Part shown: positions 1-47,409 of the stretch, in pieces | How positions within the stretch are numbered: position 1 is the stretch's first letter | Layout: each line of letters opens with the position of its first letter | Origin: a virus | Reading direction: 5' to 3' (one strand) | Virus record (IMG/VR): IMGVR_UViG_3300029736_000011 | DNA: 47,409 nucleotides | Translations under genes and position numbers: made by a program | Notes under the pieces: generated by a model | What the model saw: the letters and a program-made list of their open reading frames with translations, nothing else | What the model was told of the DNA's origin: nothing | Databases searched by the model: none

Positions 1-99
1 CTGGTAATATTCGCCCGGTTCATCCCAGAGATTCACGAGATCGAGGCTCTGTGCGAAAAGACGCTCCGCTCCGCCGGAATGAAAGCCGTGGCCATCTAC
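1..99. repeat. Terminal overlap: bases 1-99 are identical to 47311-47409, indicating circular contig closure
   Basis: Read directly. ctggtaatattcgcccgg...gtggccatctac occurs at both ends of the window. The SNF2 reading frame is continuous across the junction. Confidence 0.95.
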
Positions 100-438
100 G
101 GCGACATCAAAAAAGAGGATCGCGGAGACATCGTCCAGCAGTTCCAGACCGACCCGAAGACCACGGTCTTCATCGGCCAGATCGACACCGCCGGTACCGG
201 CATCACCCTGACAGCGGCAGACACCTGTATTTTTTACAGCGTCAACTTCAACTTCGCCACCTATAGCCAGAGCTTGAGCCGGATACACCGCATCGGCCAG
301 CACCACCCATGCACCTACATCCACCTGCTGGCAGAGAAGACCATCGACGAAACGGTGCTCCAGGCCCTGCAGAAAAAAGAGGATCTCGCCAAAACCGTGG
401 TCGACGATTGGAGGCAGCTATTCAGCGAGGGGGGATGA
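1..438 (+). CDS. SNF2/DEAD-like helicase, C-terminal (HelicC) part; continuation of 46366..47409 across the circular junction
   Basis: Frame open from base 1, stop at 436-438. FIGQIDTAGTGITLTAADTCIFYS and SRIHRIGQ resemble helicase motifs V and VI. Confidence 0.85.
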   Translation: MVIFARFIPEIHEIEALCEKTLRSAGMKAVAIYGDIKKEDRGDIVQQFQTDPKTTVFIGQIDTAGTGITLTAADTCIFYSVNFNFATYSQSLSRIHRIGQHHPCTYIHLLAEKTIDETVLQALQKKEDLAKTVVDDWRQLFSEGG

Positions 439-441
439 ACA

Positions 442-645
442 ATGCCAAAAGAAAAAAAGACCCCAACCACCTGCACCCTGGGCATCCACCCCGGAGATCG
501 GAACGGAAAGTGCCCAGACCCGTCGGCCTGCGCCGACTGCGGGTGGCACCCGGAGGAAGCACGGGCCAGGGCCTGGGCGATCCGGGCCATTGGCCTGGAG
601 ACCGGCCCGGACGGCCTCCAGCGGCTGGTACTCCGCAGGAAGTAA
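442..645 (+). CDS. Hypothetical small Cys-containing protein
   Basis: ATG lies 4 nt after the helicase stop. 67 aa with CPDPSACADC. No family recognised. Confidence 0.5.
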   Translation: MPKEKKTPTTCTLGIHPGDRNGKCPDPSACADCGWHPEEARARAWAIRAIGLETGPDGLQRLVLRRK

Positions 646-768
646 GCGACAGCGGGTGCTCCGGGTGCCGATGGCGACCAGGCGGGAAAGAGGCAAGGCA
701 CCAGAAGTGCTCCTGCTGCCGCCGGAACAGTCACATGAAGGATAACTACGAAAAGGAGGGAACCACCC

Positions 769-951
769 ATGGAGGAACGGAAACTGTGCCCGTTCAAGAA
801 AACGGTTGATCGGGAGACTAACGGCTTCACCGGAAAACAGACCATGCATGAACGCTTCGAGGTCTGCGCCGGATTGCGGTGCATGGCCTATTCCAAAGGC
901 AAGTGCCAGCGCCTGAAGATGATGGAGCAGCCCATGGAGCGCAGGCGGTAA
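769..951 (+). CDS. Hypothetical small Cys-rich protein
   Basis: AAAAGGAGGG RBS upstream of the ATG. 60 aa with four Cys. No family recognised. Confidence 0.5.
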   Translation: MEERKLCPFKKTVDRETNGFTGKQTMHERFEVCAGLRCMAYSKGKCQRLKMMEQPMERRR

Positions 952-1020
952 GCACCGGCTCCGCACACCAGACTGACGGCCCACCAGGGCTTCAGAATTC
1001 AGCGAAAGGAATGAACGGCA

Positions 1021-1455
1021 ATGAGAACCCTGCTCGACATGGTCAAGGAATACCAGGCCCTCCTGGAGCGAAAGGATGAGCTGGCCACCTTGACCAAAGA
1101 AAACACCGCCGCCATCGAGGCGGCAAAGCTGGAGATCACCCAGCAGATGATCGACGATGACTGCCCCCGGATCTCCACCGGCGGCTACACCTTCACCCTC
1201 CAGAGCAAGACCGCCTACAGCAAGCGGTCGGAGGCGGAAATGGCAGAGACCGGAGCCGACTTCTTCAGCACCCTGCGGGAAGAAGGTCTCGGCGACATCA
1301 TCGTGGAGACGGTCAACGCCAGGACGCTCCAATCCACCATGAGCGCCTACGTGGAGGAACACGGGGAGCTTTCGGAGGCCCTGGAGGCTGTCATCAAGAC
1401 CTACGATTACAATGACGTGGCCCGTCGGAAAGAGGCCAGGAGGATGCAGAGATGA
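1021..1455 (+). CDS. Hypothetical coiled-coil protein of the replication/recombination module
   Basis: 144 aa with a heptad-like N-terminus. The stop overlaps the next start (ATGA). Confidence 0.6.
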   Translation: MRTLLDMVKEYQALLERKDELATLTKENTAAIEAAKLEITQQMIDDDCPRISTGGYTFTLQSKTAYSKRSEAEMAETGADFFSTLREEGLGDIIVETVNARTLQSTMSAYVEEHGELSEALEAVIKTYDYNDVARRKEARRMQR

Positions 1456-1925
1456 GAGAAGAATATGAGCAGCTGGAGCTGGACACCCGGAGGCAGCTCG
1501 ATAAGGCCATCGCCCAGCTGACGGAGGACACCGTCAAGACCGCCGGGGAGATGATCACCGCCTGCGGGGAGGCGCCCACCGCCGTCCGAAACCGCCATGA
1601 GGCCTTCGGCATTGCGGCAGAGCGGCTGGCCAAAATCAAAAAGGCCGTCAAGGCCATCGACGGGGACACGTCCATCCTGCTGGGGACGCTCCCCGACGCC
1701 AACTACCCAGCCATTGAGGCCGTCTCCAGCATTTGCAACAGCACCCTGGAGGCAGCGGCTACCATGATCGAGGCGGCAGCGGAGATGCGCCGTACCCTGC
1801 GCGACCTCTACGAGGCGGAGAACTCCGCCCGGAGCGAGGAAGTGACCCCCATGGAGGAATGGGCCAGCGCCGCCCAGTTCCAGGATGCAGACCCCACCGA
1901 TAACGATGAAACGGAGGATGAATAA
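1452..1925 (+). CDS. Hypothetical protein with an acidic C-terminal tail
   Basis: 157 aa, translationally coupled to the previous ORF. The C-terminus is DADPTDNDETEDE. Confidence 0.6.
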   Translation: MREEYEQLELDTRRQLDKAIAQLTEDTVKTAGEMITACGEAPTAVRNRHEAFGIAAERLAKIKKAVKAIDGDTSILLGTLPDANYPAIEAVSSICNSTLEAAATMIEAAAEMRRTLRDLYEAENSARSEEVTPMEEWASAAQFQDADPTDNDETEDE

Positions 1926-1927
1926 GC

Positions 1928-2860
1928 ATGGCCACGAAAAAGAATGAGACCGCCCTGGCGGTCGCCGACAACTTCCAGCTGATGAACCGGTACGAGGGCA
2001 TCGACCCAGAGCTTCTGGCGGAGCTGCAGGATGAGATGGATGACCTCGACCCCGAAAGCGGCATCACCTGCCTGAAGATCAAGATTCCCTCCGGCGGGGG
2101 CCTCGCCTACGAGGTGCAGACCGATGAGGAAGACGATGCCGAATACATGAAGCAGATCGACGGCGTGGTGATCTTCACCCACCGGGCCAACGGCTTCTGG
2201 CCGGGGGCCTACGGCTCCGGGGAGGATCAGAACCAGCCCCCCGCCTGCGCCAGCATGGACGGTAAGACCGCCATCTGGACGGACACCGGAGAGCTGCGCT
2301 CCTGCGAGGGATGCCCCTACAATGAGTACGGCTCCGGGGCCGACCAGACCGGAAAGCAGGGCCGGGGTAAGGCCTGCAAAAATATGCGCCGCCTCTACCT
2401 GATGATGAGCGGAGACCCGAACCTTTACCTCCTGACGGTTCCGCCCACCTCCATCAAGGACGTCAACCGGCAACTGGCAAAAATCCTGGCCGGAGGCGTC
2501 CCCTACACCGGCATGATCCTGCGCTTCACTCTGGAGAAAGCCACCAATGCCAATGGCGTCGCCTACAGCAAGGTGGTCATCAAAAAGGGCGGCATTCTCC
2601 CCGCAGCCATCGCTGCCCAGGCCATCGCCCTGCGCCGCCAGGTGAAGGAGCAGTACCAGAGCGTGGCCATCACCCTGGACGATTACACACCGGCCACAGA
2701 GCAGGCCCAGCCCCGCACCGCCAAGGGCGGCGTGGACGTATCCCACATGAGCGATGAGGAATGGGAGGCCCTCACCGGGGAGAAGACCTCCGACGCCAAC
2801 GCCCCCCAGTTCCAGGACGCCCCGGCCACCGGCGGCGATCCCGTCCTCCCCTTCGACTAA
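1928..2860 (+). CDS. Hypothetical replication-module protein with a Cys cluster
   Basis: 310 aa with a GGAGGA RBS. Contains CASMDG...CEGCPYNEYGS...GKACKN. Lies directly upstream of the primase/helicase. Confidence 0.7.
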   Translation: MATKKNETALAVADNFQLMNRYEGIDPELLAELQDEMDDLDPESGITCLKIKIPSGGGLAYEVQTDEEDDAEYMKQIDGVVIFTHRANGFWPGAYGSGEDQNQPPACASMDGKTAIWTDTGELRSCEGCPYNEYGSGADQTGKQGRGKACKNMRRLYLMMSGDPNLYLLTVPPTSIKDVNRQLAKILAGGVPYTGMILRFTLEKATNANGVAYSKVVIKKGGILPAAIAAQAIALRRQVKEQYQSVAITLDDYTPATEQAQPRTAKGGVDVSHMSDEEWEALTGEKTSDANAPQFQDAPATGGDPVLPFD

Positions 2861-2951
2861 GAGCGCCGGGGAGGGTGCTGTCCACCCGGCACCCTCCCCC
2901 TCCCCATGGAAAACTCCATGAAACTACAAGCAAAGGACAGGCGGTGATTTA

Positions 2952-5633
2952 ATGGCATCTTTGGACAGTGTAAACCTCGACCAAGTCGTGGACTACCGAG
3001 CGGAATACACCGCCGTCATTCAGAAATACAAGATCACAGGGGACAACCTGGTCGGACTCTGCCCATTCCACCAGGACAGGAACGACAGTTTCAGCGTTGA
3101 CCTGAAGACCGGGAAGTGGCACTGCTTTGCAGAGGATGAGGGCGGGAACTTCGTCACCTTCTGGGCGAAGTACCAGGGCATCGACACGAAAGAGGCCTAC
3201 AAGGAAATCCTGGCCCGGTACGGCATCACCCCGGAGCATGAGCGGCAGGCCCAGCAGACCAACGCCAGCGGCCTCGGCTCCTACACCTTGGAGCGGTACA
3301 GCTTCGACAAGCGCCTCCCGGCAGACTTCCTCCGAGACACCTGCAGGGTGGACACGGGGAGAGACCGGGACGGCACCGAATACCTGCGGATGCCCTATTA
3401 CTTCGAGGACGGCAAAGAAGCCGCCATTCGGAAGCGGTACGCGAAAAAGGAGTTTCGCTGGATGCGGGGCAGCAAGGGGAAGATATGCCTCTACGGGGAG
3501 TGGAAACTGCCGGGAATCAGGAAAGCCGGATACGCCGTCCTCGTTGAGGGAGAGAGCGACACCCAGACCCTCTGGTACCTGGGCATCCCCGCCATCGGCA
3601 TCGCCGGGGCCTCCATGTTCAAGGATCACCAGACCATGGGCCTGCAGGACTTGAAGCTCTACATCCACAAAGAGCCGGACGGCGGAGGCGACACCTTCTA
3701 CCGGAAGCTCACACACGCCCTGGCGGAGACCGGATTCACCGGGGAGGTTTACGTCTGGAGCTGCCAGAGCCTCGGCAAGAAAGACCCGTCCGACGTTTAC
3801 CTGGCCCATGGAAAAGAGGAAGCGGCCAAGCTGATCCGGGAGGCCCTGAAACGGGCAAAGGCAGTCGACCTGGAGGCAGAGATGCGCGAGGAACCCATCA
3901 CCGGCGCACCCCTCAGCCTGCGGACGCCGGAGGGCTGGATCTTTTCGGATAAGGGCATCAGCTGGATTGACCCAAAGACCCACACACCCGCCAATGTCTG
4001 CCGTACGCCCATCCTCCTGACCCAGCGGCTGAAAAGCCTGGAGACCGGAGACGAAAAGATGGAGGTCGCCTTCAAGCGTGACGGGGAGTGGCAGCGGGCC
4101 ATTTACCCCCGGTCGGTGATTTTCTCCAGCCGGAGCATCACCACCCTGGCGGACTTGGGCTGCACCATCACCAGCGAGAATTCGAAGAACGTGGTGAAGT
4201 TCCTGGGTGCTTTGGAGTCGGAGAACATCGACATCATCCCCAAAAACGACGCCACCTCCACCTTCGGCTGGCAACCAGGGCGGCGGTTCATCCCCGGCCA
4301 CGATGAGGGGATCACCCTAGACATTGACCCATCCCAGCGGGGCATGGCGGCAGCGTACTGCCAGAACGGCACCATGGAGCGGTGGATCGAGCACATGGCC
4401 CCTCACCGGAGCCGTGAGAAGTTCCGCTTCATCCTCGCCGCTAGCTTCGCCGCCCCGCTCCTTCGGATCGTGAAGCAGAGGATATTCTTCGTTTACAACT
4501 GGGGCGGCTCCAAGGGCGGCAAGACCGCCGCCCTGAAAGCGGCCCTCTCCGCCTGGGGAGACCCGGAGCGGCTCATGGTCAACTTCAACGCCACCCAGGT
4601 GGGCCTGGAGCGGACGGCGGCATTTTACTGCGACCTCCCGCTGGGCATCGACGAACGGCAGCTGGCCGGGAATAACCAGGGGGCGCTGGAGAAAATCGTC
4701 TACATGATCGCCAGCGGCACCGGCAAGATCCGGGGAGCCAAGAGCGGCGGCATCCAGACTGTCCACCAATGGAGAACCGTGGCCCTGGCCACGGGAGAGG
4801 AACCGCTCAGCACAGAGACCTCCCAGACCGGCGTCAGCACCCGTGTCCTGGAGATTTACGGCGGGCCGTTCGACAACGAACAGGACGCCGCCATCATGCA
4901 CCAGCAGGCGTCTATGGACTGCGGCTGGGCAGGCCCCGCCTTCATCGAGCACATCCTCCAGATGGATGAGCGGGAGATCGTAGAGCGGTACGAGGATATG
5001 CAGCGGTACATCCGGGACATCAGCCAGGGAAAGAACGGCTCCCACATCGCCGGGATCGCCGCCGTGGCCCTGGCAGACAGCTTCATCGACCAATGGTTCT
5101 TTGGGGGAGACCCCAGGGAGTCGGAGGCAGCGGCGAAGCGGATGGCAGCGAGCATCCTGGTCAACCAGGTGGAGGCCAACAGCACTGACGTCAACGAGAA
5201 CGCCGTCCAATTCATCGTGGACTGGGTGCTGGCCAACCGCTCCTACTTCGGCACCAACGCCATCGGCACCTGCCTCGGCTTTACCAGCGAGACCGGCAAC
5301 ACCGCCTACATCTTCCCGTCCATGCTGAACCAGGCCCTGACGAAAGCGGGGTACAGCCCCAGGAAGACCATGAAGTACATGGCGGAGCGAGACCTCATAG
5401 GGACGGACACTGATCGGAAGACCGGGAAAAAGCAGTACTCCGTCATAAAGTGGTTCGGAACCCGGAGCGCCCGCTTCGTGGAATTTTACATCGGCAAGGT
5501 GGCGGAGAACAAAGACGCCATCGACGACGCGGACGAACTCAACGATGGCAGAGACCTTCCAGAGGCATGGCGGCAGGAGTCCTTCGGCGGCTTCCGCGAG
5601 ATCGAGGGCGGTGACGAAGACCTCCCGTTTTGA
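2952..5633 (+). CDS. Bifunctional DNA primase/helicase (CHC2 zinc finger, Toprim, DUF927/P4-type NTPase)
   Basis: 893 aa. Motifs: CPFHQDRNDSFSVDLKTGKWHCF (CHC2), VLVEGESDTQTLW (Toprim), GGSKGGKT (Walker A). Confidence 0.9.
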   Translation: MASLDSVNLDQVVDYRAEYTAVIQKYKITGDNLVGLCPFHQDRNDSFSVDLKTGKWHCFAEDEGGNFVTFWAKYQGIDTKEAYKEILARYGITPEHERQAQQTNASGLGSYTLERYSFDKRLPADFLRDTCRVDTGRDRDGTEYLRMPYYFEDGKEAAIRKRYAKKEFRWMRGSKGKICLYGEWKLPGIRKAGYAVLVEGESDTQTLWYLGIPAIGIAGASMFKDHQTMGLQDLKLYIHKEPDGGGDTFYRKLTHALAETGFTGEVYVWSCQSLGKKDPSDVYLAHGKEEAAKLIREALKRAKAVDLEAEMREEPITGAPLSLRTPEGWIFSDKGISWIDPKTHTPANVCRTPILLTQRLKSLETGDEKMEVAFKRDGEWQRAIYPRSVIFSSRSITTLADLGCTITSENSKNVVKFLGALESENIDIIPKNDATSTFGWQPGRRFIPGHDEGITLDIDPSQRGMAAAYCQNGTMERWIEHMAPHRSREKFRFILAASFAAPLLRIVKQRIFFVYNWGGSKGGKTAALKAALSAWGDPERLMVNFNATQVGLERTAAFYCDLPLGIDERQLAGNNQGALEKIVYMIASGTGKIRGAKSGGIQTVHQWRTVALATGEEPLSTETSQTGVSTRVLEIYGGPFDNEQDAAIMHQQASMDCGWAGPAFIEHILQMDEREIVERYEDMQRYIRDISQGKNGSHIAGIAAVALADSFIDQWFFGGDPRESEAAAKRMAASILVNQVEANSTDVNENAVQFIVDWVLANRSYFGTNAIGTCLGFTSETGNTAYIFPSMLNQALTKAGYSPRKTMKYMAERDLIGTDTDRKTGKKQYSVIKWFGTRSARFVEFYIGKVAENKDAIDDADELNDGRDLPEAWRQESFGGFREIEGGDEDLPF

Positions 5634-5643
5634 CCCAAAACCA

Positions 5644-5932
5644 TACTCCTAAAAATAGGAGTAAGGTTAGGAGTAAGGTTAGGAGTAAGGCCGGAAACCC
5701 AAGTGCCACAAGGCTTTTGTGGAAAACATTACTCCTATTACTCCTAAAATCAGAAAAGATACCTTATTATTGCGTAAGTTTTCCACAACGCAGGAATCCT
5801 TGACTTATTGCAATAATTTTCAGAAATACGGTATGTATTCGCAGATTAGGAGTAAGGCGCAAGAAAATGGCCGAAAGCCCAGGCGTCCCAAGGCATTCAC
5901 GCCATACTCCTAATTTCAGAAATAGGCGTAAG
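5644..5932. repeat. Iteron cluster, putative phage origin of replication
   Basis: TTAGGAGTAAGG occurs three times in tandem (5656-5690) and once more at 5846-5857. There is a degenerate copy at 5922-5932. Inverted TTACTCCTA copies lie at 5729-5746, with TACTCCTA at 5644-5651 and 5904-5911. Palindrome TACTCCTAAAAATAGGAGTA at 5644-5663. The tract is AT-rich and sits directly after the primase/helicase. Confidence 0.6.
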
Positions 5933-5961
5933 GTTGACCGAAAAGGAGGGAATGCAAAGCG

Positions 5962-6540
5962 ATGACCGACGCAGAATGGATTGCAAAGTTAGACGCAGAA
6001 TTCAGTAAGCTCCAGAGGAATCGACGGCAGGTGCCATTGGAGCGGCTGGAGACCACCTACGCCAAAAGCTACAAGGCCCTGATCAGCAGGCTCACCGAAG
6101 CAGCTGACTGGTTCGCCGACCGATACCTTCAGACCTTGACGGAGCACTGGCCCAGGCACCCGAAAGACGCCGCCGGGAACGGATGGCTGGATCAAAAGGT
6201 CGCAGCCATCATCGAGGAAGAAAACCAGGCCGGAGGGCTGCGGGACAAATGGAGACTGGCCCTGGTGGCACACCTCGACCGGGATGAATTCGAGCAGCTG
6301 GTATACGAGCGATACGCCAGATGCGAGCAGGAGGCATTCGACCCCTACTGGCAGCGCCACAACCGCTGGACGGGAGAGCCGGGGAACCGCTGGATCTATA
6401 ACGACATCATACGCCGGTTCTGGCTTCCCCCAGGGAGGAATCAAAGATTCCCAGACGGGGCCTGGATCGACAGCAGCTACCAGGTCTACACAAGCAGCTG
6501 GCCACCGACCATCGGAGCAGACCCAACAACGGAAGAATGA
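5962..6540 (+). CDS. Hypothetical protein
   Basis: 192 aa. AAAGGAGGG RBS about 11 nt upstream. No family recognised. Confidence 0.65.
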   Translation: MTDAEWIAKLDAEFSKLQRNRRQVPLERLETTYAKSYKALISRLTEAADWFADRYLQTLTEHWPRHPKDAAGNGWLDQKVAAIIEEENQAGGLRDKWRLALVAHLDRDEFEQLVYERYARCEQEAFDPYWQRHNRWTGEPGNRWIYNDIIRRFWLPPGRNQRFPDGAWIDSSYQVYTSSWPPTIGADPTTEE

Positions 6541-6559
6541 ACAGAAAGGACGGAACGGA

Positions 6560-7318
6560 ATGAACAGAGAAGCCAATATCGCCCGATTCGAAGCGGAGCT
6601 GGGCAAGGTGCAGCGCCCCGGAATGGACAAGCTCCTGGGATACATCCGCCACAGCGACTTCTACACGGCCCCGGCCAGCACGAAGTACCACCTCTCCTGC
6701 GAAGGAGGCCTCCTTCAGCACAGCCTTAATGTGCTGGACGCCCTCAAGAGCATCCTCACCATGAGCATGGATATGGCGGAGACCACATCCCCCTGCCACT
6801 ATGAGCTTCGGATCTCCGGAAAAACCGCAGACAACATCCCGCAGGACAGCGTGATTATTACTGCGCTGCTCCACGATATCTGCAAGACATACTTCTACTC
6901 CACCAGCACCCGGAACTCCAAAAACGAGAAGACCGGCAAGTGGGAAAAGGTTCCCTTCTACACCATCGATGACAAGATGCCTCTGGGCCACGGCTCCAAG
7001 AGCGCCATGATCATCAAGCAGTACATCGACCTCTCCGGCCCGGAGATGTACGCCATCTGGCATCACATGGGCTTCAACGGCGACTACGAAAACAACGCAG
7101 CCGTCGGAGCCGCCTTCGAGAAGTACCCTCTGGCGCTGGCCCTCCACACGGCAGACATGATCGCCAGCCGCATCATGGAGGCGGAGAAGGACAACAAGCC
7201 AAACTTCATCTTCGCGGACGCTCAGGCGAGCAGACCCGCCGGAGAGTGCGCCGATGCACCGGCAAGCGGTGAGCCGGTATTCCAGGAAGCTCCTCCCCTG
7301 GCCAGCGAAGGAGCGTGA
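6560..7318 (+). CDS. HD-domain metal-dependent phosphohydrolase
   Basis: Contains KYHL...LLQHS and ALLHDICK (HD motif), then GHGSKS. The start was trimmed from the 6284 track ORF to ATG 6560, because the upstream part overlaps 5962..6540. Confidence 0.8.
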   Translation: MNREANIARFEAELGKVQRPGMDKLLGYIRHSDFYTAPASTKYHLSCEGGLLQHSLNVLDALKSILTMSMDMAETTSPCHYELRISGKTADNIPQDSVIITALLHDICKTYFYSTSTRNSKNEKTGKWEKVPFYTIDDKMPLGHGSKSAMIIKQYIDLSGPEMYAIWHHMGFNGDYENNAAVGAAFEKYPLALALHTADMIASRIMEAEKDNKPNFIFADAQASRPAGECADAPASGEPVFQEAPPLASEGA

Positions 7319-7322
7319 CACC

Positions 7323-7505
7323 ATGAGCGGCAAGGAATACGACACCATGGTCTGCACAGCGGTCAGGAACAACCCATATGCCTTTGTTGATGCGCTGATC
7401 GAGGAAGCCCGGAGGGCCGAAAACAGAGGCCTGGAACCTCTGCTCCGCGAAGCCGCCTGCGTGATCGCCAACCTTCTGGAGAGGCAGGGCGGCAGAATTG
7501 AGTGA
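7323..7505 (+). CDS. Hypothetical protein
   Basis: 60 aa counted from the internal ATG just after the HD-gene stop. No family recognised. Confidence 0.5.
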   Translation: MSGKEYDTMVCTAVRNNPYAFVDALIEEARRAENRGLEPLLREAACVIANLLERQGGRIE

Positions 7506-7523
7506 CTCAGGCCCCCAGCATCA

Positions 7524-7709
7524 ATGGACATAGCCGGAAAGGAGTGGACAAGGATGGACAATAGCAACGAAAAATGCTGCGGCACCTGTAGGTGGCACCA
7601 GCATGAGAATATCACGGATGGATGGGTGTGCGTGAACGGAGACAGCGAATATTGTACCGACTTCACCGATTACGAGCATACCTGCCCCGATTGGGAGGGC
7701 CGGAGATGA
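7524..7709 (+). CDS. Hypothetical Cys-rich small protein
   Basis: 61 aa with CCGTC...C...C...C. The stop overlaps the next start. Confidence 0.5.
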   Translation: MDIAGKEWTRMDNSNEKCCGTCRWHQHENITDGWVCVNGDSEYCTDFTDYEHTCPDWEGRR

Positions 7710-8032
7710 CAGGAAAGCCCACCCCCCGGAAAGAGAGCTACTACCAGGCCAAAATCATCAAGTGGATGAAGGAGGAATACCCGGCAGCATTCATCTGGAA
7801 AGCCCAGCAGGGGCCGTACAGCAGGCAGGGAATCCCGGATATTTGCGCCATCATTGACGGCCACTATTTCGGATTCGAGGTCAAAAGACCGGAGGGCGGC
7901 GAACTTTCGCCGGTTCAGGCCCAGACCATCAAGCAGATCAACGCCGCCGGAGGCACGGCCCTCGTGGTCAGCTTCCCGGCCCAGGTGCAGGAGGCGATAG
8001 AAAAATGGCAGGCAAAAAACAGAACCCACTGA
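7706..8032 (+). CDS. VRR-NUC domain nuclease
   Basis: GIPDICAIIDGHYFGFEVKRPEGGELSPVQ matches the PD-(D/E)xK VRR-NUC core. The start was set to ATG 7706. Confidence 0.8.
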   Translation: MTGKPTPRKESYYQAKIIKWMKEEYPAAFIWKAQQGPYSRQGIPDICAIIDGHYFGFEVKRPEGGELSPVQAQTIKQINAAGGTALVVSFPAQVQEAIEKWQAKNRTH

Positions 8033-8226
8033 TTCAGGACATGATAGGTGCCATCGGATCGCTGGCGGAAATGGCCCATGTTTTCTACATGGGCATGAAG
8101 GGGGTCGGGGCCTCGGAGGCGGAGGCCATCCATGGGATGCAGGGCTTCATCTTCGCCGTGTGGCACGAATCCTCAGAAGACGCCAGAGAGAAAAGGAGAC
8201 GCAATGAGCAAGAAAAACCGGAGTAA
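8005..8226 (+). CDS. Hypothetical protein
   Basis: 73 aa. Overlaps the VRR-NUC 3' end by 28 nt. No family recognised. Confidence 0.45.
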   Translation: MAGKKQNPLIQDMIGAIGSLAEMAHVFYMGMKGVGASEAEAIHGMQGFIFAVWHESSEDAREKRRRNEQEKPE

Positions 8227-8515
8227 AAAAAGGCTGCGGCTACCGGGCAAAAAAAATCCGCCGGTCAGAAGCTCGGAGGCGTCGGAGGCGATGGAAGAAC
8301 TCAAGGCCCTTCCAACCTTTGCCCTCGTGGCCACCATGAACGCGATCACCAATGTCCTCCGCCAGAGGGGGCAGGAGATCCGGGACTGGGATCAGCGGGA
8401 CAAGGCCATCTACAAATTCAGCGTCCTGGGCGGCAAGGTCTACGCCCTGGCACCGCGCAGCAGACCATCGGAGGTATCAACCAATGGCAGCGGAGTTCAG
8501 AAATCGGGAGGATGA
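8204..8515 (+). CDS. Hypothetical basic protein
   Basis: AAAAGGAG RBS and ATG 8204. The N-terminus is Lys/Arg-rich ([17 protein letters not shown]). Confidence 0.55.
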
Positions 8516-8930
8516 GCGAACCTCACTCAAGCTCTATCTCACCCGTTTTTACAAGGCGAAAAAGAGGCAGGCAATTTTAACAGATCGCCTGCGTCAGCTT
8601 CGCTGCGATCTTCGGAGCCATGACGCAAGGGATATTTCGGAGGTGGAGATTCGAATCGAAAAACAGGCCCGGAAAGCGGAGCGCATTATTCTGGAAATCA
8701 TGGATGTTATAGACCTGCTGCCGGAAGAGTCCACGGAGCGAATGATCCTGGAGCTACGGCACATTGACTGCAAGGCTTGGATCGAAATCCAGAGAACCGT
8801 CCATCTGACCCGCACCCCCTGCTACGATTATTACAACCGGGCCTTGGATTTTTTACTCGACACCCAGGAAGTACAAGCCGCCCTCTCAAGGTTCAGGGCT
8901 TTTTCCAGTGGAAAAAACAAGGGTCTTTAG
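8484..8930 (+). CDS. Putative late-gene transcriptional regulator (sigma-70 region-4 / ArpU-RinA-like HTH)
   Basis: GGAGG RBS 9 nt upstream of ATG 8484. [37 protein letters not shown] resembles a region-4 HTH. It is the last gene before the packaging module. Confidence 0.55.
8900..8917. repeat. Palindrome TTTTTCCAGTGGAAAAAA (copy 1 of 2)
   Basis: 8-bp arms around a central G, inside the 3' end of 8484..8930. A near-identical palindrome lies at 38194-38212. Confidence 0.8.
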
Positions 8931-9017
8931 AGGCAGGGCGGGAAAAGATACCACCAAAAAACCACACGCTTGTAGGGTCTTGTACGGGGCCACACGGGGG
9001 CATATCCCAGGGAGACA

Positions 9018-9056
9018 CCGGGGGCTGAGCATAGGAATCAGCCCCCGGCTTTTGTT
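9018..9056 (+). terminator. Rho-independent terminator after the early operon
   Basis: 11-bp stem CCGGGGGCTGA/TCAGCCCCCGG, 9-nt loop, followed by CTTTTGTT. Confidence 0.7.
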
Positions 9057-9463
9057 GGGCACAGGGCCAGGGCACAGAGCGAGGCGCTGCACAAGTCAAG
9101 AGAACCACACACACTGCAGCACAGGCAAGGGGCCAAGGCAGCGCAGGCACCATGGATACAGGGGCACATAGGGGCCGAAAGAAAGTCAGGACTCAAAAGG
9201 ACTTTTTGTTGTGCTAAGCTAAACAAGAGCAATCATGGGCAAGTTGCTCGTTCATTCCTTCCTACCCACGGGAGAGGTTGCCTCCATAGTGTCGGAGGCT
9301 CCCTCTTCCAAGGGGGCCACCCCGGCGATGGCCGTAGGTACTACCGGCCCCCACCCCCTACTGCGGGGCGAGGAAGGCGCGATGGATTTTCGGATAAAAT
9401 CGAAAATTTTTTCAACATTTCGTTACGCAGGCCCGAAAGTTTGAACCGAAGGAGGGGCAGCAC

Positions 9464-10804
9464 TTGAAGTTTGAGCGGAGAAAACTCGCTGATTTGAGGC
9501 CCGCTGAATACAATCCCAGAAAGAAGCTGACCCCAGAGGACAAGGAGTACCAGGACATCAAGCGGTCGATCCTGGAGTTCGGGTACGCAGACCCCATCGT
9601 AATCAACTTCGATGGCACCATCATCAAGGGCCACCAGCGCCGGACAGTGATGATGGATCTCGGATACGAGGAAGCGGAGGTCATCGTCCTAGACATCCGG
9701 GACAAGACCAAAGAGAAAGCCCTGAACACCGCCCTCAATAAGATCACCGGCAAGTGGGACAACCAACTGCTGAAAGACCTCCTGGTGGAGCTTGACCTGG
9801 AGGGCTACGACTTCAGCGTGACCGGATTCCAGCGCACCGACCTGGAAGATCTGATCCAGCTGACCGAGGTGCCGCCGGAGGCCCAGGAAGATGACTTCGA
9901 CCCGGACGCAGCGGCGGAGGCCATCGACGTGCCGGTCAGCAGGGCCGGGAGCATCTGGCGTCTTGGACGTCACCGGCTCATGTGCGGTGACGCCACCGAC
10001 CCCGATGACGTGGCGCAGCTGCTCTCTGGGGAGAAGCTCGACCTGGTGATCACCGACCCACCCTACAACGTGGACTACGGTGCAAAGACAGAGTTCCTCG
10101 AAGCCTACCTGGGACAAGAAGGGAGCCGGAAGAACAGCACCATCGAAAACGACCACATGGACACCGGCAGCTTTTACAGCTTCCTGCTGGCGGCATTCCA
10201 GAACTTCAATGAGGCCATGCGGCCCGGAGCCGCCATCTACGTCTTCCACGCCGAAAGCACAGGCCTGCAGTTCCGGCAGGCCTACGCCGACGCAGGCCTG
10301 AAGCTCTCGCAATGCCTGGTCTGGGAGAAGAACGCCTTTGTCATGGGCCGGAGCGACTACCAGTGGCGACATGAACAAATCCTCTACGGGTGGAAAGAGG
10401 GAGCGGCGCACTACTTTGTGAACGACCGCACCCAGGACACGGTCTTCCTGGAGGATGAGCTGGAGCTGAAGAAGATGAACAAGCAGCAGCTGCTGGCCCT
10501 TATCGAGAAGGTCTTCCGGGACTACAAAGACCAGACCACCGTCCACTACGAAAACAAGCCCACCCGCAACGCTCTGCACCCGACCATGAAGCCCGTCCCA
10601 CTGGTGGGCCGGTTGATGAACAACTCCAGCCGCCCTGGCTGGGCCGTGGGTGACTTCTTCGGAGGCAGCGGCACCACCCTCATCGCAGCGGAGCAGCTGG
10701 GACGTACTGCCTACCTCATGGAGTACGACCCCAGGAACACCGACATCATCGTCCAGCGGTGGGAGCAACTCACCGGAGAAAAGGCGGTGCTGGCCAATGG
10801 ATGA
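9464..10804 (+). CDS. ParB-like nuclease domain fused to an N6/N4 DNA methyltransferase
   Basis: TTG start with a GGAGGGG RBS 7 nt upstream. The N-terminus has YNPRK...GHQRR (ParB-like). The C-terminus has VITDPPYNVDYG and FFGGSGTT. Confidence 0.9.
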   Translation: MKFERRKLADLRPAEYNPRKKLTPEDKEYQDIKRSILEFGYADPIVINFDGTIIKGHQRRTVMMDLGYEEAEVIVLDIRDKTKEKALNTALNKITGKWDNQLLKDLLVELDLEGYDFSVTGFQRTDLEDLIQLTEVPPEAQEDDFDPDAAAEAIDVPVSRAGSIWRLGRHRLMCGDATDPDDVAQLLSGEKLDLVITDPPYNVDYGAKTEFLEAYLGQEGSRKNSTIENDHMDTGSFYSFLLAAFQNFNEAMRPGAAIYVFHAESTGLQFRQAYADAGLKLSQCLVWEKNAFVMGRSDYQWRHEQILYGWKEGAAHYFVNDRTQDTVFLEDELELKKMNKQQLLALIEKVFRDYKDQTTVHYENKPTRNALHPTMKPVPLVGRLMNNSSRPGWAVGDFFGGSGTTLIAAEQLGRTAYLMEYDPRNTDIIVQRWEQLTGEKAVLANG

Positions 10805-10856
10805 GAAGCGGGGCTTCAGCGGGAGGGCCACGACATGACCACCGATGAACTAACCC

Positions 10857-11438
10857 TTGAATTGCGGGGGGGGGGCGCTTTATTTGGATAACAACGGAAA
10901 AGTAGCAGGCGGCGGATATTACCGGGTGGAGATCATCGCCCAGCTGTTCGGCGTCACCGTCCGCCGCATCCAGCAGCTGACCCAGGAGGGAGTGCTGCCC
11001 ACCACGGAGACCGTGGAGGGGCGGAGATATGACCTGGTGCCCACGATCCAGAGCTACGTCAAGTACCTCTCGGACAAGGCATACGGGAAGAACCGCTCCG
11101 AAAAAGAGAACGAACTGCGGGAGCAGAAAATGAGGGCGGAGATTGCCCTCAAGGAGAGCCAGGGGGAACTGCACCGGCTGCGGACGGACATCGCCGCCGG
11201 GAAGTACATCTCGGTGGAGGAAGTCATCCTCGACTACACCCGCTTCTTCGTGACCTTTAAGAATTTCGCCATGGCAATCCCGGCCAGGGTGGCCGACATG
11301 ATCAACGGTTACGTGGAACCCGTGGAGGTGCGCCGGATCGAAAAGGCGATCCAGGGGGAGATTCGGCGAATTCTAACCGCATTCGTGGTGGCTGGCGTGA
11401 CGGAGCCGGGAGGTGCCGTCGATGGGACGAAGAAGTAG
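10857..11438 (+). CDS. terS: Terminase small subunit, lambda Nu1-like (HTH)
   Basis: VEIIAQLFGVTVRRIQQLTQEGVLP parallels the Nu1 N-terminal HTH, followed by a coiled coil. The start is uncertain: TTG 10857 from the ORF track, GTG 10926, or ATG 10835 if the G-run were G9. Confidence 0.75.
   Translation: MNCGGGALYLDNNGKVAGGGYYRVEIIAQLFGVTVRRIQQLTQEGVLPTTETVEGRRYDLVPTIQSYVKYLSDKAYGKNRSEKENELREQKMRAEIALKESQGELHRLRTDIAAGKYISVEEVILDYTRFFVTFKNFAMAIPARVADMINGYVEPVEVRRIEKAIQGEIRRILTAFVVAGVTEPGGAVDGTKK
10866..10875. repeat. G10 homopolymer at or before the 5' end of terS
   Basis: Counted directly: attgc + 10 G + cgcttt. Confidence 0.9.
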
Positions 11439-13278
11439 GGGCCTCCGCTTCCGAAAATACCCGGTCACCCCCTACCAGAAGCAGGCCCTCGCTTCCCTGC
11501 AGCCGCCGGAGGATTTGACCGTCTCCGAATGGGCGGAGCGATACCGCATCCTGGACGCGAAGACGTCAGGAAGCCCCGGCCCCTGGCGGAATGATAAAAC
11601 CCCCTACCTCGTAGGCATCATGGATGAGCTATGCAACTACGAGACGGAGGAAGTCATCTTTGTGAAGCCTACGCAGGTGGGTGGAACAGAGACCATCCTG
11701 AACAGCATCGGACGGATCATCCAGCAAGACCCATCGCCCACCATGGTGGTCTACCCTTCGGACACCCTGGGGGAGAGCATCAAAAAGAACCGTATCGACC
11801 CAATGCTCAACGCCTCGCCGGAGCTGAAGCGCCGGTACCACGAGAGCGATTCCTCCGTTTCAGAGCTTCAGTTTGATGGGATGTACCTGGTCATCGTCGG
11901 CTCCAACAGCCCATCGCAGTTGGCCAGCCGCCCCATTCGGAACCTCTTCTTGGATGAGGTGGACAAGTACCCAGGCGCATCGAAGAAGGAGTCCGACCCC
12001 ATCTCACTGGCCACGGAGCGGACGAAGACCTTCCGCAACCGGAAAATCTTCAAGACATCCACCCCCACCCTGAAGACCGGGCACATCTGGAAAGCCATGG
12101 AGGCCGCAGACCAAATCCGACATTATTTCGTGCCCTGCCCCCATTGCGGGGAGTACATCGAACTGGTCTGGCAGCAGGTCAAATTCCCAAACGAAGACGG
12201 TATGACCTACGCAGACCGGGCGGAGTTCGCAGTTTACGAATGCCAGAACTGCCACGGCATCATCACCGACCGGCACAAGCCGGAGATGCTCCGCCACGGG
12301 GAGTGGCGCACAGTGGAGGAAAAGACCCAGTTCCCCCGCAAGGTGGCCTTCTGGATCAATACCCTCTACAGCCCATTCGTCCGATTTTCGGAGATGGTCA
12401 AGGCTTTCCTCACCAGCAAGGATGACCCCGACCTCTTCCAGAACTTCACCAACAGCTGGCTCGCGGAGCCGTGGGAGGACACAAAGCTGAAGACCAACGC
12501 CGACCTTGTCCTGGAGCGGCAGACCACGCTGCCGGAGTTCATCGTCCCCCAATGGGCACGGCTCCTGACCGCTGGAATCGACGTCCAGGAGACCAGCATC
12601 TACTACACCATCCGGGCCTGGGGGAATTACCTGACCTCCCAGAACATCGCCCACGGGCAGGTCTACAATTTCGCGGAGATCGAGCGGATCATGAACCTGC
12701 AGTACGCCAGGGAGGAAAGCGGAGAGCCGCTGGTGGTCTCCCTGGCCCTGGTGGACAGCGGCGACAACACCGACCTGGTCTACGACTTCTGCGCCAGCAA
12801 CGCAGACTGGGCGCTGCCCAGCAAGGGATCATCCCACCCCATGGATACCCACTTCAGGATTTCCAAGGTGAACAAGACCGACAGCAGAGCCTACGGAATG
12901 CAGCTGGCCATCATCGACACGGGGAAGTACAAAGACATGATCGCAGGCCGTATGCGGAAAAGGAACGGCACAGGCAGCTGGATGGTCTACCGGGGCTGCG
13001 ACCGGGAGTATGCGGAGCAGGTGACCGCAGAGCACAAGGTTAACGTTAAGAGTGGCCAGCGCACCGTCCAGGCATGGGTGCTCAAGACCTCCCATGCGGA
13101 CAACCACCTGCTGGACTGCGAGGTCTACGCCATGTGCGCCGCCGATATGCTTGGCGCTCGCACCTTCCACCTGGAGGAACTGGAGATGCCGCCCAGGGCG
13201 GAGACACAAAAGGAACCGGCTCCCACGCCGGAGGAAAACTGGATCGGCCAGAATGACAGCTGGCTATCGGAGGGATAA
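11422..13278 (+). CDS. terL: Terminase large subunit, lambda GpA family
   Basis: KPTQVGGTE (Walker A-like), FLDEVDKYP, and zinc-ribbon CPHCGE...CQNCHG. GGGAGG RBS 8 nt before ATG 11422. Confidence 0.9.
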   Translation: MGRRSRGLRFRKYPVTPYQKQALASLQPPEDLTVSEWAERYRILDAKTSGSPGPWRNDKTPYLVGIMDELCNYETEEVIFVKPTQVGGTETILNSIGRIIQQDPSPTMVVYPSDTLGESIKKNRIDPMLNASPELKRRYHESDSSVSELQFDGMYLVIVGSNSPSQLASRPIRNLFLDEVDKYPGASKKESDPISLATERTKTFRNRKIFKTSTPTLKTGHIWKAMEAADQIRHYFVPCPHCGEYIELVWQQVKFPNEDGMTYADRAEFAVYECQNCHGIITDRHKPEMLRHGEWRTVEEKTQFPRKVAFWINTLYSPFVRFSEMVKAFLTSKDDPDLFQNFTNSWLAEPWEDTKLKTNADLVLERQTTLPEFIVPQWARLLTAGIDVQETSIYYTIRAWGNYLTSQNIAHGQVYNFAEIERIMNLQYAREESGEPLVVSLALVDSGDNTDLVYDFCASNADWALPSKGSSHPMDTHFRISKVNKTDSRAYGMQLAIIDTGKYKDMIAGRMRKRNGTGSWMVYRGCDREYAEQVTAEHKVNVKSGQRTVQAWVLKTSHADNHLLDCEVYAMCAADMLGARTFHLEELEMPPRAETQKEPAPTPEENWIGQNDSWLSEG

Positions 13279-13281
13279 GGC

Positions 13282-13506
13282 ATGGACAATGACTACACGC
13301 CCCAGCAGAGGCTCCAGGAAGTGAATAAGGCCATCCAGGCCGTCCTCCTGGGTGGCCAGAGCTACAAAATCGGCTCCCGGAGCCTGACCAGGGCAGACCT
13401 TGCCCTGCTCAGGGCCATGCGGGACGATCTCGAAGCACAGATCGCCAGCGAGGGGAACAGCCACCTGCTGGACAACACCTACGTCGCGTTTTTCGAGGGG
13501 AGGTGA
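13282..13506 (+). CDS. Head-tail joining protein, lambda gpW-like
   Basis: 74 aa lying between terL and the portal. AIQAVLLGGQSYKIGSRSLTRADL...LEAQI fits the gpW pattern. Confidence 0.65.
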   Translation: MDNDYTPQQRLQEVNKAIQAVLLGGQSYKIGSRSLTRADLALLRAMRDDLEAQIASEGNSHLLDNTYVAFFEGR

Positions 13507-13510
13507 CGGG

Positions 13511-15109
13511 ATGAACTGGCTGGACACAATCATCGGCTGGATCAGCCCGGAGGCCGGAGCCAGACGTGAGGCATGGCGGCAAGTCCTGGCAGAGCAGCGC
13601 CACTACGACGCCGGAGACCACCGGCGGCTCAACCATGGCTGGTACGCCACCAACCAGAGCGCCGAATACACCGACCGGTACAGCCGGGACGCTGTCCGGG
13701 CCAGGTCGAGAGACCTGGAGCGCAACAGCGACATGATGAACTCCGTGATCGGCCCCTTCGTTCGGAACGTGGTCGGCAAGGGCCTGGTGCTCCAGGCCGA
13801 CACCGGGGACACCGATCTCAACAGGGAGATCGAAAAGCTGTGGAAAGTTTGGTGCAAAAAGAGGAACTGCGACGTCACCGGCACCCAGAGCCTGAATCAG
13901 ATCCTCCGCATGGCCGTCCGCAGGAAGAAGGTCGACGGCGGAATCATTTTTGTGAAGCGATACACCGCAGGCGGAGTCCTCCCCTTCAAACTTCAGATGT
14001 TCGAGGTGGATGAGCTGGACGCCTCCCAGGTGCTCCCCAAGCACAAGGGGAACCGGGTGGTCGGCGGAATTGAGTACAACCGGTACAACGCCCCCGTCGG
14101 CTATTGGATCAGACAGTACACCCTGGACGGTATGACCACCATCGACCCGATCTACCTTGATGCCAATGACGTGATCTTCTACTTCAGCAAGCGCCGCCCC
14201 TCCCAGCTTCGGGAGATGAGCGACATGAGCCAGACGGTCACCCGCATCCGGGACGCAAATGAATTCATGGTGGCCGTTTCAGTCAAGCAGCGGATCGAGG
14301 CCTGCCTCTCGGTCTTTATCAAGAGGGCCATCCCGACTGCTGGCATTGGACGGGGAAGCGCCCCTTCCGGCCCCCGGCACACCTACGACGGGAAGACCAT
14401 CTCCCCTGGCATGATCAAGGAGATGAACGTAGGCGATGAAATCCAGGTGGTCAACCCCCAGGGGCAGGCCACCGACGCCGCCAGCTACATCAAGCTGCAG
14501 CAGCGGCTCATTGGGGCTGGCCAGGGCATCAGCTACGAGGCGACCGCCCGCGACATGAGCGAGGCCAACTACTCCAGCGCCCGCCAGGGGCTGATTGAGG
14601 ACAGCATGACCTATGCGGAGGAAGACGAGCTGCTGGCCGATGTCCTCGACGAAATCTACGAGACCTTCATCATTTCGGCAGTCCTGGCCGGGGCGCTGAA
14701 CATTCGGGACTTCTGGAGGGATAAGGATCGGTATTTTTCCCACTCCTTCACCAAACCCCCGAAGGACTGGATCGACCCCAGCAAAGAAACCGTGGCCACG
14801 AAGACGGCCCTGCAGACAGGCCAGAAGACCTTCAAGCAGATCGCCGCCGAAAACGGCCAAGACTGGAGAAAGCAGATCGATGACATCTGCGAGGTAATCA
14901 AATACGCCCGTGACGAACACGGAATCGACCTGGGAGGTGTAATCCTTGGACAGAAAAAGACAGACGGCCTCTATGCCGATGAGGAAGAGCCTCCGGCAAC
15001 CGGCCAGGGTACCGCAGGCACCGTCCCCGCTTCCCTCCCTTCGGAGCCGGGAGCTGGAGAGCAGCAGCCCGGAGGCGGCGAGGACGGCGGAGAAGACGAA
15101 GATGAATAA
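13511..15109 (+). CDS. Portal protein, lambda family
   Basis: The N-terminus MNWLDTIIGWISPEAGARREAW...YDAG...GW...RSRDLERN is typical of Phage_portal_2. The start was set to ATG 13511. Confidence 0.9.
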   Translation: MNWLDTIIGWISPEAGARREAWRQVLAEQRHYDAGDHRRLNHGWYATNQSAEYTDRYSRDAVRARSRDLERNSDMMNSVIGPFVRNVVGKGLVLQADTGDTDLNREIEKLWKVWCKKRNCDVTGTQSLNQILRMAVRRKKVDGGIIFVKRYTAGGVLPFKLQMFEVDELDASQVLPKHKGNRVVGGIEYNRYNAPVGYWIRQYTLDGMTTIDPIYLDANDVIFYFSKRRPSQLREMSDMSQTVTRIRDANEFMVAVSVKQRIEACLSVFIKRAIPTAGIGRGSAPSGPRHTYDGKTISPGMIKEMNVGDEIQVVNPQGQATDAASYIKLQQRLIGAGQGISYEATARDMSEANYSSARQGLIEDSMTYAEEDELLADVLDEIYETFIISAVLAGALNIRDFWRDKDRYFSHSFTKPPKDWIDPSKETVATKTALQTGQKTFKQIAAENGQDWRKQIDDICEVIKYARDEHGIDLGGVILGQKKTDGLYADEEEPPATGQGTAGTVPASLPSEPGAGEQQPGGGEDGGEDEDE

Positions 15110-15668
15110 CCTCCGCCGCTACGGCACACTGCAGCGAATGGACGGCGAGGGCAATGAGCGGAAGTTCATCCTGTCCTTCTCTTCGGAGCAGCCCGTGACG
15201 CGGTGGTTCGGAGTGGAAATCCTCGACCACAGCCCCGGAGCCGTTGACCTCACCCGGCTGAACGACATCGGGTGCCTACTCTTTAACCACAACAGGGACA
15301 GGGTGGTCGGAAAGATCAACCGGGCCTGGGTGGAGGAATACAGAGGGTACGCAGAGGTGGAATTCGACACCGACGCCGAATCCGAAGTCATCTACCAAAA
15401 GGTGCGGAGCGAGACCCTGAAGGGAGTCTCTGTTGGATACCGCATCGATTCACTGGAGGAAGTCCTGGCTGGGAAGACCAGCGCAGACGGCAGATTCACA
15501 GGGCCATGCGAAATTGCGAGGAAGTGGTGCCCCCTCGAAATTTCCATCGTCTCGGTACCGGCTGACGAAACGGTCGGCGTGGGCCGAGAGGCGGAGCAAC
15601 CCGGAGAAATCCCGCTGGCCGTCTTCGAAAGCCAACTTCAAATCAATCTGAATAACAGCAGGAGGTAA
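15102..15668 (+). CDS. Prohead maturation protease (HK97 family)
   Basis: Contains LLFNHNRDRVVGK, GVSVGY and EISIVSVPAD. The start overlaps the portal stop. Confidence 0.8.
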   Translation: MNNLRRYGTLQRMDGEGNERKFILSFSSEQPVTRWFGVEILDHSPGAVDLTRLNDIGCLLFNHNRDRVVGKINRAWVEEYRGYAEVEFDTDAESEVIYQKVRSETLKGVSVGYRIDSLEEVLAGKTSADGRFTGPCEIARKWCPLEISIVSVPADETVGVGREAEQPGEIPLAVFESQLQINLNNSRR

Positions 15669-15673
15669 ATGCT

Positions 15674-17221
15674 ATGAACAAGCAGCAGCAGAGAGCCGCC
15701 AAAATTGCTCGCCAGCAGCAGCTGGTGAACGCAGCCAAGGCGGCGAACCGCTCCCTCACCGCAGAGGAGCAGAGTGAATTTGACACTCTGCAGAGGGAGA
15801 TCGACACCCTGACCGCCGAGATTGCCGCCGATGAGGCCCAGCAGCGGCAGGCCACTGGCACCACCCCGGAGGGCACTCCCGCACCGGAGGGCACCCCCAC
15901 TGACGCCCAGAGAGCCGTCGAGGCAGAGCGCACCCGCATCACCGACATCACCGCCATGTGCCGGGACTTCGGCGTAGACCCGGCGGACTACATCTCCAAC
16001 GGCACCACCGTGGATCAGGTCAGGGCGGCGATCCTCGAACAGCTCCGCACGAACCGCGCCCCCCTGTCCACCAGCGTCCAGGTGACCGGCTCCGGAGAAG
16101 ACGAATTCCGCAGAGACGCCTCCGACGCTCTCCTGCTTCGGTGCTCCCGCGTGGCGGTGGAGAACCCCACCCCCGGCGCACGTCAGCTGCAGGGCATGAG
16201 CCTGCGCGACCTGGGCATCGAATGCCTGATGCGGGACGGGCAGCACAACGCCAGCGCCCTGCTCCGCATGAGCGGCGATGACCTCTACGCGGAGCTGAGC
16301 CGCCAGTTCTACAACCCCACCGCAGCCTTCCCCGCCATTCTGGATGAGACCATCCGCAAGAGCATCGTCTACCTGTACAACCATGTGCCTACCACCTTCC
16401 AGGCCTTCACCACCACCGGGAGCCTGAAGGACTTCAAGCAGACCGCAGACCACGAGTACGTCATCGGCGGCGTGGGCGACTTCCTGCTGGTGCCGGAGAA
16501 CGGCGAACTCAAGGCCGACACGCCCAGAACCGACCGCCTGCCCCAGCGCAAGCTGGACACCTACGGGAAGCAGTTCAGCATGACCCGGCAGGCCTTCATC
16601 AACGATGACATCGGCTTCCTGACCGAAGTTCCCGGCCTCTATGCCACGGCGGCGAAGAAGACCATCGACAAGCAGGTGTACAAGCTGCTCTTCGAGAACA
16701 AGGCCATCTTCGACGGCAAGAAGTTCTTCAGCGCGGATCACCGCAACCACATCACCACCGGCAGCAAGCCCTCCCAGGCCAGCATCCAGCAGATCATCCT
16801 GAAGATGCAGCAGCAGGTGGATCAGTTCGGGGAGGCCATCTACATCACCCCCCGCACCATCGTGGTACCCGTTGGCTACGAGTTCGACCTGGCCGTCATT
16901 CTCCACTCCACCCAGGTGACCGGCTCCAACAACAACGACATCAACCCGCTGTACAACTACCCCCTGCAGATCGTCCAGTCTCCCGTGCTGAATGCCCTGG
17001 CAGGCACCGGGGCCTGCCCCTGGTTCATGGTGGCCAGCAGCGACAGCGCCCGTGGTATCCAGGTGGACTACCTGAACGGCCAGGAGACCCCCACCGTCCG
17101 CCGCATGGAGGTACCCGGCACCCTGGGCTTCGTCTGGGATATGTACCTCGACTGGGGCATCAGCGTCCGCGACTTCCGTGGCATTGCCCGGAACGACGGT
17201 GAAGCCCTGCCCACCGTTTAA
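15674..17221 (+). CDS. Major capsid protein (HK97 fold) with an N-terminal coiled-coil, scaffold-like region
   Basis: 515 aa with an AGGAGG RBS, placed after the protease. Q/A/E-rich N-terminal region of about 100 aa. Confidence 0.8.
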   Translation: MNKQQQRAAKIARQQQLVNAAKAANRSLTAEEQSEFDTLQREIDTLTAEIAADEAQQRQATGTTPEGTPAPEGTPTDAQRAVEAERTRITDITAMCRDFGVDPADYISNGTTVDQVRAAILEQLRTNRAPLSTSVQVTGSGEDEFRRDASDALLLRCSRVAVENPTPGARQLQGMSLRDLGIECLMRDGQHNASALLRMSGDDLYAELSRQFYNPTAAFPAILDETIRKSIVYLYNHVPTTFQAFTTTGSLKDFKQTADHEYVIGGVGDFLLVPENGELKADTPRTDRLPQRKLDTYGKQFSMTRQAFINDDIGFLTEVPGLYATAAKKTIDKQVYKLLFENKAIFDGKKFFSADHRNHITTGSKPSQASIQQIILKMQQQVDQFGEAIYITPRTIVVPVGYEFDLAVILHSTQVTGSNNNDINPLYNYPLQIVQSPVLNALAGTGACPWFMVASSDSARGIQVDYLNGQETPTVRRMEVPGTLGFVWDMYLDWGISVRDFRGIARNDGEALPTV

Positions 17222-17243
17222 TCGGAGAAAGGAGCGATAGAAC

Positions 17244-17615
17244 ATGGCTACCAGCAACGCCACCTACGTCCAGCGCGGTGAGGCACTGGACTACACCAAC
17301 AGCACGGAGGCCGTCATCCCCGCCGGTTCCGTGGTCAGCCTGACCACCCGCATCGGCGTGGCCGGGACGAACATCGACCCCGGAGCCGTCGGCTCCATCC
17401 ATGTGGTCGGCGTCTTCTCTATGGACAAGACCGACAGCGAGGAAGTGGCGATGGGCGATGCCCTCTACTTCGACACCGCCACCGGCAAGATCACTAAGAC
17501 CGGCACCAGCGCCACGCCTCCCGCCGGTTACGCCGCCGCCCCCTCCGCCGCAGCGGAGACCACCGTCCTGGTCAACATCGGCCATCCCCCGGCCCCCGTC
17601 GCAGCCGCAGGATAA
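17244..17615 (+). CDS. Head decoration protein (DUF2190-like)
   Basis: YVQRGEALDYTN...AGSVV...GVFSMDK...MGDALYFD fits the DUF2190 pattern. It follows the capsid gene. Confidence 0.7.
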   Translation: MATSNATYVQRGEALDYTNSTEAVIPAGSVVSLTTRIGVAGTNIDPGAVGSIHVVGVFSMDKTDSEEVAMGDALYFDTATGKITKTGTSATPPAGYAAAPSAAAETTVLVNIGHPPAPVAAAG

Positions 17616-17621
17616 TCCCCC

Positions 17622-17930
17622 ATGGACGAGAGCGAGGGCAAGCGCCTCCTGCTGGCACAGGCCTACATTGAGGCCGATGGCGGTCTGACCCTCTACCGCC
17701 CCGGAGACCTCCTGCCCTCGGACAGCCCAGATGCGGAGGCCTGGGTGGAGGCTGGGAGCGCCATCTGGGTAGACGCAGACTACCAGCCCCCTACCTATGC
17801 ACGGGCCAAACCGGCGACCGCTCCGGCTGGCCTCCCCGGCCTTGCAGTGGGCGGGGAGGCCAGCGGGGATGACCTGGTGGGCAGAGTACCGATGACCATA
17901 GAAAGGATGCGAGGCAAGTGGAGAGCTTGA
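17622..17930 (+). CDS. Hypothetical head-tail connector region protein
   Basis: 102 aa. Assigned by position only. Confidence 0.5.
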   Translation: MDESEGKRLLLAQAYIEADGGLTLYRPGDLLPSDSPDAEAWVEAGSAIWVDADYQPPTYARAKPATAPAGLPGLAVGGEASGDDLVGRVPMTIERMRGKWRA

Positions 17931-18253
17931 GCTTCAAGGATATTATTCACAACGACATCAAGCAGACCTTCCTCAACCTGGAGGAATTCGGAGAGACCCA
18001 CGAAGTGAACGGGACGCCGATGACGATCATCTTTGATGACATCGAGCACGTGGAGCGGGAGAAGCAGATGAAATCCACTATGGACGGCCTCTTTGTCCGC
18101 CAGTACTTCATGTACGTCGCAGCGGAGGACTTCGGCCCCCTCCCTGCCCAGGGCAAGCTGGTAACGGTTGACGGGAGGCGGTATGCGATAGTGGACGCCA
18201 CCGATGAGAGCGGCATCTACGGCATCACACTGGAGGCGAACCGGAGCAGATGA
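17918..18253 (+). CDS. Putative head-tail adaptor
   Basis: GTG start, 111 aa. Size and position are typical of a connector protein. Confidence 0.5.
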   Translation: MESLSFKDIIHNDIKQTFLNLEEFGETHEVNGTPMTIIFDDIEHVEREKQMKSTMDGLFVRQYFMYVAAEDFGPLPAQGKLVTVDGRRYAIVDATDESGIYGITLEANRSR

Positions 18254-18909
18254 GCATGAAGACTCGTATTCAGGACGGCATGATCCGCTTCGAGTTTGAC
18301 GAAGCCGTCCTTCAGACCATCGAAAAGGCCCTGGGGGACATGAAGGGCCAAAGCAGGAAGGTGCTGAAGAACGCGGTCAACGCCACTGCGAAGCAGGCCC
18401 GCTCCGATCTGGCCGACAAGGCCAAAGAGGAATACATGGCGAAGAAGTCCGCGCTCAACTCATCCATGAAGCTGGGCCGGGCCACAGTCTCGAAGCCGGA
18501 GGCCACCATCACCGTCACCGGAGGGACGCTGGAGCTTAAGAAGTTCAAGGCGACCACCCCCAGAAGCGGCGCTAAGGTGCAGATCACGACCGGCGGAACG
18601 CTGAAGCTGATCCAATCCCGTAAGGGGAATAAGGCAAAGGCGTTTCTCGCAACCTTCGCCAGCGGCCACCAGGCCATCGTTCAGCGCCAGTACGGGAAGA
18701 CGTACAAGACCGCGAGCGGCCGGAGTTCCCGACAGGAGAAATGGGGCCGGAGCGCAGATATGACGCAGATCAAGAAGCTGCTCTCTATTTCGGCCCCCAA
18801 AATGATCGGGGACGAGAAGAAGGTCTTCGGCGCCCTTCGCCCGGAGATCTACAGCAACCTCATGGACAACATCCGAAGGGAGATCGACAAGGTGGTGAAC
18901 GCCACATGA
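18250..18909 (+). CDS. Putative head closure / tail-completion protein
   Basis: 219 aa with an ATGA overlap with the previous ORF. Assigned by position only. Confidence 0.5.
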   Translation: MSMKTRIQDGMIRFEFDEAVLQTIEKALGDMKGQSRKVLKNAVNATAKQARSDLADKAKEEYMAKKSALNSSMKLGRATVSKPEATITVTGGTLELKKFKATTPRSGAKVQITTGGTLKLIQSRKGNKAKAFLATFASGHQAIVQRQYGKTYKTASGRSSRQEKWGRSADMTQIKKLLSISAPKMIGDEKKVFGALRPEIYSNLMDNIRREIDKVVNAT

Positions 18910-19370
18910 CCGCAAGAGAGCTTCAAAAAGCCATCATGGAAGACCTCCGGGAGCTTTTCGCAACTGACCAATTCAAGACCCCGGACGGGAAGATGGCGTC
19001 CCCCGGCCTTTACCCGCAGTTCCTGCCGCAGTTGGAGAGCGACGATGACACAGATCCATTCCCCTACATCATCGTCCGCATTGACAGCGGCGGAATTGAG
19101 ACCCAGACCGACCCGCACAAAATCTCGATCATTTTGGTGATCGGTATCTTTGAAGACAGCCTGGAGAACAAAGGCCATGAATCCGTCCTGGAGATCATCG
19201 AACGCATCCAGCAGCACTACGAGGAAACACCGGCGCTGAAGGAGTTTGTCTGCGCCGACCCGTTCAACTGGGCGCTGCAGGATGAACCAAGCTACCCCTA
19301 CTTCTACGGAGCCGTGAACCTGGTCTTCCATGCCCCGGCCCCCAGAGCGAAATGGAGCGAACTCGTATGA
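18906..19370 (+). CDS. Putative tail completion/terminator protein
   Basis: The start was trimmed to ATG 18906, giving 154 aa. Lies upstream of the sheath gene. Confidence 0.5.
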   Translation: MTARELQKAIMEDLRELFATDQFKTPDGKMASPGLYPQFLPQLESDDDTDPFPYIIVRIDSGGIETQTDPHKISIILVIGIFEDSLENKGHESVLEIIERIQQHYEETPALKEFVCADPFNWALQDEPSYPYFYGAVNLVFHAPAPRAKWSELV

Positions 19371-19654
19371 GCACAAGGAAATCAACCCGAAAGGCGGCTG
19401 CGGAGCCGCAGACAAAATTCGTTTACGTCGGCCCTACCATCCTCGGCGTGGCCACGCGGAACACGGTCTACAGCGAAAGGCCGAAGGGGCTGGAAGCAGC
19501 CATCAAGGCAGCGCCGTATATGGCCGGTCTCTGCGTCCCAATCTCCAAGCTGGCTGACGCCATGGCCCAGATCAGCCGAAGCGAGGGCGGTGTTTACACT
19601 CTCTACCAGAGGGCGCTCGCGGAGAGCGCCACCATTCAGAAAGGAGCGAACTAA
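19367..19654 (+). CDS. Hypothetical protein
   Basis: ATGA overlap with the previous ORF. 95 aa. Confidence 0.5.
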   Translation: MSTRKSTRKAAAEPQTKFVYVGPTILGVATRNTVYSERPKGLEAAIKAAPYMAGLCVPISKLADAMAQISRSEGGVYTLYQRALAESATIQKGAN

Positions 19655-19656
19655 CC

Positions 19657-21168
19657 ATGACATACCAGCATGGCGTCCGGGTGCAGGAAAGAGCCACCAG
19701 CATTGTCGCCCCCATCACCGGGACGGCGGGCCTGCAGGTGGTCTTCGGAACCGCACCCATCAACATGGCGGATGACCCCTACAACGTGACCAACACGCCG
19801 GTCATCGCCTACAACTGGGACGAAGCCGTCAGCAAGCTCGGCTACAGCGAGGAAAAGGACGAAGATGGCCACTACCTCTACACCCTCTGCGCCTCCATGT
19901 ATGCCAGCTTTAAGCTGGTGAACGTGGCCCCGGTCATTTTTGTGAACGTGCTCGACCCCAATAAGCACAAGAAGGAAAATGTGGAAGCCACCTACCCCGT
20001 GGAGAGCATGGAGGCGGTCATCCCCATCACCGGCATTCTGCCGGACACCGTCCAGGTCAAGACCGAGACCGACGATACCGTCCTGGAGGCTGAGACAGAC
20101 TACGTCCTCTCCTTCAACGATGACGGCAACCTGGTGGTCACCCTGGTCGCAGGCGGCAAGGGTGCGGAGGCCACGGGGCTGAAGGTCTCCTCCACCTCCA
20201 TCGACCCCACCGTTGTGGAGGCGGATGACATTATCGGAGCCTCCGCCGGGAGCGCGGAGAGCGGCCTCGAAGTGCTCCGCCAGGTCTACCCCAAGTTCGG
20301 CATGACCCCCGGCCTGATCCTTGCCCCCGGCTGGAGCCACATCCCCGACGTGGGCATCGTCCTGGCCGCGAAGTGCCAGGAGATCAACGGCTACTTCTCC
20401 TGCGAGGGCTTCGTGGACATCGACAGCACCCCCAGCGGCTGCACCGCGTACAGCGACGTCAAGACCACCAAAGAGAGCGCCGGATGCACCAACCAGCACA
20501 TCATGGCCCTCTGGCCCTGCGTGGTCTCCGGCTCCATCAAGTTCTGGTACAGCGCCGTCATGGCGGCACTGACCGCCTACCTGGACGCGAACAACGATGA
20601 CGTGCCCAACCTCTCCCCCTCCAATGAGCTGGTCGGTATCACCGGCACCGTCCTGGCCGACGCCGTCTACACGGAGAATGCCAACGGCACCGGCGGCACC
20701 TGGAGCAAGGAAGTCCTGCTGGATCAGCTGCAGGCCAACGTGGTGAACAGCTTCGGCGTCTCCACTGCCCTCAACAACAACGGCTGGAGAACCTGGGGCA
20801 ACCGCACCGCCGCCTACCCGGCCAACACCGACCCCAAAGACATGTGGTTCTGCTGCCGCCGGTTCTTCTCCTGGTGGGGGAACAGCTTCATCCTGACCTA
20901 TGCGCAAAAGGTGGATGACCCGGCGAACCGCCGCCTCATCGAGAGCATCGTTGACGCGGAAAACATCCGGGGCAACGCCTATGTCGCCCAGGACAAGTGC
21001 GCCGCCGCCCGCATTGAGTTTATCGCGGAGGAAAACTCGGTGACCGACCTGATCAACGGGAAGCTGACCTTCCACCAGCACCTCTCCCCCTACGTTCCGG
21101 CGGAGGACATCCTCAACACGCTGGAATTCGATCCCGACGCTCTGCAGAGCGCCCTGACTGGAGGCTGA
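19657..21168 (+). CDS. Contractile tail sheath protein
   Basis: 503 aa. The N-terminus MTYQHGVRVQE...TGTAGLQVVFGTAPIN is typical of sheath proteins. It precedes the tube gene. Confidence 0.9.
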   Translation: MTYQHGVRVQERATSIVAPITGTAGLQVVFGTAPINMADDPYNVTNTPVIAYNWDEAVSKLGYSEEKDEDGHYLYTLCASMYASFKLVNVAPVIFVNVLDPNKHKKENVEATYPVESMEAVIPITGILPDTVQVKTETDDTVLEAETDYVLSFNDDGNLVVTLVAGGKGAEATGLKVSSTSIDPTVVEADDIIGASAGSAESGLEVLRQVYPKFGMTPGLILAPGWSHIPDVGIVLAAKCQEINGYFSCEGFVDIDSTPSGCTAYSDVKTTKESAGCTNQHIMALWPCVVSGSIKFWYSAVMAALTAYLDANNDDVPNLSPSNELVGITGTVLADAVYTENANGTGGTWSKEVLLDQLQANVVNSFGVSTALNNNGWRTWGNRTAAYPANTDPKDMWFCCRRFFSWWGNSFILTYAQKVDDPANRRLIESIVDAENIRGNAYVAQDKCAAARIEFIAEENSVTDLINGKLTFHQHLSPYVPAEDILNTLEFDPDALQSALTGG

Positions 21169-21173
21169 TCTAA

Positions 21174-21698
21174 ATGGCAATCGTAGGAATTCCTGAAGCC
21201 ATCCACGACTTCAATATGTACCTGACCGGCAACAAGCTCGGCGGCATCACCGGCGAAGTGGAAATGCCTCCGTTTGAGAGCATGACCTCCACCGTCTCCG
21301 GGGCCGGTATTCTTGGGGAATACGAGGCCCCCACCCCCGGCCACTTTGGCAGCATGGAGCAGGAGATCCCCTTCCGCTGCATCAACCGGGACTACTTCAA
21401 CATGGTTGACCCCACCCAGCCCCTGGAGCTGACCCTGAGAGGGGCAATCCAGTACGCGGAAGCGTCCACCCAGGCTACCACCTACATGGGCATGCGCGTG
21501 GTTTTCCGGGGCAAGCCGAAGAACGTCAACATCGGAACCGTGCGCCAGAGAGGCAGCATGGACAGCACCATCACCATGGAGCTTACCTACGTCCTGGTGG
21601 AGATGGACGGCAAGTCGATGATCGAAATCGACAAGATCAACCCCACCTACAAGGTGAACGGCGTAGACGTCCTCTCCAAAGTGAAGCAGCTGACCTAA
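21174..21698 (+). CDS. Tail tube protein (P2 FII-like)
   Basis: 174 aa. IHDFNMYLTGNKLGGITGEVEMPPFE resembles FII-type tube proteins. Confidence 0.85.
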   Translation: MAIVGIPEAIHDFNMYLTGNKLGGITGEVEMPPFESMTSTVSGAGILGEYEAPTPGHFGSMEQEIPFRCINRDYFNMVDPTQPLELTLRGAIQYAEASTQATTYMGMRVVFRGKPKNVNIGTVRQRGSMDSTITMELTYVLVEMDGKSMIEIDKINPTYKVNGVDVLSKVKQLT

Positions 21699-21721
21699 AA
21701 ACCGCATAGGAGGAAAGAATC

Positions 21722-22075
21722 ATGGATCAGCCTATCCCCAGCAAGGCCATCGACACTGTGGAGGCCCCCGCCAATCCGGCGGAGGCCACCACGCTGGTCA
21801 AGTTCGGCAAGCCCTACAAGTTCGAGGGACAGACCTACTCGGAAATCGACCTGGCCGGTATGGACAGCCTCACCGCAGAGGACATGGTCGCCGCAGAGAA
21901 GCACCTGATGCGCAGCGGCGTCTTCTCCCCGCTGCCGGAGATGACTGTGGAGTACGTCCAGTTCATCGCAGCCAGAGCGTCCGGCCAGCCCGTCGAATTT
22001 TTCAAGGGCCTTCCCCCGAAGGACGCCATCAAGGTCAAAAACCGGGTGACCAGTTTTTTCTACGGAGAGGACTGA
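21722..22075 (+). CDS. Tail assembly chaperone (gpE-like), frame-0 product
   Basis: 117 aa between the tube and tape-measure genes. A slippery T6C run lies near the 3' end. Confidence 0.8.
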   Translation: MDQPIPSKAIDTVEAPANPAEATTLVKFGKPYKFEGQTYSEIDLAGMDSLTAEDMVAAEKHLMRSGVFSPLPEMTVEYVQFIAARASGQPVEFFKGLPPKDAIKVKNRVTSFFYGED

Positions 22076-22242
22076 CGCCGGAGGACGGCAAAGACCTCCG
22101 TAGGCTTTGCGTCAGACTTTCCGCGGCGCTTCATTCGGACTTTATCTCCATGACGCGGATGAGCATCGAAGACCTCGTCGAGATCACAAAGGAGGTCATC
22201 AAGATCAGCAAGGAGGCGGAGCGGCGTGGCAAGCGCAAATAA
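21722..22242 (+). CDS. Tail assembly chaperone, -1 frameshift product (gpE+E'-like)
   Basis: The T run at 22054-22059 (agTTTTTTc) allows a -1 slip. The -1 frame is then open to TAA 22240-22242 and reads FFLRRGLTPEDGKDLRRLCVRLSAALHSDFISMTRMSIEDLVEITKEVIKISKEAERRGKRK. Confidence 0.65.
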
Positions 22243-25210
22243 GGGAAAAGAATACAGCCTTGCGGTAAAGATCGCCGGTTCCGTCTCCTCCTCCTTCAAC
22301 AGCGCCATGGGGGCCGCAGAGAACCGGATCAGCGGCCTGGGCACCATTGCAAAACAGGCGGCGGCGGTAGCAGCCGCCGCCTGGGGGGCGCTGAAGATCG
22401 GCGAATTCGTCAAGGATTCCATCCAGTCGGCTGTAAATTTTGAGAGCGCCATGGCGGACGTTGCGAAGGTCGTGGACGGTCTCCGGGATGACAACGGGAA
22501 CCTCACCGACTCCTACTACGCCATGTCGGACTCCATCGTCCAAATGTCGAAGGACATCCCCATGGCGGCAGAGGATCTGGCGGCAATCACCGCATCCGCA
22601 GGCACCGCAGGTATCGCCGCAGAGGAACTCACCACATTTACAGAGACCGCCGCCAAAATGGGAGTGGCCTTTGACACCACCGCCGAACAGGCAGGTGACT
22701 GGATGGCGAAGTGGCGTACCTCCTTCAGCATGGGCCAAGAGGAAGTCACAGCCCTCGCAGACCAAATCAACTACCTATCGAACAACAGCGCATCCACGGC
22801 TTCGGAGCTTTCCACCATCGTGACGGCGGTAGGCCCCCTGGGAGACGTGGCCGGTATTTCCGCAGCCCAAATCGCAGCCCTCGGCTCCACCATGGTCGGC
22901 GTCGGCGTCCAGCAGGACGTAGCAGCCACCGGCATCAAGAAGATGGCCACCACCATGGTGGCCGGAGCATCCGCCACTGATACGCAGGCAGCGGTGCTGG
23001 AGAAGCTGGGCATGGACGCCACTGACCTGGCCGTGCGAATGCAGGATGACGCGGTGGGAGCGATCCTGTCCTTCCTGGACGCCGTCAGCCAGCTGCCAAA
23101 GGCAGAGCAGGCGGCTGCGCTGAAGGACTACTTCGGGCAGGAATCCGTAGGAGCCATCGCCCCGCTTTTGACCAACCTGGACGTCCTACGGCAACGGTTC
23201 GAGATGGTCGCGGATGCGCAGCTTTACGCCGGGAGCATGGATGCGGAGTACGCAGCCAGAGCCGCCACCACTGCGAACAACATCCAGCTCTACGAAAACA
23301 GGATCGCCGCCCTGAAAATCCAAATCGGCGACTACCTTCTTCCCGTGGTCAACAAAGTGCTGGGGGTGGCATCCACCGGCCTGGACTGGATCAGCGGGAA
23401 GGTATCCGCAGCAGAGGGAATAATCTCGACCGCCATCGGAGCAGTGCGGGGAAAGGCGCTGGAGATCTTCGAGGCCATCCGGCCAAAGCTGGAGTCCATC
23501 GGTGCAAAGGCAACGGAGGTCTTTAGCACCCTCGCCGGGTACCTTGGATCGGCATTCGAGGCCGTGCAGCCAGCCCTCAGCTGGATCATCGACGTGGCCA
23601 TCCCGACAGCGGTCGGCGTCGTTTTGGACTTGGTGGACGCCTTCGGTTCAGCCGTACTCGTGGCCCTGGACTTCAAGGAAGTCCTGGTGGCAGCAGCGGC
23701 GGTTTACGGGGCATTCAAGGCCGGGAAGGCACTGCAGAGCATGATCCAGGGATTCCAGCAGGCGAAGGTGACGCTGGCGCTCTTTAAGGCGACCACCCAG
23801 GGAGCGAACATCGCACAAGCGGCCTTCAACGGAACCCTTACCATCGGCGAGACCCTGACCGCCCTCTTCACGGGGCAGGTGACGCTGGCGCAGCTGGCCC
23901 AGGCCGGATGGGCCACCGTGACCGGAGCGGTGACAAAGGCCTTCGGAGCCTTGAACGCCGTCCTCATGGCAAATCCCATCGTTTTGATCGTGACGGCCAT
24001 CGCCGCCGTGATCGCCATCCTGGTAGTCCTCTACACAAAATGCGAGGGCTTCCGCAACTTCGTCAATTCGGTGGCCAGCGCCATCGTCGGCTTCGTGAAG
24101 AACGCAGCCTCGGCCATCGCCGGATTTTTCAAAAACCTCTGGGCCACCATCCAGGGCATCTGGTCGGCGGTTTCCGGCTGGTTTAAGAGCAAGGTGATCG
24201 ACCCGCTGGTGAACTTCTTCGCCCCCATCGTTCAGTGGATCAGCGGCTTCTTCCGGGGCTGCTGGATCATCATCCAGGCGGTCTGGGCGGCAGTCTCCGG
24301 CTGGTTCAAGACCAACGTCATCGACCCCGTGGTGAACTTTTTCGCCCCCATCCCCGGCATCATCGGTGGATTTTTCTCCGGCCTTTGGACTTCCATCCAG
24401 AGCATCTGGGCGACCGTCTCCGGCTGGTTCAACCTCAACGTGATCCAGCCCCTGGTGAACTTCTTCGCACCCATCGTCGAGAACATCGGCGGATTTTTCG
24501 CAAACCTCTGGGCCTCCATCTGCAGCATTTGGCAGGCCGCAGGAGCCTGGTTCTCCGAGAACGTGACCACCCCCATCAACAACGCCTTTCAGACCATCGG
24601 CGACTTCGTGAAGGGAATCTTCAACGGCCTGATCGGCATGGTGGAGGGCATGATCAACCGGATCATCGGGGCCATCAACAGCTTCATCGGTGGCTTTAAC
24701 GACGTGGTCGGCTGGGGCGCATCCTTCATCGGCGTCGATTGGGAGGGCCTTGCAACGATCCCGGAGGTATCCCTCCCCCGGCTGGCCAAGGGCGGCATCG
24801 TGGACAGCCCCACCATCCTGGAGGCAGGCGAAGCCGGAACCGAGGCCATCGTCCCCCTCTCCGAGCTATGGGGCAAGATGCAGGACATGATCTCCGGCCC
24901 CGTCGGATACATGGCCGACAGGGTGTCCGCCCTGGCCGACCGGATGGAGTCCATGGAGATCGGTTCCACCGCCACCCCCATCTCCGAGCTGCTGGCCAAG
25001 CTGCAGGAACTCGGACGCGGCGGAGACCCCGACCCGAACGACCCGGAGAGCGGAGGGCCGGTCTACCACATCACCTACGCCCCGCAGTACTGCTTCGAGG
25101 GCGGAGCGCCCAGCAGAGAGGACATGACCGACGCAGAGCACATCTCCCAGGAGGAATTCGAGCGCCGGATGAATCAGTGGATGAAGGACAACGCAAGAAA
25201 GAGGTTCTAA
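22226..25210 (+). CDS. Tail tape measure protein
   Basis: 994 aa, GTG start with an AGGAGG RBS. Ala-rich helical N-terminal half, hydrophobic segment and internal repeats. Confidence 0.9.
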   Translation: MASANKGKEYSLAVKIAGSVSSSFNSAMGAAENRISGLGTIAKQAAAVAAAAWGALKIGEFVKDSIQSAVNFESAMADVAKVVDGLRDDNGNLTDSYYAMSDSIVQMSKDIPMAAEDLAAITASAGTAGIAAEELTTFTETAAKMGVAFDTTAEQAGDWMAKWRTSFSMGQEEVTALADQINYLSNNSASTASELSTIVTAVGPLGDVAGISAAQIAALGSTMVGVGVQQDVAATGIKKMATTMVAGASATDTQAAVLEKLGMDATDLAVRMQDDAVGAILSFLDAVSQLPKAEQAAALKDYFGQESVGAIAPLLTNLDVLRQRFEMVADAQLYAGSMDAEYAARAATTANNIQLYENRIAALKIQIGDYLLPVVNKVLGVASTGLDWISGKVSAAEGIISTAIGAVRGKALEIFEAIRPKLESIGAKATEVFSTLAGYLGSAFEAVQPALSWIIDVAIPTAVGVVLDLVDAFGSAVLVALDFKEVLVAAAAVYGAFKAGKALQSMIQGFQQAKVTLALFKATTQGANIAQAAFNGTLTIGETLTALFTGQVTLAQLAQAGWATVTGAVTKAFGALNAVLMANPIVLIVTAIAAVIAILVVLYTKCEGFRNFVNSVASAIVGFVKNAASAIAGFFKNLWATIQGIWSAVSGWFKSKVIDPLVNFFAPIVQWISGFFRGCWIIIQAVWAAVSGWFKTNVIDPVVNFFAPIPGIIGGFFSGLWTSIQSIWATVSGWFNLNVIQPLVNFFAPIVENIGGFFANLWASICSIWQAAGAWFSENVTTPINNAFQTIGDFVKGIFNGLIGMVEGMINRIIGAINSFIGGFNDVVGWGASFIGVDWEGLATIPEVSLPRLAKGGIVDSPTILEAGEAGTEAIVPLSELWGKMQDMISGPVGYMADRVSALADRMESMEIGSTATPISELLAKLQELGRGGDPDPNDPESGGPVYHITYAPQYCFEGGAPSREDMTDAEHISQEEFERRMNQWMKDNARKRF
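24122..24613 (+). repeat. Four tandem 123-bp (41-aa) repeats inside the tape measure gene
   Basis: GFFxxLWxxIQxIWxxVSGWFxxNVIxPxVNFFAPI occurs four times in phase. The fourth copy is degenerate. Confidence 0.85.
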
Positions 25211-25213
25211 GCC

Positions 25214-25426
25214 ATGGACACCATCATCACCATCCAGGGCGACACCTGGGACACCATCGCCCGTCGAGCCTACGGGGACGAAAAAGCCGCCCAGGCGCTC
25301 ATGGAGGCCAGGGAGAACGTCCGCCTATTGGACTATCAGATATTCCCCGGCGGCGTCCACGTGGCCGTGCCGGTCTTGCCGGAGGAAACGCAGCAGGACA
25401 GCGGCCTCCCGGAATGGAGGCGATGA
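25214..25426 (+). CDS. LysM-like tail protein (P2 gpX / XkdP-like)
   Basis: 70 aa. IQGDTWDTIARRAYGDEKAAQALMEAR is a LysM-like motif. It follows the tape measure gene. Confidence 0.75.
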   Translation: MDTIITIQGDTWDTIARRAYGDEKAAQALMEARENVRLLDYQIFPGGVHVAVPVLPEETQQDSGLPEWRR

Positions 25427-25429
25427 GCT

Positions 25430-26461
25430 ATGGAACCGCGCAAAGCAACCGTGACCCTGACCTACAACGGAGCAAACGCCACGGAGTCCATCGTCCCCGA
25501 CCTGGCCTCCTTCAGCTACATCGACGTGGCCAGCGGGAGCAGCGACAGCATCAGCGTGGAGCTGACCGACCGGGGCCGACGCTGGATCGGCCCATGGTTC
25601 CCCGTCAAGGGGGACACGCTCAAGCCGGTCATTCAGACCCGGAACTGGAACGGCGACGGGCAGATTCAGGCCTTCGCCTGCGGCACCTTCCAGGTGGACG
25701 ATTTCAGCTTCAGCGGGGGGCCACCCATCCGGCTCAGCCTGGAGGGGCTGGCCCTCCCCGCAGACAGCAGCTTCAAGACCACGCAGCGCACCCTCACCTA
25801 TGAGGACGCCACGCTGCAGGAGATCGGCCAGGAGATCGCAGGCCGTGCCGGTATCGCCCTGTTCTACGAAGCCGACACCATCAACATCAAGCGCATCGAG
25901 CAGACCAACCAGTCGGACTGCGAGTTTTACAACAAGCTGGTCACAGACTACGGCCTGGTGCTGAAGATTTACGACAACCGGCTGGTGGTATTTTCAGAGG
26001 CCCGGTACGAGGCAAAGGCGGCGAAGCTGACCTTGACAGAGGCGGACTTTGAACCCGGCTGGTCTTGGGATACCACCCTGGAGGGCACCTACACCGGCAT
26101 CAAGTACCAGTACACCAACGCAGACCAGAACAAGACCTTCACAGTCGAGGCAGGCGGAGGCAACCGCATCAAGACCAGCAACACCGCCGCCGACAACCTC
26201 TCGGAGGCCATCACCATCGCCCTGGCGGAGCTGAACACCGCCAATAAGGGCACCACCACCATGAGCATCACGCTCAAGGCCCAGCTCGGCCTGATCGCCA
26301 GCGACTGCGTGGAGATCAAAGGCCTGCAGAGGCTGGACGGCAAGTATTACATCGAGAAGATCACCCACAGCATCGGCAGCGGCTACAAAATGGCCCTGGA
26401 GATGCGCCGGGTGGAGGAACGGATCACCACCGTGACCGTGGCAAAAGAAAGCGCCGCATAA
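25430..26461 (+). CDS. Tail/baseplate hub protein (P2 gpD-like)
   Basis: 343 aa. Assigned by position and by the gpD-like C-terminus (KYYIEKITHSIGSGYKMALEM). Confidence 0.75.
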   Translation: MEPRKATVTLTYNGANATESIVPDLASFSYIDVASGSSDSISVELTDRGRRWIGPWFPVKGDTLKPVIQTRNWNGDGQIQAFACGTFQVDDFSFSGGPPIRLSLEGLALPADSSFKTTQRTLTYEDATLQEIGQEIAGRAGIALFYEADTINIKRIEQTNQSDCEFYNKLVTDYGLVLKIYDNRLVVFSEARYEAKAAKLTLTEADFEPGWSWDTTLEGTYTGIKYQYTNADQNKTFTVEAGGGNRIKTSNTAADNLSEAITIALAELNTANKGTTTMSITLKAQLGLIASDCVEIKGLQRLDGKYYIEKITHSIGSGYKMALEMRRVEERITTVTVAKESAA

Positions 26462-26482
26462 CGGCGGGAAAGTGGGAGGCCC

Positions 26483-26986
26483 ATGGACAAGCAGCAGCTC
26501 CTGCGTATCGGCAGGATCTCCAGCTACAACTTCCCGGACGGCACCGCACGGGTGACCTACGACGATAAGGACGGCAGCACCACGCCGGAGATCCCCTTCC
26601 TGGCATGGGAGCACTGGAGACCGAAGATCGGAGACCAGGTGCTGGTGGGCCACCTCTCCAACGGCACCAGCAGGGCCATAATCCTCGGCCCCTTCTGGTA
26701 CGAGGGGCACCGGCCCCACGGTGGCCGGGAGGGCCTCTACCGCCAGGAGTACACAAGCACCCTGGGCGGGGACGCTGCGGAGTACGACGAAAAGACCGCC
26801 TCCCTGACCATTCAGGCAGGCGGCTGCACCATCACCCTGGCAGGCGGCAAGGTCACCGTCGACGCCCCGTCCGGCGTGGAGGTGACCACCACCGTCACTG
26901 CCGCAACAGAGGTGACCGCCGGAGCCATTAAGCTCACGCAGTACACCCACACCGGCGTCCACGGTGAGACCTCTCCGCCCCATTGA
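26483..26986 (+). CDS. Baseplate assembly protein V / spike
   Basis: RIGRISSYNFPDGTARVTY...IGDQVLVGHL...AIILG, and the C-terminal HTHTGVHGETSPP, are typical of gpV. Confidence 0.75.
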   Translation: MDKQQLLRIGRISSYNFPDGTARVTYDDKDGSTTPEIPFLAWEHWRPKIGDQVLVGHLSNGTSRAIILGPFWYEGHRPHGGREGLYRQEYTSTLGGDAAEYDEKTASLTIQAGGCTITLAGGKVTVDAPSGVEVTTTVTAATEVTAGAIKLTQYTHTGVHGETSPPH

Positions 26987-26998
26987 TAGGAGGGCAGC

Positions 26999-27394
26999 AT
27001 GGCAATCGGAAATTGGGGGGCTGACATCGTCTTTCGGGTGAGCGAGCGGGAGGCCCTGCTCCTTCAGAGCCTGAACCGCACCGTCAGCGCCGAATGGGCG
27101 GCGCACAGCCGCATAGGCCTGAAGAACCAGTCAGAATTCATCCGCCCAGGGCTGCAGCAGGTGACGTTCACCATGGTGCTGGACGCCACCCTCGGCATCC
27201 GGCCCAGGGCGAACATCGAGCGCCTGGAGGCCCTGGTGGAGCGGGGGGCGGTAAACACCCTGGTCATTGGAGGCCGGAGGGTGGGCCGACACCGCTGGAA
27301 GATCAACAGCACAAGCGAAGCATGGAACACGATCCTGAACGGCGGCGAGCTGCTGCGAGCCAGCGTCAGCGTGACCATGGAGGAATACCTATGA
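26999..27394 (+). CDS. Tail protein, P2 GpU-like
   Basis: 131 aa. The F.V...L.R...W..HSR.G...EF..PG...TF pattern resembles the GpU family. Confidence 0.6.
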   Translation: MAIGNWGADIVFRVSEREALLLQSLNRTVSAEWAAHSRIGLKNQSEFIRPGLQQVTFTMVLDATLGIRPRANIERLEALVERGAVNTLVIGGRRVGRHRWKINSTSEAWNTILNGGELLRASVSVTMEEYL

Positions 27395-27409
27395 GGGGAG
27401 GAACCGCAG

Positions 27410-27715
27410 GTGGAAGTTGCAGACATTGAGGTCGGCTTCGAGTACGGTGCCGGAGACGGTGCCACGGAGCGAGAGATCATCCGAAACGTGGAGATGATCA
27501 TGGCAACGCCGGTCGGCTCCTCCCCTTTGTACCGGGACTTCGGCGTGGACAACTCCATGCTGGACAAGCCCCTGGACGTGGCCCGCAGCCTATACGCGGT
27601 CGCCGTCATGGAGGCCGTGGACAAGTGGGAGCCGCGAGCCAGGGCGGAGCAAGTGACCCTGACCCCGGAGGCATCCGGGAAACTTCGAGCAAAGGCGGTG
27701 ATCGTGCTTGCTTAA
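27410..27715 (+). CDS. Baseplate wedge protein (gpW / gp25-like)
   Basis: GTG start. IIRNVEMIMATPVGSSPLYRDFGV is typical of GPW_gp25. Confidence 0.8.
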   Translation: MEVADIEVGFEYGAGDGATEREIIRNVEMIMATPVGSSPLYRDFGVDNSMLDKPLDVARSLYAVAVMEAVDKWEPRARAEQVTLTPEASGKLRAKAVIVLA

Positions 27716-28865
27716 CGAAACCCTGAAGCCGCTGGCGGAGCTGCCGGACGTCTCCTTCATCGACAACGATACCATCGACGCGATGATGCAGCGCCTGGTC
27801 TCCAACTACGAGCGGCGATACCAGGAGATCACCGGCAAGGAGGTAACGCTGGGGGCAGCAGACCCCATGCGGATCGCCCTCTATGCCGTGGCCCTCGACC
27901 TCTACCAGACGGAGCAGTACGTCGACCGGGCTGGGAAGCAAGACCTCCTGAAATACAGCTACGGCGAATTCCTGGACGGCCTCGCCGCCAACCGGAGCGT
28001 GAGCCGGAAAGAGGCCACGGCAGCACGGACTACCGTGCGCTTCACGGCCTCGGAGACGAAGGACTACGCCCTGGCCATCCCGGCAGGCATCCGCGTGACC
28101 AACGGTGACGGAATCTACTTTACCACCGTGGAGTACGCGGAGATCGCTCCCGGAGACGAATATGTGGACGTGGAGGCGGTCTGCACCGCAGAGGGGACGG
28201 AGGGGAACAATTTCCTCCCCGGCCAGGTGGACATTCTGGTAGACCCCCTGCCCTACATCCAGAGCGTGGCCAACGTCACCACATCGGAGGGCGGAGCCGC
28301 CAGGGAGAGTGACGAAAGCCTCGCGGAGCGCGTCTACCTGGCCCCATCCGGCTACAGCACCGCAGGCCCATCGGACGCATACGTCTACTGGGCAAAGACC
28401 TTCAACGCCGGTATCGGCTCGGTTGTTCCGGTCTCCCCGGAGCCGGGGAAGGTCGACGTCTATGTTCTTATGACCGACGGCTCCATGCCGGGAGAGGAAC
28501 TGCTGCAGGAGCTGCAGGACTACCTCACCGAGGAACGCATCCGGCCCATGACCGACCTGGTGACGGTGAAGAAGCCGGAGGCCGTGGAGTTTTCCATCGA
28601 CCTGACCTATTACATCAACCGCAGTGACCAGGCCAAGGCCGTCACCATCCAGGAGAACGTGAAAAAGGCCGTGGCGGAGTACACCACCTGGCAGACCTCG
28701 GAGATCGGACGGGACATCAACCCGGACGAGCTGGTGCAGCGCATCAAGGCGGCAGGGGCCAAGCGGGTGGAGCTGACCGCCCCCACGTTTGCCGTGGTCG
28801 GTGAGACCCAGGTGGCCAAATGCACCGCCAGCGCCGCCGACAACGGGGGGCTTGAGGATGATTGA
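27708..28865 (+). CDS. Baseplate protein J
   Basis: 385 aa, TTG start. Size and position between the W and I homologues, plus Baseplate_J-like sequence. Confidence 0.8.
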   Translation: MLNETLKPLAELPDVSFIDNDTIDAMMQRLVSNYERRYQEITGKEVTLGAADPMRIALYAVALDLYQTEQYVDRAGKQDLLKYSYGEFLDGLAANRSVSRKEATAARTTVRFTASETKDYALAIPAGIRVTNGDGIYFTTVEYAEIAPGDEYVDVEAVCTAEGTEGNNFLPGQVDILVDPLPYIQSVANVTTSEGGAARESDESLAERVYLAPSGYSTAGPSDAYVYWAKTFNAGIGSVVPVSPEPGKVDVYVLMTDGSMPGEELLQELQDYLTEERIRPMTDLVTVKKPEAVEFSIDLTYYINRSDQAKAVTIQENVKKAVAEYTTWQTSEIGRDINPDELVQRIKAAGAKRVELTAPTFAVVGETQVAKCTASAADNGGLEDD

Positions 28866-29595
28866 GCTATACGACGGCCAGATCACCGACCTGCTGCGGA
28901 ACAACCCGCTCCAGTATGACCCGGAGGTCATGGCCATGGGCTACGCCATCCGGGAGGAAAAGCGGCGCATCATGGCAGAGACGGCGCAGACCCTCACCAT
29001 GGCCATGCTGGACAACGCCCCGGAGTTCGTCCTGGACGTCCTGGCCGTGGAGCTTCGCACCCCGGCCTACGATGAGACACTGCCCGTGGAGACGAAGCGG
29101 ACGCTCATCAAGGGGACGCTGGAGTTTTACGCCCACCTGGGGACGCCCTGGGCGGTGAATTGGGTGATCCGCTCCATCTTCGGAAACGGCAAGGTCACCG
29201 ACTGGTATGAGTACGGCGGCGAAGCGCACCACTTCCGGGTGAGCGCCATGAATGACGGCACCTTCGAGACCCTGGAGGGGCTGGCGGCATTCATTCGGAT
29301 GATCTCCACCATCAAGCGGCTCTCCAGCTGGATCGACGGCATCACCGTGGACACCGACATGGGGACGCAGCCGCTCCGCTTCGGCGGCGTCATGGCCATC
29401 CAGACCAGACTGCCCATGCCGGAGATCACCCAGATCACCATGTTCGGCGCGAGCGTGGAGCTGGGCGGACGCATGGCCATCACACCCAGGATCGCCGTTC
29501 CGGCCATCCCGGACGAAATCACAATGACCCATACGGGCCGGGTGGGGCTGCAGATGACGGCCACCGTCACCCTCCCTCTCCCGGAAATTCCATAA
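28858..29595 (+). CDS. Tail protein I (P2 gpI-like)
   Basis: The start was set to ATG 28858, giving 245 aa. The N-terminus reads LLRNNPLQYDPEVMAMGYAI. Confidence 0.7.
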   Translation: MIELYDGQITDLLRNNPLQYDPEVMAMGYAIREEKRRIMAETAQTLTMAMLDNAPEFVLDVLAVELRTPAYDETLPVETKRTLIKGTLEFYAHLGTPWAVNWVIRSIFGNGKVTDWYEYGGEAHHFRVSAMNDGTFETLEGLAAFIRMISTIKRLSSWIDGITVDTDMGTQPLRFGGVMAIQTRLPMPEITQITMFGASVELGGRMAITPRIAVPAIPDEITMTHTGRVGLQMTATVTLPLPEIP

Positions 29596-29607
29596 GGAGG
29601 ACACACC

Positions 29608-30432
29608 ATGGAGTACGGATTCAAACCCACCACGAACGGACGTGCCCTGATCGCCGCCTGCGGGGCGCTGGAGCAGCCGCTGAAGCTGACCCGCGTGACC
29701 TTCGGCAGCGGCCTGGTGTCGGAGGGCACCAACCTGGCAGACCAGCACCAGCTGGTCACCCCCGTGGCAGACGGCACAATCGGAGAGCGGATGCACGAGA
29801 ACGACCGCCTCTACCTCTCCGTCCAGTACGACAACAGCAAGCACCCCGAACAAGAGGCCTTCAACCTGGCGGAGTTCATCATCTACGCCATGCACCCGGA
29901 GACGCAGACGGAGACCGATGTGGCATACGCCACCCTGGGCGATTACCAGCAGCCCGTCCCCGCCTACAGCGCAGACCTACCGGCCAGCATCTTCTCCTTC
30001 CCCATGGTGCTGGTGGTCTCGGATGAAATCGAGGTGGTCATCGCCGCCGCCCCCGGTGTGGTGACCCACAACGACCTGCAGCAGCTGCTCAACGAAGGCG
30101 TCATCGGAATCTCCAAGCAGGAGATCACCATCCCCACGGAGGGCTGGTCGAGCGACCCGGCAGGTGCAGGGGATGCGGAAGCGGAGGGCGGCGACTTCAA
30201 CAGCGACTACCCTCAGCAGCTGGACATCGAGATCGCAACCGTCACCGCCCGAATGACACCCATCCTGACGATCCACCCGGAATCCCTCGCCGACGCCGAC
30301 GGCATCTGCCCCACCTGCCAGACCCTCGACGGTAAGCTCCGGCTTTTCGCAAAGGCAGCGCCCAAGGCGGAGCTGCAGGCCACCCTCGGACTTGTGGGCG
30401 GCTCCGGGAGAATCGAATTTGTAACCGAGTAA
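29608..30432 (+). CDS. Tail fibre/collar protein (N-terminal DUF3751-like)
   Basis: 274 aa. FKPTTNGRALIAACGALEQPLKLTRVTFGSG resembles the N-termini of tail-collar fibre proteins. Confidence 0.6.
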   Translation: MEYGFKPTTNGRALIAACGALEQPLKLTRVTFGSGLVSEGTNLADQHQLVTPVADGTIGERMHENDRLYLSVQYDNSKHPEQEAFNLAEFIIYAMHPETQTETDVAYATLGDYQQPVPAYSADLPASIFSFPMVLVVSDEIEVVIAAAPGVVTHNDLQQLLNEGVIGISKQEITIPTEGWSSDPAGAGDAEAEGGDFNSDYPQQLDIEIATVTARMTPILTIHPESLADADGICPTCQTLDGKLRLFAKAAPKAELQATLGLVGGSGRIEFVTE

Positions 30433-30445
30433 GGAGGACAGAACC

Positions 30446-32272
30446 ATGGGATACGGCCCCGTAAATGCCCCCAGCTCCGGCGGCAGCAGCGAGGAACTGG
30501 AGGCCGTCCGCAAACTGGCCCAAGGGGCGGCGGACACTGCCAATACCGCAAAGAACACTGCAGACACCGCAAAGGACACCGCCGACGCCGCCCTGGAGGC
30601 TGCGAATGCGGCCAGAGACGTCGCCAACACCGCCAAATCCACCGCAGACAGCGCCCTGGCGCTGGCCGGTACCGCCAAGAGCACTGCCGACACCGCCAAG
30701 AGCACCGCCGACCAGGCCCTGGAGACGGCGAACACCGCCAAATCCACCGCAGACGCCGCAGCATCCGCCGCCGAAAAGGCCCAGCAGACCGCAGACGAAG
30801 CGGCCCAGAGCATCAAGGACATCACCAATACGATCAGCTCCACGCCGTCGCAGAACGGCTCCCTGGTCTACAACGCCAGCGTCCAGTCCCCCACCTGGAA
30901 CAGCTATAACCCGGAGCAGCTCACCCTGGGCGGCGTGACGGAGGGCACCAACGCCGGGGAGTACGAGGCGACCTTCACCCCGAAGGGAGAGTACGTCTGG
31001 AGCGACGGCACCCAGGACGCCCGGACGGTCACCTGGACGATCAAGCGGAAAACCGTCCAGCTGCCCGCTCAGAGCGGAAGCCTCACCTACACCGGCAGCG
31101 CCCAGTCGCCCACCTGGGACAATTACAGCGCCGTGGAGCTGGACATGGGCGGCACCACCAGCGGTACCAACGCCGGGAGCTATCAGGCCACCTTCACGCC
31201 CACAAGCAACTTCCAGTGGAGCGACGGCACCTACGGGGCCAAGAGCGCCGCCTGGAGCATTGGCAAGGCGGCAGGCTCCCTGTCCATCAACCCCACCACG
31301 ATGACGCTGGACGTATCGACCCTTCAGAAGACCATCGCGGTCACCAGGGCCGGAAACGGCGCGATCTCCGTGTCGGTAGACAACGCCGCCGTCGCGGAGG
31401 CCAGCCTCTCCGGCACCACCATCACCGTCACCGGCAAGGCCAAGGGCACCGCGAAGATCACGGTCTCCGTCGCCGCCGGTACCAACCACACCGCCCCGGC
31501 CAGCGCGGTCTGCACCGCCACCGTCAGCCTGCCCAGCAAAACGCTGGCCGACAACGACCCAGCCACCATCCAGGCCGTGGGCGCAGCTGGCACCGGGGCC
31601 AGCTACTGGGCGGTAGGCGACAAAATCGGCATCGCCGTGAACGGCACCTTCGGAGGCCTCACGCTGAACCAGACAGTCTACGCCTTCATCCTGGGCTTCA
31701 ACCACAACCAGAGCGTGGAGGGCAACGGTATCGACTTCCAGTTCGGAAAGACGGCGGACGGCAGAGACATCGCCTTTGTCCAGAGCTACGGCAGCACCGG
31801 AACCGGCTTCTGCATGAACACCACGAACACCAACTCCGGCGGGTGGAAAAACAGCCACATGATGAAGACCATCTGCCCCGCCTTCCTCAACGCCCTCCCG
31901 GCGGCGTGGCGGAACGCCATCAAAAACTGCACCAAGTACAGCGACAACTCCGGCGGCGGAAGCGACAACGCCAGCTACGTCACCGCCACCACCCAGAAGA
32001 TCTTCCTGCTGGCGGAGTTCGAGGTACACGGCACCCGCTACTACGCCAACAGCGCGGAGCGGAACTATCAGAAGCAGTACGACTACTACAAAAACGGCAA
32101 CAGCAAGGTCAAATACCAGCATAGCAGCACCGGCTCCGCCTGCCTTTGGTGGCTGCGCTCGGTCAATGCGACCAGCGCGGCGAACTTCTGCGTTGTGAGC
32201 ACAGGCGGGGGCGCGAACGGCTACGGCGCCTTCTTTTCGTATGGCTTCGCGCCGGGCTTTAAGGCCGCCTAA
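30446..32272 (+). CDS. Tail fibre / receptor-binding protein, DGR target 1 (C-terminal C-type-lectin/DUF6273-like variable domain)
   Basis: 608 aa. Ala-rich TAKSTAD repeats, then two repeated domains of about 70 aa plus a Big_2-like region, then the C-terminus CLWWLRSVNATSAANFCVVSTGGGANGYGAFFSYGFAPGF, which overlaps VR1. Confidence 0.85.
   Translation: MGYGPVNAPSSGGSSEELEAVRKLAQGAADTANTAKNTADTAKDTADAALEAANAARDVANTAKSTADSALALAGTAKSTADTAKSTADQALETANTAKSTADAAASAAEKAQQTADEAAQSIKDITNTISSTPSQNGSLVYNASVQSPTWNSYNPEQLTLGGVTEGTNAGEYEATFTPKGEYVWSDGTQDARTVTWTIKRKTVQLPAQSGSLTYTGSAQSPTWDNYSAVELDMGGTTSGTNAGSYQATFTPTSNFQWSDGTYGAKSAAWSIGKAAGSLSINPTTMTLDVSTLQKTIAVTRAGNGAISVSVDNAAVAEASLSGTTITVTGKAKGTAKITVSVAAGTNHTAPASAVCTATVSLPSKTLADNDPATIQAVGAAGTGASYWAVGDKIGIAVNGTFGGLTLNQTVYAFILGFNHNQSVEGNGIDFQFGKTADGRDIAFVQSYGSTGTGFCMNTTNTNSGGWKNSHMMKTICPAFLNALPAAWRNAIKNCTKYSDNSGGGSDNASYVTATTQKIFLLAEFEVHGTRYYANSAERNYQKQYDYYKNGNSKVKYQHSSTGSACLWWLRSVNATSAANFCVVSTGGGANGYGAFFSYGFAPGFKAA
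30528..30808 (+). repeat. Degenerate repeats with 21-nt periodicity encoding TA(K/N)xTAD heptads
   Basis: accgccaa(a/g)(t/a)ccac(c/t)gc(a/c)gac-like units recur through this tract. Confidence 0.6.
32130..32268 (+). repeat. DGR variable repeat VR1
   Basis: Aligned by hand to TR 32924-33062 (offset 794). There are about 26 mismatches, all opposite TR adenines, for example AAC to GGC/TAC/AGC and AAT to CTT/GTT/TTT/TAT. Confidence 0.9.
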
Positions 32273-32298
32273 TCCAAAAATCCGACACCCAGTGAAGC

Positions 32299-32320
32299 GG
32301 TGGGGGCGAAAGCCCCCGCC
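32299..32320 (+). other. GC hairpin with a GAAA tetraloop downstream of VR1 (candidate DGR target-recognition stem-loop)
   Basis: GGTGGGGGC-GAAA-GCCCCCGCC, a 9-position stem with one T.G pair. It lies 30 nt after the end of VR1. Confidence 0.6.
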
Positions 32321-32361
32321 AGCGGAACGCAGACCAACGCCAGGGAAAGAGAGATCGCGCC

Positions 32362-32898
32362 ATGTCCGTTTACAAATCCCGCCGAAAAGACGCATCCGCC
32401 CAGTTCATCGCAGACGCCAGGGAGCTGCGCCGGATGACCGCCAGGGCCATGAAGCGGTTCCCCAGCAGCTACCGGTACATCGTGACCAACGGCCTGCTGG
32501 AGATGGCCAGGGAGATCGTGGTCAATGCCGTGAAGGGCAACGCCGTGTACCTGCACAAAGACCTCTCGCAAGGGGACTTCGACCTGCGGCACCGGTACCT
32601 GAAGATGGCGGAAGTGACCGCAGACGCATACCTGGAGGAAATCACCTTTGCCTTCTCCCTTGTGGATGATGGGAACAGCTTCTTCAAGAACAAGGCCGAA
32701 TACCAGAAGGTCTTCAACGGCCTCACGACCCAGGGCAACACCGTCCTGAAGCGGCTGCGGAAGGTGATCGACTCGGACAAGGATCGCTGGCGGCGGTACC
32801 AGAAGGAAAAGACTGAGGCCACGCCGAAGCCCCCACCCAAGGCCACCGGCGGAGGGCAGCACACGCCGCCCCCGCCGCCCTGGCCACCCAACACATAA
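32362..32898 (+). CDS. avd: Avd-like accessory variability determinant (four-helix bundle) with a Pro-rich C-terminal tail
   Basis: Lies between VR1 and the TR. RFPSSYRYIVTNGLLEMAREIVVNAVKGN resembles the Avd / 23S-IVS family core. The tail is TPKPPPKATGGGQHTPPPPPWPPNT. Confidence 0.65.
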   Translation: MSVYKSRRKDASAQFIADARELRRMTARAMKRFPSSYRYIVTNGLLEMAREIVVNAVKGNAVYLHKDLSQGDFDLRHRYLKMAEVTADAYLEEITFAFSLVDDGNSFFKNKAEYQKVFNGLTTQGNTVLKRLRKVIDSDKDRWRRYQKEKTEATPKPPPKATGGGQHTPPPPPWPPNT

Positions 32899-32923
32899 AC
32901 CAATCCCATAAGGGCAAGCTCTG

Positions 32924-33062
32924 ACGGCTCCGCCTGCAATTGGTGGCTGCGCTCGGTCAATGCGACCAACACGACGAACTTCTGCAATGTGAACACAGAC
33001 GGGAGCGCGAACAACAACAACGCCTACAATTCGAATGGCTTCGCGCCGGGATTTAAGAAAAC
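32924..33062 (+). repeat. DGR template repeat (TR)
   Basis: Non-coding and rich in AAC/AAT (aacaacaacaac). It is the invariant partner of VR1 and VR2. By hand count, 33 adenines lie in the stretch shared with both VRs. Confidence 0.9.
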
Positions 33063-33382
33063 GTTACTGGGGCCAGAAATAGTAGCCAACGGCGAACCCG
33101 TGCCCCAAAACTTAAAGGAGAGCTTGCACCTTGGAGCCTGACCCAGACAGCTGGGCTTCATTCCTAAAATCGCCCCACGACACGATCCGCCCGGACGCTG
33201 CTTGCATGGCCGGGGAGTTTGATGGGCACCAAACCGCAGCTTCAGACCGGAGCGGCGGGACGGGCCTCCCCGGTTTCATTGGCGGACGTTACGCAGCTGC
33301 GCTGAAAAACCACCCCCAATGACGGGACAGGTGCCGGAAGCGACGCACCCGGCAAACCACCCGCCGGAGGGGCCGTCTGTGC

Positions 33383-34675
33383 GTGGGGGCTGCGTCAGAC
33401 CTAAACAGAGAGGGGACAGCCCCTTTGACAAGTGAAGAACGGCGGGAGGCCCGATACCAGCGCCGAAAGGCGAAACGGGAGGCAAAGGCCCTGGAAACCA
33501 CCGGAAAGAGCTTCGACGAAGTAATCAACTTCGGAAACATGGTGGAGGCCGGAAGGAAGTGCTGCGACGGCTCCCGCTGGAAGACCTCGACGATCCTATT
33601 TGAAACGCACCTCCTGCCGGAGTGCGCCGACATCGTGGAGACCCTCGCCGGGGAGAAGCGGCGGTTCAAGGGCTTTCACAGCTTCACCACCGTGGAGCAC
33701 GGCAAGGCCCGTCAGATCGACGCTCTCCCCATCCAGGAGCGAGCAGGGCAGAAATGTCTGTGCCAGAACTACCTGACCAAAGCCTTCTCCCGGAGCTTCA
33801 TCTCCACCAACAGCGCCAGCCTGGAGGGCAGGGGCATGGACTATGCCCTGGAGACCCTGCACCAGCAGCTCACCCGCCACTTCCACCGGTACGGCCTGGA
33901 GGGCGGCATCTACCAGTTCGACTTCAAGGGCTACTTCGGGAGCCTGCCCCACGATCTAATCAAGGCCAGGGCCAGACGGGTGATCCGGGACGATAGACTC
34001 TACCGGCTCTACTGCAGCTACATCGACGATTTTCTGAAGATGAAGACCGCAGACCCAAAGGCGAAGCGGAAACGCGGCGTGGGCCTGGGGAGCGAGGTCT
34101 CCCAGATCACCGCCCTGGACGCTGCCAGCCCCATCGACCACTACTTCAAAGACCGGAGGCGAGTGGAGGCCTATGGCCGGTACATGGATGACGGCTACGC
34201 CATCAGCCCCTCCCTGGAGGAGCTGCGAGACCTCGACCGCTGCAACCACCTGCTGGCAGCAGACCTGGGCCTCACCCTGAACGACAAGAAATGCACCATC
34301 ACCCCCTTCAAGCACCACAGCTTCACCTTCCTGAAGGTGCGCTTCACACTGCAGGAGAGCGGCAAGGTCACCATGAAGCTGAGCCGCCAGAGCATCAAGG
34401 CCATCCGGCGGAAGATGGACATCTTCAGGGCCTGGGTGACAGAGGGGCAGATGGACGCCGAAGACGCCATCCAGAGCTACCAGAGCTGGAGGGCACACGC
34501 GAAGCGGTGCGACAGCTACCGCACCCTGGAAGCCATGGACGCCCGCTTCACGTCCATGTTTGCGCCGGAGCTTCGGCGCAGAAAGAACAAATTCCCCTGC
34601 ACCCTCCGGGCCAAGAAGACAAAGACCGGGTGGGAGTACACCAGAATCACGCAGCAGGCCACCCAGGCCGCATAA
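33383..34675 (+). CDS. DGR reverse transcriptase
   Basis: Contains YQFDFKGYFGSLPH (motif A region), GVGLGSEVSQITAL (the DGR-type [LIV]GxxxSQ motif) and GRYMDDGYAI (YMDD). GTG 33383 is taken from the ORF track, and the true start is uncertain. Confidence 0.9.
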   Translation: MGAASDLNREGTAPLTSEERREARYQRRKAKREAKALETTGKSFDEVINFGNMVEAGRKCCDGSRWKTSTILFETHLLPECADIVETLAGEKRRFKGFHSFTTVEHGKARQIDALPIQERAGQKCLCQNYLTKAFSRSFISTNSASLEGRGMDYALETLHQQLTRHFHRYGLEGGIYQFDFKGYFGSLPHDLIKARARRVIRDDRLYRLYCSYIDDFLKMKTADPKAKRKRGVGLGSEVSQITALDAASPIDHYFKDRRRVEAYGRYMDDGYAISPSLEELRDLDRCNHLLAADLGLTLNDKKCTITPFKHHSFTFLKVRFTLQESGKVTMKLSRQSIKAIRRKMDIFRAWVTEGQMDAEDAIQSYQSWRAHAKRCDSYRTLEAMDARFTSMFAPELRRRKNKFPCTLRAKKTKTGWEYTRITQQATQAA

Positions 34676-34689
34676 GGAAGGAGCCGCCC

Positions 34690-35106
34690 ATGGAGTACAT
34701 CGTCCACCACAGATGCCGGGAACTCTCTGCCGCCGGAGACAGACTGAACCTGCCCTACGGCACCCGGCTAAACACCATCGGAGACTTTATCGCCACGGCT
34801 GAGGGCGGGGCAATCTGCTTCACCACCAGCGAGCTGGCGCACCGCTACATGGCCCGGAACGACGATGGCCGGGGCCTGGAGCGGGGCAAGGTCTCCTGGG
34901 CTATCGCCTACAGCCGAAGGGAACGCCGGAGCGATGACGGCAGGCACCGCCAGCGGTTTACCGACCGGGAGATCGAAATGCTGGAGCGGGAGTGGAGCCG
35001 CTACCTTGTGCCGGACGCAGAGACCATCCTATTCAACCACGCCTTCTTCGAGGCGGAGCCAGAGGAACTGCTCCCCCTTGCAAGGGCGCTCAACATCAAA
35101 CCGTAA
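34690..35106 (+). CDS. Hypothetical protein immediately downstream of the RT
   Basis: The start was set to ATG 34690, giving 138 aa. No family recognised. Confidence 0.55.
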   Translation: MEYIVHHRCRELSAAGDRLNLPYGTRLNTIGDFIATAEGGAICFTTSELAHRYMARNDDGRGLERGKVSWAIAYSRRERRSDDGRHRQRFTDREIEMLEREWSRYLVPDAETILFNHAFFEAEPEELLPLARALNIKP

Positions 35107-35121
35107 AAGGAGGACACCCCC

Positions 35122-35775
35122 ATGTACAAGATCATCAGCGCCGGGAAAATCGTCGCCCTCTGCGACGCCCCCAGATACGTCACCAGGAACCCGGACACCG
35201 GGGCGCTGGTGGAAGCCACGGCGGAGGAAGCCATCGGCGTCTCCGTGACCGGGACGCTCTACAACCTGAACGGCGGCAGCGGCATCCCGGACGCACCGGA
35301 GGCCGTGGTCTCCGAGGTGGAGGGCGGCGAGATGGTATTCATCGCCATCTCCCAGGCCGACGCCGTCAGCACCACCAGCGGGATCGCCTTTGTCGCCATG
35401 GCGGAGGCCGGGACGATTGACGGCGTGACTGCCGGAGAACACGCCGACCTCTTCTCTCCGTGGGCCTATCCCGTCAACTACACCGTGGGCCAGATCCGGC
35501 GCTACACGGACGGGAAGCTGTATAAGTGCCTTCAGGCCCACACGTCGCAGGCGGACTGGACGCCGGACACGGCGGTGAGCCTGTGGGTGAGCATCTCAGA
35601 CCCGGCGGAGGAATGGCCGGAGTGGTCTCAGCCCCTGGGAGCGCATGACGCCTACTCCAAGGGGGCAAAGGTGAGCCACAACGGGAAGCACTGGATCAGC
35701 GACCTGGACGCCAACGTCTGGGAGCCTGGGCAGTACGGATGGACGGAAGCCCCGGCGGAGGCCCAGGAGGAATGA
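35122..35775 (+). CDS. Protein with two C-terminal CBM5/12-like carbohydrate-binding repeats
   Basis: AGGAGG RBS. YTVGQIRRYTDGKLYKCLQAHTSQADWTPD...SLW and YSKGAKVSHNGKHWISDLDANVWEPG resemble chitin-binding type-3 repeats. Confidence 0.6.
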   Translation: MYKIISAGKIVALCDAPRYVTRNPDTGALVEATAEEAIGVSVTGTLYNLNGGSGIPDAPEAVVSEVEGGEMVFIAISQADAVSTTSGIAFVAMAEAGTIDGVTAGEHADLFSPWAYPVNYTVGQIRRYTDGKLYKCLQAHTSQADWTPDTAVSLWVSISDPAEEWPEWSQPLGAHDAYSKGAKVSHNGKHWISDLDANVWEPGQYGWTEAPAEAQEE

Positions 35776-35975
35776 GCAACCTGCAGATGATCGAGGCGCT
35801 CTGCACTCTCTGCGAGGAACAGAGCCGCATCATTCGGGCGATGGCCCTCCGGCTGGGGGAGCTGGGGGACACCGCCCTGAAGGACGAGATTGCAAAGGCG
35901 GACGCCCGATACCGCCAGATCATCGGAAGTGAGGAATGGCCCGACCCCTGCCCGGAAGGGAGGGAAGAAGCATGA
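35772..35975 (+). CDS. Hypothetical small protein
   Basis: GGAGGA RBS. 67 aa. Overlaps both neighbours by 4 nt. Confidence 0.5.
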   Translation: MSNLQMIEALCTLCEEQSRIIRAMALRLGELGDTALKDEIAKADARYRQIIGSEEWPDPCPEGREEA

Positions 35976-36439
35976 GCCTACGAGAAGCCCTCGCAGGCGG
36001 CGGGGGGCTGCTCCTGCTGCTCCTGACGCTGGTGGAGATCGCCCCCATCAAGGTCAACCCCTGGTCTGCCCTGGCGAAAGCCCTTGGGAGGGCCATCAAC
36101 GCCGACGTGCTGAAGGAGCTGGGGGCCGTGAAGCAGGGGCTGGCCGACCACATCCGCATGGACGATGAGCGCAACGCCGACGAGCACCGGGCCAGAATCC
36201 TCCGGTTCAACAATGAACTGCTCCGGGACATCCCCCACACGAAGGAGGAATTCATCAACATCCTGGCCGACATCGACTTCTATGAGCGGTATTGCGATGA
36301 GCACAAGGGCTACAAAAACAACCGGGCCTCCCACGCCATCGCCAATATCAGCAGGGTGTACGATGACCGGCTCCGGGAGCACGACTTCCTGGCTTCCTCA
36401 TCCAACGAACGAGACACCGAAGACACACTCGACACATGA
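35972..36439 (+). CDS. Hypothetical membrane-anchored protein of the lysis region
   Basis: 155 aa from ATG 35972. N-terminal hydrophobic helix GGGGLLLLLLTLVEIAPI. Confidence 0.5.
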   Translation: MSLREALAGGGGLLLLLLTLVEIAPIKVNPWSALAKALGRAINADVLKELGAVKQGLADHIRMDDERNADEHRARILRFNNELLRDIPHTKEEFINILADIDFYERYCDEHKGYKNNRASHAIANISRVYDDRLREHDFLASSSNERDTEDTLDT

Positions 36440-36454
36440 GAAAGGAGAAGCACC

Positions 36455-36826
36455 ATGACCTTTGACATCACCCCCATCATCGAGGCGGTAGCCGCCCTCA
36501 TTGCGGCCCTGATCGCCGCCGTCGTCGTCCCCTACATCAAGAGCAAGACCACCGCCCAGCAGCAGGCGGAGATCAACGCCTGGGTGAAGATCGCCGTGGC
36601 CGCAGCGGAGCAGATCTACACCGGCTCCGGGCGGGGGCAGGAGAAGAAAGCCTACGTCCTGGACTGGCTCCGGCAGCACGGGATCACCGTGGATGAAGCC
36701 AAGCTGGACGCCCTCATCGAGGCCGCAGTCTACGAGCTGAACAACAGCGGCATCATTCCCGTGATCAGCATCCAGGACGCAGCCGGAACCGAGGTGACCG
36801 CCGATGGGGAGGAAGCGAAAGCGTAG
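36455..36826 (+). CDS. Holin, LL-H-like family
   Basis: N-terminal TM helix IIEAVAALIAALIAAVVVPYI, then AAAEQIY...GQEKKAYVLDWL...LIEAAVYELN. Confidence 0.7.
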   Translation: MTFDITPIIEAVAALIAALIAAVVVPYIKSKTTAQQQAEINAWVKIAVAAAEQIYTGSGRGQEKKAYVLDWLRQHGITVDEAKLDALIEAAVYELNNSGIIPVISIQDAAGTEVTADGEEAKA

Positions 36827-37094
36827 CAAGGCAGCGTCCCCCGTGAAGTTTTCCAAAAAGGTGGTCGTCGCCATCCTGGCGGAGGTGACCGTCTTCACGG
36901 TGGCCATGGTCGCGGTCTACATGAAAACCGGGGGGACGCCGGACACCCTCATCGTCTCCTTCTTCTCCTTCATCGGAGGGGAGGCCGGAGTGCTCGGCCT
37001 GATCCGATACGGAGATTCCAAGTACCCGAAGCAGGACGCAAACACCAGCACCGCCGACGGGGCCTCCACCGGCTCCGACGGCGGCGTCGGATAA
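36804..37094 (+). CDS. Small two-TM membrane protein (holin/antiholin-like)
   Basis: GAGGTGA RBS. Basic N-terminus and two hydrophobic helices. Confidence 0.5.
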   Translation: MGRKRKRSKAASPVKFSKKVVVAILAEVTVFTVAMVAVYMKTGGTPDTLIVSFFSFIGGEAGVLGLIRYGDSKYPKQDANTSTADGASTGSDGGVG

Positions 37095-37110
37095 AGAAAG
37101 GACACCTACC

Positions 37111-38052
37111 ATGAGCAACAGCAAGCTGGCGAGCGTTACCCTGATCTCGCCCAACAAAAACAGCCCCAGGAACAAGCCTATCGACCGGATCAGCATCCAC
37201 TGCTTCGTGGGCCAGGTGACGGCCAAGCGAGGCTGCGAGGTCTTCCAGCCCACCAGCAAAAAGGCCTCCTGCAACTACGTCGTGGGATACGACGGCAGCA
37301 TCGGCCTGTGCGTCGACGAGGGGGATCGGAGCTGGTGCACCTCCAGCGCCGCCAACGACCACCGGGCCGTAACCATTGAGACCGCCTCCGACAACGAAGA
37401 CCCCTACGCCGTGACCGACAAGGCCTACGCCGCCCTGCTGGATTTGGTGGAGGACATCTGCCGCCGGAATGGGAAGACGAAGCTGCTCTGGCTCGGAGAC
37501 AAGGACAAGACCCTGGCCTTCAAACCGGCGGCAGACGAAATGGTGCTCACCGTCCACCGCTGGTTTGCCAAAAAGGCCTGCCCCGGTCAGTACCTCCTCG
37601 ACCGGCACCCGGAGATCGCAGCGGAGGTGACCCGGCGGCTGGGTGGCGGCTCCCAGACCTCCGGCTCCGGCACCGCCCAGGCCACGGACAACCTCTACCG
37701 GGTGCGGAAGACCTGGGCGGACGCCAAGTCCCAGGTGGGGGCTTACAAGAGCCTGACCAACGCCAAGAGGGCGGTGGACAGCCACCCCGGCTACGCAGCT
37801 TTTGACGGCACCGGCAAGCAGGTCTACCCGGAGCCGGAGTCCAGCTTCGAGCCGTACCAGGTGCAGGTCACCACGGCCAACCTCCGCATCCGCACCGGCC
37901 CCGGCACCAACTACGCCGCCACCGGCGGCTTCACCGGAGCTGGCGTTTTCACCATCGTGGAGGAAAGCCCCGGCACCGGCAGCACCGCCGGATGGGGCAA
38001 GCTCAAGAGCGGAGCCGGGTGGATCAGCCTGGACTACGCCAAGAAAATCTGA
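37111..38052 (+). CDS. Endolysin: N-acetylmuramoyl-L-alanine amidase (Amidase_2/PGRP) with a C-terminal SH3-like wall-binding region
   Basis: RISIHCFVGQ...CNYVVGYDG...TIETASD...VHRWF..KACPG fits the amidase. The C-terminus has YRV...W and GWGKLKSGAGWISLDY, an SH3b-like pattern. Confidence 0.85.
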   Translation: MSNSKLASVTLISPNKNSPRNKPIDRISIHCFVGQVTAKRGCEVFQPTSKKASCNYVVGYDGSIGLCVDEGDRSWCTSSAANDHRAVTIETASDNEDPYAVTDKAYAALLDLVEDICRRNGKTKLLWLGDKDKTLAFKPAADEMVLTVHRWFAKKACPGQYLLDRHPEIAAEVTRRLGGGSQTSGSGTAQATDNLYRVRKTWADAKSQVGAYKSLTNAKRAVDSHPGYAAFDGTGKQVYPEPESSFEPYQVQVTTANLRIRTGPGTNYAATGGFTGAGVFTIVEESPGTGSTAGWGKLKSGAGWISLDYAKKI

Positions 38053-38057
38053 ACAAA

Positions 38058-38098
38058 GGCCTCCTCGCGCTTCGGATACCCTCATGCGCGAGGGGGCC
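38058..38098. terminator. Stem-loop between the convergent late (+) and accessory (-) transcription units
   Basis: 13-bp GC-rich stem GGCCTCCTCGCGC/GCGCGAGGGGGCC with one G.T pair and a 15-nt loop. The flanks are only weakly T-rich on both strands. Confidence 0.55.
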
Positions 38099-38193
38099 GC
38101 TTTACATTGGCCCCTGCTGGCCCCTGTGCGGCCCCGTGTGGGCCTTTTGCGTCCGGGGGCATAAAGAGACACCCCCACCGCCCTATGGCCGTC

Positions 38194-38212
38194 TTTTTTC
38201 CAATGGAAAAAA
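38194..38212. repeat. Palindrome TTTTTTCCAATGGAAAAAA (copy 2 of 2)
   Basis: Perfect 9-bp arms around a central A, in intergenic sequence. The partner lies at 8900-8917. Confidence 0.8.
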
Positions 38213-38312
38213 GCCAGAGGGCAGCGAGGGCGGCAGACCGTGGGCAAGGGCAAAAAGAAGGAGCGGCCAGCGACCCCGTGTGGAGCCGCAGCCGCTCACC
38301 TGCTCCGCCCCT

Positions 38313-38519
38313 TCAATAGAGGCTGATCGTGAACCCGTTGCGCTTCAGATAGGCCTCCGCCTGGGCCTCCTGGGTGAAGGTGCGGGACTTTTTCTTCTGC
38401 CGATCCCTTCCCAGCACCACCGTGTCCCCTATGCCCTTGATGACCCACTGGGTCTTCCCGTTCTTCTGCACCAGGTTAAAGTAGACCATCTCGCCGTTCA
38501 CATTTGCCAGCTTCGCCAT
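38313..38519 (-). CDS. Hypothetical protein (accessory operon gene 6)
   Basis: AAGGAGG RBS 8 nt upstream. 68 aa. No family recognised. Confidence 0.6.
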   Translation of the reverse strand: MAKLANVNGEMVYFNLVQKNGKTQWVIKGIGDTVVLGRDRQKKKSRTFTQEAQAEAYLKRNGFTISLY

Positions 38520-38522
38520 TGT

Positions 38523-38804
38523 TCATGCCTCCTTGCTCACTACGCCGTCACAATACAGACCGCCGTCCCGCCTCGCATGAGCCATGCACCGAAGGAAGGT
38601 GTCCATCAAATCGGCGAAAGGCTCATCCTCCATGTAGTACTCCAGCTTATCAGCATCATCCGGTTCGACGGAGAGGTCGCCATATTCAATGTCGCCGTCC
38701 GCGATGCCCAGGGCCAGCCAGCCGTTCAGGAGAGACTCGTCGTTCACATTCCGTGCGATGAATTCCATCGCCTTTAACATTTTGATGCGTTCAGTAGCGT
38801 CCAC
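38523..38804 (-). CDS. Hypothetical highly acidic protein (accessory operon gene 5)
   Basis: GTG start with a GAGGAGG RBS. 93 aa, rich in D/E (DGDIEYGDLSVEPDDADKLEYYMEDEPFADLMD). Confidence 0.6.
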   Translation of the reverse strand: MDATERIKMLKAMEFIARNVNDESLLNGWLALGIADGDIEYGDLSVEPDDADKLEYYMEDEPFADLMDTFLRCMAHARRDGGLYCDGVVSKEA

Positions 38805-38807
38805 TTT

Positions 38808-39002
38808 TCAGACCTCCTCGATGAAGACCGTCATGCCCTTGTTCCAGGGGTCGGTCTTGTATTCCTTTTCCCACCGGGCCTTGCAGGCCTCGGCATCCTC
38901 ACGGCGGACGAAGCCGCCCAGCAAGCCGCCGTTGGAGTTCCGAACATAGAATCGGCACCCGATCTGCTGGCCATAGGCTATGGCCTGAGATTTATTCATC
39001 AT
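38808..39002 (-). CDS. Hypothetical protein (accessory operon gene 4)
   Basis: The start was trimmed to the ATGATG at 39002 behind a GAGGGAGGG RBS. 64 aa. Confidence 0.55.
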   Translation of the reverse strand: MMNKSQAIAYGQQIGCRFYVRNSNGGLLGGFVRREDAEACKARWEKEYKTDPWNKGMTVFIEEV

Positions 39003-39016
39003 TTCAAAGCCCTCCC

Positions 39017-39370
39017 TCAATAAGTACGGTGTGCGCTGCAGGCCATCGCATGGATTGCAGAGGCGATGCAGCCCTCGACCGTTGGCCCGTCTTCCCAGTG
39101 ATTGGGGCCAACGAAGCGGTAGACCTTGGAGCCATTCGGAATAACGCCCAGCACCGTGACCTTGCCGCTTTCCTCGTCTTCCAGGACTTCCACCGTGAAA
39201 GCGTCCTTTTCGCCGATGTAGTCCAGGTACCCCCAGCCGATCCGGGCAACGCCCTTCGTGATTGAGCGGATGCCCCAAGACCAATTCGGATCAGCCTGCC
39301 GTTCGCGGGCCACCGCCGCCTTGATGACTTCCCGATAGCCCCGAATATCAAGAGTTTTCATGCCTTCCAT
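39017..39370 (-). CDS. Hypothetical protein (accessory operon gene 3)
   Basis: GAAGGAGG RBS. 117 aa. No family recognised. Confidence 0.6.
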   Translation of the reverse strand: MEGMKTLDIRGYREVIKAAVARERQADPNWSWGIRSITKGVARIGWGYLDYIGEKDAFTVEVLEDEESGKVTVLGVIPNGSKVYRFVGPNHWEDGPTVEGCIASAIHAMACSAHRTY

Positions 39371-39373
39371 CGT

Positions 39374-39730
39374 TCACGCCTCCTTCACCTTGAAGCATTC
39401 AGGGAATGCAAGGGAGATTTCGCGGGCCACCATCTGGGCCTCCGTGTATGCCCCGATGACCTTATCAATTTCTTGGACATCCAGAGCGCCCCAGGAGGTT
39501 GTCTGAATCCTGATGCTCTGGACGGCCTCGCCATAGCTGGCACCCACATAGATCTCCGGAGAGTAGGAATCCGGATGAGCCGGAGTCACGGTGATATCCA
39601 GGCCACCAGGCATATAGGACGCATCCGCCACGGCGATACGGTAACTACCCAGCTCATACAGAACCCGCATTTCAGACCCGGCCTGCTGCCGCTTGATTTC
39701 GCTCCACTTTTCGATGATTTTCATTTTCAT
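39374..39730 (-). CDS. Hypothetical protein (accessory operon gene 2)
   Basis: 118 aa. The RBS GAAGGAGGG sits 1 nt from the first ATG, so the second ATG at 39724 may be the real start. Confidence 0.6.
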   Translation of the reverse strand: MKMKIIEKWSEIKRQQAGSEMRVLYELGSYRIAVADASYMPGGLDITVTPAHPDSYSPEIYVGASYGEAVQSIRIQTTSWGALDVQEIDKVIGAYTEAQMVAREISLAFPECFKVKEA

Positions 39731-39738
39731 TCCCTCCT

Positions 39739-40053
39739 TCAGAATTCATACCCGGCACACCGGGTGGTTTCTACGATGGCATTGTAGGTGCGCTTGCCGA
39801 CGGTATCGTGCCAGCGGGACTTATAGGGGCGGCGGCCATCCTTGGAGTAGGACACCTGGCAGATGCCGGAGTTCTGATTCACGAAAACCTCAACCTTAAA
39901 GGTGCTTGTCACCTTTCCGTAGAAAGCGACCTCGGTATCCATGGACCACTCACGCTGGAGGATCAAGCCGTTACAATTGGCCATCACTTCGGAGCGGATC
40001 GGCTGCTCGGTGAACCCGGCATCCCTCAACATATCGACCAGAACCTTCTTCAT
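39739..40053 (-). CDS. Hypothetical protein (accessory operon gene 1)
   Basis: AAGGGGGA RBS. 104 aa. No family recognised. Confidence 0.6.
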   Translation of the reverse strand: MKKVLVDMLRDAGFTEQPIRSEVMANCNGLILQREWSMDTEVAFYGKVTSTFKVEVFVNQNSGICQVSYSKDGRRPYKSRWHDTVGKRTYNAIVETTRCAGYEF

Positions 40054-40083
40054 TTTCGTTTCCCCCTTCTTTATTGTGTCTGT

Positions 40084-40112
40084 ATATTACCACACAAATG
40101 TCTGGTTTACAA
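40084..40112 (-). promoter_or_regulatory. Sigma70-type promoter for the accessory operon
   Basis: On the minus strand: TTGTAA, 17 nt, TAATAT, with an upstream TG (TGGTAATAT, extended -10). Confidence 0.55.
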
Positions 40113-40162
40113 GGGGCTAACTTTCACAAATAACAATACAGAGGTATGGTGATAATGACGGA

Positions 40163-40191
40163 TTGACGATACCATGCACACGCATTATAAT
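40163..40191 (+). promoter_or_regulatory. Sigma70-type promoter for the small XRE gene
   Basis: TTGACG (40163-40168), 17 nt, TATAAT (40186-40191). Confidence 0.65.
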
Positions 40192-40216
40192 GGAGCATAC
40201 AAAGGAGGCTGACACC

Positions 40217-40456
40217 ATGAGAAGAATGACCATGAGGGAGGACATGACCCCCATCGATAAGAAGTGCATCGAGCAGGGCATCACCAGGACGGAACTCAGT
40301 CGGAGAAGCGGCGTCCCCATTCGGACACTCGAAGCATGGGGCAAGAGAATCCGCATCCCAAGAGATGTCTATGTCCTTCAGAAGGTAGCCCAGGCGCTCA
40401 ACTGCAGCATCGAGGAAATCATCGAGCCGGAGCCGAAGCAAGTGGACAGCAAGTGA
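40217..40456 (+). CDS. XRE-family HTH transcriptional regulator
   Basis: AAAGGAGG RBS and ATG 40217, 79 aa. ITRTELSRRSGVPIRTLEAWGKR is a helix-turn-helix. Confidence 0.7.
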   Translation: MRRMTMREDMTPIDKKCIEQGITRTELSRRSGVPIRTLEAWGKRIRIPRDVYVLQKVAQALNCSIEEIIEPEPKQVDSK

Positions 40457-40565
40457 GATAACACGCACGAATACACGAAAAACGCACGTAAGGGCAAAAA
40501 GGGAACCCCCGTGCGTTTCTTTACGATCATCTATGCAGTTATACGCAAGTTGCCAGCAAATAAGA

Positions 40566-40595
40566 AAGGCCACCCAGATGGAGCTGGGTGGCCTT
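40566..40595 (-). terminator. Rho-independent terminator downstream of the recombinase gene
   Basis: 12-bp stem AAGGCCACCCAG/CTGGGTGGCCTT with a 6-nt loop. The minus-strand reading is followed by TCTTATTT. Confidence 0.7.
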
Positions 40596-40600
40596 GATCT

Positions 40601-42214
40601 CTACCGCCTTTCATGGAGCGGCAATGCCAGGATGAACACCGGGCCGACGAAGTAGATCTCCGTCCCAGGTTCGCCTGGCTCCCCTTTGGTGGAGGCAGGG
40701 GGAGCTAATACGAACCGCCCCTCCGCCCCGGCAACGGCCTCGGCATCCGCGACAAGCTCCATGTCGACCTCCGACCCCTTCCCGGAGTAGTTGAACGCCA
40801 CCTGGAGCCTATCGTCCCACAGATATACCGAATTCACAAAGGAATCAATGACCCTCCGCCTGAAAGCAGCATCCTCCAGATCACCGCCCCGGAACTTTTC
40901 AAACCAATAAACCACGAAGTCCCGCTCGATGTGCGTCTGGGCAGCCTCCTCCAGGGTGATGGCGTCCCGGAGCCGGGAGGACTCCGCCTCAAGTTCCACC
41001 AGCCGCCCCTTTGTTGTCGTGGTGATGATCCCGGCCTCGATGGCCCTCATGAGGTTTGCCGTGGATCTCTGGTTTTCGGAGAGCTGATCCCGCAGGCCAA
41101 GCAGAACGGCGGAGTTTGCCTCCCGCTCCTGGTAGGCCATGACCGCATCCGCCATCCACTCGATGACCTCCGGCTTCAACACATAGTCCAGGGTAGCCTG
41201 CACCACCACCCGCTCCAGCCAATCCCGCCCCACATTGGCCTTTGAGCAGCAGTGCTCCGTCCGGCGCTTTTGGCAGACATAGTAGTGGTGCAAAGCGCCG
41301 GAGCGGGCCGTGCCGGACACGCCAACCATTGGAGCGCCGCACAGGCCACAGAACAGCTTCCCAGTGAGCATATACTCTCCGTTTTCCCGATGCCGCCCCT
41401 GGGGATTTTTCTTGTTCTTCAGGCGCTCGCCCACCGCCAGGAACAGCGCCCGGTCGATGACCGGAGGGACGCCATCCTCAACCCGGACATCCCCAAAACG
41501 ATAAACCCCAACATAGGTCTCGTTCGTCAGCAGACGGTGGAAGCTATTCCTTCCCCAGAGACCGCCCCTCTTCGTTCGGATGCCCCGGCCATTCAAGTCG
41601 TTGGAAATCTCGACGAACGGGACGCCGTCTGCAACCTTGCGGAAGATTTCACGCACCACCTCCGCTTCCCCAGGATCAACGGCAAAGCGACCGTCCTCGC
41701 CCTTGCGGTACCCGAACGGGATGGAGCCGCTATTCACCTTGCAATTCATGGCATTATACCTCATCCCCCGCCGGATATTTTGCGACAGATTGGCGGAGTA
41801 ATACTCTGCGGAGCCTTCCAGGACGGACTCCAGCAAAATGCCCTCCGGGCCGTCTGGTATGGATTCCTTTGCATACAGAACCCGGACGCCGCACCGCTTC
41901 AGCCTGAACTTATAGGTGGCGGAGTCGTATCGGTTGCGGGCAAAGCGGTCAATCTTCCAGACAATCAGGTAGGCCCAGCGCCGATGAGCGGCATCCCGCA
42001 GCATCGTCTGAAACTGGGGCCGCTTATCCGTCATGCCGGAGAGCGCCCGGTCGGCGTAGACCTTTACCACCCGGAGGCCCAGGGAGCTGGCATAGGCCTC
42101 GCAGTCGGCTACCTGCTGCTCGATGGATACATCCCGCTGATTATGGGAGGAATAGCGGGCATAGATGACGCAGTCGCCATGGCAGCGGTCAATAGACAAA
42201 TCAAGCTCCATCAT
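40601..42214 (-). CDS. int: Large serine recombinase (integrase)
   Basis: 537 aa. VIYARYSSHNQ (catalytic Ser region), ...VWKIDRFARN, a recombinase domain, and the zinc-ribbon CGLCGAPM...YYVCQ. Confidence 0.92.
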   Translation of the reverse strand: MMELDLSIDRCHGDCVIYARYSSHNQRDVSIEQQVADCEAYASSLGLRVVKVYADRALSGMTDKRPQFQTMLRDAAHRRWAYLIVWKIDRFARNRYDSATYKFRLKRCGVRVLYAKESIPDGPEGILLESVLEGSAEYYSANLSQNIRRGMRYNAMNCKVNSGSIPFGYRKGEDGRFAVDPGEAEVVREIFRKVADGVPFVEISNDLNGRGIRTKRGGLWGRNSFHRLLTNETYVGVYRFGDVRVEDGVPPVIDRALFLAVGERLKNKKNPQGRHRENGEYMLTGKLFCGLCGAPMVGVSGTARSGALHHYYVCQKRRTEHCCSKANVGRDWLERVVVQATLDYVLKPEVIEWMADAVMAYQEREANSAVLLGLRDQLSENQRSTANLMRAIEAGIITTTTKGRLVELEAESSRLRDAITLEEAAQTHIERDFVVYWFEKFRGGDLEDAAFRRRVIDSFVNSVYLWDDRLQVAFNYSGKGSEVDMELVADAEAVAGAEGRFVLAPPASTKGEPGEPGTEIYFVGPVFILALPLHERR

Positions 42215-42606
42215 CGGTCACCATGCGCCCAAACGACCTTGCAGCGGGAAACCGGCCTCGCCTCTGAGAGAGGCTTGCGGCTTGGTGCCGGAGCCGGGCT
42301 TCTTCCCCATTCGCACCTTTGGCAGCGATGAAGCCCACGACGAACCGCCTCACTTTCAGGGATCGGAACAGCGCCACCATTGACTCCAAATGTGGTGCCG
42401 AGGCAATGATCCATGGAATGATATACCTTAGAGCGTGGGCCAATCCAAACCGTATCCGGCATAAAGATCTCGTGGGCTGAATTTTCCTTGTAGCCCATTT
42501 GGAGCATCTCCAGCTGGGCAGGAGAGTACTCCGTCCTGCAATGCGGCTGAAACCCAGGCTTCGTGCCGCCCTCAAAAGTGGAAAAAATCTTAGATAGAAA
42601 TCCCAT
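42211..42606 (-). CDS. Hypothetical protein with a YHxxxxC...CxxC (Ada-like Zn) motif, translationally coupled to int
   Basis: The stop overlaps the int start (ATGA). Contains VYHSMDHC...EAVRRGLHRCQRC. The start was set to the ATG 5 nt after AAGGAGG. Confidence 0.55.
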   Translation of the reverse strand: MGFLSKIFSTFEGGTKPGFQPHCRTEYSPAQLEMLQMGYKENSAHEIFMPDTVWIGPRSKVYHSMDHCLGTTFGVNGGAVPIPESEAVRRGLHRCQRCEWGRSPAPAPSRKPLSEARPVSRCKVVWAHGDR

Positions 42607-42630
42607 CATAACCTCCTTAACAACATACAA

Positions 42631-42665
42631 GGGGAACCAGCCACGGCGGCTGGTTCCCCTTTTTT
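42631..42665. terminator. Strong GC stem-loop with a T6 tail on the + strand, between the repressor and the Zn-protein/int genes
   Basis: GGGGAACCAGCC / GGCTGGTTCCCC, followed by TTTTTT. The orientation relative to the flanking minus-strand genes is unusual. Confidence 0.55.
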
Positions 42666-42725
42666 GGCTTCAGCGGGAGAACCCTTCACCATACCATATT
42701 TTTTTATGATGGAGAAGCCGCCAGA

Positions 42726-43214
42726 CTAAGATACTTCGGATGCGCCCCCGGCTTCTTTTTCAATGCCCAACTGGCGGTCGAGTTCGGCATGAAGATCCTC
42801 GGCGGACGGAGAGTGGCCTGGTAAGGCCGGAGAACCGGGCTCCACATCGCCAAAACCCTCCACGACCTCCCGGAGGAAATTCATGATGGTGCGTTGCGAA
42901 GACTCCGGAAGGCCGACCAGCTTCTCGATGAAGACATAGGTCTCGTGCGTCATTTGCGGGTACCTGGCAGCAAGAGCATCAAGCTCAGATGTCGGGGACG
43001 GGAGAAACATTTCCCCCTCTCCGGTTCGGAGCCAGTTCTCGTTGACGCCAAACTCCTTACATATCAGAGAGATCACCTGGCTCGACGGAGCACGACGCCC
43101 AGTTTCATATCCAGTTATCGTATTTTGGACAGAGCCGATTCGAGCGGCAAATTCCTGCTGAGTTAGGTCAAGAGACCTTCGGAGCTTTTTAATGCGCTCG
43201 TTCAAGAAAGACAC
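42726..43214 (-). CDS. CI-like repressor (XRE-family HTH)
   Basis: NERIKKLRRSLDLTQQEFAARIGSVQNTITGYETGRRAPSSQVISLICKEFGVNENWLRTGEGEMF. The start may instead be TTG 43205. Confidence 0.8.
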   Translation of the reverse strand: MSFLNERIKKLRRSLDLTQQEFAARIGSVQNTITGYETGRRAPSSQVISLICKEFGVNENWLRTGEGEMFLPSPTSELDALAARYPQMTHETYVFIEKLVGLPESSQRTIMNFLREVVEGFGDVEPGSPALPGHSPSAEDLHAELDRQLGIEKEAGGASEVS

Positions 43215-43233
43215 CCCCTTAAATTACACGCTT

Positions 43234-43262
43234 ATATTACCACAGCGAAAGCGCGAAGTCAA
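43234..43262 (-). promoter_or_regulatory. Sigma70-type promoter for the repressor gene
   Basis: On the minus strand: TTGACT, 17 nt, TAATAT, preceded by TGTGG (extended -10). Confidence 0.55.
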
Positions 43263-43291
43263 CAAAAAACCGCGCTGGTAACAAAAACTCA

Positions 43292-43320
43292 TTGACAAAC
43301 ACCGCGATGCGGTTTATACT
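43292..43320 (+). promoter_or_regulatory. Sigma70-type early rightward promoter
   Basis: TTGACA (43292-43297), 17 nt, TATACT (43315-43320). Confidence 0.65.
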
Positions 43321-43352
43321 TATCGCAGAGACAACAAAAGGAGGTGAACACA

Positions 43353-43565
43353 ATGAAAAGCGAAAAGGCCTACACCGCTGCCCAGCTGGACAACGCAGAC
43401 CGGACGATGGCGTTTCTTGCGACCCTGCCTGAGAGCTGCCGCTCCATGGCCATCGCCATGGCAAACGCCTTTATCGCCGGGATGGAGGCGCAGGCGCGAA
43501 TCGACGCCACCCAGGCGGAGCCGAACCAGACCGCCGACCGAGGCTTGCAGGGGGGACACCGATGA
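43353..43565 (+). CDS. Hypothetical first early protein (Cro position)
   Basis: AAGGAGGTGA RBS. 70 aa. No clear HTH recognised. Confidence 0.5.
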   Translation: MKSEKAYTAAQLDNADRTMAFLATLPESCRSMAIAMANAFIAGMEAQARIDATQAEPNQTADRGLQGGHR

Positions 43566-43753
43566 GACCTAAGCCAAAGGTGCTGGCCACCGCCAGCGGC
43601 GGCATTGATACCAGGTCGATTCCTCAGCACATTAAAGAGAACCTGGCACAAGCCGCCTTTCGGAGCATCCTCCAGGCCTACAACGACCCGTTGGTGCGCT
43701 CGGATTACGAGCGATGGAAAGCAGGGCGTGGCTCCGAAAGAATGAATGCGTGA
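43562..43753 (+). CDS. Hypothetical protein
   Basis: 63 aa. Overlapping start and stop codons with both neighbours. Confidence 0.5.
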   Translation: MRPKPKVLATASGGIDTRSIPQHIKENLAQAAFRSILQAYNDPLVRSDYERWKAGRGSERMNA

Positions 43754-44537
43754 GAGAAAGCGAGGATGCGGAATGGACTGGGAATCCATTGAAAAGGAAA
43801 TCGGACAGGGCGCACTCGAATCAGCCCAGGCGGCTCAGCAGCGCATAGCCGACCGGAGGGCAGCTCGCCGTAAACGGCAGCGCCGGAGGCGGCTCGTGCA
43901 GCTGGCCACCGCCGGATCTGCAGTGGCCATCGCCATCGGCGTGGTCTTTATGAGTGCGGCCAGCGAAAGGAGCCGGACGCCCACGGCTCCTTTGCCTTCC
44001 CAAGAGGCCAGCACCTCGGATCAGACGCAGTACGCCTACATAGAGCCGACCGCAACGCCGGAGCCTACCCCGGAGGCCACCGACGCAACGAAGCTCCTGG
44101 TGAGCGTCCCTTTGGATGCGGAGACGCAGACCGCCATATTTGAGCTTTGCGGCAGCGACCCGGACACCTTCTGCGCCGTCATGGCTATCTCCAAGACGGA
44201 AAGCAACTTCGACACCGACGCCGTCGGCGACAACGGCGTCAGCATTGGGATGGCGCAGATCAACACCACCTGGCAAACGGGCCGCATGGAATCCCTCGGC
44301 GTTACCGACCTGACAGACCCGGTACAATGCGCAACCGTCTGCCTGGACTACCTCCGGGAGCTTTCGGAGGATTACGGTTTCGGATGGGTCGAAGACCACG
44401 GCCTGTACCTCGCCTACAACATGGGGCCTGGAGGGGCCAGGAACGCTATCAACAGCGGAGTATCATCCAGCAAATACAGCAGGGCCGTCCTTTCCGCATA
44501 CGGAGAGTACGCTGCAGAGATGGAGGTGTCGGAATGA
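43746..44537 (+). CDS. Membrane-anchored lytic transglycosylase (SLT domain) protein
   Basis: TM helix LATAGSAVAIAIGVVFM. MAISKTESNFD (catalytic Glu-Ser), SIGMAQIN and YLAYNMG are SLT-like. Confidence 0.7.
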   Translation: MRERKRGCGMDWESIEKEIGQGALESAQAAQQRIADRRAARRKRQRRRRLVQLATAGSAVAIAIGVVFMSAASERSRTPTAPLPSQEASTSDQTQYAYIEPTATPEPTPEATDATKLLVSVPLDAETQTAIFELCGSDPDTFCAVMAISKTESNFDTDAVGDNGVSIGMAQINTTWQTGRMESLGVTDLTDPVQCATVCLDYLRELSEDYGFGWVEDHGLYLAYNMGPGGARNAINSGVSSSKYSRAVLSAYGEYAAEMEVSE

Positions 44538-44908
44538 AGATCGCCCTGCAGGGAAACACCCTCCTTATCAAAGAAGCCGATAATGTCCAGTTCGCGGTCA
44601 TCAAGAGCTGGAACAAGATGCGCTGGGACAGGAAGACGCAGCTGCTCAGCGGAACGGCGGACATGGAACTGCTGGACAAGCTGGCCAGCATCGTCCAGCT
44701 GCCCCCGGCCATCGCCCAGATCAGGGCGCAGCTCCACCGTGTCCAGGAGGCCATAGACAGCGAGCGAGTGAATCCACACCCGAAGCCCCTCGCCGATTAC
44801 CCCGTGAAGATGTCCCTCTACGACCACCAGGTGCGGGGAGCCAATATGTGCCTGGTCGCCTTTGGATGGGCCAGCCCCGATGCAATCGAACGGAGGAATG
44901 AACCATGA
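44534..44908 (+). CDS. SNF2-helicase N-terminal fragment (ends just before motif I)
   Basis: The start MKIALQGNTLLIKEADNVQF...W...K resembles phage SNF2 N-termini. The sequence ends ...MSLYDHQVRGANMCLV, followed by 13 unrelated residues and a stop. Confidence 0.55.
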   Translation: MKIALQGNTLLIKEADNVQFAVIKSWNKMRWDRKTQLLSGTADMELLDKLASIVQLPPAIAQIRAQLHRVQEAIDSERVNPHPKPLADYPVKMSLYDHQVRGANMCLVAFGWASPDAIERRNEP

Positions 44909-45273
44909 GCGAAGCCATGACCATCAACGACATCATCAACCAGCTGGGAAGCCTTCGGGCAAGCAGTGCGGAGTTTGCCAAAAGCGACCCGGAGAACGAA
45001 ATCTGGCAGGCCGACGTCACCGCCTGCGAGACATCCATCCGCATCCTCGCCGCCCTGAGCGGGGAGGGCTGCACCGACCTGGAGACCACCCTGGATTTCC
45101 TGCAGGACTACAATTCCCTGGCGAAGCAGTACCAGACCATCCACCGGAAGTACGAGGCCCCAGGGAAGCCCACCCACAAAGACGGCGTCTGGCATTGCCC
45201 CGCCTGCAACAGCCGCGTCCAAATCAACCATACCCACTGCCACCGCTGCGGCAAGAAGATCGGGTGGCGTTGA
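44905..45273 (+). CDS. Hypothetical protein with a C-terminal zinc ribbon
   Basis: ATGA overlap with the previous ORF. 122 aa. Contains CPACNSRVQINHTHCHRCG. Confidence 0.6.
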   Translation: MSEAMTINDIINQLGSLRASSAEFAKSDPENEIWQADVTACETSIRILAALSGEGCTDLETTLDFLQDYNSLAKQYQTIHRKYEAPGKPTHKDGVWHCPACNSRVQINHTHCHRCGKKIGWR

Positions 45274-45331
45274 GTGGGTGGGTGCGCACTTATTCAGACC
45301 CTTAACAGCCTGACTGGCTGAAGGAGCATAG

Positions 45332-46312
45332 ATGAAAGGAATGAACGACATGAAAAAGCCCTTGAAAGTTTTTCTTTCCGGCCCCATCTCGTCAAGGCTG
45401 GAAACCTACAAGGCGGAGTTTGATGACGCCGCACGGATCGTCAGCGAGGCAGGCCACCTGCCGCTGAACCCGGCCACCCTGCCCAGCGGCATGGAGAACC
45501 GCGACTACATGAGGATCTGCCTCGCCATGCTGGACAGCGCAGACCTCCTCCTTCAGCTCCCCGGCTGGGGCAAGAGCGCCGGAGCAATCGCAGAGCGCAC
45601 CGTCGCTATGAAGACCGGCGTCGAGAGCCTGACCCTGGAGGATTTCATCCGGGAGTACGTCCATAGAGCTGGCGCAACACCCGTCCGCACAATCAGGGAT
45701 GGAGCCATCGATCTGGCAAACCTGAAAGCGGCGATCCGGAACGGGGATGGCCCGGAGATGATCCGGCCCCACGACGAACTGGACATCCTCCTGGACACTG
45801 AAAAAACCATCACCGTGACTTGCGGATTTGTCAACAGCGAAATGGCACGCTTTATTTTCAAAGACTGCTATGACGAATGCGAGATGAACGATGACAACAC
45901 CAATCAGACCGGATACTTCGGAAGCAAGGGCCGCAGGCACGTCCTGGAGGACATTTATCCCCATCTGCCCCAGGAATTGCGGAGCATCATCCGGCCACGC
46001 GAGATCGTGGAGACCATCGGCGGCGAGGTAAAGAAATACGAAGACCCGCTCTGGTTGCCATCTGCAACAGATCTCTTCGGAGCACCAGAGGATAAATGGT
46101 GGCCGGATGAGCCTGGCAGCTTCCAGCTCCCCATCTTCCTGAAGGAGCGAGACCGGGTAAAAGAGTGCCCCAACAGAGGCACATGGTATTGGTGGCTGCG
46201 CTCGGTCCGTGCGACCGACACGGCGGACTTCTGCGGTGTGAGCACGGACGGGGGCGCGGACTACGACGGCGCCTACTTTTCGTTTGGCTTCGCGCCGGGC
46301 TTTGACCTCTAA
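45332..46312 (+). CDS. DGR target 2: DUF4406-like (nucleoside 2-deoxyribosyltransferase-fold) N-terminal domain fused to a DUF6273/C-type-lectin-like variable domain
   Basis: N-terminus: KVFLSGPIS...YMRICLAMLDSADLLLQLPGWGKSAGAIAERTVA. C-terminus: WYWWLRSVRATDTADFCGVSTDGGADYDGAYFSFGFAPGF, which overlaps VR2. Confidence 0.8.
   Translation: MKGMNDMKKPLKVFLSGPISSRLETYKAEFDDAARIVSEAGHLPLNPATLPSGMENRDYMRICLAMLDSADLLLQLPGWGKSAGAIAERTVAMKTGVESLTLEDFIREYVHRAGATPVRTIRDGAIDLANLKAAIRNGDGPEMIRPHDELDILLDTEKTITVTCGFVNSEMARFIFKDCYDECEMNDDNTNQTGYFGSKGRRHVLEDIYPHLPQELRSIIRPREIVETIGGEVKKYEDPLWLPSATDLFGAPEDKWWPDEPGSFQLPIFLKERDRVKECPNRGTWYWWLRSVRATDTADFCGVSTDGGADYDGAYFSFGFAPGFDL
46187..46305 (+). repeat. DGR variable repeat VR2 (remote)
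   Basis: Aligned by hand to TR 32938-33056 (offset 13249). There are about 27 mismatches, all opposite TR adenines, for example AAT to CGT/GGT/TTT and AAC to GAC/TAC/GGC. Confidence 0.9.
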
Positions 46313-46329
46313 TCCAAAAATCACAAAAT

Positions 46330-46351
46330 CCCCGGCGCTTCTGCGCCGGGG
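46330..46351 (+). other. GC hairpin with a 4-nt loop downstream of VR2
   Basis: CCCCGGCGC-TTCT-GCGCCGGGG, a perfect 9-bp stem. It lies 24 nt after the end of VR2. Confidence 0.6.
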
Positions 46352-46365
46352 AAGCAAGATAGAAG

Positions 46366-47409
46366 GTGATCCACACGACACCCGTGAATAAAGGCTTCGG
46401 CTTCCTCTTTGAGATGGGCTGTGGCAAGACCCTGACGGCCATCGCCGTGGCCGGAGCCGGATACCAGCAGAAGCGGATCAGCAGGGTGCTGATCGTCGCC
46501 CCCACCTCGGTGGTCGCCGTCTGGCCCAAAGAGTTCCAGGATTACGCAGCCTTCCCCTACACCATCCGCACCCTGCTGGGAACGAAGCAGCAGCGTCTCA
46601 AGGCCCTGGCAGACCTTGAGCGGTTCCCATACCCACACCTGAAGGTGGCGGTGATCAACTACGAGAGCACCTGGAGAGAGGAAATATTCGACGCCCTCCT
46701 GGACTTCGACGCAGACCTGGTCATCGCCGATGAGAGCCAGCGCATCAAATCCCACGACGCAGCCCAGAGCAAGGCCATGCACCAGCTGGGGGACAAAGCC
46801 CGGTACAAGCTCATCCTCTCCGGCACCCCGGTACAGAACGAAGCCGTAGACCTCTGGAGCCAATACCGGTTTTTAGACCCTACCATCTTCGGGACGAACT
46901 TCTACGCCTTCCGCAGCCGCTACTGCGAGATGGGCGGCTTCAACCGCAAACAGATCGTCCGGTACCGTGACCTGGACACTCTCATCCGAAAGGAACACAG
47001 CATCGCCTACCGCGTGACCAAAGAGGAAGCCCTCGACCTGCCGGAGCAGACCTTCGAGAGCCGCTACATCACACTGAGCCGCTCGGAGCGTAACCTTTAC
47101 GACCGGCTCCGGCGGGACAGCTATGCGGAGCTGGCAGACGGCGGCACCATCACCGCCACCACAGTTCTGACGAAGCTCCTGCGCCTGCAGCAGTTCACCG
47201 GCGGCTTCCTGGCGGAGGATGACGCCATCCAGCCGAAGCTGGTCAGTCGGGGGAAGCTTGACGCCCTGGAGGACATCCTCCAAGACTACGTGGTCGAGGG
47301 CAAAAAGAAGCTGGTAATATTCGCCCGGTTCATCCCAGAGATTCACGAGATCGAGGCTCTGTGCGAAAAGACGCTCCGCTCCGCCGGAATGAAAGCCGTG
47401 GCCATCTAC
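46366..47409 (+). CDS. SNF2/DEAD-like helicase, ATPase core; 3' end runs off the window and continues at base 100
   Basis: The frame is open from TAG 46360-46362 to the window end. Contains FEMGCGKT (motif I), VIADESQRIK (motif II) and LSGTPVQN (motif III). There is no ATG upstream of motif I; candidate starts are GTG 46366 and GTG 46384. Confidence 0.85.
   Translation, partial: MIHTTPVNKGFGFLFEMGCGKTLTAIAVAGAGYQQKRISRVLIVAPTSVVAVWPKEFQDYAAFPYTIRTLLGTKQQRLKALADLERFPYPHLKVAVINYESTWREEIFDALLDFDADLVIADESQRIKSHDAAQSKAMHQLGDKARYKLILSGTPVQNEAVDLWSQYRFLDPTIFGTNFYAFRSRYCEMGGFNRKQIVRYRDLDTLIRKEHSIAYRVTKEEALDLPEQTFESRYITLSRSERNLYDRLRRDSYAELADGGTITATTVLTKLLRLQQFTGGFLAEDDAIQPKLVSRGKLDALEDILQDYVVEGKKKLVIFARFIPEIHEIEALCEKTLRSAGMKAVAIY
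47311..47409. repeat. Terminal overlap, second copy (identical to 1-99)
   Basis: Read directly. Confidence 0.95.

Follow-up and report, generated by a model that had tools for sequence, protein, structure and literature searches.

The locus lies in a complete, terminally redundant phage genome of 47.3 kb, which was analysed here as a window (the whole stretch of DNA) of 47,409 nucleotides. The phage is a temperate, sheath-tailed prophage of gut Oscillospiraceae-type hosts; an integrase and a tail sheath are encoded, and the tail-sheath gene supports the designation as a myovirus in the original prediction. The following features were located:

30446..32272, + strand: ORF of target gene 1, 608-aa putative distal tail-fibre/receptor-binding protein
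32130-32268, + strand: VR1, variable repeat, last 47 codons of the 608-aa fibre gene
32144-32241, + strand: mutagenised core of VR1, fibre residues 567-599
32243..32282, + strand: IMH-like 3' end of VR1, GC-rich 14-mer GGCTTCGCGCCGGG followed by CTTTAAGGCCGCC and TAATCCAAAAATC
32299..32320, + strand: hairpin downstream of VR1, 9-bp GC-rich stem and GAAA loop (GGTGGGGGC-GAAA-GCCCCCGCC)
32362..32898, + strand: accessory gene in the avd position between VR1 and TR, 178-aa basic protein
32924-33062, + strand: TR, non-coding template repeat (mutagenised core 32938-33035, with 32 A and 12 AAY codons)
33068..33405, + strand: spacer RNA, Rfam RT-2 (RF03077), located by covariance model
33425..34675, + strand: DGR-type reverse transcriptase (RT), 416 aa from TTG 33425, with LGSEVSQ and YMDD
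45332..46312, + strand: target gene 2, 326-aa protein, non-adjacent, 13.2 kb downstream of TR
46188-46303, + strand: VR2, roughly the final 40 codons of target gene 2
46330..46351, + strand: hairpin downstream of VR2, GC-rich 9-bp stem (CCCCGGCGC-TTCT-GCGCCGGGG)

Both the 608-aa ORF and the 178-aa ORF between VR1 and TR agree with the original description. The fibre gene directly follows those for a baseplate wedge subunit (baseplate J-like), a Tail_P2_I protein and a tail fibre. In its product, an alanine-zipper coiled coil occupies the N-terminal part and a DUF6273 domain the C-terminal part (residues 460-600), and repeated beta domains are also present; Pfam returned DUF6273 (1.8e-16) as well as Alanine_zipper. 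Phrog_37900 matched the protein over its full length (7e-180), tail-fibre PHROGs matched more weakly, and the top structural match in BFVD was a 'Tail-collar fiber protein'. We infer that the 608-aa fibre binds a receptor. The variable domain had been assigned a C-type-lectin fold, which Foldseek did not recover; the domain is Pfam DUF6273, for which this fold is reported in the literature.

VR1 and TR align without gaps at an offset of 794 nt, in agreement with the original prediction. About 26 mismatches had been counted, all opposite TR adenines; the adenine rule held, while the number had to be corrected to 25 (13 A>G, 7 A>T and 5 A>C). TR contains 40 A in 139 nt, and all 25 mismatches fall on adenines (hypergeometric p = 1.7e-17), a per-base tabulation giving none (0/99) at the C, G and T positions of the repeat. 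For the cores alone, the corresponding p values were about 2e-12 (VR1) and 4e-12 (VR2). When the window was searched with the TR sequence in which every A was replaced by N, exactly three copies were obtained (VR1, TR and VR2), each with 0 mismatches over 111 nt, at a chance expectation of 0 matches. The described abundance of AAC and AAT codons in TR was borne out, as these make up 12 of the 19 adenine-bearing codons. Core adenines occupy codon position 1 or 2 in 31 of 32 cases, the exception being position 3 of an ACA codon, and no adenine substitution in the TR core can create a stop codon. In the VR1 core, 19 of the 32 adenine-templated positions are substituted, which changes 15 amino acids. 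The remaining mismatches (6/25; columns 1, 128 and 135-138) show no variation among the 15 related VR1 copies. They are fixed differences of the repeat boundary and of the IMH/IMH* region and not products of mutagenesis. As is typical of diversity-generating retroelements (DGRs), VR1 forms the 3' end of a coding target and TR is non-coding and lies beside the RT gene, being intergenic and placed 26 nt past the stop codon of the accessory gene.

The GC-rich 14-mer GGCTTCGCGCCGGG is common to VR1 and TR and is followed in VR1 by CTTTAAGGCCGCC and TAATCCAAAAATC, and in TR by a sequence beginning with ATTTAAGAAAACG. The differing positions of this region (columns 128 and 135-138) are fixed in all relatives, the C (VR) versus A (TR) difference is retained in distant lineages, and TAATCCAAAAATC is also common to VR1 and VR2. 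By analogy with BPP-1 (PMC3240598, PMC5758913), the 3' end of VR1 would act as an IMH. The hairpin downstream of VR1 is not followed by a T-run, no + strand terminator was called there, and it is a putative target-recognition hairpin or cruciform as judged from phage DGRs, in which hairpins with a 7-10 bp stem and a GRNA loop are located 4-34 bp from VR (PMC3240598). It fits the stem and loop consensus and lies, at about 35 nt past the end of VR1 homology, marginally outside the range given in PMC3240598. In 11 lineages the structure is kept although the stem sequence has changed, the loop being GAAA or GCAA. The loop of the VR2 hairpin (TTCT) departs from the GRNA consensus. In BPP-1, this loop consensus is needed. 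In structural terms, the locus shows what is expected of a DGR: the repeats end asymmetrically on the 3' side in the IMH/IMH* manner, with a GC-rich element, and a GC-rich hairpin whose loop has 4 nt lies downstream of VR.

Avd proteins are recognized as basic, pentameric proteins with a PF05635-type four-helix bundle. According to Wu et al. (PMC5758913), avd genes show very poor conservation and are basic, with a pI of 9.5 +/- 0.7. The 178-aa protein encoded between VR1 and TR, which had been called Avd-like, has a pI of 9.9 and a proline-rich C-terminal tail. Its AF2 model is a four-helix bundle (pLDDT 84.7), for which Foldseek returned 2gsc and 2rld as top matches (TM 0.82-0.85, E 3e-3). 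At the sequence level, phrog_3206 ('Avd protein of DGR') matched weakly (E 0.008), Pfam gave no match, a PDB profile search was empty, and hhalign against BPP-1 Avd yielded a probability of 0.7%. The accessory gene is conserved in all related cassettes. The earlier description was thus upheld for fold, charge and position and not for significant sequence similarity, and the protein may be regarded as Avd-like at the level of the modelled fold only.

The spacer between TR and the RT gene matched RF03077 with 73.5 bits (E 6e-15; gathering score 40 bits). RT-2 was likewise detected in all 13 related loci carrying the TR-RT spacer (59.5-80.9 bits), where it begins 5-10 nt 3' of TR, and compensatory changes were observed at 15 of the 50 predicted pairs. 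Within the DGR RNA, RT-Avd is presumed to bind to this segment, from which cDNA synthesis would also be primed. The basis for this role is the BPP-1 spacer, an RT-10 motif (PMC5737381), from which the RT-2 spacer of about 360 nt described here differs.

The most probable start of the RT is TTG 33425 and not GTG 33383, which would give the longest ORF; the choice follows from comparison with relatives. The motifs LGSEVSQ and YMDD were present as predicted, and the distance to TR, given before as 320 nt, is about 362 nt from this start. DGR RTs are distinguished by [I/L/V]GxxxSQ replacing QGxxxSP, by the lack of a maturase/endonuclease domain and by nearest relatives among DGR RTs. In PDB, the top match was 8ub7 (bRT of a Bordetella phage), to which the protein aligned end-to-end without a maturase/endonuclease extension; LGSEVSQ is placed opposite IGSLTSQ (I181) and R74 is conserved, although the margin over group II RT was small (35 versus 31 bits). 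BLASTP against BPP-1 Brt gave 4e-14 and the search against phrog_1423 gave 8e-78. Pfam assigned only the generic RVT_1 family, and the top NCBIfam match was a group II intron RT model with 62 bits at a cut-off of 300, Drt3a and Drt2 also being matched below threshold. The homologues in GenBank phages come from DGR-bearing phages, namely Roseburia phage Shimadzu, the Faecalibacterium phages Taranis, Brigit, Toutatis, Roos and Pioen, nd4, nd12, and Bordetella, Bacteroides and crAss phages. Judged by its sequence, the enzyme therefore appears to be an RT of the DGR type.

The second target that had been proposed proved to be real. The 326-aa protein combines an N-terminal DUF4406 domain (nucleoside 2-deoxyribosyltransferase-like) with a C-terminal DUF6273 domain, and a full-length homologue of this DUF4406-DUF6273 target was not found in GenBank phages. 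VR2 is shorter than VR1 at the 5' end and obeys the adenine rule, as all 20 differences from TR are at TR adenines (20/20), one of them being the fixed A>C of column 128. Among 6 related contigs, VR2 varies at 30 of 31 adenine columns.

Variation of VR1 was followed at the population level in 15 independent, near-identical phage contigs from other human-gut samples, which provided 15 VR1 copies. All 15 were distinct in genomes that are 95-99% identical, and their differences cover all 32 core adenine columns and are nearly confined to them. For 11 related contigs with full flanks, the 32 adenine columns of the VR1 core had a mean pairwise identity of 42%, against 99% for the 66 non-adenine columns and 97% in the 400 nt upstream, while TR was 99-100% identical across these contigs with differing VRs. 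The higher identity of the non-adenine positions relative to the flanking gene points to continuing refreshment from TR. The sole recurrent non-adenine variable column in VR1 is column 43 (C/G), where VR1 carried the TR allele in 10/10 contigs with both readable and VR2 followed the TR allele in three same-sample sets. The presence of this TR polymorphism in VR1 and VR2 shows recent TR-to-VR transfer in the lineage. Indirectly, and at the population level, these patterns suggest ongoing mutagenic retrohoming from TR to VR, the variation of VR1, which the original prediction had proposed to examine, being confined to TR-adenine positions. The uncultured relatives include the IMG/VR UViGs 3300045988_137373, 3300030029_000020 and 3300014938_000008, human-gut ENA contigs and Oscillospiraceae MAGs. 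They share an RT that is 97-99% identical, a TR that is identical or one base off and the same gene order, and the sequences of VR1 and VR2 are particular to each of them; in two contigs, the DUF4406 target is located directly upstream of avd.

This variability between contigs would lose its meaning if assemblers had collapsed or mixed VR1, VR2 and TR. Repeats of about 115 nt can mislead assemblers, and in two contigs (L005 and L037) the sequence preceding VR2 is indeed fused to the sequence following VR1. However, the 15 VR1s come from different samples and assemblers and each is unique, none is a mosaic of the TR and VR2 of its own sample, and mis-assembly would not yield differences that follow the adenine rule, which makes such an artefact very improbable. 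A cassette that was once active and is now inert, with the VR/TR pattern as a historical trace, was also considered. Activity cannot be shown from one genome, and decay does occur in the clade, as one distant relative (L014) shows 14 VR/TR mismatches at positions other than adenine. Against this stand the intact ORF or RNA of every component, the 15 distinct VR1s among closely similar genomes, the conservation of VR non-adenine positions above that of the flanking gene and the column-43 allele of TR in both VRs. A fossil is thus unlikely, and the DGR of this genome is apparently active.

A still more remote explanation, which we consider hardly credible, is that the repeats are paralogous segments under diversifying selection or gene conversion next to an RT from an unrelated group II intron, retron or defence system. 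It could draw on the sub-threshold NCBIfam matches to group II intron RT, Drt3a and Drt2 and on the generic Pfam assignment. Selection, however, explains neither the complete lack of changes at 99 non-adenine positions, synonymous sites included, nor the A at every variable site of the non-coding copy, and the end-to-end alignment with bRT, lacking any maturase/endonuclease extension, speaks against an unrelated RT. At Rfam gathering thresholds, RT-2 was the sole match in the window, and RNA families of group II introns or retrons were not detected. A group II intron was rejected on the missing intron RNA family and on the score of the RT/maturase model, far below its cut-off; a retron would be marked by an msr/msd RNA without a TR/VR pair, and such a pair is present here.

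Taken together, the element is a canonical DGR with target-avd-TR-RT architecture (probability about 0.96), supporting the DGR reading of the original prediction by adenine-only VR/TR differences, a comparison with 14 related contigs and the second target. The set of parts is complete and in canonical order, with target and VR, IMH-like end and hairpin, a small basic helical accessory protein, non-coding TR, structured spacer RNA and DGR-type RT. All ORFs of the cassette are intact, and no + strand terminator or promoter was called inside it, which is consistent with co-transcription.

With the prototype, the BPP-1 DGR (mtd-avd-TR-brt), the cassette shares gene order and strand logic, a VR at the 3' end of a tail receptor-binding gene, a non-coding AAY-rich TR, adenine-only differences and the GC-rich 14-mer that ends both repeats before VR-specific or TR-specific sequence (PMC3240598; PMC5758913). 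A GC-rich GAAA-loop hairpin downstream of VR and a small basic helical accessory protein are common to both as well. In contrast to BPP-1, the RT is only 22% identical, the accessory protein is without detectable sequence similarity, the target domain is DUF6273 instead of Mtd, a second, non-adjacent target is present, and the phage is sheath-tailed and temperate with a Gram-positive-type gut host. DGRs with DUF6273 targets have been described in gut Firmicutes phages, including the Faecalibacterium phages Lelie, Roos, Pioen and CP11, Roseburia phage Shimadzu and the myophages nd4 and nd12 (PMC11792537, PMC10743442). These share the human gut, a VR at the C-terminal end of the DUF6273 domain, adenine-restricted variation reported among related genomes with identical TRs and, in several cases, two targets served by one TR, and their RTs are the nearest homologues in GenBank phages. 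They differ in that none of their RTs reaches 40% identity to the one described here, target 1 here is a 608-aa coiled-coil fibre, and target 2 fuses DUF4406 to DUF6273 and carries its VR C-terminally, so that it is not an N-terminal-VR 'tentaclin'; a nucleotide match was not found in GenBank phages. This kind of DGR is already well described, and the cassette is one more canonical instance.

Modelled on BPP-1, an RNA running from the last part of the accessory gene through TR and the RT-2-type spacer would be bound by RT and the accessory protein. cDNA synthesis would be primed inside the spacer and TR copied, with C, G and U read faithfully and random bases inserted opposite adenines. The cDNA would then replace the homologous 3' stretch of the tail-fibre gene (VR1) and, in trans, VR2 of the DUF4406-DUF6273 gene at a distance of 13 kb. 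How far transfer extends on the 3' side, and in which direction it runs, would be determined by the GC-rich 14-mer together with the VR-specific sequence that follows, and the GC-rich hairpin 25-35 nt downstream would mark the target; the priming site, the complex of RT and accessory protein and the role of the hairpin are all taken from the BPP-1 analogy. In this way 19 surface codons of the DUF6273 domain, 12 of them AAY, would be re-randomised, allowing up to about 2e18 protein variants, and this variation presumably alters receptor specificity.

The cassette runs from a fibre gene carrying VR1 through an accessory ORF in the avd position, the TR and a spacer to the reverse transcriptase (RT), an architecture that falls into type B1 of Wu et al., the most frequent type in their survey (PMC5758913). 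The 608-aa and 178-aa ORFs and the RT ORF of the original prediction were all found, as was a second target with VR2 at its 3' end. The features are located as follows.

30446-32272, fibre gene (target 1), 608-aa ORF
32130-32268, VR1, in the fibre gene
32299-32320, VR1 hairpin, loop GAAA
32362-32898, accessory gene, 178-aa ORF
32924-33062, TR
33068-33405, spacer between TR and RT
RT ORF, ending at 34675
45332-46312, target 2, DUF4406-DUF6273 ORF, 326 aa
46188-46303, VR2, in target 2
46330-46351, VR2 hairpin, loop TTCT

Gapless alignment of VR1 with the TR (offset 794) yielded 25 mismatches (13 A>G, 7 A>T and 5 A>C) and none at the 99 non-adenine positions. The predicted rule that every mismatch lies opposite a TR adenine was therefore obeyed, while the count was 25 instead of about 26. 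With 40 adenines among 139 positions, the probability of 25/25 mismatches falling on adenines is 1.7e-17 (hypergeometric). A third repeat copy was returned by a repeat finder at 46174-46306. When the TR with every adenine replaced by N was used as a search pattern, it matched exactly VR1, TR and VR2 in the window (0 mismatches over 111 nt each) and nothing in shuffled sequence. Between VR2 and the TR there are 20 differences, each at a TR adenine (20/20). Read in the VR1 frame, the TR holds 19 adenine-bearing codons within the variable core, 12 of which are AAC or AAT; 31 of the 32 core adenines occupy codon position 1 or 2, the exception being the third position of ACA, and no adenine substitution can create a stop codon. 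The theoretical repertoire amounts to about 2e18 peptides.

Variation was followed in 21 IMG/VR loci fetched by RT, six of which carry an RT 97-99% identical to that of the window, and in 10 more human-gut metagenome contigs fetched by an exact 41-mer from the VR1 3' end. The VR1 copies obtained are all distinct (15/15). Within the core (columns 15-112 of the 139-nt VR1/TR alignment) every adenine column varies among these 15 copies (32/32), compared with 3 of the 66 non-adenine columns. In the 11 contigs whose flanks are complete, pairwise identity averages 42% at adenine columns and 99% at non-adenine columns; over the 400 nt of fibre gene upstream of VR1 it is 97% in the same contigs, the downstream flank being left out of the comparison because indels lower its gapless figure. 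The heterogeneity proposed as a check on VR1 does lie at TR-adenine columns, as seen at the population level between contigs. The cassette persists in more distant relatives, whose RTs are 63-70% identical, and most of these show adenine mismatches alone. The VR/TR pair of one distant relative, L014 (IMGVR_UViG_3300006139_000290, 4827-5688), has 14 non-adenine mismatches, mostly G>A, in addition to 10 adenine mismatches; this cassette may be decaying, or its TR may have mutated after the last homing event.

The TRs of the 11 contigs are identical except for C/G at column 43 and one singleton, and column 43 is the sole recurrent non-adenine variable column in VR1. Its allele in VR1 equals that of the TR in all contigs where both are readable (10/10), and VR2 copies from the same samples agree (3300030029, C/C/C; 3300014938, G/G/G; window, C/C/C). 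This amounts to a natural marker-transfer experiment and shows that sequence passed from the TR to both VRs once the TR alleles had diverged. Six VR1/TR mismatches (columns 1, 128 and 135-138) are invariant in 15/15 VR1 copies. Column 128 is a synonymous GGA/GGC site at which VR2 also has C, and the same TR-A/VR-C difference persists in distant lineages. Since the site is synonymous, protein-level selection cannot account for its fixation. Column 1 and the last five mismatches, invariant in all relatives including the GGA-to-GGC site, were rejected as products of mutagenesis; the fixation of the six positions in all VR1 copies and the pattern at column 128 therefore place them outside the transferred segment. 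This segment stops somewhere from column 112 to column 128, inside or beside the GC-rich 14-mer GGCTTCGCGCCGGG that both repeats share, and the column 43 marker together with the fixed column 128 maps it to TR 32938 to about 33050. The order of a GC-rich 14-mer and then fixed differences resembles the (G/C)14 and IMH/IMH* of BPP-1, the Bordetella phage with the prototype DGR (PMC5758913, PMC3240598).

The RT has the features of the DGR type: its LGSEVSQ motif aligns on IGSLTSQ (bRT I181), and it retains the Arg that corresponds to bRT R74. The best solved-structure match is the BPP-1 RT from the RT-Avd-RNA complex (8ub7), with an alignment over almost the full length, and pairwise BLASTP with Brt gave 4e-14 at 22% identity. 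In Pfam the RT matched RVT_1 only, and the best NCBIfam match was a group II model, far under threshold. Homologues in GenBank phages, all below 40% identity, were found in Roseburia phage Shimadzu, Faecalibacterium phages, nd4 and nd12 as well as in Bordetella, Bacteroides and crAss-like phages. Because the RT N-termini of relatives read M(A)NS.ERREARYQ or V/LTSEERRE, the start is most likely TTG 33425, after GAGAGGGG, and not GTG 33383. A 138-aa ORF (34690-35106; phrog_29409, no Pfam match) starts 15 nt past the RT stop and keeps its place after the RT in 17/17 related loci examined, with 45-99% identity; it may serve the DGR as a further accessory gene, or phage synteny alone could explain its conservation.

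The accessory protein had been described as Avd-like, which agrees with its fold, charge and position, while significant sequence similarity to Avd was absent; it is best treated as a putative Avd homologue. It gave no sequence match in Pfam, NCBIfam or the PDB, the latter searched with the single sequence and a 34-sequence profile, and hhalign detected no similarity to BPP-1 Avd. A match to the PHROG 'Avd protein of DGR' was marginal (E 0.008). The confident AlphaFold model (pLDDT 84.7) is a four-helix bundle with 2gsc and 2rld as best PDB matches (TM 0.82-0.85), both of which probably share a Pfam family with Avd; a search of the literature library returned no published statement tying 2gsc or 2rld to Avd. 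The protein has a pI of 9.9, and its gene is kept in the avd position in every relative. In the survey of Wu et al., avd genes were very poorly conserved and basic (9.5 +/- 0.7; PMC5758913).

The spacer matches Rfam family RF03077 (RT-2 RNA) with 73.5 bits against a gathering score of 40, the match beginning about 10 nt past the end of the TR homology. RT-2 lies directly 3' of the TR in 13/13 related loci holding the spacer, and with the window in 14/14. An independent RNAalifold run on 11 lineages gave compensatory changes in 15 of 50 pairs, and AAAGGAGAG, GGACGCUGCUUGCAUGG and GUUUCAU are conserved single-stranded blocks. RT-1 to RT-19 were described as motifs near RT genes, among which only RT-10 was tied to a DGR (BPP-1), and it was speculated that other RT motifs serve other DGRs (Weinberg et al., PMC5737381). 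RT-2 sits where BPP-1 has its spacer, and by inference it would be the portion of the DGR RNA that binds RT/Avd and primes synthesis.

Positions 1-99 are identical to 47311-47409 (exact 99-nt terminal redundancy), so the stretch represents the whole of a circularly assembled genome, 47,310 bp long; its G+C content is 61%. Small and large terminase, portal, a protease/major-head fusion, tail sheath, tape measure and baseplate are encoded, together with an endolysin and a large serine integrase (40601-42214, minus strand) consistent with a temperate lifestyle. The gene set, including tail sheath and integrase, thus indicates a temperate sheath-tailed phage. GenBank phages, searched by megablast with the entire cassette, yielded no match, so no deposited phage is close to this one. 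The adenine-masked TR pattern had no match in 185,579 species genomes. A 532-kb human-gut contig contains one 98%-identical copy, which is therefore a prophage there, and RT relatives with 64-85% identity occur in Oscillospiraceae MAGs, pointing to a probable host in this group. Near the fibre N-terminus (30518-30782) an in-frame 21-nt periodic repeat encodes an alanine-zipper coiled coil, and the tape-measure gene holds four in-frame tandem 123-nt repeats (24115-24622). A protein with a CBM_5_12 carbohydrate-binding module (35122-35775) is encoded between the DGR and the lysis genes. L003, a 98%-identical relative, carries a type II hammerhead ribozyme (RF02276, 50 bits; 11362-11430, minus strand) about 4 kb downstream of the RT; in the window this ribozyme had no match at the gathering threshold.

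Both VRs are followed, 3' of the stop codon, by TAATCCAAAAATC and, 14-16 nt past it, by a GC-rich 9-bp hairpin with a 4-nt loop and without a T-run, located about 26 nt (VR1) and 17 nt (VR2) from the stop codon. Across 11 lineages the stem sequence differs, with pairing and a GAAA or GCAA loop kept. The published consensus of phage DGR target hairpins is a 7-10 bp GC-rich stem with a GRNA loop, 4-34 bp from the VR (PMC3240598), and the pattern across these lineages fits it; the VR1 hairpin begins about 35 nt past the end of the VR1 homology and so lies at or just beyond the 4-34 bp range. The TTCT loop of the VR2 hairpin, however, departs from the GRNA consensus. In BPP-1, a CTTT loop instead of GAAA nearly abolished homing (PMC3240598). 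VR2 copies with the TTCT-loop hairpin differ between genomes at adenine columns only. A promoter scan of the cassette found none, and no + strand terminators were called in it.

Target 2 is a fusion of an N-terminal DUF4406 (nucleoside 2-deoxyribosyltransferase-like) to the variable DUF6273, and its neighbours are non-structural genes. No GenBank phage record spans at least 80% of it; a DUF6273-like ORF lies at a similar distance from the RT in Roseburia phage Shimadzu and Dulem virus 34. When the DUF6273 model was compared with the PDB by Foldseek, neither Mtd, TvpA nor any C-type-lectin domain came up as a significant match. In two independent contigs (IMGVR_UViG_3300014556_000042, fetched as loci L005/L027/L028, and OZEL01002568, L037), the equivalent of window 43734-46322 is joined to 32147 onwards, giving the order DUF4406-DUF6273 target with the VR2 5' flank, hybrid VR, VR1 3' flank, avd, TR and RT. 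Over the target portion, the two contigs share 85% and 95% identity with the window and hence represent different phages. The junction is either a real alternative arrangement, a product of recombination between VR1 and VR2, or an assembly chimera.

We give about even odds (roughly 0.5) to a joint reading in which RT-2 is the cDNA-priming and scaffold RNA for a large DGR clade in Oscillospiraceae phages and forms, beside the BPP-1 (RT-10) spacer, a second structural class of such RNAs; the DGR acts in trans on the non-structural DUF4406-DUF6273 fusion with its non-GRNA hairpin loop; and the VR1 x VR2 hybrid junctions are real repeat-mediated rearrangements.

Multiple targets occur in 13% of surveyed DGRs, non-adjacent targets within one prophage are documented (PMC5758913), and gut myophages with DUF6273 targets or two-target cassettes are on record (PMC10743442, PMC11792537). 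DGRs acting on phage tail fibres are likewise known from the literature. With its known architecture the element therefore belongs to a well-known class; it is uncultured, near-identical copies are already in IMG/VR and ENA, and it provides a clean, fully dissected DGR example. What goes past the ordinary is modest: RT-2 as a DGR spacer, the natural marker transfer mapping the homing boundaries, a DUF4406-DUF6273 target with a non-consensus loop, and hybrid VR junctions in two other samples. RT-2, so far an orphan Rfam motif, is tied to the TR-RT spacer of a demonstrable DGR and offers a second RNA class for the study of RT-Avd recruitment and cDNA priming. Target 2 with its atypical hairpin loop is a usable test of the generality of the BPP-1 target-recognition rules; if the action in trans is true, the BPP-1 loop requirement would not be general, and the DGR would diversify an enzyme-linked binding domain besides the fibre. 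For host-range biology, the fibre could in principle draw on about 1e18 variants.

Follow-up and report, generated by a model that had tools for sequence, protein, structure and literature searches.

Among the described systems closest to the locus reported here, the gene 39/mobA/gene 60 region of phage T4 holds a split topoisomerase and a MobA element with a bypass cassette, according to bioRxiv 10.1101/2022.08.31.505936 and the works cited there. The original case of 'genes-in-pieces' is NrdA of Aeromonas phage Aeh1, split by mobE (Friedrich et al. 2007), in which, by the account given in PMC2677866, a free-standing endonuclease gene splits a conserved enzyme without intron or intein and the two polypeptides reassemble. 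Aeh1 is a single-phage case with the endonuclease still in place, whereas the helicase split described below is ancient and widespread, and variable cargo and a zinc-ribbon gene accompany it. The fractured genes with split inteins of Dassa et al. (2009, PMC2677866) resemble the helicase in that a gene of replication is interrupted and its two parts are separated by a free-standing gene.

The window, that is, the whole stretch of DNA analysed here (47,409 nt, IMGVR_UViG_3300029736_000011), to which all coordinates refer, carries a terminal 99-nt repeat (1-99 = 47311-47409), which shows it to be a circular genome of 47,310 bp. Because the genome is circular, the second helicase frame crosses the ends and reaches window position 438. 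The source is best explained as a relative of Faecalibacterium phage FP_Epona (MG711462; Cornuault et al. 2018, PMC5883640) that infects gut Clostridia and is temperate; FP_Epona is itself temperate and equipped with a large serine recombinase and a DGR, and the window likewise encodes a large serine recombinase at 40601..42214. The helicase belongs to a phage replication module that also includes DUF7307 and a DnaG/DUF927 primase, and a strong promoter-like site (43292-43320) stands upstream of its first half. The features of the locus are as follows.

44534..44908, plus strand: N, the N-terminal fragment of the split SNF2 helicase, 124 aa, aligning to intact helicases
44905..45273, plus strand: Z, a zinc-ribbon gene, 122 aa, with weak Pfam zinc-ribbon matches
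45332..46312, plus strand: D, a cargo gene (DUF4406 + DUF6273) and second DGR target, 326 aa, from Pfam and PHROG
46174..46306, plus strand: VR2 of the DGR, from its adenine mismatches to TR
46329..46352, no strand assigned: GC hairpin with a 10-bp stem and a 4-nt loop, 3' of VR2
46366..47409, plus strand: C, the C-terminal fragment, first part, from beta-1 and Walker A onwards, from Pfam SNF2-rel_dom
100..438, plus strand: continuation of C past the circular junction, the Helicase_C lobe, with its stop at 436-438
32925-33057: template repeat TR of the DGR
32131-32263: VR1 of the DGR

N opens at ATG 44534 behind the SD GGAGGTG (44522-44528), and the C-terminus of its product reads ...YDHQVRGANMCLVAFGWASPDAIERRNEP before the stop. 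It consists of an N-terminal beta-beta-alpha-beta-beta-alpha domain, a long helix, the Q-motif helix (HQVRGANMCLVAF) and a conserved FGW..P tail (AF2 model, pLDDT 90). The original prediction had read this ORF as the N-terminus of an SNF2 helicase, and the similarity to such N-termini, whose absence had been named as an argument against that reading, is present: N matches aa 21-108 of the intact THSA-485A helicase (Thermoanaerobacterium phage) and aa 1-111 of the intact Gemmiger prophage protein P0195. N has kept its invariant HQ as well as the helix packing against lobe 1, as seen in the homologue alignment and in the alignment with 1Z63.

The SNF2 core frame reopens just behind a TAG (46360-46362) and has no ATG, as had been noted; the candidate starts are GTG 46366 and GTG 46384, with the SD-like GAAGGTGATCC standing 12-17 nt from the latter, and the start codon is uncertain. 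Counted from 46366, the joined translation is 460 aa long. It matches SNF2-rel_dom (PF00176, E = 1e-31; E = 5e-32 for the part up to 47409) from profile position 25 of 290 onwards and, once the wrap-around is joined, Helicase_C (PF00271, E = 9e-18), has its Walker A (MGCGKT) at 46414-46431, and is 56% identical to the THSA-485A helicase beginning at aa 108 and 59% identical to P0195 beginning at aa 121. With an SNF2-related N lobe, a Helicase_C lobe and motifs I-VI, all of them intact, C bears the signature of the SNF2 family (SF2). Anti-phage defence SNF2 proteins (Zorya ZorD, DISARM DrmD, Dpd) were considered and rejected, the similarity being generic and far below the NCBIfam cut-offs and the context that of a replication module.

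Taken end to end, N and C align with the intact phage helicases, and the break falls within RecA lobe 1, in the loop that connects the Q-motif helix to strand beta-1/Walker A. In the best solved relative, the SsoRad54-like structure 1Z63 (E = 3e-39 with intact P0195 as query), the N tail corresponds to the end of the post-Q-motif helix and C to GFG..MGLGKT. The usual SNF2 layout, with Q motif and motif I on one polypeptide, is thus absent from the window: the HQ helix is on N, and motif I opens C, 1.46 kb downstream in another frame. A direct join of ...ANMCLV to the core had been proposed; its contiguity with intact helicases holds, but its break point does not. What follows ...CLV is not 13 unrelated residues but 16 residues that, by comparison with homologues, are native helicase sequence (AFGWASPD...), with F110 and G111 invariant and P115 nearly so in 34 homologues. 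The same segment occurs in the intact proteins P0195, P0144 and P0189, and intact relatives read ...NMALRAFGALDAKTPGGGFGELFEMGCGKT. Because this tail is conserved and common to intact relatives, the true break is to be placed in a variable loop some 4-10 residues beyond the proposed point. The SNF2 helicase is indeed carried by two distinct genes.

The arrangement is not peculiar to the window. A profile search with N against 1.84 billion protein representatives gave 199 matches; of the 150 listed, almost every one is a stand-alone protein of 110-130 aa. Every locus holding both halves (113/113) is split in the same loop, with N upstream of C on the same strand, whether among 28 viral contigs found with N (28/28), 24 viral contigs found with C (24/24) or the prophages of 61 Clostridia genomes (61/61). 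C always begins exactly at beta-1, with no replacement Q-motif segment. The closest cultured-host relative, FP_Epona, is 74% identical over N and C and has the same split with the same zinc-ribbon gene after N; its gap holds small zinc-finger ORFs instead of a DGR target, its N carries the annotation 'hypothetical protein', and the helicase goes unmentioned in PMC5883640. The uninterrupted gene, which it had been proposed to look for in related phages, was found as single ORFs of 547-572 aa in THSA-485A (Tsac_2878) and Gemmiger formicilis prophages (P0195/P0308), with the same domain order, 50-59% identity and no Z nearby, and in the Gemmiger prophage with the intact gene the replication module is laid out in the same way. 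In a rough neighbour-joining tree P0144, intact at the junction, falls among the split forms, and for this reason re-fusion or repeated splitting is possible.

Both halves are under purifying constraint, with dN/dS of 0.05-0.32 for N and 0.14-0.19 for C, measured over dS up to about 2, in keeping with the suggestion that both had stayed functional. A decaying pseudogene, its helicase inactivated by the insertion, might be read from the in-frame stop, the frame change and the missing ATG of C, but dN/dS well below 1 in both halves, the intact helicase motifs and conservation across Clostridia families leave that reading scarcely conceivable, and the selection analysis already refutes it. About 110 related phages and prophages from gut Clostridia share this split, which is old and conserved and on which selection acts.

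The DNA between the halves holds the predicted zinc-ribbon ORF, DGR target 2 and GC hairpin. From the end of the hairpin it is 13 nt to 46366 and 31 nt to 46384, rather than 15 nt to the helicase frame, and no T-run follows the hairpin on the plus strand; in L003 and L046 its stem is kept and its loop differs (TTCT vs GAAA/TGAAA). D has the marks of a DGR target, namely a 3' variable repeat with adenine-specific differences from TR, followed by the hairpin: VR2 differs from TR at 30 positions, 22 at TR adenines and 8 at non-adenines confined to the repeat ends, and close relatives vary among themselves at the same adenine positions. The DUF4406 half of D, similar to nucleoside 2-deoxyribosyltransferase, is fused to the DGR-diversified DUF6273 only in the window's lineage and in a single further relative (L085, 55% identical). 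Other lineages have DUF4406 in the gap as a gene of its own, a distribution that marks this N-terminal half of D as an old stand-alone gap gene. Z, whose start overlaps the N stop as ATGA, is modelled as a three-helix bundle with a C-terminal CPxC...CxxC ribbon (AF2 pLDDT 88), for which comparison with the PDB gave no significant match and no nuclease fold. It directly follows N in most related loci and is absent from loci carrying an intact helicase, which identifies it, on comparative grounds, as a conserved resident and the usual first gene of the gap. After Z comes changing cargo, including C5 methyltransferases, an exonuclease, HNH/NUMOD4 genes and stand-alone DUF4406.

This turnover bears on the claim that a discrete DGR-target cassette of about 1.5 kb had recently inserted into an intact helicase gene. 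The DGR target does lie in the gap, and is restricted there to the window's lineage and L085. However, all 113 two-half loci are split, most of them with no DGR target (FP_Epona, L026 and L013 among them), which already refutes the cassette as cause. In addition, Z is conserved independently of D, other genes separate D from Z or C in L003-5 and L047-49 (in L047-49 the target is not beside C), DUF4406 alone is an old gap resident, and target-site repeats are absent; we therefore regard a recent cassette as very improbable. The intervening DNA is better described, from its gene content across relatives, as many passenger genes than as one cassette, with gaps of 64 to 4884 nt and minimal forms N-Z-C or N-C (L026, L013, L101). 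Adjacent halves without an insert, which had been put forward as the arrangement that would tell against an interrupted gene, occur in rare cases only, such as the 64-nt gap of L101.

The exact abutment of the halves in alignments with intact proteins, together with the apparent recoding of relatives at another site, inside Walker A, could suggest rejoining at the level of RNA or protein, whether through a group I/II intron, a split intein or bypass by the ribosome. Yet an Rfam intron search of 44300-47409 gave no match at E<=1, no intein Pfam match was obtained, and the gap is filled with genes conserved across relatives (in FP_Epona the ORFs overlap, leaving no non-coding room) and varies in content and length. 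N and C also lie in different frames with stops between them. Unlike the fractured split-intein genes, the helicase halves carry no intein halves; the N tail (8-20 aa) and C leader (1-10 aa) are far too short for a split intein and offer no conserved nucleophile or other splice-junction residues. Rejoining, which the original prediction had left as an option, is accordingly highly unlikely. Excision of the gap from the DNA by site-specific recombination, so that an intact gene is restored in the lytic cycle, as in the skin or nifD elements, would suit a phage with its own large serine recombinase, but we consider it extremely improbable, since no direct repeats flanking the gap were found in the window, among the 120 N homologues listed (62-96% identical) not one has the length that fusion to the core would require, and the junction is constant while gap length and content differ between relatives.

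A different possibility is that the halves have parted ways, N serving as an independent DNA-binding factor and C as a helicase able to do without a Q motif. In L019 and five genome loci no C lies within 4.5-6 kb of N, so that N may also be able to act by itself, and the homologues include an N-Z fusion (P0149) and a protein with N in tandem (P0121). We nevertheless judge this sub-functionalisation unlikely, given that N retains the invariant HQ and lobe-1-packing helix, precedes C on the same strand in the 113 loci, and is partnered by a C that always opens at beta-1 without a substitute Q-motif segment.

We consider it probable that the locus encodes a stable 'genes-in-pieces' SNF2 helicase made from two polypeptides. 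An ancestral single gene, of the form persisting in THSA-485A and the Gemmiger prophages, would have been broken in the surface loop joining the Q-motif helix to beta-1/Walker A, most likely by an invading free-standing homing-endonuclease gene. N, contributing the DNA-facing N-domain and Q-motif helix, and C, contributing both RecA lobes, would be translated separately from one early operon and, we infer, assemble non-covalently into an active ATPase. Z, which the ATGA overlap suggests is translationally coupled to N, might act as a third subunit or be left over from the invader. The gap has become a permissive site where accessory genes come and go, and in the window's lineage the resident DUF4406 gene gained DUF6273, which the phage DGR diversifies in trans.

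As in T4 39/mobA/60, a DNA enzyme is split inside its catalytic domain into two ORFs; the T4 enzyme is essential and working, whereas assembly of the helicase is presumed. The likeness may extend to an HNH homing endonuclease that sits between the halves in some genomes (HNH_3 genes in L039 and L063-66; also a NUMOD4 ORF in L003-5) and has disappeared or decayed elsewhere (L010, L013 and L101 keep an HNH relic), to a small protective insert that relatives carry in conserved coding DNA just downstream, which would call for recoding, and to signs of re-fusion (P0144). In contrast to T4, the enzyme is an SNF2 helicase of phages with Clostridia hosts, its N tail is native rather than an element-encoded extension, the split is neither recent nor patchy but fixed in all close relatives sampled, the gap is a multi-gene cargo slot of up to 4.9 kb, and the window has no homing endonuclease in its gap and no bypass insert. 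Here we speculate, tentatively and as a possibility we would not favour over its negation, that the locus is a second, independent instance of the T4 mobA/gene 60 logic, taken a step beyond it: a fixed endonuclease-driven fracture yielding a multi-subunit motor in which N gives the Q motif in trans, possibly bridged by Z, with a privileged, co-expressed accessory slot that includes the DGR-diversified fusion, and with an endonuclease-proofing Walker A insert GGT-TAG-GN read by a 5-nt ribosomal hop or a -1 shift in many relatives.

The 124-aa 'hypothetical protein' of several hundred gut phage and prophage sequence clusters is the missing SNF2 helicase N-terminus, and helicase annotations of about 450 aa are incomplete without it. 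An SF2 ATPase evidently tolerates a break between Q motif and Walker A, and the locus offers a natural test system for a Q motif acting in trans. Lying within one gene, the gap acts as a hot spot where methyltransferases, nucleases and a DGR target settle; the DGR target is here an enzyme-domain fusion and not a tail fibre. As a separate observation, the Walker A codons of many relatives carry a TAG-led insert of 4-10 nt that is absent from the window; the insert seems to require ribosomal recoding, and such micro-inserts may represent a new, compact form of programmed recoding linked to homing endonucleases.

Bases 1-99 of the window are an exact copy of 47311-47409, a 99-nt terminal repeat that shows the window to be a circular phage genome, complete at 47,310 bp, in which the helicase region sits in an early, rightward operon that begins downstream of a serine recombinase gene, a repressor-like gene and a promoter-like site. 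Since the genome is circular, the C fragment of the helicase runs across the circular junction, resuming at position 100 and reaching its stop at 436-438. A megablast search of 43700-47409 against phages returned no match.

Features of the helicase region
40601..42214, minus strand: large serine recombinase
42726..43214, minus strand: repressor-like gene
43292-43320: strong promoter-like site
43746..44537: SLT-domain gene, 263 aa
44534..44908: N, the Q-motif side of the helicase, 124 aa
44905..45273: Z, zinc ribbon, 122 aa
45332..46312: D, the DGR target (DUF4406 + DUF6273), 326 aa
46329-46352: GC hairpin
46360-46362: in-frame TAG ahead of C
GTG 46366 or GTG 46384: opening of C, the SNF2 core, 460 aa from 46366

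The helicase gene is truly split, as had been proposed, and the break lies within RecA lobe 1, in a loop of variable sequence, which corrects the junction position and its coordinates. Pfam assigns C to SNF2-rel_dom (from profile position 25 of 290 only) and Helicase_C; joining N to C did not lengthen the SNF2 match because the first 24 positions of the profile are too weak, and the contiguity of N and C rests on real intact homologues instead. When the joined N+C protein was searched by tblastn against 50,697 phage records, 3,300 records matched and 1,334 covered at least 80% of the query at a single place. Thermoanaerobacterium phage THSA-485A covered residues 22-557 in one piece, and the Vibrio phage helicases among the matches listed did so from query residue 83 and are therefore uninterrupted across the split point. 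In pairwise alignment N corresponds to aa 21-108 of THSA-485A, and C begins at aa 108. A closer intact relative is P0195, a 572-aa protein of Gemmiger formicilis named DEAD/DEAH box helicase at NCBI, whose aa 1-111 match N at 43% identity and whose sequence from aa 121 onwards matches C at 59%; it reads ...HQIRGANMALRAFGALDAKTPGGGFGELFEMGCGKT across the junction, and a protein search with it returned only copies that were 99-100% identical. The uninterrupted related gene sought at the outset thus exists in both THSA-485A and Gemmiger.

The residues AFGW..., which the original prediction had taken for unrelated read-through, are native helicase sequence, because P0195 reads the same segment across the junction. 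They are conserved, with F110 and G111 invariant and P115 nearly so among 34 homologues, and the break lies a few residues further downstream than first placed. With P0195 aligned to the solved SsoRad54-like structure 1Z63, the N tail falls at the end of the helix after the Q motif, matched by a helix at residues 97-109 in the AF2 model of N (pLDDT 90), and the start of C falls at GFG...MGLGKT, a segment which we take to be strand beta-1 and the P-loop of the SF2 fold. The idea that the N tail (FGW) duplicates beta-1 (GFGF) was dropped, as intact relatives hold both segments in series. A SMARCAL1-type HARP domain was also considered for the N-domain and is not supported, since neither Pfam nor PHROGs gave any match and Foldseek of the N-domain against the PDB yielded no match below E = 0.4. 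Membership in a SNF2 defence system was likewise set aside, the matches being to generic SNF2 proteins only.

The same split recurs wherever both halves were recovered: at 28 of 28 viral contig loci found with N (gap of 520-3144 nt between the halves), at 24 of 24 further viral loci from an independent search with C (735-3924 nt), and at 61 of 61 loci found with the N profile in bacterial genomes sampled at one per species (64-4884 nt, median 1267). These hosts include Oscillospiraceae, Lachnospiraceae, Faecalibacterium, Anaerotruncus, Blautia, Dorea and Lachnoanaerobaculum. Searched against 1.84 billion protein representatives, the N profile gave 199 matches; of the 150 listed, almost every one is a stand-alone protein of 110-130 aa. 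The full-length P0195 is unbroken across the junction, as are P0194, which is unrelated in its C-terminal third, and the truncated P0144, P0185, P0189 and P0239. The P0195 prophage carries, in order, a serine recombinase, a repressor, small ORFs, the helicase, DUF7307 and a DnaG/DUF927 primase, a layout like that of the window. Within the GenBank phage collection searched, the sole carrier of N or Z is the Faecalibacterium phage FP_Epona, which has the break at this position too and its N annotated as a hypothetical protein; the paper describing this phage leaves the helicase unmentioned (PMC5883640). A neighbour-joining tree of N domains, short and lacking support values, is no more than suggestive. 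At six loci (L019, L087, L093, L116, L143 and L153) N is present with no C within 4.5-6 kb downstream, and either the gap is very long there or C has moved or been lost. One homologue, P0121, holds two tandem N-domains, and in a degraded prophage (L051/L052) a junction-intact helicase is truncated at 296 aa, with radical-SAM, DGR reverse transcriptase and lysis genes directly behind it.

Both halves are maintained by selection, with dN/dS of 0.05-0.32 for N over dS of 0.15 to 2.3 and of 0.14-0.19 for the window's C (against L058 and FP_Epona). Because these values are low and all helicase motifs are intact, a pseudogene is ruled out. The unknown route by which the halves had been suggested to be rejoined is not needed, and we found no evidence for an intron, a split intein or any other such route. 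Rfam at E ≤ 1 detected no intron, the ORFs of the Epona gap overlap each other and leave no non-coding room, and the junction stays constant while gap length and content vary. A split intein would need much longer sequences than the N tail (8-20 aa) and C leader (1-10 aa) provide, and these lack a conserved nucleophile. No direct repeats flanking the gap were found, and none of the 120 N homologues listed (62-96% identical) is long enough for a fusion to the core. A search by hand for group I splice sites gave no join with a 5' U and a 3' G in a sensible frame, apart from a forced join at the cost of two residues.

The split helicase is most likely a genes-in-pieces enzyme, in which N and C would be produced separately from one operon and would then reassemble, with N contributing in trans both the N-terminal domain and the helix of the Q motif. 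It is an unusually old and widespread case of this known class, the nearest documented parallels being T4 gene 39/mobA/gene 60 (bioRxiv 10.1101/2022.08.31.505936) and Aeh1 nrdA/mobE, as cited in PMC2677866. It is uncertain where C starts in the window: the weak SD ahead of GTG 46366 is buried in the 3' arm of the hairpin, GTG 46384 lies 12-17 nt past a strong SD-like GAAGGTGATCC, and the ATG in use at L047 lies two codons ahead of the corresponding Val.

The original prediction attributed the split to insertion of a single DGR-target cassette, which is not supported, as the gap is not one cassette and its contents differ from locus to locus. In most loci Z comes directly after N, often with overlapping stop and start (ATGA at 44905-44908 in the window), and it was not found at loci with an intact helicase. 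Its model consists of a three-helix bundle and a small RanBP2/NZF-like zinc ribbon with no significant structural match, and a degenerate HNH endonuclease is accordingly unsupported. A natural N-Z fusion protein, P0149, lacks the NMxxxFG tail. The cargo after Z varies and comprises, among the relatives, C5 cytosine methyltransferases, an RNase T-type exonuclease, a Myb-like protein, small zinc-finger ORFs (Epona), an HNH_3 endonuclease (L039, L063-66), a NUMOD4 ORF (L003-5) and remnants of deleted genes such as a methyltransferase tail (L026). The gap has become a cargo slot.

An endonuclease origin of the split is plausible because several lineages have an HNH gene or a relic of one immediately ahead of C. 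At 64 nt, the smallest gap (about 740-810 of L101, a Lachnospiraceae MAG) follows an N ORF ending ...ERGVI*, a C-terminus identical to that of the L039 HNH genes, and looks like a deletion scar fusing N to an HNH relic. An insert within Walker A is present at each of the five loci whose gap contains a complete HNH gene. Such inserts, TAG-led and 4-10 nt long, lie within the Walker A codons of many C orthologues; the TAG comes right behind a sense codon, and beyond the insert the ORF is back in its original frame (L010, L018, L039, L063-70, L074, L077-79, L081, L083, L088, L095, L100, L101, L103-105, L110, L139 and L161). In the window, Walker A (46414-46431, ATGGGCTGTGGCAAGACC) is uninterrupted, as is the equivalent site at 46411-46431.

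Inserts of a first class fall between G and K of GCGKT as GG|TTAGG|N, read GGT TAG GN AAR, with a 4-nt form, TAGC, in L063-66. The downstream frame extends just six open codons ahead of the Lys in L074, L088, L095, L104 and L105 and contains no ATG, GTG or TTG there; in L161 the open stretch before the Lys is 13 codons, again with no start codon. A start is possible nearby in the carriers L063, L067, L069, L077, L079 and L083, whose 435 downstream codons show pairwise dN/dS of 0.03-0.075 at dS 0.9-1.6. Because six lineages have no start before the Lys and these other carriers have low downstream dN/dS, a ribosomal hop or frameshift seems to be required at first-class inserts; the wild-type MGCGKT would result from a +5 hop (GGU to GGN), and MGCGLGKT from a -1 shift. 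Inserts of a second class lie between E and M of FEMGCGKT (GAA TAG.. ATG; TAGTT, TAGAA, TAGCCGTT, TAGCCGAA, TAGCAAAGGG), where stop-restart is possible because the native ATG comes after the insert. The Walker A inserts resemble the bypass insert that proofs T4 gene 60 against MobA, although they are much shorter.

D is limited to the window's lineage and one 55%-identical relative (L085), and L047-49 have two further ORFs between D and C. It fuses a DUF4406 domain, similar to nucleoside 2-deoxyribosyltransferase, to a variable DUF6273 domain, and since a stand-alone DUF4406 gene lies in the gap of at least nine other loci (L018, L087, L088, L092, L097, L102, L107, L113, L160), D looks like a gene already resident in the gap to which DUF6273 was added. 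Such an enzyme-like DGR target within a replication module is unusual. Its variable repeat VR2 (46174-46306) is genuine, differing from the template repeat TR (32925-33057) by 22 mismatches at adenines and by 8 non-adenine mismatches, all at the repeat ends. Among L005, L006 and L007, whose flanking genes are >95% identical, VR2 varies at TR adenine positions, which indicates that the DGR actively diversifies D as a second target, 13 kb from TR. The element TAATCCAAAAATC was found after both VR1 and VR2. Compared with L003 and L046, the hairpin at 46329-46352 keeps its stem and differs in its loop (TTCT against GAAA/TGAAA), and in minus-strand orientation, where it has a T-rich tail, it is scored as an intrinsic terminator. 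A weak promoter-like site at 46302-46329 overlaps the end of D.

Follow-up and report, generated by a model that had tools for sequence, protein, structure and literature searches.

The DGR of this gut-bacterial phage has a genuine second target that is diversified in nature and is remote from the cassette. This second target (target 2; 45332–46312, + strand) is a 326-aa ORF in the early/replication region of the window, i.e. the whole 47,409-nt stretch of DNA that we analyzed. On the basis of the ORF list and of Pfam and PHROG matches, it consists of a DUF4406 domain, a flexible linker, and a DUF6273 module carrying a variable repeat (VR2). Phage DGRs are usually explained by tail fiber retargeting. 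Sequence and population data show target 2 to be acted on in trans by the single DGR of the phage. We consider it fairly probable, overall, that it is in addition an early soluble protein, the variable domain of which would bind a polymorphic partner inside the cell.

A 133-nt repeat family is present in three copies, starting at 32131 (VR1), 32925 (the template repeat, TR), and 46174 (VR2). The 119-nt core of TR (32938–33056, + strand) contains 35 adenines and carries 12 AAY codons in the target frame. The 430-aa reverse transcriptase (RT; 33383–34675, + strand) gives RVT_1 and group-II-intron-type RT matches and is of the DGR type, with LGSEVSQ ([ILV]GxxxSQ) at residue 235 and YMDD at residue 267. 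By its canonical position between target 1 and TR, a 178-aa ORF (32362–32898, + strand) is a putative Avd accessory protein; it has no match among Pfam or NCBIfam HMMs, and BLASTP revealed no similarity to the Toutatis Avd. Target 1 (608 aa; 30446–32272, + strand) is tail fiber-like (phrog_37900 and tail fiber PHROGs), with a C-terminal DUF6273 domain and VR1 (32144–32262, + strand), a repeat copy of TR with a hairpin downstream (32302–32317, + strand). Of the VR1/TR mismatches, 20/20 are at TR adenines.

VR2 (46187–46305, + strand; encoding residues 286–325) is on the same strand as TR at an offset of 13,249 nt. The initial annotation was correct in proposing a second, remote same-strand repeat 13.2 kb from TR with a substitution pattern unlike that of VR1 (the two VRs differ at 18 positions), and in placing all VR2 mismatches at TR adenines, although its count of about 27 was too high. 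Over the 119-nt core there are 22 mismatches, 22/22 of them at TR adenines (A>G 14, A>T 6, A>C 2) and none at a non-adenine; the probability of all 22 landing by chance on 35 adenines among 119 positions is 2.9e-15. The restriction of TR/VR differences to TR adenines, a criterion for DGRs, is thus observed for both VR1 and VR2. Widening the comparison to 46174–46306 gives 30 mismatches, with the 8 at non-adenines marking the end of TR/VR2 homology.

The GC-rich 3′ end of VR2 (GGCTTCGCGCCGGGCTTTGA; 46285–46305, + strand) is a candidate IMH, in which a C and a G occupy fixed positions where TR has an A. The 3′-end columns that differ from TR are identical in 8/8 VR2 copies, and a GC-rich end with fixed differences from TR is common to VR1 and VR2; by analogy with Bordetella phage BPP-1, we infer that this end functions as an IMH. 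A GC hairpin (9–10 bp stem, 4-nt loop; 46330–46351, + strand) is positioned 24 nt past VR2 and is a candidate target-recognition hairpin/cruciform. It is kept in five lineages, with 10 pairs, 2 of which show compensatory changes. Downstream of both VRs, but not of TR, there is a hairpin of 10 bp with a 4-nt loop, i.e. the candidate target-site elements (IMH-like end, downstream hairpin) are present at the VRs and absent from or altered at TR. A role for the VR2 hairpin as a + strand terminator was rejected because the T-run after the hairpin is missing on that strand; the terminator scan flags it on the − strand only, where no gene needs termination.

Comparison of eight related phages, each with a different VR2, shows that VR2 varies at 32/35 TR-adenine columns versus 5/84 other columns (Fisher p = 2e-20). 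The target-2 protein cluster (90% identity) comprises 1,376 members with distinct sequences; in the 15 of these that were aligned, variation is almost restricted to residues 286–318, with residues 1–285 nearly invariant. The adenine-column variation in the eight phages, together with the VR-restricted variation in the 15 cluster members, identifies VR2 as an active target, on evidence at the population and between-genome level. An invariant VR2 alongside a varying VR1 had been named in the initial annotation as grounds for abandoning its proposal; VR2 is instead hypervariable across both related phages and cluster members.

A GGAG precedes the ATG of the target-2 ORF by 8 nt, and the exact 326-aa protein is encoded on six contigs in a public collection (longest 47,437 nt). 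A tblastn search with the full protein found no phage record with coverage of 80% or more, an NCBIfam search gave no match, and a PDB sequence search gave only chance matches, between the VR and antibody framework-3/CDR3. An internal start yielding a separate VR-module product was rejected, since no Met or RBS is present near residue 115–120. The full-length AF2 prediction was poor for the N-terminus (pLDDT 33–57), probably owing to a mixed alignment, and residues 1–118 were remodeled alone; no confident inter-domain arrangement of the two halves was obtained with AF2.

The C-terminal half, which the initial annotation had likened to the DUF6273 domain of target 1, is a paralogue of that domain (32% identity). 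The PF19789 (DUF6273) HMM matches residues 181–319 (45872–46288, + strand) with 48.6 bits (cut-off 23.5; E 1.1e-12), and VR2 sits at the C-terminal end of the domain (residues 286–325). Alignment, the PF19789 match, and AF2 delineate a conserved ~210-aa C-terminal module (residues ~119–326; 45686–46309, + strand), with a pLDDT of about 85–95 across residues 121–326. The best Foldseek match of the module in the PDB is 9qa6, an IgA peptidase with a DUF6273 N-terminal domain; C-type lectins are also matched, weakly, and the best BFVD matches are small viral DUF6273 proteins. Clustering at 50% identity gives about 1,060 clusters of small proteins with this module, which thereby defines a large family. 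The DUF6273 fold is found also in tail fibers, receptor-binding proteins (RBPs), and giant surface proteins.

The N-terminal half is DUF4406, as had been suspected from its first residues: the PF14359 HMM matches residues 12–97 (45365–45622, + strand) with 73.5 bits (cut-off 22; E 1.9e-20), and phrog_355, “nucleoside 2-deoxyribosyltransferase” (NDT), matches the same terminus (E 5.6e-25). Foldseek analysis of the AF2 model of residues 1–118 (pLDDT 88, pTM 0.82) returned 1t1j (TM 0.71), NDTs, MilB/BcmB, DNPH1, and TIR; the NDT structures match with a TM of about 0.6–0.7, and the TIR matches (7xoz, RPP1) are weaker. Both domain assignments of the initial annotation are thus confirmed by HMM. Target 2 keeps the invariant DUF4406 residues G17, Y26, F30, N46, P47, D58–R61, S82, G84, and E88, including the motif S82-x-G84-x-x-x-E88, with E88 corresponding to the conserved Glu of the NDT set. 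No HMM match to PF05014, the NDT family proper, was found. From our reading of the alignment, the position that we take to be that of the NDT catalytic Tyr appears as Phe in the target-2 lineage, and that presumably equivalent to the NDT Asp binding the 5′-OH reads Ser, like the NMP N-glycosidase MilB. Because there is no PF05014 match and the Tyr and Asp positions appear to be replaced, the target-2 N-terminus is regarded as NDT-like in fold and not as a demonstrated NDT. Stand-alone phage DUF4406/NDT proteins (e.g. N15 gp57, phiKO2 gp58) are 40–46% identical to the N-terminal 100 residues of target 2 and have conserved motifs in common with its DUF4406 domain; however, proteins of this type are 95–170 aa in length and have no variable domain, whereas target 2 is 326 aa and has one.

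The DUF4406 fusion is the part of this architecture that appears to be undescribed. A full-text literature search on DUF4406 gave unrelated papers only, and no BFVD entry combines the two domains. Lineages as divergent as 55% identity retain the fusion in frame, as does an Oscillospiraceae MAG, the latter from an alignment-based GTDB scan (a GTDB scan with exact peptides found nothing). The fusion is rare, with one 50%-identity cluster among the top matches. The initial annotation knew of no characterized example, which appears to hold for the fusion but not for remote non-structural second DGR targets in phages. Such targets, non-structural or without an assigned function, are known in gut phages (Quimbyvirus, PMC8008677; Shimadzu orf43, bioRxiv 10.1101/575076; Lelie/CP11 and Toutatis, PMC11792537 and bioRxiv 10.1101/2024.10.15.618418).

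A tentative alternative, less probable than the reading that we favor but with an appreciable chance of being correct, is that the fusion is incidental, i.e. that a resident early DUF4406 gene received a mobile ~210-aa VR module, together with IMH and hairpin, at its 3′ end and the intervening stop codon was lost. The two halves would then work independently, so that the enzyme-like fold would be uninformative on the variable-domain ligand. The same slot in relatives is indeed occupied by the VR module alone, by DUF4406 alone, or by DUF4406 with an unrelated tail, the last diverging from target 2 within the linker, with the breakpoint inside its low-confidence region; moreover, most module-family members have varied N-termini without DUF4406, many phages commonly have DUF4406/NDT as a stand-alone early gene, and the fusion, given its rarity, may have arisen neutrally when the module was inserted. 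Contrary to this proposal, the frame is kept in the divergent lineages and in the MAG, and the DUF4406 half is strongly conserved within the fusion. In Dulem virus 34 and Shimadzu, separate DUF4406/NDT genes are found at a distance of 1.7–3.7 kb from the gene of the VR module, a further, weak hint of linkage.

Analysis of the genomic context assigns target 2 to the early region. A promoter scan identified a putative sigma-70-like early promoter (43292–43320, + strand; 11/12 consensus match) heading the operon that contains target 2, divergent from a cI-like repressor gene (42726–43214, − strand; repressor PHROG matches). The terminator scan detected no + strand terminator-like site between this promoter and 45332, and the promoter scan found no own promoter for the target-2 gene. 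Directly downstream is an SNF2-family helicase gene (46366–47409, + strand; phrog_62, E 1.4e-80). The window ends overlap by an exact 99 nt, the translation of the window start repeating that of its end, and the helicase gene therefore resumes at window positions 100–438. The target-2 gene is in an early operon upstream of helicase and primase genes and 13 kb from the tail module, in or beside which a receptor-binding or tail fiber DGR target would be expected; the slot is syntenic in relatives at 83% and 55% identity. The repressor and promoter, the SNF2 helicase, and the synteny bear out the original placement of the gene outside the tail module, among early/replication genes. Megablast of 43300–47409 against INPHARED phages gave no match, implying that this phage has no close cultured relative.

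The family as a whole has similar surroundings. At separate loci its neighbors are Rep/HD/RecU, SbcCD-like/DnaC-like/RecU/ParB, or DNA polymerase I/helicase; at further loci they are methylases/Erf/SSB, or a methylase upstream with Rep 1 kb downstream. The 144 neighboring ORFs at 12 loci are mostly RecU, Rep, methylases, DnaC-like proteins, and cell-wall hydrolases, and this census revealed no capsid, portal, or tail families except for a terminase ~4 kb downstream and one tail-lysozyme match. In all phage contexts examined the module is among replication, recombination, or methylase genes. The target-2 protein has no TM segment (maximum KD19 1.09) and no signal-like N-terminus was found, in agreement with the initial annotation. 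From synteny, context, and the consensus promoter match, we infer that target 2 is a soluble non-structural early protein.

These observations make it unlikely that target 2 binds a receptor or mucus, as part of the virion or outside the cell, and is merely encoded outside the structural module. Such a role is suggested by the DUF6273 lectin-like fold, which is typical of DGR-diversified RBPs and tail fibers, by the tail fiber-like target 1 that has the TR in common with it, and by the published view of Toutatis-like small targets, which the authors were inclined to regard as RBPs or the function of which they left open (bioRxiv 10.1101/2024.10.15.618418, PMC10743442). The contexts listed above, which belong to several unrelated module types, the early operon position, and the lack of a signal peptide-like N-terminus or TM segment all argue against it, as does fusion to a cytoplasmic-type nucleotide-enzyme fold.

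A close published parallel is Roseburia phage Shimadzu orf43, which is homologous (HHalign probability 97.1%, E 4.8e-11), consists of a small module of the DUF6273 type and, like target 2, is far from TR/RT and encoded amid early genes, in this case between DNA methyltransferases and an Erf recombinase. Diversification of its VR has been shown experimentally, in virion reads and in the mouse gut (bioRxiv 10.1101/575076). In contrast to target 2, with which it has about 27–31% identity, orf43 (209 aa) lacks a DUF4406 domain; the Shimadzu “deoxyribosyltransferase” (orf49) is a separate gene 3.7 kb downstream. The Bacteroides phage Quimbyvirus likewise has one DGR and two targets, one tail-adjacent and one remote and judged non-structural. 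Its remote target is in a defence/counter-defence island, beside methyltransferases and a nuclease (Benler et al. 2021, PMC8008677), and a role in phage-host conflict was suggested for it by the authors (PMC8008677). However, Quimbyvirus differs in host phylum and phage family, and its remote target is on the opposite strand with no enzyme-domain fusion reported.

The Faecalibacterium phages Toutatis, Lelie, and CP11 have a second VR far from TR in a ~215-aa DUF6273 core-gene protein; in Toutatis the distance is 17.5 kb, and gp24 is an early-region gene flanked by methylases and the replication initiator. These small targets have no DUF4406, and only the VR segment aligns to the target-2 family (HHalign probability 16%). 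Homology of Toutatis gp24 to the C-terminal module beyond the VR is thus not supported, and gp24 is taken as an analogous DUF6273 early-region target only. The Bordetella phage BPP-1 Mtd/DGR system has the same TR/VR/RT/accessory logic, adenine-specific mutagenesis, and GC-rich IMH-like end with a downstream hairpin, and Mtd also has its VR at the C-terminus of a C-type-lectin-fold protein. Contrary to the Mtd tail fiber tip protein, encoded beside its cassette, target 2 is encoded 13 kb away, is non-structural by context, and is fused to an enzyme-like fold. HMM searches found no Ig-like domains in target 2, the VR of which is C-terminal; tentaclins have an N-terminal VR and Ig-like domains. 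The zeta-crAss DGR paper concerns tail fibers only.

In the DGR-diversified CLec sensors of bacterial conflict systems, a variable CLec domain of predicted cytoplasmic location is combined with effector-type domains, in some cases TIR, the fold of which is related to that of NDT (Doré et al. 2024, PMC10907252). We consider it improbable, however, that target 2 is a prophage-encoded immune protein, both sensor and effector, acting in abortive infection or superinfection exclusion, in which the lectin domain would sense invader proteins and an NDT/TIR-like N-glycosidase would destroy, e.g., NAD+ or nucleotides. Cellular DGR targets in which a cytoplasmic CLec is fused to TIR, protease, or STAND (PMC10907252), and the TIR matches of the DUF4406 model, weaker than those to NDTs, are consistent with this idea. 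The conflict-system sensors, though, are cellular, large, and built on STAND/MoxR NTPases and peptidases, whereas target 2 is phage-encoded, is 326 aa, and has no NTPase or adaptor domain detectable by HMM search. Its gene is in a repressor-controlled lytic early operon and not in a lysogeny-expressed moron, and no own promoter was found; no PADLOC defense-system family matches the protein, and in relatives a stand-alone DUF4406 occupies the same slot without any sensor domain. An anti-defense catalogue preprint makes no mention of NDT, DUF4406, lectin, or DGR.

Finally, the idea that VR2 is a decayed relic of an old duplication or homing event, its diversification ended, has a precedent in the relic pairs with non-adenine changes in some published multi-VR phages (PMC12386605), but is effectively refuted by the adenine-column variation across the eight phages and by the hypervariable cluster, and is further contradicted by the lack of non-adenine mismatches and the intact hairpin and VR2 3′ end.

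In the mechanism supported by the sequence and population data, the RT, probably with the Avd-like ORF, reverse-transcribes TR RNA (32938–33056), misincorporating opposite adenines, and the resulting cDNA replaces VR2 (46187–46305) in trans, 13.2 kb away. This replacement recodes about 20 residues (286–318) on the β-hairpin surface of the lectin-like DUF6273 domain. Homing would most likely be guided by the GC-rich 3′ end common to VR1 and VR2 and by the hairpin 24 nt downstream. According to the favored reading, target 2 would be made from the early rightward operon along with the replication genes, as a member of the large hypervariable family of small DUF6273 proteins (~210–300 aa); in this lineage the ~210-aa VR module appears to have been attached behind a resident early DUF4406 gene, at its 3′ end and with a flexible linker in between, the partner having an NDT/NMP-N-glycosidase-like fold that keeps the Ser-x-Gly-x-x-x-Glu motif.

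An intracellular ligand for the variable domain is plausible. The polymorphic partner that it binds inside the cell may be, for example, a host factor of defense or one related to replication, or a protein of a rival element, in which case the phage would adapt its intracellular host range; the DUF4406 half might supply a nucleotide-directed N-glycosidase activity, or simply oligomerization and avidity. A bolder proposal, which we regard as rather doubtful, is that target 2 is a self-reprogramming intracellular effector, in which the DGR-retargeted lectin-fold domain would direct or gate the fused NMP/NAD-type N-glycosidase against polymorphic host defense or host-factor proteins, as a viral “adaptive counter-immunity” module. 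If this were so, the small early-region DUF6273 targets of Clostridia phages would set intracellular, not surface, host range.

Large DGR surveys state explicitly that remote targets are invisible to them (PMC8144416). Roughly a thousand 50%-identity clusters match the module, and target 2 and its family show that hypermutation in many gut Clostridia phages extends to a small protein, the gene of which is located with those for replication. DUF4406 is the first recognizable enzyme-type partner on a remote non-structural DGR target, and it provides a concrete experimental handle. Should such proteins function intracellularly, phages would be using targeted hypermutation in post-entry conflicts (e.g. 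defense evasion, host-factor capture), and the interpretation of DGR-linked host range in gut viromes would change.

The window carries one DGR, whose 133-nt repeat occurs in three copies (at 32131, 32925, and 46174). The middle copy is the template: its 119-nt core (TR, 32938–33056) lies between a 5′ ORF of 178 residues (32362–32898) and a 3′ reverse transcriptase of 430 residues (33383–34675) with the DGR hallmark motifs LGSEVSQ and YMDD. About 450 nt 3′ of the end of the latter gene at 34675 is a 217-residue ORF (35122–35775, + strand) with a Trp/Tyr-rich C-terminus. One variable repeat (VR1, 32144–32262) lies at the end of a 608-residue tail-fibre-like ORF (target 1), in which 21-nt (heptad) periodic repeats (30518–30782, + strand) encode an alanine-zipper-like "TAKSTAD" coiled-coil stretch; the other (VR2, 46187–46305) lies in a 326-residue ORF (target 2; 45332–46312, + strand). 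Within the 119-nt core all mismatches to the TR fall on TR adenines, 20/20 for VR1 and 22/22 for VR2 (chance probability of the latter 2.9e-15, with 35 adenines in 119 positions); the initial annotation had correctly placed the VR2 substitutions at adenines, but its count of about 27 was too high. Beyond the core, non-adenine mismatches set in and TR/VR2 homology stops. VR1 and VR2 differ from each other at 18 positions, and the TR, read in the target frame, contains 12 AAY codons.

The possibility, raised initially, that VR2 is invariant in relatives does not hold: in eight related phages its DNA varies at 32/35 TR-adenine columns versus 5/84 others (Fisher p = 2e-20). Of the three adenine columns that stay constant, two are TR/VR differences fixed within the GC-rich 3′ end, as an IMH/IMH* pair would show. 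The exact target 2 protein is present in a public collection, where it falls into a 90%-identity cluster of 1,376 distinct sequences; in 15 of these, aligned, residues 1–285 are essentially invariant and residues 286, 293, 295–299, 302, 304–306, 308, 310–313, 315, 316, and 318 are hypervariable. VR2 is thus live, and the DGR acts in trans on target 2 as its second active target. A GC hairpin (9–10-bp stem, 4-nt loop) follows each VR, including those of distant relatives, and was looked for after the TR but is absent there; across five lineages ten pairs are kept, two via compensatory changes. The candidate IMH (the GC-rich VR 3′ end) and the hairpin probably steer homing to the VR. On the − strand a T-run comes after the VR2 hairpin (46329–46352), giving it an intrinsic-terminator-like score, with no gene upstream of it on that strand; this site might keep antisense transcripts out of the target gene, though the likeness could equally be a coincidence.

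The proposed N-terminal DUF4406 domain is well supported by Pfam (residues 12–97, E 1.9e-20), and PHROGs labels the region "nucleoside 2-deoxyribosyltransferase" (NDT). The AF2 model of residues 1–118 (pLDDT 88) has a Rossmann-like β-α fold, with 1t1j as best PDB structural neighbor (TM 0.71), followed by NDTs, the CMP N-glycosidases MilB/BcmB, and DNPH1; TIR domains are weaker neighbors. All invariant residues of the DUF4406 family are kept, and the sole sequence-level PDB alignment, a weak one (E about 0.1), matches S82-x-G84-x-x-x-E88 to the MilB catalytic loop and Glu. These models and conserved motifs argue firmly for an NDT/NMP-N-glycosidase-like fold; since PF05014 itself gives no match, the domain is NDT-like in fold rather than a demonstrated NDT. 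After a low-confidence linker (about residues 99–118), AF2 confidence is high over residues 121–326 (pLDDT about 85–95), which resemble small viral DUF6273 proteins as well as the DUF6273 domain that begins an IgA peptidase from a gut bacterium (9qa6). Pfam assigns DUF6273 to residues 181–319 (E 1.1e-12), and residues 185–324 are 32% identical to residues 457–605 of target 1, as the suggested parallel between the two targets implied. No hydrophobic segment was found in the protein, in agreement with the earlier view that it lacks a TM helix. For the VR-encoded stretch (46172–46303, residues 281–324; LRSVRATDTA.FC...), phmmer against the PDB returned only antibody heavy-chain framework-3/CDR3 (E about 0.2), a likeness that we rejected as chance and composition-driven.

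The two halves of target 2 also occur apart. Directly ahead of the SNF2 helicase gene, close relatives carry one of three alternatives: the VR module by itself (213 residues), DUF4406 by itself (147 residues, 58% identical), or DUF4406 (95% identity) with a low-complexity tail that is unrelated and departs from the fusion within the linker. The last protein (P0151; contig L010, 3825–4328) has the linker "GPERVPAEPE" in common with some fusions (compare P0007 and P0008) and then the tail in place of the VR module, so that a recombination breakpoint lies inside the linker. Given these alternatives, DUF4406 looks like a resident early gene, and the ~210-residue VR module appears to be portable, taking its IMH and hairpin along. 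Its further N-terminal partners are a ~85-residue helical extension, a ProQ_C-like domain (PF24203), a Cys-rich Zn-ribbon, and a GTPase fragment (PF01926/PF02421); some of the proteins with the last three (P0073, P0030, and P0038) may be assembly or gene-calling chimeras. DUF4406-lectin fusions do exist in the early slot, but are rare: a homolog search gave only about 11 clusters with both domains, versus hundreds of DUF6273-only proteins (~210–300 residues; some clusters with thousands of members) matching residues ~115–326 only, at 50–60% identity. When the 212-residue module was run exhaustively against 50%-identity representatives, it gave 1,060 matches at E ≤ 1e-3 (263 at E ≤ 1e-10), mostly of 200–300 residues, with a few giant multi-repeat proteins. 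The giants (P0193, with 3973 residues and 12 matched stretches, P0230, P0246, P0268, and P0311) contain many tandem DUF6273-type modules and are presumably bacterial surface proteins. In two annotated phages (Shimadzu and Dulem virus 34) separate DUF4406/NDT genes lie 1.7–3.7 kb from the VR module; most contexts have none, so the linkage is only suggestive. The fusion may be incidental, a reading to which we give roughly one chance in three and which is compatible with an intracellular role; relatives that are 83% and 55% identical, and also an Oscillospiraceae MAG, carry the fusion in the same slot.

An exact 99-nt terminal overlap (1–99 = 47311–47409) identifies the window as an entire phage genome, about 47.3 kb long (61% GC) and either circular or terminally redundant; it is circularly permuted and cut within the SNF2 helicase gene, which resumes at 100–438. 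Structural genes reach about 30 kb, followed by target 1 and the DGR cassette and, beyond an intervening region, a serine integrase (40601–42214, − strand) and a cI-like repressor (42726–43214, − strand). Divergent from the repressor, a strong sigma-70-like promoter (43292–43320) heads a rightward operon of small ORFs, an SLT-like transglycosylase, target 2, the SNF2 helicase, and, across the window ends, primase-type genes; the scan gave no + strand terminator-like site ahead of target 2. The transglycosylase (43746–44537, + strand) is membrane anchored by one TM helix. One would not expect a peptidoglycan hydrolase to be expressed early. Genes for cell-wall hydrolases (Hydrolase_2, SLT, 3D domain) recur near the small DGR target in the early regions of many other phages. 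Target 2 is probably expressed early, and its context, as initially described, makes it a soluble protein of the early/replication module.

Small DUF6273 proteins lie among early genes in every phage context inspected: beside Rep/HD/RecU; SbcCD-like/DnaC-like/RecU/ParB; NUMOD4 and SNF2; DNA polymerase I and helicase (Acutalibacter phage Fontainebleau); methylases and Erf/SSB (Roseburia phage Shimadzu); and a methylase upstream with Rep 1 kb downstream (Dulem virus 34). A Pfam census of 144 same-strand ORFs at 12 further loci found cell-wall hydrolases, RecU, Rep, DNA methylases, and DnaC-like proteins to be the commonest neighbors; large terminase appeared only about 4 kb downstream, and the top 25 families included no capsid, portal, or tail family except a single tail-lysozyme (Phage_lysozyme2) match. 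Most MAG labels point to Oscillospiraceae, Oscillibacter, or other Clostridia as hosts; three contigs in MAGs labeled Desulfovibrio or Bacteroidales (L024, L033, and L035) are probably mis-binned phage contigs. That target 2 is a virion or surface-binding protein is unlikely in this setting. Such a role (RBP) was suggested for the second VR gene of Toutatisvirus, a core gene 17.5 kb from its TR (bioRxiv 10.1101/2024.10.15.618418), which in the Toutatis record lies in the early region; homology of its product to the VR module could not be shown beyond the VR.

Shimadzu orf43 is a homolog of the VR module (HHalign probability 97%); mutations in its VR occur in 2% of virion reads and among isolates from the mouse gut, and its function is reported as unknown (bioRxiv 10.1101/575076). 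In Quimbyvirus, a DGR target that is both remote and non-structural has methylases and a nuclease as neighbors, and a role in phage-host conflict was proposed for it (Benler et al., PMC8008677); a global DGR survey could not detect remote targets, as its authors note (Roux et al., PMC8144416). In bacteria, cytoplasmic CLec sensors are fused to effector domains (Doré et al., PMC10907252). We consider a prophage immune sensor-effector improbable for target 2, the least likely of the rival readings. We judge the chances of a role in intracellular conflict or host-factor binding, the reading proposed initially, to be about even; the variable lectin domain would bind a polymorphic intracellular partner, and the DUF4406 half might add catalysis or oligomerization. 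True functional coupling of enzyme half and binder is doubtful. The initial finding stands, and the reading put on it has partial support. The arrangement is not new in kind: gut phages with DGR targets that are remote and non-structural are already reported, if poorly understood. Our literature search for DUF4406 found no link to a DGR, and the fusion to an enzyme fold is the new part.
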